Source: Acaryochloris marina S15 | GTDB lineage: Bacteria; Cyanobacteriota; Cyanobacteriia; Thermosynechococcales; Thermosynechococcaceae | Direction: 5' to 3' | Length of the DNA: 32,000 bases | NCBI RefSeq assembly: GCF_018336915.1 | Contig: NZ_CP064923.1 | Coordinates: 5,220,001-5,252,000 of the forward strand | Part shown: piece by piece, positions 1-32,000 of the stretch | How positions within the stretch are numbered: the first letter of the stretch is position 1 | Layout of the letters: the number at the start of each line of letters is the position of its first letter | Made by a program: the position numbers and the translations under genes | Notes under the pieces: generated by a model | What the model saw: the letters and a program-made list of their open reading frames with translations, nothing else | Database searches by the model: none | Told to the model about the DNA's origin: nothing

Positions 1-271
1 CTTCCTCAAAAATCTGCTGAATCGGATACATCTGTCCATCCATCGTCATAAACTGATGTTCCGCCGTCGCTTGAATCGTCGAGCCATCTTCCAGGGCATA
101 TTCAAACACCTCCTGCTGGCCGCGATGGTGCCATTGAGCAATCGGTTGCGTATACAGATGTCCTCGCTCATCAATCGAAAAGACTTGACATTCAATTTGC
201 TCCTGTACCACCTGGCCAATGGGCAGCCAACCATACTCCAACGTCAACACAGGCGTGTCATAGCTCAGACA
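1..271 (-). other. DnaE split intein, N-terminal fragment (Int-N), about 90 residues visible
   Basis: In frame with dnaE, Cys1 is the complement of 269-271. The sequence reads [90 protein letters not shown]. This is collinear with the Npu/Ssp DnaE N-inteins as I remember them (CLSYETEILTVEYGLLPIGKIV...). Confidence 0.9.
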
Positions 272-2536
272 ATATTCAGCAAACAACACCATTTGCTCGA
301 ACAAATCTTCAGAGATTTTTTTGTCAACACCCTTCTTGAAAGCCCCTTCAATGAAGATCTCCCGATGTTTCTCCATCTCCGCCACTTTCTTTTTACCCAT
401 CGCCCGTCGCAACAGGTCAGCTTCTCCCAGAGAGTAGCCCGCCATATCCTGAGCAATCTTCATGATCTGCTCCTGATAGACCATAATGCCATAGGTCTCT
501 TCTAGGATCGGCTTGATCAATTCATGGGGATAATCAATCTTTTCCCGCCCATGTTTACGGTTAATAAATTTGGGAATCAGCCCCGCATCCAAAGGACCCG
601 GTCGATAGAGAGCCAGAATCGAAGAAATATCCTCTAAGTTAGACGGCTTGAGATCTTTGACGACCTGGCGCATCCCCGAAGACTCTAACTGAAAAATTCC
701 TTCCAATTCTCCCCGTGCTAACAGTTGAAATGCTTCTGGGTCATTCATGGGTACCCGATCGATGTCTAGATCGAGCTGCCGATTCTTCTTGAGCAAGTCG
801 GTTGTTTTCTGGATCATCGTCAGGTTTTTGAGGCCCAAGAAGTCCATTTTTAGCAGGCCCAAAGATTCCAAATCTTCCATGAAATACTGGGTAATCACCG
901 CGCCCTCGTTATTACGCTGCAGGGGCACCAGTTGATCCAAGGGTTCTGAGGCAATTACAACGCCCGCTGCATGGACCCCAAAGGTTTTGTTGGTGCCCTC
1001 AATCCGAATCGCCATATCCAGCCAGCGGCGCACAATCTGATCCTTGTCGTATCTTTCCTTAAACTCCGGGGCTGGCGTTTCGTCTGAAATCATTACCTTC
1101 AGCTTTGCCGGTTTTCCTCGGGCCACCGGAATCAGCTTCGCCATCCGATCGGCATCCCCATAAGGAATATCCAGCACTCGGGCCACGTCTTTGAGTACTG
1201 CTTTGGAAGTCATGCGGTTAAAGGTGATAATTTGCGCCACCCGATCTTCGCCATACTTGCGGGTAACGTAGTCAATCATTTCTTCCCGTTTTTCGATGCA
1301 GAAATCCGTATCAACGTCAGGCATCGACTTCCGTTCTGGATTCAGAAATCGCTCAAATAGCAGGCCATGATGAACGGGATCGATATTCGTAATCCCTAAG
1401 GCATAGGCCACCAGAGAACCTGCAGCACTGCCTCGCCCTGGTCCCACAGGAATATTATGGTCGCGGGCATATTTGATGTAATCCCACACCACCAAGAAAT
1501 AAGTAGAAAAGCCCATCTGCTGGAGCATCTCTAGCTCGTATTCCAAACGTTCCTTATAGACATCCGTCACCTCTGGGCGGGCTTTGCATTCGCACCGCTC
1601 CAATAGGCCATCCCAGGTCACCTCTTCCAGGTAAGTTTCAGCAGTATAGCCTTCCGGTACTTCGTAGTCAGGACTTTGGGGGTCGCGGAAGATATCGTAG
1701 GTTTCGACCTTTTCAGCTACTTCTAGGGTGGTTGCGATCGCAGTGGCAATCACGTCATCCTCTAAGTGGTCCCGAAACATCAAAGCCATCTCGTCAGCAG
1801 TTTTCAGATACTCAGTACCGCTATAGCGAAGACGCTTGTCTTCTGTAATGAGCTTGCCCGTCTGGATACAAAGGAGGGCATCATGGGACTCCACGTCATA
1901 GCAAGAGATAAAGTGGGAGTCATTAGTGGCAATTACCTTAATATCCAGTTCCTGGGCAATGCGCACCAGCTCCACATTCACCACCCGATCTTCCTGGGAA
2001 CCGTGGTCTTGAATTTCTAGGTAATAGTCATCCCCAAACAGCGCTTTGTACCATTTGGCAATCCGTCGAGCGATATCCGGCTTTTCCTTCATAATCGCCT
2101 GGGGAATCTCGCCCCCTAGGCAGGCACTGGTGACAATCAGCCCTTCATGGTGCTCTTCCAGCAGGTCTTTATTAATACAGGGTCGAGAAAAAATGCCGCG
2201 CCCTTGGACGCCATTCAGGCTAGAAATCGTGGTGAGTTTAACCAGATTTTGGTAGCCTGTCTTGTTCTTCGCCAACACCACCTGGTGATAGCGAGGCCGC
2301 CGCTCCTGCTTAGTGATATCCCCATTGATCACGTACATTTCGTTGCCGACAATGGGCTTAATCCCCTGCTTCTTGCAGGTTTTGATCAAGCCAATCGCCC
2401 CATACATCACCCCATGATCCGTCAAGGCAATGGCGGGCATATTGAGTTCAACGGCGCGAGATACCAAATCCGGCAGCTGACTGGCCCCATCCAAAAGACT
2501 ATAGTCACTGTGAATATGCAAACCCACAAAAGACAT
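1..2536 (-). CDS. dnaE: DNA polymerase III alpha subunit, N-terminal split half (DnaE-N) fused to a split-intein N fragment; the 3' end runs off the left window edge
   Basis: Absent from the ORF track because the frame stays open to the window edge. Minus-strand translation from the ATG (complement of 2534-2536) reads [25 protein letters not shown] (PHP domain), then [32 protein letters not shown] and [18 protein letters not shown]. There are 755 extein codons ending in FAEY, followed by CLSYDTP. Confidence 0.93.
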
Positions 2537-2783
2537 TGGCCACTTTCCTGCTAAACCTGGCTATAGGGTAACGGATTGCGATCGCAACGACTACAGTCCC
2601 GACATTATTTGTGATTGCCCACTGCATAGGGATTTCTCGACCGCCTGCAGCAGCTGACCCGGAGTTGGGTAAAATAGAGTTTATATAAATAAATTAAGAT
2701 TGCACTTTTATAAAAGCTAATCCATAGGGGTCCTGCCTCTGTTAAGATTTGTTTAAACTGTCTTCTCCGTATCCCGACGTAGC

Positions 2784-5045
2784 ATGAATCTGAAAGCTAC
2801 AGTCTCACCGACCGACCTCGAACTGCCCACTTGGCTACAGGAATGTATGCTGGAGGTCGATGGTGCTGAAGACAGAGATGGTGTTGCAGAACAAAACCTG
2901 ATTTGTCGCGCTTTTAACTTTGGTTACCAGCTCCATGAAGGCCAGCATCGAGCTTCGGGAGAACCCTATATCGCTCATCCGGTCTCTGTTGCCGAGCTCC
3001 TAAGAGATCTAGGCGGTAGCGCAGCCATGATTGCTGCAGGCTTCCTCCACGATGTCGTTGAAGACACAGACGTCACCCCAGAAACCATCGAATCTGAGTT
3101 TGGACTAGAAGTCCGACAGCTAGTTGAAGGCGTTACGAAACTCTCTAAATTTAATTTTTCGACCAAAACCGAGCGGGAAGCCGAAAACTTTCGCCGCATG
3201 TTCTTGGCCATGGCCCAAGACATTCGCGTGATTGTAGTTAAACTAGCCGACCGTCTCCACAATATGCGGACCCTAGAGCATCTGCCCCCCGTTAAGCAGA
3301 AACGTATCGCTCAGGAAACGCGAGATGTATTTGCTCCCCTGGCCAATCGCCTCGGAATCTGGCGCTTCAAATGGGAATTAGAAGATCTAGCCTTTAAGTA
3401 TCTTGAGCCCGACACCTATCGCAGAATGCAGCAGCTGGTTGCTGATAAGCGAGTCGATCGCGAGGAACATATTGAGCAAGCGATCACCATTTTGCATGAT
3501 CGGCTTGAACCCATTTGCTCCCACCACCTAGACATTTCTGGCCGCCCTAAACATCTGTTTAGTATTAGCCAGAAAATGGAGCGGCAACAAAAGGAATTTC
3601 ATGAAATTTATGATGTCGCCGCCGTGCGAGTCATCGTCAAAACGAACGAAGAATGTTATCGTGCCCTAGCCGTTGTCCATGATTGTTTTCGTCCTATCCC
3701 TGGACGATTTAAAGACTATATTGGCTTACCGAAACCCAACCGCTACCAGTCTCTCCATACTGTCGTCATTGGCTTAGGGGGACGGCCCCTGGAAGTGCAA
3801 ATCCGCACCGAAGCAATGCACCATATTGCGGAGTATGGAATTGCCGCCCATTGGAAATACAAAGAGTCATCCAATCAGCTCGGTAAAGCCTCTTGGAGTC
3901 CTGATGACGAAAAGTTTACCTGGCTGCGTCAATTATTAGAATGGCAAAGCGATCTCAAAGACGCCCAAGAATATCTAGACAGCGTCAAAGACAACTTATT
4001 TGACAGCGAAGTTTATGTTTTTACCCCAAAAGGCGATCTGATTGATCTCACCCAAGGGGCAACCCCCGTGGATTTCGCCTATCGGATTCATACCGAAGTC
4101 GGTAACCACTGCTTTGGAGCTCGTGTCAATGGACGCATGGTCACCCTCGACACCCCCCTCGATAATGGCGACATTGTCGAAATCATGACCCAAAATAGTG
4201 CCCATCCCAGCTTGGATTGGCTCAATTTTGCTGCTAGCAATGCTGCCCGCAACCGAATTCGGCAATGGTATAAACGCTCCCACCGAGAAGAAAATATCCT
4301 CCGCGGCCGAGAGATGCTGGAAAAAGCGCTGGGGAAGAAAGGTTTCGATGCCTTACTCAAATCTGAGCCGATGCTGACGGTTGCCAATCGATGCAACTAC
4401 CAAACCCCTGAAGATTTGCTGGCTGCCCTAGGCTACGGTGAAGTGACCCTCAATTCTGTCACCAATCGGCTGCGAGAAACCATTCGGAGCCAGCAAGCCG
4501 AGGCCGAACCAGCGACCTCAGATCTAACAGACGTTAATTTACCCACTCAAGCCAGCCCCAGACCACTCCCCAGCTCCGGGGACTCTCCAATTACGGGAGT
4601 TGAAGGATTGGTCTACCATATGGCCGGTTGCTGTCATCCCGTTCCCGGTGAGCCCATTATTGGGGCGGTCACCCTCAGTAATCGAGGGATTTCTATTCAC
4701 CGCCAAGGCTGCAAAAATGTCGGCAATATTCCAGGAGATCGGCTGATTCCCGTCAGTTGGAACCCGGCCCACCCCTCCCAACAAAGCCGCCGCTATACCT
4801 ATCCCATTGAAGTTCAAATCGAAGTCATCGATCGGGTTGGTATTCTCAAAGATATTTTGACCCGTCTGACCGATAGCAGAGTCAATGTCTATAACGCCCA
4901 AGTCAAAACCTTCCCAGGGCAAACTGCGGTGATTAATCTGGGGCTACACATCGAACATTGCAATCAATTAGACCAAATTTGCGCCCAAATCCGAAAAATG
5001 AGTGATGTTCTCAAACTAAGACGTCTCAGCCAGGTTGAAGACTGA
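2784..5045 (+). CDS. spoT: Bifunctional (p)ppGpp synthetase/hydrolase, RelA/SpoT homolog
   Basis: 753-aa ORF with an ATG start. HD hydrolase motifs are HRASGEPYIAHP and GFLHDVVEDT. The synthetase region contains RPKHLFSISQKMERQ and YDVAAVRVIV. A TGS-like segment (VYVFTPKGDLIDL) and a C-terminal ACT-like domain follow. Confidence 0.95.
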   Translation: MNLKATVSPTDLELPTWLQECMLEVDGAEDRDGVAEQNLICRAFNFGYQLHEGQHRASGEPYIAHPVSVAELLRDLGGSAAMIAAGFLHDVVEDTDVTPETIESEFGLEVRQLVEGVTKLSKFNFSTKTEREAENFRRMFLAMAQDIRVIVVKLADRLHNMRTLEHLPPVKQKRIAQETRDVFAPLANRLGIWRFKWELEDLAFKYLEPDTYRRMQQLVADKRVDREEHIEQAITILHDRLEPICSHHLDISGRPKHLFSISQKMERQQKEFHEIYDVAAVRVIVKTNEECYRALAVVHDCFRPIPGRFKDYIGLPKPNRYQSLHTVVIGLGGRPLEVQIRTEAMHHIAEYGIAAHWKYKESSNQLGKASWSPDDEKFTWLRQLLEWQSDLKDAQEYLDSVKDNLFDSEVYVFTPKGDLIDLTQGATPVDFAYRIHTEVGNHCFGARVNGRMVTLDTPLDNGDIVEIMTQNSAHPSLDWLNFAASNAARNRIRQWYKRSHREENILRGREMLEKALGKKGFDALLKSEPMLTVANRCNYQTPEDLLAALGYGEVTLNSVTNRLRETIRSQQAEAEPATSDLTDVNLPTQASPRPLPSSGDSPITGVEGLVYHMAGCCHPVPGEPIIGAVTLSNRGISIHRQGCKNVGNIPGDRLIPVSWNPAHPSQQSRRYTYPIEVQIEVIDRVGILKDILTRLTDSRVNVYNAQVKTFPGQTAVINLGLHIEHCNQLDQICAQIRKMSDVLKLRRLSQVED

Positions 5046-5323
5046 AATACAGCCATGTACGCCTCCATAATCCATGGGGTGGCGAAATCAGCAGTACCAT
5101 AGGTTATGATGGAGCGAAAATCGTTAATTTTTACTAAACCTTTGCTGAGTCACCTCACTAAGATTTTAGTAAGCATTAGTGCTTAGCCAGACTATGCTAG
5201 CCTACTGAAAATGTGGGTATGGCCTGTTGATAACCGCTAAGTTGTGTGGACCTTAAATCAGGTTCTGTGGTCGGGGGGTTTATAAAAATGCAATTTATCA
5301 CTCCTAATTTCGAGAAAATCTAA

Positions 5324-5986
5324 ATGATTGGACAACCAGAATTCGTTGAAAACCCTGAGAATCGTTGCCCCGTTATTTTATTGGTGGATACCTCTAGCTC
5401 CATGAGCGGTGCCCCCATGGATGCTTTGAATAGTGGCTTAGATGCTTTCAAAGAAGCGGTCATTCAGGATGAGCAAGCCGCATTGCGGGTTGACGTCGCC
5501 ATTGTCAGTTTTGGACCTGTAGAACTTGTTCAAGATTTTGTGACCATTGACCAATTTGTACCGCTACAACTGGAAGCTCACGGTCTAACGCCTATGGGTG
5601 AGGCTCTAAGTTATGCCTTGGATTTACTAGAAAATCGCAAAGCCACCTATCGCAACAATGGCATTCAATATTATCGACCTTGGGTTTTCTTGATTACTGA
5701 CGGTGCCCCCAATCCTGACTCTCCTTGGCAGCAAGCTTCTGAACGCCTTAAGAGCGCTGAAGCCCAGCGAAAGTTATCTTTCTTTGCCGTGGGTGTCCAG
5801 GGTGCAGATATGGCCATCTTGAACCAAATTTCGCCTCCTGAGCGCCCACCCTTAATGCTAAACGGGCTAGATTTTCGGTCCATGTTTCTCTGGTTAAGTG
5901 ACTCTATGGTGCGTGTGTCTAGCAGCACCGTAGGCGGAGATATGGTTGCTTTACCCCCCGTTGGTTGGGGACAAATCGCAACTTAA
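5324..5986 (+). CDS. von Willebrand factor A domain protein, TerY/YegL-like
   Basis: 220 aa. MIDAS motif reads LLVDTSSSMSG, followed by GLTPMGEAL and FLITDGAPN. Size and layout match stand-alone TerY/YegL vWA proteins. Confidence 0.85.
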   Translation: MIGQPEFVENPENRCPVILLVDTSSSMSGAPMDALNSGLDAFKEAVIQDEQAALRVDVAIVSFGPVELVQDFVTIDQFVPLQLEAHGLTPMGEALSYALDLLENRKATYRNNGIQYYRPWVFLITDGAPNPDSPWQQASERLKSAEAQRKLSFFAVGVQGADMAILNQISPPERPPLMLNGLDFRSMFLWLSDSMVRVSSSTVGGDMVALPPVGWGQIAT

Positions 5987-6028
5987 ACATCAGAGACGGA
6001 GACTTGTGAGGGCGTCAGACTTTGATGT

Positions 6029-6901
6029 TTGGTGCATCTCCAGCTTCCGCATCCTACCTATCATTATTTTTCGCACCCAAAAGGAGAGGTTGTGGCCTGG
6101 AGAGCAATCGTTCATTCTGCAATTGGAACTCGTCATCGACAGAAACAATTGCCTTGCCAAGATTATGGCAATTATCTTGTGCAAGCGGACACCGTCATTG
6201 GTGTCGTTTCTGATGGCGCCGGCAGTGCCAAATTCTCAGATATTGGGTCTAAGCTAGCCGTCAAAACAGCGTTGGCCATGCTAGAGGAGAGAGAAGAACA
6301 CTGGTCATCCGTTGACTTAGAAACCATTAACGCTGACGCTCAAATTCTCTTCACAGAGATGGTTGAAGCGGTTGTTACTGCCTTGCGATCGCAAGCCGAG
6401 AGTGGTGAGTATCCTTTGCGAGAGCTAGGATGTACATTATTAGGCTTTATTGCGACCCCCAACTGGCTGGCCTGTATGCAGATTGGCGATGGCTTTATTG
6501 TCACCCAAGCCCAGCAAACAGCCCCCAACCTCTCTGAAACTGAACCCATACCTTCCTTTGACCTCCTCTTTGAGCCGGTTAAAGGCGAATACATTAACGA
6601 AACAGTGTTTGTCACTAGCGATAATGCGGTAGAGCATATGCAAATTGCTGTGCGTGCGGATCATCATCCCTTTGTCTGTGCAGCCACGGATGGTCTTGAA
6701 AAAGTAGCGATTCGATTTCAGGATTGGCAAGCATTCCCGCCTTTCTTCAAGCCGTTCTTTGAATGTTTACGGTCGATTTCCGATCCTGAAGAACGTCAAA
6801 CCTATGTAGAAACCTTCTTAGAATCAGATCGATTAAATGCCAAGACGGACGACGATAAGACGCTGCTGCTTTGTCTATTTAGGCCAGAGGATGACGGATG
6901 A
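6029..6901 (+). CDS. PP2C-family (PP2C_2-like) Ser/Thr phosphatase; the true start is probably GTG at 6092
   Basis: Motifs CQDYG, GVVSDGAGSA, QIGDGFI and AATDGLEK. The track start at 6029 is a TTG. An AGGAG at 6082-6086 sits 5 nt before an in-frame GTG at 6092. The stop TGA (6899-6901) overlaps the kinase ATG (6898-6900). Confidence 0.8.
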   Translation: MVHLQLPHPTYHYFSHPKGEVVAWRAIVHSAIGTRHRQKQLPCQDYGNYLVQADTVIGVVSDGAGSAKFSDIGSKLAVKTALAMLEEREEHWSSVDLETINADAQILFTEMVEAVVTALRSQAESGEYPLRELGCTLLGFIATPNWLACMQIGDGFIVTQAQQTAPNLSETEPIPSFDLLFEPVKGEYINETVFVTSDNAVEHMQIAVRADHHPFVCAATDGLEKVAIRFQDWQAFPPFFKPFFECLRSISDPEERQTYVETFLESDRLNAKTDDDKTLLLCLFRPEDDG

Positions 6902-9294
6902 CCGTTCTCAAATGCCAAGTTTCGGGTCGGACCCTATCCCTGACGAAGCAGATCGCCAGTAGCGGCGAGGGGACCGTCTGGAAAACTAGCTATCGGGGGT
7001 TTCTGGCCAAGCTCTATCACGAGCGCACGCCAGAGCGGTTTCAAAAATTACGGGTGATGATTGCCCATCCTCCCCAAGATCCGACCCTCGGGCAGAATCA
7101 CATTTCTTTGGCTTGGCCGAAGGATTTGCTAGAGAGCCAGCAGGGCGAGCCCATGGGGTTCATCATGCCTGAAGTGGGGGAAAGCGTTAAATTATCCACC
7201 ATCTATAACCCTCGACTCCGCAGTCGCAAAGCACCTCGGTTTAACTGGTATTACCTTCATACTGCAGCTCTCAATATCGCATCCAGTATGGATGCCGTGC
7301 ATAAAGAGGGTTACGTCGTCGGAGATGTCAAACCGCAAAATATCTTGGTGAATAACCAAGCCTTGGTTTCTATTATCGATACGGATTCCTTTCAGGTACA
7401 AGACCCTCATACTCGCGAAGTGTTTCGATGTTTAGTAGGTTCAGAAGGCTTTACGCCTTCCGAATTATTAGGCAAGGATTTAGCGTCGGTTGACCAGACC
7501 GAAATGCATGATCGGTTCCGATTAGGGGTGATTGTTTTTCTCCTCCTCTTTGGCGATCAGCCGTTTAAAGGCAAGTGGATTGGCCGGGGAGAGTCGCCAC
7601 AGCCCACCACATTGATTGAAAAAGGATTTTGGCCCTATGCGCCCCAAAGTTTGATTCGCCCCGGTCCCAACACGATACCGTTGTCGATTTTGCACCCGCA
7701 GCTGCAGTCCTGTTTTCATCAATGCTTTACCCAAGGCCATGGCCAACCCCATCTGCGTCCCTCTGCAGATCAATGGATGACCGCTCTGCAGAAGGCGATC
7801 GCGAGTCTCAAAACTTGCAATTTGGAGTCCAACCATCATTACAGCCAAAGTTATGGCCATTGTTACTGGTGCGATCGCAGCTCTCGCTTAGGGGTGGATA
7901 TCTTTAGTCCTAACCCGGTGATTCCCAAGCCTGCCCCCAAACGTCGCCAGCAAAAGAAGAAGAAGAGCCCTTGGGCAACCCAACCTCCGAGCCAAGCCAA
8001 CCCTGCTCTAGCAGCGGCCTATGCCCAACGGATGCAGCAGCTCCAGAATATGCAAATTCCTAATTCTGGAATCACCCGCTCTATTCTGCAAATGCCCTTA
8101 GTCCAGCGGACGAGTTGGCCACCGTCTATTTCCAATTCAGTCCTAGGGGTAATTTTATGTGGCTTTAGTTTTTTGGGATTAGGGTTACTCTTGGCCCCAG
8201 AACTGAACCCTCAAACCTTCAGCTATTGGTCAAAATCCCTGGAACGAGCTGTCGATCAGTGGCTAATCTCTAAACTCGGCACGACCTTTACGGGTGAAAC
8301 CCTGGCTCAGCTCCCCCCTTCCGGTCAATCTACAGCTGCTCAGACCATTGTAGCCCCGGCTAACGGCCAAAAAGGCCATTGGGATACCATCACCACGTTA
8401 TCGATTAGTCCCGATAGCAGCACCCTCGTCAGTGGTAGTCGGGACTTTACCCTCAAAGTCTGGAATTTAAAGACAGGGCAATTGCTCAACACCTTATCTG
8501 AGCACTACGAACCGGTGGTCTCTAGCCATATTATGAATGATGGCCAGTCCCTGATCAGCAGCAGCATTAGCGGTAAAGTCTTGCAGTGGGACTTATCCAC
8601 GGCCACCTTGCGCCGCAGCTTTGTCAATTACACCGCCATGCGTCCTGAAGGCGGGATTCGCACCACCGTCACTGATCCCAAAACCCGCATTATGGCCAGC
8701 AGTGCCTGGGGTGGCTCGATTCTGCTCTACAACCTGAAAACGGATAAAGTCACCCGCATTCCCTCGCAATTAATGGCATCTGAACAAACCATGGTGCTGA
8801 GTCCGGACGCCAAAAGCCTGGTAACCAGCAACAGCGACGGCCAAATTCAACAGTGGAATGTACAGACGGGCAAATTAGTCAGACGCTTGCCCAATACCGA
8901 GGGTTGGCAGTCTTCCGAACTCACCAGTTCCATCGCCTTAGGTCAACAAGGTAAGGTTCTCATTACGGGCAGTTGGGGCGGGAATATTGGGTTATGGAAT
9001 TTTCAAACCGGTAAGCTGATTAAGAACTTTAAGGCCCATGAGAAAATGGTGGCTTCATTAGTCGTGAGTACCGATAATCAATTTTTGATTAGCGGCGGAG
9101 AGGATCAGACCATCAAAATTTGGAGCCTCAAAACCGGCCAACTGCTCAAAACCCTGACGGATCACCAAGGCAGCATCTCGACCTTAGCCATTAGCCCCAA
9201 TAACCGCTGGTTGGTCAGTGGGAGTAGCGACCGCAGTATCAAAGTATGGAATTTAAAGACAGGGAAACTACTGCGCACCCTGCTCAACTCATAG
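6898..9294 (+). CDS. Ser/Thr protein kinase (YegI-like) fused to a single TM helix and a C-terminal seven-repeat WD40 beta-propeller
   Basis: 798 aa. Gly-loop SSGEGTVWK, Lys in LAKLYH, catalytic loop VVGDVKPQNILV, then IIDTDSF. A Cys/His cluster C-x5-HH-x6-HC-x2-C lies at aa 307-325, and a KRRQQKKKK/Q-rich linker follows. A hydrophobic helix spans aa 414-434 (nt 8137-8199). About 7 WD repeats (LKVWNL, IKIWSL, IKVWNL and others) occupy nt 8374-9291. Confidence 0.9.
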   Translation: MTVLKCQVSGRTLSLTKQIASSGEGTVWKTSYRGFLAKLYHERTPERFQKLRVMIAHPPQDPTLGQNHISLAWPKDLLESQQGEPMGFIMPEVGESVKLSTIYNPRLRSRKAPRFNWYYLHTAALNIASSMDAVHKEGYVVGDVKPQNILVNNQALVSIIDTDSFQVQDPHTREVFRCLVGSEGFTPSELLGKDLASVDQTEMHDRFRLGVIVFLLLFGDQPFKGKWIGRGESPQPTTLIEKGFWPYAPQSLIRPGPNTIPLSILHPQLQSCFHQCFTQGHGQPHLRPSADQWMTALQKAIASLKTCNLESNHHYSQSYGHCYWCDRSSRLGVDIFSPNPVIPKPAPKRRQQKKKKSPWATQPPSQANPALAAAYAQRMQQLQNMQIPNSGITRSILQMPLVQRTSWPPSISNSVLGVILCGFSFLGLGLLLAPELNPQTFSYWSKSLERAVDQWLISKLGTTFTGETLAQLPPSGQSTAAQTIVAPANGQKGHWDTITTLSISPDSSTLVSGSRDFTLKVWNLKTGQLLNTLSEHYEPVVSSHIMNDGQSLISSSISGKVLQWDLSTATLRRSFVNYTAMRPEGGIRTTVTDPKTRIMASSAWGGSILLYNLKTDKVTRIPSQLMASEQTMVLSPDAKSLVTSNSDGQIQQWNVQTGKLVRRLPNTEGWQSSELTSSIALGQQGKVLITGSWGGNIGLWNFQTGKLIKNFKAHEKMVASLVVSTDNQFLISGGEDQTIKIWSLKTGQLLKTLTDHQGSISTLAISPNNRWLVSGSSDRSIKVWNLKTGKLLRTLLNS

Positions 9295-9312
9295 CCCAGA
9301 CGGACTTACCGC

Positions 9313-10359
9313 CTATTTCCCCTGGAGATAATTTACAATTCCTTGGGCAATGGCCTCTGCCAAGCGTTTGCGATGGGCTGCCGTTCGCAATTTCGCTGCA
9401 TCAGTCCTACCCGTCAAAAATCCTAGTTCTACAAGGACAGCTGGCATCGATGATTTTCTTAAGACATAGAATCGGGCTTGGCGAATGCCACGATCGCCGA
9501 CAGAGACGGCTCGACGAATGCTGGTATGAATCGCACGGGCCAAGCGGTATCCCGTCACATAATAGTAAGTTTCTAAACCGTTGATATCAGGACGGCTGAG
9601 GCTAATGGCATTGGCATGAATACTGACAAACACATCAGCACGAGCCCCTTCAGCTTTGGCCACTCGCGGGGGTAAGTCTACTTCGCGATCGCCGGAGCGA
9701 GTCAAGACCGCATTAATCCCTCGTTTTCGCAGGAGGTTATGGACTTGGGTCGAGACATCTAAGACCACTCGTTTTTCCTGTATCCCGCCAATGCCTACTG
9801 CACCTGGGTCAGCGCCCCCATGACCGGGGTCAATAACAACGACTTTTGCCCCTGACTTAACGGGTTTAGAAACGATGGGACCGGGTGAGGAAATAGAGGG
9901 CTTGGGGATTTTGGGGGGCGGCACTCTAATGGCAATCGTCTTGCGCGAAGACTTTTTAGCATCCTTTAAGGGGAAAAATTTGGGGAGTTGGATATACCAA
10001 CGATTGGGGGCAATACCGCGCACCAGGACGCGCCGGGGGCTTAAGGTATATTTTTTGCTCAGCTCCACGACCACGCGTGTGGTTTTACGGTTATGTTGAG
10101 CCACCCGCACTTCTCGGACATACTTGCTGATTTTGCGGCGGGCTTTCAGTTTACGAAAGGTGGTATTGGGAAGGTCAATCACCAGTCGGGTCGGGTTCAT
10201 CACCACTTTTGCCCGCGGCTTAGTTGCTGAATTCGTAATCAGATCAATGCGACTTTTTTTAGAATTAAACTTCCAGTAGGTGAGCTGTCCTGCTGATGCA
10301 CTGTCCGCCCAGCAGAATAGGCTTAAAGCGAGGGGCAATACCCAGCTGGCTTTCCTCAT
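9313..10359 (-). CDS. amiC: N-acetylmuramoyl-L-alanine amidase (Amidase_3) with signal peptide and N-terminal AMIN domain
   Basis: The track ORF starts at a TTG (10392). The ATG at 10359 gives MRKASWVLPLALSLFCWADSASA, a signal peptide. An AMIN-like segment (LTYWKFN...RLVIDLPNT) and the catalytic region VVIDPGHGGADPGAVG...VSIHANA...ELGFLT follow. Confidence 0.88.
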   Translation of the reverse strand: MRKASWVLPLALSLFCWADSASAGQLTYWKFNSKKSRIDLITNSATKPRAKVVMNPTRLVIDLPNTTFRKLKARRKISKYVREVRVAQHNRKTTRVVVELSKKYTLSPRRVLVRGIAPNRWYIQLPKFFPLKDAKKSSRKTIAIRVPPPKIPKPSISSPGPIVSKPVKSGAKVVVIDPGHGGADPGAVGIGGIQEKRVVLDVSTQVHNLLRKRGINAVLTRSGDREVDLPPRVAKAEGARADVFVSIHANAISLSRPDINGLETYYYVTGYRLARAIHTSIRRAVSVGDRGIRQARFYVLRKSSMPAVLVELGFLTGRTDAAKLRTAAHRKRLAEAIAQGIVNYLQGK

Positions 10360-10668
10360 CTTGCAATTCCACAGTCGTCTCTGAGCAGGCAAATCTTTAG
10401 TCTCGAGTAGGTTGGGGGGGTAGATCCCTCTTGACTGGTAGGAGCACGATCAAGTTTCCTGTGCTGATGTTTTGCCCAGAGAAAGATGATGCTCATCGCC
10501 CGCCATCATCATGGATCATTGCTGAAGACGCAAGTCTTGCGGATCAATGGTGCTGGAGATATTAGCTGAAACACTTTACGGGCAAGCATTAACACCAAAT
10601 TCATTGTTTTCCTGACTGCTTTGCGTTTCTTAAATTTTCCACCGCTGATGGTCGTATTCTAGGCATCC

Positions 10669-12243
10669 TTAGTCTGCCCCATTCGAAAGATGAATCGGCG
10701 CGAGTTGATAGTGATGCCACTGTCGTTGAAAGCGTTCTGCAATCAGAGGACGCAGGATAAATTTAGGGGGCGTTCCGGCCTGCACATCAATCCGTAGACC
10801 AGAATAGGGGCGGTGTTTTTGGGAACCTTGCCCATGTCTGCCGATAAAGAGTTGCGATCGCGCCACGCATCGCTCGGCACCTCCATCCACCGATTCCCAT
10901 AAGTCCTCTCCCTCAGGGCGTTGTCGCCGTAGACTAAATCCACTGCCCCCACAAACCACACAATTGATATGGGAATCGGCATGGCCCGTATCGCCGGTTT
11001 TCAGAACTTCTAGACAATGGGCATGACCGTTAATGATCAAATCGACGAGGGGGCGGCCAGCCGCCTGATCTCCCACGACCTGCTGGACCTGATCTAAGAC
11101 CTGACGCAAATGACGGCGAATGGCAAGGGTTTGGCCCTGATACCACTTACTGGCCTCAGTAACATAGGGCGGGTGATGAAAAAATAAGACTCGTCCTCGC
11201 ACCTCGGGGTTAGACCAAGACTCAATCAGCCGTTGTTTCAGCCACACTAACTGTTCGATATCTAAGCTGAGGTCGGGGCCATTGGCCAATTGCTTATCAA
11301 TATCTAAAATTTGCTCGTCTAATTGCTCAACTTTGGCATAGGTATCGCTGGTCGCATCATCGTCCGAGCGAGACTCATGCTGGCGCAAAGCTGCTGCCAA
11401 GGCTCGACTTCTAGTATTGATCAGAGCTTGGCGGTCTGCCTTCAATTGTCGTCGCCGTAATCTGCCCGTCTTATCTTTAGGAATGGGCAGTGGGGTATTC
11501 AAGGTATTCGAGTCCAGAGCAAAGAAATCAATCCCACCTTTACGAAATTGATAGTAGCGGTTGGGTAAGCGAGTAAACGCTCCTGGTTGATAGCGCAAGC
11601 AACGCTGGCCATTAAAATAAGCGGTGTAATGGGCTTCTACATGCTGGCGTAATTCAGCCATTGTGAACCGATGGAGATAATCTAAAAACGCTTGGGCATA
11701 GGCATCCCCTTTGTTAGAGCCATGCCAGCCGAGATCGAGATCAAGCTGACGCTGAAAGAGATTGCGTATCGGTAAAGTGGCTTGAGCGATTAATCCCACA
11801 CACCAGGGCAGATCGTAGTAATCATGGTTACCGGGCACTGCAAACAGGGGCAACTTAAAGACCATTTGGTCATAGGCAATCTGTTGAGGTCGCTCACCAT
11901 TGATCAGCCACTCGCGATAAGGGTGAATAAAATGATCAAAGTATTGCTCTTGCGACCCCACGAGATACACAACATCCCCCGTATGGAGTACAAAGCTGCT
12001 GCCTTGCCCGTGGGCTAAGAGTTGCTCCATCACACGCCGCTGAGGACTATCACCGCGATATTGCCCGGTGCCACTATCCCCAATCACCAAAAAGGAAAAA
12101 TCGAGGCTGTCCGACTGCTCATCGTCCACCACTAATCGGGTTTGATCAACCTCTCTAGCTTGTAGGTAAGGATGCTGCCAACACACCCGTTCCTTCATTT
12201 TGGCGATCTTGACGGCGACGGCTGGATCCGAAACAAACTTCAT
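10669..12243 (-). CDS. Calcineurin-like metallophosphoesterase with a long helical insertion
   Basis: 524 aa. Motifs VIGDSGTG, TGDVVY, GNHDY, FFHHPPY and NGHAHC. About 200 aa separate motifs III and IV, including a charged helical stretch RRRQLKADRQALINTRSRALAAALRQ...EQLDEQILDIDKQL. Confidence 0.85.
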   Translation of the reverse strand: MKFVSDPAVAVKIAKMKERVCWQHPYLQAREVDQTRLVVDDEQSDSLDFSFLVIGDSGTGQYRGDSPQRRVMEQLLAHGQGSSFVLHTGDVVYLVGSQEQYFDHFIHPYREWLINGERPQQIAYDQMVFKLPLFAVPGNHDYYDLPWCVGLIAQATLPIRNLFQRQLDLDLGWHGSNKGDAYAQAFLDYLHRFTMAELRQHVEAHYTAYFNGQRCLRYQPGAFTRLPNRYYQFRKGGIDFFALDSNTLNTPLPIPKDKTGRLRRRQLKADRQALINTRSRALAAALRQHESRSDDDATSDTYAKVEQLDEQILDIDKQLANGPDLSLDIEQLVWLKQRLIESWSNPEVRGRVLFFHHPPYVTEASKWYQGQTLAIRRHLRQVLDQVQQVVGDQAAGRPLVDLIINGHAHCLEVLKTGDTGHADSHINCVVCGGSGFSLRRQRPEGEDLWESVDGGAERCVARSQLFIGRHGQGSQKHRPYSGLRIDVQAGTPPKFILRPLIAERFQRQWHHYQLAPIHLSNGAD

Positions 12244-12250
12244 GAGAGGC

Positions 12251-12970
12251 CTAATCTTCAGAAGAGAGCAGGGCGTTGTCCGATTTGCTGAATAACCCTA
12301 GGATCGGCCCCAGAATCGCGCCAAATATAAATCCACCGGCATGGGCCCAATAGGCAATCCCACCCGCTTCCATGCCGACGGTAACGGGGGCGTCTAAACT
12401 AGCTACTCCATAAAAGGCTTGCTGCACAAACCAAAATCCCAGGTAGAGAATTGCAGGAACTCTAAAAGTGGTCAGAAAAATACCTAAGGGCACCAGGGTC
12501 AGGATTCTGACTTGAGGGAAGCGGAAGATATAAGCCCCCATCACTCCGGCGATCGCACCGCTGGCCCCTAAGGATGGCACCACTGAAAGGGGATTAAAAA
12601 ACCATTGGGTCAGAACCGCCAAAGCCCCACAGGCTAAATAAAACAAGAGAAATCGCATCCGACCCAGCTGCTCTTCTACATTATTGCCAAAGATCCACAG
12701 GTAGAGCATGTTGCCTGCCACATGCAAAAAACCGCCGTGGAGAAACTGGGAGGTGATTAAGGTGCCCCACTCTCCGGCATCCACGGCGGAGAAACCGCTA
12801 AAGCTCGCGGTGAGCTCAATGGGAACAACCGCCCAATGCTGGAGAAAGAGGCTCAGTTGTCCCGGAGGCAAACTTAATTCATAGCCAAATATCAACAGAT
12901 TGAGAACAATCAGACCATAGGTCACATAGGGCGTGATTTGAGTTGGATTTTCATCGCGAAGAGGAACCAT
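12251..12970 (-). CDS. Rhomboid-family intramembrane serine protease
   Basis: 239 aa, polytopic. Motifs FLHGGFLHVAGNMLYLWIFG, catalytic GASGAIAGVMGAY, and HAGGFIFG. The stop lies 7 nt upstream of the metallophosphoesterase ATG. Confidence 0.9.
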   Translation of the reverse strand: MVPLRDENPTQITPYVTYGLIVLNLLIFGYELSLPPGQLSLFLQHWAVVPIELTASFSGFSAVDAGEWGTLITSQFLHGGFLHVAGNMLYLWIFGNNVEEQLGRMRFLLFYLACGALAVLTQWFFNPLSVVPSLGASGAIAGVMGAYIFRFPQVRILTLVPLGIFLTTFRVPAILYLGFWFVQQAFYGVASLDAPVTVGMEAGGIAYWAHAGGFIFGAILGPILGLFSKSDNALLSSED

Positions 12971-13031
12971 TTGTACAACCTCGCTCAGGGGACTAATATG
13001 CAGCTTAGTTCATTTACCCCCGGAAGGGTCA

Positions 13032-13220
13032 TCATGACTCAGTAGCAGGGAGTTCAATACGCAGCGTTTTGAAGAATACAAACAGGGAAATGAGGTAGAG
13101 CACCACGACAATCACAAATCCGGCAACCGGCGGCGTACAGTCAGCCCCTTGCTTAAAGCCATAGCAATCTCTGGGGCTGGCTAGCAAGACCAAACACTGG
13201 CAAGTCATGCCCACCCACAA
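13032..13220 (-). CDS. Hypothetical small membrane protein (weak call)
   Basis: 62-aa ORF with one hydrophobic helix (VAGFVIVVVLYLISLFVFF). No recognisable family. It lies directly beside the IS630 left end. Confidence 0.25.
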   Translation of the reverse strand: MWVGMTCQCLVLLASPRDCYGFKQGADCTPPVAGFVIVVVLYLISLFVFFKTLRIELPATES

Positions 13221-13304
13221 CCAAAGATTTCGATACCTGATACCAATTTGTGTTTTGGGATGTAATTTAGATAGGATCTAATCCTATGTTCATTCCATAA
13301 GTAT

Positions 13305-13823
13305 ATGAGTCGAGTTAGTACAGTTAAACCGCATCTAACAGTGGATGAGGTGAAAGACAAAATTGCTACGGCTCCGACTGCCCGCTGTCAGCAAAAATGG
13401 ATGATTATTTATAACGCCCTGGTAGATCCTCGCCCAGCTATCGAAATAGCCACGCATACTGCTACTAGTCTTCGAACGGTCCATCAGGTGATTTCCGCTT
13501 ACAATCGCCTAGGAGCAGCAGCAATTGCTCCTAGGGCTAAACGGAAGAAGAATCCCGGTGCTTATCTGAGTATCGAAGAAGAGATTGAATTTTTAGAATC
13601 GTTTATTGAACGTGCTCAACAAGGTCATTTAACAACGGTTCAAGAGATCCAAACGGCCTTTGAGACTAAAGTGGAGACGTCAGTGGCACCCAGTACTATC
13701 TATCGTTTGCTAGACCGACACGGATGGCGCAAACTCATGCCTCGTCCGTCCCATCCCAATGGAAACAAAGCGGCACGAGAGGCTTTTAAAAAAACTTTCG
13801 GGGGCTGGTCCAAACCGCTGTAG
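13305..13823 (+). CDS. IS630-family transposase, OrfA (HTH / DNA-binding part)
   Basis: 172 aa. It ends shortly after an A7 run. Its C-terminal REAFKK joins OrfB in the -1 frame to give the typical FKKNF...DEGRFG continuation. Confidence 0.85.
   Translation: MSRVSTVKPHLTVDEVKDKIATAPTARCQQKWMIIYNALVDPRPAIEIATHTATSLRTVHQVISAYNRLGAAAIAPRAKRKKNPGAYLSIEEEIEFLESFIERAQQGHLTTVQEIQTAFETKVETSVAPSTIYRLLDRHGWRKLMPRPSHPNGNKAAREAFKKTFGGWSKPL
13784..13795 (+). other. Probable programmed -1 frameshift (or transcriptional slippage) site TTTTAAAAAAAC joining IS630 OrfA and OrfB
   Basis: A7 run at 13788-13794. OrfB is in the -1 frame relative to OrfA and is open from 13790. A slip on the AAA AAA codons yields ...EAFKKNFRGLVQTAVADRSAEDQRPIVIMAADEGRFG. 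Confidence 0.6.
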
Positions 13824-13855
13824 CAGATCGCTCAGCTGAAGACCAACGTCCCATT

Positions 13856-14374
13856 GTGATCATGGCAGCAGACGAAGGGCGCTTTGGTCGTCTAGGGCAA
13901 GTAAGAAGAGCTTGGTGTGCTCCTGGAATTCGACCCGAAAGTGGGCAGCAGCTTGTCCGTGAATATCTCTATGGCTATGTTGCTGTTGCTCCTGCGTTAG
14001 GAAAGATGAGTGCTTTAGTCTTACCCTTTTCCAATACTCAGATGATGAACTTATTCCTAGCACAAGTGGCGGATGAATTTTCAGACTATTTTGTGGTGAT
14101 GCAGGTCGATGGAGCGTCTTACCACACCGGAAAGAAGCTCGTCATTCCAGACAATATACGCTTGATTGTTCAGCCTCCTCGAAGTCCACAACTCAATGCT
14201 GTAGAGCATATCTGGGAGGAGGTGAAAGAAAAGCACTTCTACAATCAGGTTTTTGATTCTTTAGATGAGGTATCCGATACCTTGTGCAAGGGACTCAAAG
14301 AACTCATGGATTTACCCGATAGGCTGACTTCTATGACCAATTGGTCGTGCATCAAACAATTGTGGGGTAGGTGA
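13856..14374 (+). CDS. IS630-family transposase, OrfB (DDE_3 catalytic part); the last codons are replaced by IS1 terminal sequence
   Basis: AADEGRFG (first D), MQVDGASYHT (second D) and PPRSPQLNAVEHIWEEVK (E). The frame is open upstream to 13790. From about 14343 the ORF reads into the IS1 inverted repeat. Removing the IS1 restores ...LTSMTNFPHMRITI-stop, a typical IS630 C-terminus. Confidence 0.85.
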   Translation: MIMAADEGRFGRLGQVRRAWCAPGIRPESGQQLVREYLYGYVAVAPALGKMSALVLPFSNTQMMNLFLAQVADEFSDYFVVMQVDGASYHTGKKLVIPDNIRLIVQPPRSPQLNAVEHIWEEVKEKHFYNQVFDSLDEVSDTLCKGLKELMDLPDRLTSMTNWSCIKQLWGR

Positions 14375-14852
14375 GTATGTCATCCCAATGCCAAGCTCGC
14401 GAGGCTAGATCAGCACGTTGTGCCGCCGTTGTTTTAAGCCGACTGTGTGTCCAAATCCAATTGAAATAGCTGACCACTAATCGAGCAGTGACTTTGGTTT
14501 GCGCCCACACTTTGCCAAATTTGTTCTGGCGTCGATGCCATCGACCACTGTGCTGTCGAATAATGCCATTGGTGCGTTCGAGTCGTTGAGTTCTGTCCTT
14601 GCCAATGTAATGGTCAATCTCCCAAGGCAACACTCTTTCGTACCCCCCCCAATCGTCGCTATTCCAGTCCTTGCAATCGGTCTTACCTTCAGTGCTAGTC
14701 ACCAGTTCATTCAATAATGAATCGGTGTGCTTGCCCACACGACACGAGAGGATCACGCCGCTTGTGTTTGCCAAGGTAATCGCCATCCAACAATCACCCA
14801 TCTCTAGCTCATGGGGAAGACAGTGTTTTTGCTTTTTTTCACAAAGGACCAC
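14352..14852 (-). CDS. insB: IS1-family InsB-like DDE transposase domain (expressed as an InsAB fusion by -1 frameshift)
   Basis: 166 aa, in the -1 frame relative to insA and overlapping it by 49 nt. Contains SDDWGGYERV and RTNGIIRQHSGRWHRRQNKF, which are IS1 InsB-like. Confidence 0.88.
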   Translation of the reverse strand: MVLCEKKQKHCLPHELEMGDCWMAITLANTSGVILSCRVGKHTDSLLNELVTSTEGKTDCKDWNSDDWGGYERVLPWEIDHYIGKDRTQRLERTNGIIRQHSGRWHRRQNKFGKVWAQTKVTARLVVSYFNWIWTHSRLKTTAAQRADLASRAWHWDDILTYPTIV

Positions 14853-15181
14853 ATTTCATCTGCACTGACATCCTCCGTTTCAACGGCTTGCACTTGGCCA
14901 TTATGGAGTTGCTGAGATCGTTGGCTAGCAGCTCTTACTAGAGAGACTACAGTGTTGTAAGCCAGGCCACTGGTCCGAGTGATACCTCGAAGACTACTCC
15001 CTTCTGCATGGGCTTGGAGAACTTGTCGGACCTGCTCTGGACTCACCTGACGACGATAGTAAAGGGTATCAAAGCGTTCAGTAAAGGTCTGCTGGCACTC
15101 AGGACAACGGTATCGTTGAAGCATGTTGGGCATCTTGCCATGCTTGTGTGCTTTGGAATGACCGCATAGTGGGCATTGCAT
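14804..15181 (-). CDS. insA: IS1-family InsA-like protein (zinc finger plus HTH)
   Basis: MQCPLCGHSKAHKHG...YRCPECQQTF (CxxC...CxxC), followed by an HTH-like region. It ends just after an A7 run. Confidence 0.88.
   Translation of the reverse strand: MQCPLCGHSKAHKHGKMPNMLQRYRCPECQQTFTERFDTLYYRRQVSPEQVRQVLQAHAEGSSLRGITRTSGLAYNTVVSLVRAASQRSQQLHNGQVQAVETEDVSADEMWSFVKKSKNTVFPMS
14833..14839 (-). other. IS1 -1 frameshift motif (A7 run, GTG AAA AAA AGC on the minus strand)
   Basis: Zero frame reads ...SFVKKSKNTVFPMS-stop. A -1 slip reads ...SFVKKKQKHCLPHELEMGDCWM... into InsB. This mirrors the A6C motif of canonical IS1. Confidence 0.65.
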
Positions 15182-15228
15182 GGGTAGGTTAGAAGCTGAG
15201 CTGAGCCTCTAGTATACTCAACCCACAA

Positions 15229-15489
15229 TTACTTGAGGCACGACCGACCAATTTTCCTCATATGAGAATTACGATTTAAAACGCAAATTGGCATGAGATG
15301 ACCATGAGGATGCTTAATCGCATGGAAAATAAGGTACAGAAGACCTACGCCATACTCAGGCAACACCAACATTAGGAATGCGATCGCAACCGGAATTGTA
15401 AAGGCCAACAGATTATGTGCGATAAAGCTGCCTAATGCATATAGCCCGAACCAAAGCGCAAATTTTTTGATGGAGATGACTGAAGACAT
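15229..15489 (-). pseudogene. Small two-helix membrane-protein ORF whose 3' end has been replaced by IS sequence
   Basis: 86-aa ORF. Codons 1-66 (down to 15292) are native. Codons 67-86 (PICVLNRNSHMRKIGRSCLK) are encoded by the IS630 right inverted repeat and the IS1 end. Confidence 0.35.
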
Positions 15490-15559
15490 TCTTCATATCC
15501 CACGGTGGCGATCTGCCCAACTGAGTAAACAGCAGGCATAGCTCAATCATAGAAGCGGC

Positions 15560-16057
15560 TTAGGGAGATGCCAACTGTATCTCTAAAGGACGAATTATCC
15601 ATATGGGAGATGAGCCACCGCCCGTATAAGACTCAACCGTCCCCTCCACCAGGACATTCTGTTGATCAAACTGGTCGGCTTCCGAAGGTGAACGTAGGGA
15701 TTGCTTATGAGTGGGAGGATAAAGTGCTACAGAGGTGCCATCGTTCAAGACTATCTTGGCTCTGATATGGGGAATAGGCGGTTGCTCGGGGTTCCAGATG
15801 CCTGCACTCGTAATATCTGGTGTTTGTTTATGGGCAACATAGCGCCCTTGTAAGGTCACCGGTTGACCCCCATATTTTTGCAGCGTTTCTTGATCCTGAA
15901 TCAGGGGCATGTTGTGACTGGTTTGGCTATCCAAAACTATCGATTTTTGAGGTGGCTCACATGCTATCAATGGATGCCCTGGCAGGGTCAACCACAAGAT
16001 TCCTAAGCTATACCCCACTGCTTGTCCCAGTTTCGGCATTGGATTAGCTGACCTCAT
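15560..16057 (-). CDS. Hypothetical exported protein, possible lipoprotein
   Basis: 165 aa with an ATG start. The N-terminal hydrophobic region ends in the lipobox-like LIAC. No recognisable family. Confidence 0.6.
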   Translation of the reverse strand: MRSANPMPKLGQAVGYSLGILWLTLPGHPLIACEPPQKSIVLDSQTSHNMPLIQDQETLQKYGGQPVTLQGRYVAHKQTPDITSAGIWNPEQPPIPHIRAKIVLNDGTSVALYPPTHKQSLRSPSEADQFDQQNVLVEGTVESYTGGGSSPIWIIRPLEIQLASP

Positions 16058-16544
16058 TGTCTTTCAGTTTTAAAATGCCCACAGACTATCCATCAAGTTC
16101 CCTCTAGAGAAAGCGAGCATTTGCTGTTGTCCCTCTCAATTTTTATGGATAGTCTCAATACAGCCTCAAAACTCTCAGGACAATTTAAACAAAAAAAGCG
16201 ACTTATTAGTCAACCGCCTTTGGCAATCTGATCAGTTTGCTATCAGAGTTCCCACATTGCTTATTTAGCAATTATTGCAGACTTAAAAATCCTTGAAAAT
16301 CATATCAAGAAAGAAAGATATTTTTATGTCATAAAACAATTTAAATCTAAATTATTTCCTGACTTTCTATGCGATTATTTGCAAGACAAGCTTTTTCTCT
16401 ATGATGACTTTTTTTAATCGAAGGGTAATCTAAGAGATGACAAATACTGCCATGACCATTAGATAAAAAGACACTCCTATTAACCTCTGAGAATCTAAAT
16501 TTAAGTATTTCGATAAGTTGCTAGTTCTCTACACATAAATAATT

Positions 16545-17675
16545 ATGAAAGCAATGATTTTGGCGGCGGGTAAAGGTACTCGCGTTCGCCCGATAACTTT
16601 CACGATTCCCAAACCCATGATTCCGATCATGCAGAAACCTGTGATGGAGTTTTTAGTCGATCTTCTCCGACAACATGGTTTTGATGAAATCATGGTGAAC
16701 GTTAGCCACTTGGCAGATGAAATCGAAAGCTATTTTAGAGATGGTCAGGGATTTGGGGTAGATATTGCTTACTCTTTTGAAGGTCGAATTGAAGACGGCA
16801 TGCTCATCGGAGATGCCGTTGGTTCAGCAGGAGGGATGCGGCGGATTCAAGATTTTTCTCCATTTTTTGACGATACATTTATTGTGCTATGTGGCGATGC
16901 CCTGATTGATTTGGACTTAAAAGCTGCAGTGGAATGGCACCGGCAAAAAGGCTCCATTGCCACTATCGTCATGAAAACAGTCGATCCAAATGATGTCTCT
17001 AGTTATGGTGTTGTAGTCACGGATGAAGAGGGCCGCGTGCAATCTTTTCAAGAAAAACCCACAATTGATGAAGCCCTTAGCAATACCATCAATACAGGTA
17101 TCTATATTTTTGAGCCTGCAATTCTAGACCTTATTCCATCTGGAGAAGAGTTTGATATTGGGGGTGATCTCTTTCCCAAACTAGTGTCTATGAATTTACC
17201 TTTTTATGGCGTTGCGATGGATTTCCAATGGGTGGATATTGGCAAGGTTCCTGATTATTGGCATGCCATTCGTAGCGTATTGATGGGCGAGGTCAAGAAT
17301 GTAGCTATCCCTGGTCATGAAGTGAAACCCAGTGTTTATACTGGCCTGAATGTTGATATCAACTGGGATAAGGTTGATATTCAAGGTCCGGTGTACATTG
17401 GTGGCATGACTCGCATTGATGAAGGCGTGAAAATTATTGGCCCAACCATGATTGGACCCAACTGCCATATTTGTAGTGGTGCAACAGTAGACAACAGCGT
17501 GATCTTCGAATATTCTCGTCTGGGCCCTGAAGCCAATCTAGTCGATAAGCTGGTGTTCGGTCGCTATTGTGTGGATAAAACAGGGGTGTCCTTGGATGTT
17601 CGCACAGCAGCTTTGGATTGGCTGATTACGGATGTTCGGCAAAATTCTCATGGCCCCACACCAGTGATGATCTAA
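16545..17675 (+). CDS. NDP-sugar pyrophosphorylase (mannose-1-phosphate guanylyltransferase-like nucleotidyltransferase) with C-terminal left-handed beta-helix
   Basis: MKAMILAAGKGTRVRPITFTIPKPMIP (G-rich NTP-binding loop), LCGDALIDLD and NTGIYIFEP. Hexapeptide-like repeats occur near the C-terminus. Confidence 0.9.
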   Translation: MKAMILAAGKGTRVRPITFTIPKPMIPIMQKPVMEFLVDLLRQHGFDEIMVNVSHLADEIESYFRDGQGFGVDIAYSFEGRIEDGMLIGDAVGSAGGMRRIQDFSPFFDDTFIVLCGDALIDLDLKAAVEWHRQKGSIATIVMKTVDPNDVSSYGVVVTDEEGRVQSFQEKPTIDEALSNTINTGIYIFEPAILDLIPSGEEFDIGGDLFPKLVSMNLPFYGVAMDFQWVDIGKVPDYWHAIRSVLMGEVKNVAIPGHEVKPSVYTGLNVDINWDKVDIQGPVYIGGMTRIDEGVKIIGPTMIGPNCHICSGATVDNSVIFEYSRLGPEANLVDKLVFGRYCVDKTGVSLDVRTAALDWLITDVRQNSHGPTPVMI

Positions 17676-17945
17676 GCCAGTGCTACCGCACAAAAAAGGT
17701 GGACAAGGATACTCCATGATATTGATATTCCCTGGCAGATTTTGACCGAATTGATCACTACCGAGATTATCGCTTGATCTCTCAATGTTGCTAGTCAAGA
17801 TGAGGGACATTCTCACCGGAGTCGTACTCAAAGTTTCGAGAACGAGACGCATTTGACCTCGTCCATCTTTAAGAAAGAAACGGATAAAACTTCGTCAGGG
17901 TCCGATAACACTCGATATTCCCCGAAAACCTGTGCTAATCTTTTA

Positions 17946-17961
17946 TAGTACATATGCACTA
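17946..17961. promoter_or_regulatory. LexA-box-like imperfect palindrome TAGTACATATGCACTA immediately upstream of umuD
   Basis: The core AGTACATATGCACT (17947-17960) matches the cyanobacterial LexA consensus RGTACNNNDGTWCB, as I recall it, at 13 of 14 positions. It ends 6 nt before the umuD ATG. Confidence 0.4.
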
Positions 17962-17966
17962 TAAAT

Positions 17967-18398
17967 ATGCTCATTTGCTCAGTTCATGCTGTCTCTTGGG
18001 CAGATTCTCTCTGTCTGCCTTGTCTTGCTGCTCCCATTTCAGCCGGATTTCCTTCTACAGCTGATGACCATTTGCAGAACAATTTGAATTTGCAAGAAGC
18101 ACTCATTCCTCGTCCAGCCGCGACTTTCCTGATGCGCGTTCAAGGGGATTCGATGGAAGGCTGCGGAATCTTCTCGGGGGATTTATTGGTTGTGGATCGC
18201 TCACTGACACCAGTCGATGGGGCCGTGGTGATTGCTGTCTTAAACGGAGAATTTACAGTCAAGCAGCTACGGTTATCGCAAAAAACAATCTTATTGGCCG
18301 CAGCCAATTCAGACTATACGCCCATCGTTGTCAAAGCCGGGATGGAATTCCAGGTGTGGGGTGTGGTTACCTATGTGGTTCATGGGTTGCAGGTTTGA
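17967..18398 (+). CDS. umuD: UmuD-like S24 peptidase, translesion-synthesis accessory protein
   Basis: 143 aa. ISA-GFPSTADD (Ala26-Gly27 self-cleavage site), the catalytic Ser in QGDSM and the Lys in EFTVKQL. It is collinear with E. coli UmuD. Confidence 0.9.
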   Translation: MLICSVHAVSWADSLCLPCLAAPISAGFPSTADDHLQNNLNLQEALIPRPAATFLMRVQGDSMEGCGIFSGDLLVVDRSLTPVDGAVVIAVLNGEFTVKQLRLSQKTILLAAANSDYTPIVVKAGMEFQVWGVVTYVVHGLQV

Positions 18399-19660
18399 AA
18401 CGGCGTCTAATCGGGCTGTGTGACTGCAACTCCTTCTATGCCAGCTGTGAAATCGCTCTTAATCCTCGCTTGCAACATAAACCCGTTGTCATCGCTTCCA
18501 ACAATGATGGGGTTGTGGTCACCGGCAATGCTAAAGCTAAAGGCTTGGGCTTGAAAATGGGCGTACCGCTGTTCAAGGTTCAAGACCTAATTCAGCAGCA
18601 TGATGTACGAGTTTTTAGCTCCAACTATGCATTGTATGGTGACCTATCTCAGCGAGTCATGTCGGTTCTGGAGCAGCATACACCTGAACAAGAAATCTAT
18701 TCCATTGATGAGTGCTTTATGCGCATACCGGAATTTGCTGAGGCCACGACCTATTCTCATAACATTCGAAAAACGGTGATGAAATGGACAGGGATTCCTG
18801 TGTCGATTGGGGTTGCCACGTCCAAGACATTAGCGAAGATTGCCAATCATGTTGCTAAACAGCAGAAGCAGTATGGCGGGGTATTTGACCTTGCCACAGC
18901 GGGCAATGCTGAGGGGATTCTGGCAACCTTTCCCGTTAAGGAAATTTGGGGAATCGGACGACAATACAATAAGTGGCTGCTCAGCCAGGGAATTGAAACA
19001 GCGAAGGAACTACGAGATGCAAATGAAGGGATGATCCGCCAGAAGATGGGGGTGGTCGGTGTGCGGATGATCCATGAATTACGGGGAATTTCTTGTCTGC
19101 CACTGGAGCTAGTAGCGAAACCCAAAAAGGAAATCTGTGTATCTCGCTCCTTCGGCCAGCCTGTGACGGAGTTGGCGGATTTGCAAGATGCGATCGCAAC
19201 CCACGCATCCAGAGCCGCAGAGAAGCTTCGCCATCAACAGCAAGTGGCAGAGGCTATGATCGTCTTCGCCCGCACCAGCCCCTTTAAGTCGAGGTATTTT
19301 CGCCAATCAGCAACGGTACAGTTCCCCATTGCCACTAGCTATACGCCCGCCATGGTCGAGGCTGCCCGCAAAGCAATGGCACGCATCTATGAGCCGGGGC
19401 GAGAATTGCAGAAGGCCGGTGTACTAATGGTGGGTCTCTGTCCCGAAACAACCATCCAAGGGCATCTCTGGGAAAAAGATGAGGGATGGGAGAAACGTAA
19501 GCGGCTGATGTCAATTATGGATGAGGTGAATGATCGGTTTGGCCGAGGCACGATAGGCATTGCGGCTTCAGGGGTGAAGCAGACCTGGAAAATGCAGTCC
19601 AAGTGGCGATCGCCGAGGTATACAACCTGTTGGGCAGAGTTACCTGTGGCGAGTTGTTGA
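18356..19660 (+). CDS. umuC: Y-family DNA polymerase, UmuC-like (Pol V catalytic subunit); the true start may be TTG at 18395
   Basis: IGLCDCNSFYASCE, SIDECF and GIPVSIGVATSKTLAK. The track ATG at 18356 overlaps umuD by 43 nt. An in-frame TTG at 18395-18397 overlaps the umuD TGA (18396-18398) and gives an N-terminus of normal UmuC length. Confidence 0.92.
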   Translation: MGCGYLCGSWVAGLKRRLIGLCDCNSFYASCEIALNPRLQHKPVVIASNNDGVVVTGNAKAKGLGLKMGVPLFKVQDLIQQHDVRVFSSNYALYGDLSQRVMSVLEQHTPEQEIYSIDECFMRIPEFAEATTYSHNIRKTVMKWTGIPVSIGVATSKTLAKIANHVAKQQKQYGGVFDLATAGNAEGILATFPVKEIWGIGRQYNKWLLSQGIETAKELRDANEGMIRQKMGVVGVRMIHELRGISCLPLELVAKPKKEICVSRSFGQPVTELADLQDAIATHASRAAEKLRHQQQVAEAMIVFARTSPFKSRYFRQSATVQFPIATSYTPAMVEAARKAMARIYEPGRELQKAGVLMVGLCPETTIQGHLWEKDEGWEKRKRLMSIMDEVNDRFGRGTIGIAASGVKQTWKMQSKWRSPRYTTCWAELPVASC

Positions 19661-19661
19661 G

Positions 19662-19709
19662 GGCACCTATCTAAGGTTGCGATCACGCCACTGACTTTAG
19701 ATAGGTGCC
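19662..19709 (+). terminator. 13-bp stem hairpin directly after the umuC stop (possible terminator; no U tract)
   Basis: GGCACCTATCTAA (19662-19674) pairs with TTAGATAGGTGCC (19697-19709). The loop is 22 nt. It is followed by AACCTCC, not by a T run. Confidence 0.3.
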
Positions 19710-19840
19710 AACCTCCAAGGCAGTTAGCAATGTTTTCGCATATTGGATTCTATAGACCTAAGCAGCCCACCAAATTTGGAAAACAACGTACACTCATGGG
19801 TAAAACGTCAATGCGTTTGGCCATTTAGTTGCAGTGACCA

Positions 19841-20374
19841 ATGACTCAAAGTTCAGGGTTCTTTAATCAACGCTATGTGAACAACTTTGTTCCCCTGCCA
19901 GGTAAAGGAGAACCTGCTGTTGGACAGCTCGCGCCAGACTTTGAACTGCCTCAGGTAGGGGGAAACCTGGTCAAACTTTCGGACTACCGTGGACAGCAGC
20001 CTGTGTTCCTCGCCTTTACTCGTATCTTTACCGAAAAACTTTTTTGCCCTTTTTGCTATCCCCATATTCAAGATTTGAAGGAGCGCTACTCAGAGATTAT
20101 GGATCGGGGGGCAGAGTTGCTCATGATCTCCAGTACGGATCAAATACAGAGTGAGCAAGTTGTTTCTGATTTAGACCTGCCTTACCCCTTTTTATATGAT
20201 CCGAAATGTGAGAGTTTCCGCAATTATGGAGCAGGGCAAGCTCTAGGTGCTCCTTTACCGGCTCAATATATCGTAGATTTAGACGGCAAAATTCGCTTCC
20301 GTCATATGTTTTCTTTTGTCGATCACAATGCAGGAATAGATGAAGTGCTCACCCTGCTTGAGGGTTTACGGTAG
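19841..20374 (+). CDS. AhpC/TSA (redoxin) family thiol peroxidase or thiol-disulfide oxidoreductase
   Basis: 177 aa. GQLAPDFELPQVGGNLVKLSDYRGQQPVFLAF is typical of a peroxiredoxin N-terminus. A CPFC motif is present. Confidence 0.8.
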   Translation: MTQSSGFFNQRYVNNFVPLPGKGEPAVGQLAPDFELPQVGGNLVKLSDYRGQQPVFLAFTRIFTEKLFCPFCYPHIQDLKERYSEIMDRGAELLMISSTDQIQSEQVVSDLDLPYPFLYDPKCESFRNYGAGQALGAPLPAQYIVDLDGKIRFRHMFSFVDHNAGIDEVLTLLEGLR

Positions 20375-20398
20375 AGAAACACCTAATCGCCCTAGCAC

Positions 20399-21595
20399 TT
20401 AAATAATCAGCCAAGTTGCTAAGCCCCAAAAGGGAATGAATCGCAGCCAACGTTTCTGAGGGCTTGTTTCTACAGCTCCTAACAGCACAATCTGAAAGAG
20501 AGTAAAGAATACCAAGTCAACGCAAAACGCCACCGAGACCCGGCTCGTCGTTAACTGAGTCCCGAAATATTGGCATCGTTCGGCTACAGTGCCAAATTCT
20601 GGTCCGACAAACCCAAACCAGAACAGTGCAATCCCACTGACCAATAGCCCTGTCCAGCCAAAGGCACGAGCCAAGAATCCTTTCGCAGGTGAGGGAACTG
20701 CTTCGGGAATCGGCATGGCAGCTCTCATAGCCATATACGGAATCATAAAAGCATTAGTCAGAAAGAGAGCCATACTCCAGATCGCCACTTTCGGTAGCTT
20801 GCGGCTGCGCATATCGGCCAGCAGTAGGGGTAAGAAAATAAAGATCCAAGCAATCGCAAAGTTAAAAAAGGCTTGGTCTACAGGATGGACAGCAGGAGCC
20901 TCCAAGTATTGAATGCCTAAGGTATTGGCCAGAGGCAAAATGAAAAAGAAATTGAGGGACTCATTCAAGACTTCTTGCCAGGTTTCTGATTGAATCGCCC
21001 ACACCGGCTCTGCGGGCATAATCTGTCCCGGTGGCGATAAAAACAAGATGTAAATGTAGGCTCCTGCCAGCAGCCATAGCAATCTCGATATCCACAACTG
21101 TTGGGCAGGCAGTTCTGTGCTGTTAGCTGAGTTCTGGGACGCTATTTGTTCTTCTGCCGTGATTGGTTTGAGCAATAAGCGCACCAAGGGAGCAATCAAC
21201 CGTAGAATCACAAAGGCTCCCTTACCAGGCTTGATAACGGGTTCAACCAAATCTCGTGCAAATATCAGTTTGCCAGTTTCCTCAGATAGTCGGCAAAAGC
21301 TCACTCCGCGTCCATTGGGCAGGGGAATGCCGCCTAGCTCCACATGCCAGAGAATGCCAACCGCGAGAGCATCACCTTCTGTAATATCGTCCACCACAAA
21401 CAGCAAGTCTGCAGGCATCCCTTTACAGGATTCGGTGAATAACTCTCCCACCGCGGCTTTCCCTTGAAAGGGTTGGGGAAAGTTTAGATCTTGATAACAA
21501 CAGTCTGGATCAATATATTCCAGCGCTTTGGGGACATTACGCTCATTAATAGCCTCATACATGGCCTGAATAAGGAGATGGGCTGGGAGTGTCAT
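20399..21595 (-). CDS. Fusion protein: N-terminal NTF2/SnoaL-like domain plus C-terminal polytopic membrane domain
   Basis: 398 aa. The first 120 aa or so (AMYEAINERNVPKALEYIDPDCCYQDL...GKAAVGELF...ILWHVELGG) look SnoaL/NTF2-like. The C-terminal 230 aa or so contain about 6 hydrophobic helices. Confidence 0.65.
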   Translation of the reverse strand: MTLPAHLLIQAMYEAINERNVPKALEYIDPDCCYQDLNFPQPFQGKAAVGELFTESCKGMPADLLFVVDDITEGDALAVGILWHVELGGIPLPNGRGVSFCRLSEETGKLIFARDLVEPVIKPGKGAFVILRLIAPLVRLLLKPITAEEQIASQNSANSTELPAQQLWISRLLWLLAGAYIYILFLSPPGQIMPAEPVWAIQSETWQEVLNESLNFFFILPLANTLGIQYLEAPAVHPVDQAFFNFAIAWIFIFLPLLLADMRSRKLPKVAIWSMALFLTNAFMIPYMAMRAAMPIPEAVPSPAKGFLARAFGWTGLLVSGIALFWFGFVGPEFGTVAERCQYFGTQLTTSRVSVAFCVDLVFFTLFQIVLLGAVETSPQKRWLRFIPFWGLATWLII

Positions 21596-21788
21596 GGGGT
21601 TCAGGAAATAGAGGAGAACATTAGCCGGGTTAGCATTTGAGCAGCAGGCACCGTGAGGACAAAGCCAGCTTTCTGAAACGGATGTCTACTCAAATTCTGG
21701 GCAAAAAGTGATCTTTGTGGACAGCTATCATTTTACTCAAGGTTAGCGGGTCCCCTCGCTCATCATTTATTACCTTCCCAGCCATGTG

Positions 21789-22313
21789 CTAGGAACTAGT
21801 TATTTTGGGTACTAGAGAGGATGAATATCGAGCAGAAATAACTTTACCCTCTGGATTAAAGCTGATGACGATGCCATCACAATCCAGTAGATAATTACCA
21901 GGCTCAACCAGATAGAGCTTTTGTGAAATTCTGGCTTTCGTCTCTTCTTCACTAGATTTCCAGTTCTCTTCACTCGGCAAGGGAAACGAAGTACCTTCAT
22001 AATTCTGTCGGACGGCAGCTCTTACCTGGGGCAGGGTCATCTCTTGCTGCAAAGAAAAGTAAAAGCTGAGAAAGGGCCTAATCGGTGACCCATAGTAAAA
22101 CACAACCAGCACAACAACGGGCTGAATCAGTAAAAGATAGCGCCATTTTTTAGATCTGCAGAAATATAGTAGCGTTACAGAAAATAGGCTAGAAGCTAAC
22201 AGTAATAGAAACCAAACGTCAAATGCAGGCAGCGCAAGGGCTAGATGTATGGACCAGATATAAATTGTTGAGATGATGATGAGCCATACAAAAAGAGCCA
22301 GTTCTAGCCTCAT
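21789..22313 (-). CDS. Hypothetical membrane protein (3 TM helices plus a soluble C-terminal domain)
   Basis: 174-aa ORF with an ATG start, AT-rich codons and three N-terminal hydrophobic helices. No recognisable family. Confidence 0.5.
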   Translation of the reverse strand: MRLELALFVWLIIISTIYIWSIHLALALPAFDVWFLLLLASSLFSVTLLYFCRSKKWRYLLLIQPVVVLVVFYYGSPIRPFLSFYFSLQQEMTLPQVRAAVRQNYEGTSFPLPSEENWKSSEEETKARISQKLYLVEPGNYLLDCDGIVISFNPEGKVISARYSSSLVPKITSS

Positions 22314-22469
22314 AACCTCAGATTCTAATAGAGTGAAACGCCAATCTTATGAAACTATTGTGCGATCGCAACTGATATACGCCAAAGAATCAGCACACTG
22401 TGCCAACACTAGTCCCAGGACACTGCAGGTTATCAGCAGTGGCAACTTAACTTTAGTATCCTCCAATCA

Positions 22470-23690
22470 CTATAAAAGAGACTGGGTGAGTTGCTCTTGA
22501 GTCGGAATATCAGCAGGAAGAAACGTCCTTAAATCGTCCTTAGTCGGTCTGGCTAAAGCAGCCAAACGGCTACATTGCATTGCCACACAACGATCAAACA
22601 GATTTCTGACGAATCGACCATTGCCCAATTCACCGATCTGGGTTTCATATTGTCCAATCAAATGGCGCATGGACTTCAAGGTTTGATCAGAGAGTAGATA
22701 GCCATGCTGTTCACAACTCGCCTTAAAAATATCGGCTAATTCAGATGGTGCATAGTCTTCAAAATGGATTGCTCTAGAGAACCTGGACTTTAAACCCGGG
22801 TTGGAGTCAATAAAACGAGCCATCTCTATTTTGTAGCCTGCCACCACCACCACCAAATTTTCTCTGTGGTCTTCCATCAGCTTGAGGAGTGTATTGATTG
22901 CTTCTTGCCCAAAGGCATCTCCACGACCATCTGCAACAAGTGCATAAGCCTCATCAATAAAAAGCACCCCTCCCAAGGCCGATTCGATCACTTTTGTGGT
23001 TTTAGGCGCTGTTTGCCCCACATATTCAGCCACTAAAAGACTGCGATCAACTTCGACAAAGTGTCCTTTTGAAACCACACCTAGATGCTTATAAATCTCC
23101 CCCAGCAGCCTCGCAACCGTGGTTTTGCCTGTTCCAGGATTGCCTGTGAATACCAAATGTCTCGTGATCGCAGGAGACTTGATGCCGACGTTCGCTTGCA
23201 TCTGAGAGACCTTGGCGATATTGACTAACTCCTGAACTGTAGATTTAACCGTATCTAAACCCGTTAGGGCATGAAGTTGTTTGAGAGCGTGTTGCAGTGC
23301 ATCTTGATTACTATTTTTTTTCTTCTGATCAGAAGAAATCTCACCATGCTTGCTCTTTTGGCTCAGTGGATTGCGATTGGTTCGCTGGGGTGGCTTAGGG
23401 ACTAAAGATTGTCCCCGAATTCTCTCCAAAGTCCGAACGGTTTCTTGATCCTTAGACCATTGGTATTCCAGTAAGTCTTTCAGACCTGGATTCCAACCTT
23501 TCTGAAACCCTAAACGTCTGGTAAGCTCTTCCAATTCATCCTGTTCAAGCGCAAACTCCTGTTTCAATTGTCCATAAACCCAGCCTTCCGAAAGACATAA
23601 GTTGAGTTTTTGACGAATCAGTACAGAAAGATATTGGTCGACGTCTTGACGCATTGGCACGAATTTCCCATAAATTGGATTTTTCATCAC
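22470..23690 (-). CDS. AAA+ ATPase of the CbbX/CfxQ/SpoVK type with an unassigned N-terminal domain of about 170 aa
   Basis: Walker A FTGNPGTGKTT, Walker B VLFIDEAYAL, VVVAGY and NPGLKSRF. The track start is a GTG (23690) and an ATG follows at 23687. Confidence 0.9.
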   Translation of the reverse strand: MMKNPIYGKFVPMRQDVDQYLSVLIRQKLNLCLSEGWVYGQLKQEFALEQDELEELTRRLGFQKGWNPGLKDLLEYQWSKDQETVRTLERIRGQSLVPKPPQRTNRNPLSQKSKHGEISSDQKKKNSNQDALQHALKQLHALTGLDTVKSTVQELVNIAKVSQMQANVGIKSPAITRHLVFTGNPGTGKTTVARLLGEIYKHLGVVSKGHFVEVDRSLLVAEYVGQTAPKTTKVIESALGGVLFIDEAYALVADGRGDAFGQEAINTLLKLMEDHRENLVVVVAGYKIEMARFIDSNPGLKSRFSRAIHFEDYAPSELADIFKASCEQHGYLLSDQTLKSMRHLIGQYETQIGELGNGRFVRNLFDRCVAMQCSRLAALARPTKDDLRTFLPADIPTQEQLTQSLL

Positions 23691-24157
23691 CTGGGATATG
23701 GCTGATTAATCCCAAATTCATGAAAAATTTAATCAGTCTAACAATAGATAATTCCCGAAAAGTTAAGGCTATAGATTGACTGAGTAAACAGCATAATTCC
23801 TCCATAAATCCTAAGGATTTCAATCATAAAAAGAATTCATACTGATTTTTTCGATTTGGGTAGAAATATTATGCTGTGCACCCTAAAAAGACTATGTTCG
23901 CCATTTAGGCAGCAGCCCAATGCCACTAGCAAGGCACAAGATAAGATCGTCAAGCGAATATTCTGGTCCATGAAATAGACGTTAGGTGGTCGCCATTTCT
24001 AACCCATTTATTTACATATTCAACATCTTTCTCAATGGCAGAGCCTAGGGTTCATTTCTAGATTGCCCAAACTGAGATGGAACTCTGTCAGTGTAATTTT
24101 TCAAGTCGAGGATCGCATAATAGCGCTTGGAGTCGCTAAGTTTTAGGTCGTGCAAAT

Positions 24158-25588
24158 TTACGGCGTAGGCCCTTGCATCAGGACATTGACATTGTCATCT
24201 ACTTTATCTCCAGCACCACTGAAGATAACATCCAAGGCCATTGGATCTTCGAGAACCGTCGCTCGGAGAAATAATGCTGTCCAAGTTCCAATCGTTTGGA
24301 TTGCCAGCGCTTGAGAAAGGTCTTGCACTTTAGGATCTTGGAAAATAGCTGGAACAACAGCAGGCGTATTGACTGGGTTCTTAGGTGCATTGCTATTCGT
24401 GATGCCAAAATGATTGGCCCCCGTGATAGATACCAGCACCTTCAGCGGATTCCCTAACTGCTGATAGGTTTCTTTGGTCTTCTCGGGAAACGATCGCCCA
24501 TCCTTTTCACCAAAGATTAAAGCCGTGGGAATCGTGTCGTTATTTATAGGGGGAACAGGATCACCCGTATAGGGCTTAAGGTGAGTGCCATAGAAAACAG
24601 CAGCAACTAATTCTTCCGGCTGCTTGAACTCACCATAAAGGCATTTAGGAATAGAACATCCTCCCTGCACAGCGTTTAATCCTGCAGCCCCTCCTAAAGA
24701 ATGGCCTAGCAGTACCAATTGCTCTGGGTTGATAACCTCGGCCACAGGAGAAACCGTCGGATCTTTGATGAAAGTCCAGACCTCATTAATCAATTTCAAT
24801 TCAGGGTAATACCCTGTTGTGGTTGGCGCAGGGGGTGGCAAAGGCCAAATTCTTAAGTTATTGGGAATGACCACTACAAAGCCATAGCTCGCAACCACTT
24901 TGGCATATTCGGAGTAGTGAGATTTATCTACATTGGCTCCCTGAAGCAACAGAGCCACAGGAAAAGGTTTAGCACTCGGATCAGATTTGGCTCTGAGGGG
25001 AACAAAGATATCTGCGGCATCCCCACTGGGCGTAATCACCGTCTCTAACTGCTGAATCTCAGAAAAGAGGGGGGCAGGTAAGGCAGGTGAAGCGTTAGCT
25101 AAAGTTCTTCGACTTTTGATCTTTTGAGCTGTGATCCCCGTGAGAGTGCTTGTTTCTCCAGGCTTAATCACTCTCAGTGTCTCAGGACCATCTTTGAATA
25201 TCCAATCACTTAAAAAATCCGGATGTTCAGCAATCTCAAAAATACTCAGCCACAGATCATTGTCAGGCTCACCTGTTAAGGATCTATTACTGATTACGTT
25301 TTTACCCTTACCCGCGCTTTTATCTATAGCCGTCCCTGCCGTGACATGGCCAGAATCTCTTCTTTCAACAATGAAACTTTGATGCAACCACCCATCATTG
25401 TCTGCTTTTACATTCATATTGGGATTCACATGAATCCTTGGCTGAGTCATATGGGAAGTTTCAAGCTGATTGGCATGCGCTTTTTGATGACGAAAATCAA
25501 CGGCTAATAATGCTGATAGACCTATTCCTATTACTCCAGCACGAATAACCGTTAACGTTATCTTTTGACGCAAAATAAGGCTGTTCAT
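24158..25588 (-). CDS. Membrane-anchored alpha/beta hydrolase (chlorophyllase / PAF-acetylhydrolase / dienelactone-hydrolase-like)
   Basis: 476 aa with an N-terminal TM anchor (VIRAGVIGIGLSALLAV). PFPVALLLQGANVDKSHYSEYAKVVASYGFVVVIPNN is followed by the nucleophile elbow LLGHSLGG. The first 170 aa or so are unassigned. Confidence 0.8.
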   Translation of the reverse strand: MNSLILRQKITLTVIRAGVIGIGLSALLAVDFRHQKAHANQLETSHMTQPRIHVNPNMNVKADNDGWLHQSFIVERRDSGHVTAGTAIDKSAGKGKNVISNRSLTGEPDNDLWLSIFEIAEHPDFLSDWIFKDGPETLRVIKPGETSTLTGITAQKIKSRRTLANASPALPAPLFSEIQQLETVITPSGDAADIFVPLRAKSDPSAKPFPVALLLQGANVDKSHYSEYAKVVASYGFVVVIPNNLRIWPLPPPAPTTTGYYPELKLINEVWTFIKDPTVSPVAEVINPEQLVLLGHSLGGAAGLNAVQGGCSIPKCLYGEFKQPEELVAAVFYGTHLKPYTGDPVPPINNDTIPTALIFGEKDGRSFPEKTKETYQQLGNPLKVLVSITGANHFGITNSNAPKNPVNTPAVVPAIFQDPKVQDLSQALAIQTIGTWTALFLRATVLEDPMALDVIFSGAGDKVDDNVNVLMQGPTP

Positions 25589-25673
25589 ATAGTAAATTAA
25601 ATAATTTTCACAAGAATAAAAATCACAGAAAATTGTTGCTCAAGTCTTTTCAATCCTACATTCAGCAGGCTAG

Positions 25674-25874
25674 CTAGCAGAGCAGATAATATTTTTTACA
25701 GCCCTTCCCAAGGAACGGCAAGATAAGTTGCTGCCTGCTGTTGAGCTTGATGAGATGCTTGGCACCATCAAGCCAAACTAAATGGACGGCCTGAAAGCAT
25801 TGGAGAATCCAACGTAACGTAGGTTTCATAGTTTGTTTCCCCTTCTGATTAGGGAGAGTTGTTTGTACTTGTTC
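25674..25874 (-). pseudogene. C-terminal 66 codons of the interrupted IS1634-family transposase
   Basis: Minus-strand translation reads EQVQTTLPNQKGKQTMKPTLRWILQCFQAVHLVWLDGAKHLIKLNSRQQLILPFLGKGCKKYYLLC-stop. It joins in frame to ...LGQRQLRNAL once the IS630 and one TA copy are removed. Confidence 0.8.
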
Positions 25875-25876
25875 TA

Positions 25877-27110
25877 TAGATCTTCAGAAAAGCATCCGTG
25901 GTTTTAGCGACACTACATCTTCATTAAATATAGTAACTAGCTCCTGATACTCTTAGCTCTGGCAAGGATTTCAAGATTATCAGAGGTCATCCAGTATGCT
26001 CGCACAATTCAAACTGCGCTTTACCCAATCAACACGCAAAAAGATTGAAGCTAAACTGCGCCAGGCATACGGGAGTCAGAATTTACGTCTGGTCAAACGT
26101 ATTAGTGCTTTATTGCAGCTTGGTCAAGGTGGTTCAGTGGCACAGGTAGCTGAAACATTGGCACTAGGCGAACAAACGATCAGGGATTATCTGCATGCAT
26201 TTCTAAAACGAGGTATCGCTAGCTTTAGATACAAAGCGTCTCAAGGACGTCGCAGCAAACTCACTCCACGGCAACGACAACAGCTCAAGTCATGGATTAA
26301 AGCAGGTCCGCTCAAAGCTGGATACGAGTGTGGTTGTTGGAGTGCATTAATGGTTCAAGACCTGATTGCGAAACGCTTCAATGTTTCCTATCATCCCCAT
26401 TATGTGAGTACTCTACTGAGGAACTTAGGCTTTTCATTTCAAAGAGCACGGTTTGTTGCAGCTCATCTCAATGAAGCCAAGCGACAAGAATGGATGACAC
26501 ACAAATGGCCTGAGATTTTGCGTTTATCAGCAGCCAAAGATGCCCTAATTTTATTTGGGGATGAGGCCAGTTTTGCGCAGTGGGGGTCGTTAAGCTACAC
26601 CTGGAGTCTTCGTGGAGACCAGCCAACATTGCCCACCAGTGGTAAACGGAAGGCTTACAAGGTGTTTGGATTAATTGATTATCATTCTGGTCAGTTCTTC
26701 TATCAAGGTCAGACGGGACGCTTCAATTCTGAAGGGTATACTGCTTTTCTAACTCAAGTACTCCAGCAGACTCACAAGCATATTATTCTCATTCAGGACG
26801 GGGCTAGATATCACACCAGTAAAGCAACTAAGCAGTTCTTTGACCAGCAATCCGCTCGCCTTACTCCTTTCCAATTACCCACATATTCTCCTGACTTCAA
26901 CCCAATTGAATTCTTGTGGAAGAAACTCAAAAAACGCAGCACACACCTACGGTTCTTCAAGCAATTTGATGACTTAGTTCAGCAGGTCGATGAGGGGCTA
27001 CTGTACTTTAGTCAGACTCCCAATGAAATTACTGTCTTAATGGGCAAATATTGCAAAACCTTGGGTACACAAGCTGCCTAGCTAATCACGGATCTTTATC
27101 TGTAGATCTA
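25877..27110 (+). mobile_element. IS630-family insertion sequence (1234 bp), apparently intact, inserted into the IS1634 transposase gene
   Basis: The inverted repeats are TAGATCTTCAGAAAAGCATCCGTGGTTTTAGCG (left) and the reverse complement of the right end, TAGATCTACAGATAAGATCCGTGATTAGC. A TA target duplication lies at 25875-25876 and 27111-27112. Confidence 0.88.
25996..27081 (+). CDS. IS630-family transposase (single ORF, HTH plus DDE_3)
   Basis: 361 aa. ILFGDEASF (D), IQDGARYHTS (D) and LPTYSPDFNPIEFLWKKLK (E). The stop codon lies inside the right inverted repeat. Confidence 0.93.
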   Translation: MLAQFKLRFTQSTRKKIEAKLRQAYGSQNLRLVKRISALLQLGQGGSVAQVAETLALGEQTIRDYLHAFLKRGIASFRYKASQGRRSKLTPRQRQQLKSWIKAGPLKAGYECGCWSALMVQDLIAKRFNVSYHPHYVSTLLRNLGFSFQRARFVAAHLNEAKRQEWMTHKWPEILRLSAAKDALILFGDEASFAQWGSLSYTWSLRGDQPTLPTSGKRKAYKVFGLIDYHSGQFFYQGQTGRFNSEGYTAFLTQVLQQTHKHIILIQDGARYHTSKATKQFFDQQSARLTPFQLPTYSPDFNPIEFLWKKLKKRSTHLRFFKQFDDLVQQVDEGLLYFSQTPNEITVLMGKYCKTLGTQAA

Positions 27111-28592
27111 TAGTGCATTTCTTAACTGTCGTTGTCCTAAGCTGTAGACCATCAAACACAAGGCCATGATCATGGCTAAGGCAGCGATACGCCGAGGTGT
27201 CTTCAGGAAAACACTAGAGGCAAAGAAGAGTGGATCTTTGATAAAGCGAAAGCCTCCTTCACACGCCTGCTGGTTCTTATACTCGCGCAGAATATCATCA
27301 TTGCTCCATTGCTCTTGTTCCAAGAGATTGGTGGCTAAGATGAAACGACCTGCTTGCCGCCGATAGCGTTCGATGACTGGCTCATTGAGGGTTAAGGTAG
27401 CCTCAATAGAATAGGTGTAGTGAGTCACAACCGTTGCTTTTGTCGGTCGTCCAGCCTTTGAATAATGAGGTTTTTTGTGGATTTTGAGATCGTCAAGGGT
27501 GTGATACCTGAGGATTTTGCCAAAATCTTGGGCTGCAGCTAAAGCATCTGCAGGGCACAAGAAGGTCTGTTTGCAGAGGGTTTTAAGTGCAGTAGTTTTT
27601 TGGCTAAACGCCTGATCAATCCGCTTTTGCACTTGTTTGAGTCCAGAGTCTCTGCGAGCTTTACTTTCAACCACCAGCCACCGTTGTTGAATCTCTCCAT
27701 AGGTACTACATACTTCGACAAAGCTATAGCCGTTGAGAGCACTGGGGTGAAACTGTGAACCCGGCAGCCCTTGTAATAAGTCTTGGGCTGCCGTTGAACT
27801 TGCTGGAACTCGGCTAATCCAAGATGTACTTCCTAATGCTTGCAGATTGTCGGCACTGTAGAGGGCACTATCAGCAACAATCACCTCTGGCTGTTGCTGA
27901 CTCCACTGTTGCTTAAATTCATGGATGATAGGCACAAACGTACTTTTGTCCGCATCATTACCGTTGCCCACTTGTAAAAATAAAGGAATACCCCCGTCCC
28001 CACTCACCAGTAGGTTCAATACAAACTGCTTGAGATCACGACGATTGTCCCGTGAGTAGCCGTAGGTGATTTTCACGGGTATCGGCTCCTCTGATTCAGC
28101 CAGTGCAGGGGAGGGGGACTCAGGTGCAGAGGGGGATTCGTCTGACGCCTCAACCTGTGGTTTATCTAAGTATTGCCCCTCAACACTAAGGCTTGTCGCA
28201 TCTAGATGCGCACACCTTAGAGCTACATCGAATTTCTGAACGACTGCCATTGCCACATGGATAAATATCTGGGTCACACCATAGGCATAGAGCTTGTCGA
28301 GGACTCGACCGATACGGGTATCGTTGAGGTGCTCTGGCAGTACACCTTGACCGAGTAAGTGCTCGGTTGCTTTGCTTTCGAAAAACTCACTAAATAAGTA
28401 CAATGGAGCACTCAAAAAGCCCATACCATTTAGAATCAGGGCTTTGACAACTTGACCACAACTAACATTCTCTTGCTCGTGAGTACCTAATAATCGATCC
28501 ACTATTTCGACAATGCCGATCTCATCGACGATACCGGCAATAATACCGAGATGGTCAATATCCTGAACGTCTATCTCTTGAGGTGAATACAT
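27108..28592 (-). pseudogene. IS1634-family transposase, N-terminal 494 codons, truncated by the IS630 insertion
   Basis: MYSPQEIDVQDIDHLGIIAGIVDEIGIVEIVDRLLG (DUF4277-type N-terminus) is followed by a DDE region. The ORF terminates at a TAG formed by the IS630 terminus. Confidence 0.88.
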
Positions 28593-28814
28593 GGACTTGC
28601 GTTGAGAGACAACCTCAAAATTATCCCTTGATGGTTAGTACCTGCTGAATGTCGGTTCAATATTGCACTTTATGACAAGAGAAGAAAGGATGCTATTTTG
28701 CCAGATGAGTTTTTGCTAAGAATTAATGCTTCTGGAAAAGTCTATGTGTCTTCTCTCGTCCGTTAATAACAGCTACTACCCTATTCAACAAGCATCATTT
28801 CTGTTAGATATGTT

Positions 28815-29132
28815 TCAAGGTTCAGTGTGATGGAGCTTCATCAATTTCAAGTCATAGAAAACACTCCGTCCCTGTCTCAAATCGGTCAATATAAATATCC
28901 TAGGAAAAATATTTAACGCTGCTACCAGCTCGAAGAGTGCTTGTTGAGCAAGGATTGGGTTGGTATACCGTTGAATTAGCTTATGTACTTCACAGAGCAC
29001 GGGAAAAGTCGTAATCAAACTGTGCTGCTCATCAATGAGAAACTTAAGACGATCTACACAATAATGATGCTGAGTATCTTGTCGATGAAAAATAGCTATG
29101 AAAGGGCCCGCATCAACAATGAGACGTGACAT
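28815..29132 (-). CDS. Short PIN-domain protein (VapC-like toxin), possibly degenerate, with no cognate antitoxin ORF
   Basis: MSRLIVDAGPFIAIFHRQDTQHH...TTFPVLCEVHKL matches a PIN N-terminus (Asp, then Glu). It is only about 105 aa against the usual 130-160. The C-terminal IFILTDLRQ...FYDL resembles the usual IFTLD..DF..Y ending, which suggests an internal deletion. The track start at 29135 is a TTG and an ATG lies at 29132. Confidence 0.45.
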   Translation of the reverse strand: MSRLIVDAGPFIAIFHRQDTQHHYCVDRLKFLIDEQHSLITTFPVLCEVHKLIQRYTNPILAQQALFELVAALNIFPRIFILTDLRQGRSVFYDLKLMKLHHTEP

Positions 29133-29142
29133 CAATGATAAT

Positions 29143-29190
29143 CATCTTCGTTCATTGATACCCCTTCTAATGTATCAATGAACGAAGATG
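29143..29190. repeat. Perfect 19-bp inverted repeat with a 10-nt spacer
   Basis: CATCTTCGTTCATTGATAC (29143-29161), then cccttctaat, then GTATCAATGAACGAAGATG (29172-29190). It lies 11 nt upstream of the PIN ATG and about 145 nt downstream of the rbgA stop. Confidence 0.85.
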
Positions 29191-29334
29191 CCGACTAACT
29201 TGAATAATTGAGAGGCATCTTTGCCTCGCCACTTTTGCTTGACCCATGCAAGCAGTAACGAAAAAGTGACGAGGCTACCGGATGTTCTAGTACCTCTGCT
29301 GAAATTACGCTACATCTTGCAACAAAAGCCAAGG

Positions 29335-30210
29335 CTAAAGACTAGCAGGTGGTAACTCCAGCGTAACCTTCCCCAAAAGACCTTTGCGAAAATCGTTCAG
29401 AACTTTCTGGGCCATGCGCTCTAGATCCCCTTGATGCAGTTGTTCAGCCGCTGTTTCCAAATAATCTGCAGCAGTCAAGGATGTGGGGTCAATTTGATAG
29501 CGGTTTTGCAGAATCTTGTCAGGCAAAAATCCACGCTTAGGATCACATGACTCTAGCGCTTGGATCAGCTCAATTAAAGCAGTCGCCACCAACTGATTTT
29601 CATAGGCGGCAGTGCCGATATCATCGCAAATAGCCAACTTATAGGCCGCTGCTTGATTATCCAATTTAGCGGGTAATACACCGGGGGTATCCAAAAGTTC
29701 CAAATCTGGAGACACACGCACCCAACGAAGCTGACGGGTTACCCCTGGACGGCGAGCACTTTCAACAATGCGTCGCTTCAGCAGGCGATTGATTAAAGCA
29801 GATTTACCCACATTGGGAAACCCCAGCACCACTGCTCGCACTGGGCGAGGTCGCATACCGCGGCTTCGCCGTCGTTGATTAATACTGACCCCTACTTTTT
29901 CCGCTGCTGTAATCACGGCCTTAATACCTTTACCATGCTGAGCATCTGTACAGTGAGGCACCAGACCTTCTGCCTTCAGAGCATCGAGCCAAAGCTGATG
30001 GGAAACCGGCGTAACCAAGTCAATCCGATTCAACACCAATACATGAGGCTTTTCCCCAATCCATCTCTGAATTTGAGGGTGGTGGCTAGAGTGGGGGATG
30101 CGGGCATCTCGCACCTCTAGAACCACATCTACCTTTTTGAGCTGTTCAATTAGGGCTTTTTCAGCCTTGGCGATATGACCGGGATACCACTGAATGGGGG
30201 GAGTAGACAT
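29335..30210 (-). CDS. rbgA: Ribosome biogenesis GTPase A (YlqF/RbgA), circularly permuted GTPase
   Basis: IQWYPGHIAKA, LNRIDL (G4) preceding GFPNVGKSALINRL (G1), and DTPGV (G3). The start lies 4 nt after the valS stop. Confidence 0.93.
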   Translation of the reverse strand: MSTPPIQWYPGHIAKAEKALIEQLKKVDVVLEVRDARIPHSSHHPQIQRWIGEKPHVLVLNRIDLVTPVSHQLWLDALKAEGLVPHCTDAQHGKGIKAVITAAEKVGVSINQRRRSRGMRPRPVRAVVLGFPNVGKSALINRLLKRRIVESARRPGVTRQLRWVRVSPDLELLDTPGVLPAKLDNQAAAYKLAICDDIGTAAYENQLVATALIELIQALESCDPKRGFLPDKILQNRYQIDPTSLTAADYLETAAEQLHQGDLERMAQKVLNDFRKGLLGKVTLELPPASL

Positions 30211-30214
30211 AACC

Positions 30215-32000
30215 CTAGAGTCGCTCTAGGCGATCGCGCAAAATCTCAGCCTGCTTTTCGGCTTCAGCCAGGGTATCACGAGCGCCCTGAACCACTGCGG
30301 GTGGGGCTTGCTCCACAAAATTGGCATTGTTCAACCGACCACTACTGGACCGAATTTCTGCGTCTGCTTTTTTCAGATCCTTATTTAGCTTGGCTTTCAG
30401 GATCTCAACGTCCACTACACCGCTAAGAGGTAGAAGGACTTGGACCGTACCAACCACACCAATGATGGTTTGTTTAACTTCCCCTTCTACTGCTGGAGTG
30501 ATGCTCAAAGACTCTACTCTCGCCAGATCCTGGAGATAGGTTTGACCGGCTGTGAGGATTTGTCGTTCGCGATCGCTTTCGCTTTGCAAAATCACTTTAA
30601 TGGGCTGCTTTGGCTTAATGCTGGCTTCTGCTCGTAAGTTGCGAATGGTGCGAATGGTCTCAATGACTAGCTCAAACTGCTCTTCTAGCCCCGGATCAAC
30701 CCAGGCTGTGAAATCAGCGGAATTTGGCTCTGGCTGTGAATTTTTAGGTATAAAGTCATCTTCGTCGTGGGGCTCTGGTTCGACTGCCGCAGGCTCTGCC
30801 AAAGCCAAATCCCCACCTAAGGCTTCCGCCGTTGTCTCCAAAGTCTTGGGATCACTCAGCAATGGCAAAATTTCATCTTTCTTCTTTTGCAAGGATTCGA
30901 CCCAGGCTTGGCGATCGTCATACCAGAGCAGACGCCGATAGGCAAAGTTCAGAGAATAGCCCAAACCAATTAATTCAAAGGCGCTGCCTAATAGGGGAAC
31001 GTGATTAATCGCACCTAATACTGCTGCCGTAACTGCAAGACTGATAATACCCAGGAAGAAAACACAGACCCACAGTAAGACCGTTTGATTTACATCTAGA
31101 AAACGGCCGAGGTACGCTGGCAACTCGCCAAAGATATGGACGGCATCTCGCCAGCTAAAATCATGAACTTCAGGGTCTGGCTCCAAGGTCTCATCCCTCG
31201 TTTGAGCGGTCGATTCTGTCTCCGGTGCAGCAGATGGCTCAGGAGCTGCCGCTGCCTCTTCTACAGGAACATCAGCCATATCTGAAGAAAGCGGCACCGT
31301 TTCTGTCACTAATTGAATATCAGCTGCTTCTGGGTAGGGCTGACTGGCTAAATATTGTTCTGAGGTCGGTTGAGTCAGGGTCTGCCAAATCTCTTCCGTA
31401 ATATGGGGCATAAACGGATGAAAGAGCTTCAGCGTTCCCTCTAATACATAGGCAAGGGTTTGCTGGGCCACACGCTGGGAAGTAGTACCTTCCTGACGCA
31501 GTCGGGGCTTCACCAGTTCGATATACCAGTCACAGAAATCACCCCAAATAAATTCATACAGACCTTTCGAAGCTTCACCCAAACCATAGGCATCCACCTG
31601 ATTGCGGGTTTGCTGCACCAGGCGATGATATCGGGATAAAATCCAACGATCCGCCAATTCTAAATCAGCAATAGCAGGCTGCCCAAGCTGCTCGGGAGTG
31701 TGCCCATTCAGATTCATCAACACAAATCGAGAGGCATTCCATAACTTATTAGCAAAGTTACGAGAAGCTTCTACAGAAGTAGATTCATCCGTCTTGCGGT
31801 TATATTCCAAGCGAATATCTTGCCCTGCACCAGCCACCTCTCGGATCAGGGTATAGCGGAGGGCATCGGTGCCATATTTGTCGATCAAGATCAACGGATC
31901 AATCCCGTTATTGGACGACTTCGACATTTTTTTATTATTTTCGTCCCGCACCAAGCCATGGATATAGACATCCTTAAAAGGCATCTCTCCAGTAAAGTGG
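30215..32000 (-). CDS. valS: Valyl-tRNA synthetase, C-terminal two thirds or so (the 5' end lies beyond the right window edge), carrying a CAAD insertion
   Basis: The frame is open to nt 32000 (...[19 protein letters not shown]). It contains KMSKS, an anticodon-binding region ([16 protein letters not shown]) and a C-terminal coiled coil ([28 protein letters not shown]). Confidence 0.95.
30701..31306 (-). other. CAAD-type insertion (about 200 aa, with a two-helix membrane hairpin) within ValRS
   Basis: It lies between [10 protein letters not shown] and [25 protein letters not shown]. An acidic/Ala-Pro-rich linker leads to two hydrophobic helices, [26 protein letters not shown] and [21 protein letters not shown] (nt 30938-31084), followed by another acidic linker. 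Confidence 0.8.

Follow-up and report, generated by a model that had tools for sequence, protein, structure and literature searches.

A cyanobacterial vWA/PP2C/kinase triad of the YegL-PphC-YegI type with a probable receptor-form WD40 kinase

Three co-directional genes on the + strand occupy positions 5324-9294 of a 32,000-nt stretch of Acaryochloris marina S15 DNA (contig NZ_CP064923.1, positions 5,220,001 to 5,252,000; hereafter the window). They encode a vWA protein, a PP2C phosphatase and a Ser/Thr kinase, and raise the question whether such a set serves resident signalling or biological conflict. We propose, at a probability of roughly 60%, that the Acaryochloris triad represents the cyanobacterial orthologs of the E. 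coli module YegL-PphC-YegI, resident in the chromosome and with the kinase in receptor form, and that it acts as a self-contained reversible Ser/Thr phosphorylation switch. The YegL/PphC/YegI (TerY-P) module itself is already known; what is new is the receptor-form kinase with its probably external WD40 propeller. A literature search found no papers on cyanobacterial members of the triad.

Identity of the three genes

The open reading frames lie at 5324-5986 (+, 220 aa), 6029-6901 (+, 290 aa when read from TTG) and 6898-9294 (+, 798 aa). An earlier note, made from the sequence alone, had assigned them to the TerY-P triad architecture, with E. coli yegL/pphC/yegI as an example, and had suggested profile searches as a check. 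Both the reading frames and the Pfam families agree with that assignment (VWA, 6e-10; PP2C_2, 7e-48; Pkinase, 2.6e-11, together with WD40, 2.6e-41), and BLASTP matched all three proteins to their E. coli counterparts, with identities of 50% to YegL (E 1e-67), 32% to PphC (E 1e-40) and 30% to YegI (E 2e-39). The features of the locus are as follows (window coordinates, strand, description).

2784..5045, +, spoT/rel, bifunctional (p)ppGpp synthetase/hydrolase, conserved upstream neighbour (Pfam HD_4, RelA_SpoT, TGS, ACT)
5324..5986, +, YegL/TerY-like stand-alone vWA protein, 220 aa, cytoplasmic, without signal peptide
5387..5401, +, MIDAS motif DxSxS (D22-T-S24-S-S26), completed by T89 and D126
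5987..6091, +, vWA-PP2C spacer, 105 nt, with a Shine-Dalgarno sequence (AGGAG) at 6082-6086
6092..6901, +, PphC-like PP2C_2 phosphatase, 269 aa from GTG 6092 (maximal reading frame from TTG 6029)
6385..6392, no strand assigned, HIP1 site (GCGATCGC) in the PP2C gene
6898..6901, +, ATGA overlap of phosphatase stop and kinase start
6898..7815, +, YegI-type Ser/Thr kinase catalytic domain, aa 1-306, with K38, D143, N148 and D161-T-D163 in place of DFG
7795-7802 and 7871-7878, two HIP1 sites in the kinase gene
7816..7872, +, CHCC zinc ribbon/knuckle (C307, H313, C322, C325; from alignments)
7915..8133, +, disordered polybasic/Q-rich juxtamembrane linker, aa 340-412 (AF2 pLDDT <50)
8134..8193, +, single Gly-rich transmembrane helix, aa 413-432 (Kyte-Doolittle score 2.47)
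8389..9282, +, seven-blade WD40 β-propeller, aa 498-795, predicted extracytoplasmic
9313..10392, -, AmiC-type cell-wall amidase (AMIN + Amidase_3; Pfam), convergent

The AF2 model of the vWA protein (pLDDT 83) adopts the canonical vWA fold, and Foldseek matched it to vWF A3, complement C2a and integrin I-domains. Its MIDAS is intact, as the earlier note had stated, all five residues being invariant in an alignment of 71 homologs that includes E. coli YegL. With 61-98% identity across the cyanobacterial loci and ω values of 0.01-0.02, it surpasses both other members of the triad, and also SpoT, in conservation.

The phosphatase contains the conserved PP2C metal-binding motifs SDGAGS, GDG, TDG and DDDKT and is the fastest-evolving member of the triad (ω 0.09-0.18). 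The gap to the vWA gene, given before as 42-105 nt, corresponds to the two possible start codons, being 42 nt with TTG 6029 and 105 nt with GTG 6092. GTG 6092 is most likely the true start, since AGGAG sits 5 nt upstream, the codon is aligned with Met1 of E. coli PphC, the 21 residues preceding it are unconserved and an independent gene call also arrived at 269 aa. Within the spacer, an Rfam search returned no match and a terminator search no signal above chance; promoter and terminator evidence speaks neither for nor against a single operon. The ATGA at 6898-6901, already pointed out from the sequence, follows from the reading-frame coordinates. Judged by this overlap, phosphatase and kinase are translationally coupled like E. 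coli pphC-yegI, whose junction is an ATGA as well (bioRxiv 10.1101/819920).

In the kinase, the Pfam Pkinase match spans aa 115-225, and the AF2 model is confident for aa 1-335. K39, D141 and the DSD motif are essential in E. coli YegI (bioRxiv 10.1101/819920), and their equivalents (K38, D143 and D161/D163 in the window protein) are invariant in the aligned homologs; the kinase domain evolves at ω 0.013-0.035. Behind it follow the Cys/His pattern C307-x5-H313H314-x6-H321C322-x2-C325 and the polybasic/Q-rich linker, both of which had been correctly recognised. The Cys/His cluster was, however, not gained by this kinase as supposed. C307, H313, C322 and C325 are invariant in all aligned cyanobacterial homologs (alignments A1, A2 and A4) and recur in E. 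coli YegI, which identifies the cluster as an ancestral CHCC zinc ribbon; in the AF2 model it forms two short strands and a helix. The zinc ribbon of TerY-P kinases has already been described (PMC11090510). The linker (ω about 0.1) cannot be aligned beyond the clade with the WD40 tail.

The window triad thus resembles the E. coli module in the homology of all three proteins, in the order vWA-PP2C-kinase and in the ATGA junction, and its kinase resembles YegI in the D-x-D that replaces DFG, the CHCC zinc ribbon after the kinase domain and the membrane anchoring. Unlike YegI, the window kinase carries a WD40 propeller of 300 aa behind a single transmembrane helix, and it has retained N148, the canonical Asn of the catalytic loop that is missing from YegI.

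Distribution and residency of the triad

Loci were compared from Acaryochloris, Thermosynechococcaceae, Leptolyngbya-like taxa, Microcoleus, Chroococcidiopsis and Nostocales. In this comparison of gene neighbourhoods, which the earlier note had recommended, about 70 of 78 cyanobacterial loci proved to have the order vWA-PP2C-kinase. No fourth conserved gene accompanies the triad at these 78 loci, and no conserved FHA protein was found near it in the neighbourhood comparison. The kinase tree broadly follows taxonomy. Within it, the transmembrane helix and WD40 tail mark a monophyletic paralog clade of about 100 orthologs (720-830 aa), so that this tail is common to a whole clade and not, as had been assumed, a peculiarity of the Acaryochloris copy. 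WD40 repeats were gained separately in Nostocales, and the kinases of other relatives end in TPR, PDZ, GUN4 or a two-helix membrane hairpin; varying C-terminal modules are the rule in the YegI-type kinase family.

The flanking genes were taken for spoT and amiC in the earlier note, and the Pfam domains agree. In 12 type-A loci from several families spoT lies directly upstream of the triad while the genes further out differ, and amiC, whose stop is 18 nt from the kinase stop in the window, lies downstream in nine type-A loci. The spoT-triad(-amiC) block persists where the outer synteny has decayed. The deepest type-A branch (L015-L018) shows no linkage to spoT/amiC, and in Nostocales the triad adjoins the atp operon in about 14 loci; the linkage to spoT and amiC may be historical. 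The window contains 14 HIP1 sites, where 0.34 would be expected, and three of them lie inside the module. HIP1 density is host-like, and GC content is likewise host-like and unremarkable. Purifying selection is strong on every part (ω of spoT for comparison, 0.03). HIP1 sites, conserved chromosomal position, GC content and selection together uphold the view that the module is long-resident. No Ter-family domains were detected in the scanned window reading frames of at least 150 aa (20 of 22 scanned). The absence of ter genes noted before therefore stands, but it does not distinguish this copy, since E. coli yegIKL is also without them.

It is against this background that a role in phage defence has to be judged. 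Protection from T7-like phages has been demonstrated for a TerY-P triad, a sister form with the same architecture (Gao et al. 2020, summarised in PMC7699616 and PMC11090510), and such triads likewise occur within CoCoNuT and GTPase conflict systems (PMC7699616, PMC11090510, PMC7159879), in the latter case in actinobacteria (PMC7159879). The earlier remark that the biological role is not established hence no longer applies to the architecture, although it does to the YegL/PphC/YegI subfamily. Transferred to Acaryochloris, anti-phage defence in the sense of Gao et al. would mean that the kinase senses infection via its WD40 repeats and phosphorylates host or phage targets, thereby aborting or blocking infection, with the phosphatase securing the off-state in uninfected cells. 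The three-gene architecture is identical to that of the protective system, in which a TerY-like vWA protein and a PP2C are likewise combined with a Ser/Thr kinase bearing a C-terminal zinc ribbon (PMC11090510); moreover, the kinase shows weak matches to the defence kinases PD-T4-6 and mad6, and the exchange of WD40, TPR, PDZ and GUN4 modules resembles the sensor variability of conflict systems. However, the vWA and PP2C proteins match no PADLOC model even at E ≤10, including the TerY model, for which E. coli YegL reaches just E = 0.032, and the kinase is devoid of the OB-fold that forms the C-terminal module of the validated system (PMC11090510). Ter, CoCoNuT, restriction and other defence genes are missing beside the triad, and viral contigs contain essentially no members of the family. 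An extracytoplasmic sensor would also be an odd fit for intracellular phage components. The Acaryochloris copy is vertically inherited, its position among core genes is fixed across families and its purifying selection is very strong, the conservation of the vWA protein exceeding even that of SpoT. Defence therefore appears rather unlikely; with such strong purifying selection and a persistent spoT-triad-amiC block, a chromosomally resident switch of the receptor-kinase type is favoured over a mobile defence system. To judge from selection and genomic location, its role is regulatory, and control of the envelope or of the growth state is one possibility.

Architecture and topology of the kinase

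The hydrophobic helix at aa 413-432 and the 28 strands that the AF2 model places over aa 498-795, equivalent to seven blades, agree with the transmembrane helix and seven-blade WD40 propeller previously read from the sequence. The propeller is under purifying selection (ω 0.05-0.075), and its best PDB match in Foldseek is 5yzv, the seven-bladed WD40 domain of Thermomonospora PkwA (E 1e-26, TM 0.91). PkwA of T. curvata similarly joins a bacterial Ser/Thr kinase to a seven-blade WD40 domain at its C-terminus, but the two propellers share just 27% sequence identity. PkwA does not belong to the YegI-type kinases and is not known to occur in any vWA/PP2C triad.

The helix is the only hydrophobic segment of the kinase, 19-20 residues long, and a second one is found in none of 25 orthologs. 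When the flanks of the helix are compared in these orthologs, it becomes clear that they conform to the positive-inside rule, with 74 K/R upstream against 42 downstream and 5 D/E upstream against 65 downstream. In all 25, the last 330 residues are free of Cys, whereas the kinase half contains 6-9. Both features, the charge of the flanks and the lack of cysteines, suggest an extracytoplasmic propeller. Alternatively, the triad could work as described with a cytoplasmic propeller that recruits cytoplasmic substrates, the hydrophobic segment being a membrane anchor or re-entrant helix. This is presumably the arrangement in Nostocales, where the WD40 domain sits between the zinc ribbon and C-terminal transmembrane helices, thus on the cytoplasmic side. 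WD40 repeats are typically cytoplasmic scaffolds, the AF2 confidence for the transmembrane helix is low, and E. coli YegI, an inner-membrane protein, has both termini inside the cell. Yet the single hydrophobic stretch, the consistent flank charges and the Cys-free propellers argue against a cytoplasmic location, which we consider unlikely. The Cys contrast with the Nostocales propellers (0-5 Cys) is modest, because 7 of 24 of these are also Cys-free. Since the two WD40 forms are independent in the kinase tree, a shared location is not required, and the inside termini of YegI imply that topology varies within the kinase family.

Proposed mechanism

In the proposed receptor-kinase switch, all three genes would be on one transcript, with phosphatase and kinase coupled through the ATGA. 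The catalytic domain and zinc ribbon would be cytoplasmic and connected by the one transmembrane helix to a propeller in the periplasm or thylakoid lumen, where an extracytoplasmic ligand would alter self-association and autophosphorylation of the kinase. The PphC-like PP2C would strip the phosphates and thereby reset the switch. The vWA protein may bind an acidic or phosphorylated partner via the metal ion of its MIDAS and would be the adaptor or output. For the E. coli homologs, autophosphorylation of YegI with a preference for Mn2+ and dephosphorylation of YegI by PphC are documented in the literature.

PknB-PstP, PrkC-PrpC and StkP-PhpP follow a similar layout, a cytoplasmic Hanks-type kinase with a single transmembrane segment, an extracytoplasmic repeat sensor and a co-transcribed reversing PP2C (both predicted in our case). 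The window triad differs from them in its WD40 propeller instead of PASTA repeats, in the divergent YegI family of its kinase and in the obligatory third partner, vWA. Compared at the domain level, Pseudomonas PpkA/PppA (T6SS), Sulfolobus ArnB (vWA)/ArnA with the kinases ArnC/D and Deinococcus DRA0331-0334 also pair vWA with reversible Ser/Thr phosphorylation, but these systems include an FHA reader or have the vWA fused to the kinase. In the archaeal Arn system, the vWA protein is both a kinase substrate and a phospho-dependent partner. The Deinococcus operon has been described elsewhere (bioRxiv 10.64898/2026.01.23.701218).

The MIDAS could instead report intracellular divalent metal, from which a Mn2+-dependent kinase and phosphatase would make a phosphorylation signal in a metal- or tellurite-type stress response. 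Comparative genomics first led to a proposal of this kind, in which the phosphorylation switch senses metal (Anantharaman et al. 2012, quoted in PMC11090510), and the invariance of the MIDAS as well as the requirement or preference of both E. coli enzymes for Mn2+ (bioRxiv 10.1101/819920) are in line with it. Nevertheless, neither TerD, TerC, TerZ nor any other metal-resistance domain was found in the scanned window reading frames of at least 150 aa, nor any of these domains among the conserved neighbours at the 78 loci, and metal sensing leaves the external propeller and the other protein-binding C-terminal modules unexplained, which makes it quite improbable. A chance adjacency of three genes without joint function, for which nothing but the 105-nt vWA-PP2C spacer could be adduced, has a negligible probability and is already refuted by synteny, since order and orientation are kept in about 70 of the 78 loci, in many cyanobacterial families and in E. 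coli; in addition, the PP2C and kinase genes share the ATGA, and YegI is an in vitro substrate of PphC (PMC13232886, citing Rajagopalan et al. 2018).

The triad belongs to the YegL/PphC/YegI module

Three co-directional open reading frames form the triad at 5324-9294, between two core genes:

2784-5045, plus strand: spoT
5324-5986, plus strand: vWA protein, 220 aa
6092-6901, plus strand: PP2C phosphatase, with its most likely start
6898-9294, plus strand: kinase with C-terminal WD40 domain, 798 aa
9313-10392, minus strand: amiC, encoding the AmiC amidase

We place this triad in a WD40-bearing paralog clade of the YegL/PphC/YegI (TerY-P) module, with a kinase that is probably of receptor type; the architecture as such is already known. 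The observation made in an earlier note from the sequence alone is confirmed, its interpretation is partly supported, and its family assignments hold for all three proteins. The first matches Pfam VWA (6e-10), the second PP2C_2 (7e-48), and the third Pkinase in its catalytic core (2.6e-11) and WD40 at its C-terminus (2.6e-41). Pairwise protein alignments with the yegI-yegL region of E. coli K-12 gave 50% identity between the vWA protein and YegL (E 1e-67), 32% between the phosphatase and PphC (E 1e-40), and 30% between the kinase and YegI (E 2e-39), the latter over the kinase domain and the following Cys/His segment. Essential elements of YegI are K39, D141 and a D-S-D motif (D159-S-D161) replacing DFG (bioRxiv 10.1101/819920). 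The corresponding residues of the window kinase are K38, D143 and D161-T-D163, which are invariant across all alignments, and it keeps the catalytic-loop Asn (N148) that is missing from E. coli YegI. Likewise, the MIDAS residues D22, S24, S26, T89 and D126 do not vary among 71 vWA sequences, YegL included. By the homology of all three proteins, the catalytic Lys and Asp and the D-x-D motif, the triad is thus a member of the YegL/PphC/YegI module. Its proposed designation as a TerY-P triad is confirmed by the MIDAS-bearing vWA protein, the adjacent PP2C, the zinc-ribbon kinase and the conserved co-directional neighbourhood.

An AF2 model of the vWA protein shows the canonical vWA fold (pLDDT 83), and Foldseek retrieved vWF-A3, C2a and integrin I-domains. 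PDB sequence searches matched no solved structure for the triad family, the kinase returning only generic kinase cores and the phosphatase nothing. An apparent PDB match of the vWA protein to TALE repeat proteins (~1e-9) had zero significant stretches and was rejected as an artefact of summing repeats of the motif AHGLTP. The conserved C-terminal vWA motif WLSxSMxRVSS was considered as a phospho-acceptor and dropped; it forms the last helix of the vWA fold in the AF2 model, and its conservation is probably structural.

The phosphatase gene most likely starts at GTG 6092 and not at TTG 6029, because it is preceded at 5 nt by AGGAG, E. coli PphC aligns from exactly this codon onwards, the preceding 21 residues are unconserved among 72 homologs, and a gene call made independently has a length of 269 aa. 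With this start the spacer between the vWA and PP2C genes measures 105 nt. The phosphatase stop and the kinase start do overlap in a shared ATGA (6898-6901), as the first reading had noticed. Since a pphC-yegI ATGA overlap is also reported for E. coli B and O157 strains (bioRxiv 10.1101/819920), translational coupling is conserved across phyla. Promoter and terminator scans, with counts at or below the shuffled expectation, were uninformative on operon structure, and an Rfam scan of 4500-10500 (E<=0.1) returned no match. The stop codons of the kinase and amidase genes are convergent and 18 nt apart (9295-9312). As no terminator-like hairpin was detected in this short gap, the two transcripts may overlap.

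Kinase elaborations are ancestral or clade-wide

The features of the window kinase that had been taken for its own elaborations are either ancestral or shared by a whole clade. The Cys/His cluster was thought to be a gain of this copy. Its residues C307, H313, C322 and C325 are, however, invariant in every cyanobacterial alignment and present in YegI, and judging from these alignments the cluster is ancestral; a zinc ribbon on TerY-P kinases is already noted in PMC11090510. A second Cys/His site (C272, C276, H281) is not claimed, since it is not invariant in a larger alignment. The TM helix and WD40 tail are not peculiar to this copy either. In a neighbour-joining tree of kinase domains they mark one group, type A (kinase, Zn ribbon, disordered linker, one TM helix, WD40; ~720-830 aa), with members in Acaryochloris, Thermosynechococcaceae, Petrachloros, Stenomitos, Lyngbya confervoides, Altericista and Aphanocapsa and ~100 orthologs in the protein database. 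The window kinase shares 94% identity with the copy at 2.54 Mb of NC_009925.1 (A. marina MBIC11017), and a protein identical to it was found in a Logan assembly. Cyanothece sp. PCC 7425, with a vWA protein at 80% identity to that of the window, probably has a type-A kinase as well.

More frequent is a 'short' form of 450-510 aa with two TM helices at its end, resembling the two-pass YegI. Altericista, Petrachloros and one Thermosynechococcaceae MAG carry a type-A and a short kinase at separate loci (L012/L065, L007/L075 and L008/L079, respectively, in our genome scan), and the two forms are therefore paralogs. The second triad is complete only at Altericista L065; the Petrachloros locus L075 has no PP2C match, and L079 of the MAG has neither a vWA nor a PP2C match. 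Genomes with both forms offer a natural system for the question of cross-talk. In Nostocales the order differs, with kinase, Zn ribbon and WD40 preceding C-terminal TM helices. The nesting of this form inside the other clade of the tree indicates an independent WD40 acquisition. More widely, at least 3,042 cluster representatives (50% identity clusters) match the kinase module at E<=1e-30, with lengths of 348-1086 aa and the kinase always N-terminal; tails among 76 close representatives include TPR (13), WD40 (2-3), PDZ (3) and GUN4 (3).

The propeller is predicted to face outwards

The AF2 model of the window kinase shows the arrangement of kinase, zinc knuckle and propeller. Its C-terminal part comprises a disordered linker (340-412), the TM helix, a helix at 439-459, a second disordered stretch and 28 strands, and thus seven blades. 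The best PDB match to this propeller is the WD40 domain of PkwA, a Thermomonospora kinase (5yzv, TM 0.91).

Whereas E. coli YegI is a two-pass protein with both termini cytoplasmic, a type-A kinase contains a single hydrophobic segment (aa 413-432 in the window kinase), which is followed by WD40. Across 25 orthologs, the 20 residues before this segment contain 74 K/R and 5 D/E, the 20 after it 42 K/R and 65 D/E, a pattern that fits an N-in/C-out orientation. In all 25 type-A orthologs the last 330 residues lack Cys, against 6-9 Cys in the kinase half and 0-5 in the propellers of Nostocales, for which a cytoplasmic location is predicted. The contrast between type A and Nostocales gives modest support to an external propeller. 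From sequence and model we infer a receptor-type kinase whose propeller would reside in the periplasm or the thylakoid lumen. The architecture, charge bias and lack of Cys agree with the plan of PknB/PrkC (N-in kinase, single TM, C-out sensor, PP2C in the operon), with the topology of the window kinase being predicted. In contrast to these PASTA-type receptor kinases it has no PASTA domain, and the match to NCBIfam PknB_PASTA_kin covers the kinase core only (3.5e-5).

The triad is a conserved, long-resident block

For the neighbourhood analysis one genome per GTDB species was scanned, and 78 loci were kept from the best 80 of 305 relatives. The order vWA-PP2C-kinase recurs in ~70 of these 78 loci (tblastn and ORF clustering), the exceptions being mostly contig ends. 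This bears out the expected conservation and refutes chance adjacency. No fourth gene is conserved alongside the triad in the 78 loci. Conservation across related loci is highest for the vWA protein (61-98% identity), followed by the kinase domain (51-97%) and PP2C (41-90%). Pairwise dN/dS reflects strong constraint and gave no sign of diversifying selection against Acaryochloris relatives; near-identical repeat homogenisation was not seen in the propeller.

Pairwise dN/dS (ω) against Acaryochloris relatives. The two closest pairs were relied on; dS is saturated in more distant pairs.
vWA: ω 0.01-0.02
Kinase domain: ω 0.013-0.035
Propeller: ω 0.05-0.075
PP2C: ω 0.09-0.18
Linker: ω about 0.1
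spoT: ω 0.03
amiC: ω 0.03-0.06

Gene-order maps show that the block spoT→vWA→PP2C→kinase(←amiC) persists while everything outside spoT and amiC is different. It is seen in Acaryochloris, a Thermosynechococcaceae MAG, Stenomitos, Lyngbya confervoides and Altericista; in the deepest type-A branch (L015-L018) spoT is missing beside the triad. The GC content of the module is unremarkable, and its HIP1 density is host-like, with 3 of the 14 sites of the window (0.34 expected for the whole window). Together with the core neighbours, the conserved block and the strong constraint, these features substantiate the view that the module is long-resident. That the triad has stayed linked to spoT and amiC hints at a role in the control of growth state or septal wall. 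In Nostocales, by comparison, the neighbour of the triad in about 14 loci (L020, L023-L025 and some 10 others) is the atp operon, with the ATP synthase genes a few kb away, and a VapC/PIN-like and antitoxin-like small gene pair often lies just downstream of the kinase.

Defence or resident signalling

The statement of the earlier note that the biological role has not been established is outdated for the architecture, as protection against T7-like phages has been shown for a TerY-P triad (Gao et al. 2020, as summarised in PMC7699616 and PMC11090510). Related triads are also described as parts of CoCoNuT and GTPase conflict systems (PMC11090510 and PMC7159879). The YegL/PphC/YegI subfamily itself is still without an assigned function (PMC13232886), and literature searches retrieved no characterised cyanobacterial homolog.

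On these precedents the window triad could be an anti-phage defence system of the TerY-P type, which we consider unlikely. A PADLOC TerY model exists, but the window vWA protein and PP2C match no PADLOC model at E<=10. Against the TerY model E. coli YegL gets no further than E=0.032, and the matches of the window kinase are limited to generic defence kinases (PD-T4-6, mad6 and MkoA). According to PMC11090510, the kinase of the validated defence system carries a C-terminal OB-fold; the window kinase instead ends in zinc ribbon, linker, TM helix and WD40, with no OB-fold. The neighbours are core genes in a conserved block, with no defence-island or mobile context and with IS elements further away. 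As had been noted from the sequence, terD/terC/terZ-type genes are absent near the triad; neither Ter (TerD/TerC/TerZ) nor DNA-processing/restriction genes were found among the scanned window ORFs >=150 aa (20 of 22) and conserved neighbours. In the TerY-P family such an association is frequent and not obligatory. Finally, the triad family is essentially absent from IMG/VR, the scan of viral contigs yielding no close relatives and two kinase-core matches at 27% identity.

Constraint, GC content, HIP1 sites, neighbours, near-absence from viral contigs and the persistent block favour a vertically inherited regulatory module. Such a module would act as a reversible phospho-switch, in which ligand-dependent autophosphorylation of the kinase would turn the switch on, the co-translated PP2C would reset it, and the MIDAS-bearing vWA protein would be its metal-dependent adaptor or output. 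For the enzymatic steps the proposal draws on the E. coli homologs. The role of the vWA protein is suggested by its extreme conservation, the invariant MIDAS and the parallel with further vWA-kinase systems, among them ArnB and PpkA. Deinococcus DRA0331-0334 (bioRxiv 10.64898/2026.01.23.701218) belongs to the same comparison. Kinase autophosphorylation and its reversal by PP2C are shown only for the E. coli pair (bioRxiv 10.1101/819920 and PMC13232886).

It is tempting to go one step further and to propose, at a probability of roughly 0.15, that the triad is a housekeeping sensor of envelope or growth state, whose WD40 domain would read a periplasmic or lumenal cue and whose vWA adaptor would modulate (p)ppGpp metabolism by SpoT and/or septal cleavage by AmiC. 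If true, this would be the first physiological role for the YegL/PphC/YegI module, and the 'TerY-P defence' architecture would have begun as, or double as, a core signalling device. The TerY-P triad is widespread, and the only role known for it in any organism comes from a single demonstration of phage defence by a sister form. Its cyanobacterial members are unusually informative for their vertical inheritance, very strong constraint and paralogs with different C-terminal sensor modules, one clade having the triad locked between spoT and a septal amidase gene. From this family comes unusually clean comparative evidence that such a module can serve as a resident signalling device under constraint, and the locus cautions against labelling every vWA-PP2C-kinase triad anti-phage defence.

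Other genes in the window

The genome is IS-rich, and the triad region itself is free of IS genes. Further features of the window are:

2-2536, minus strand, running off the left edge: N-terminal half of DNA polymerase III alpha (DnaE), from six-frame translation
13305-13823 and 13856-14374: IS630-like HTH and DDE_3 halves in separate frames
14352-14852, minus strand: IS1-like fragment
16545-17675: sugar-nucleotidyltransferase gene
25996-27081: intact HTH+DDE_3 transposase
27108-28592, minus strand: DUF4277+DDE_Tnp_1 transposase
30215-31984, minus strand: C-terminal part of valyl-tRNA synthetase

The DnaE half ends in a cyanobacterial split intein N-fragment (stretches of 19 and 32 residues), and the gene is the well-known split-intein gene dnaE-n. 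The valyl-tRNA synthetase contains the cyanobacterial CAAD domain (PF14159), a membrane-anchoring insertion domain. GC content dips to 0.39 at 16001-17000, around the start of the sugar-nucleotidyltransferase gene, compared with about 0.48 elsewhere, and this may mark a recently acquired sugar-modification gene.
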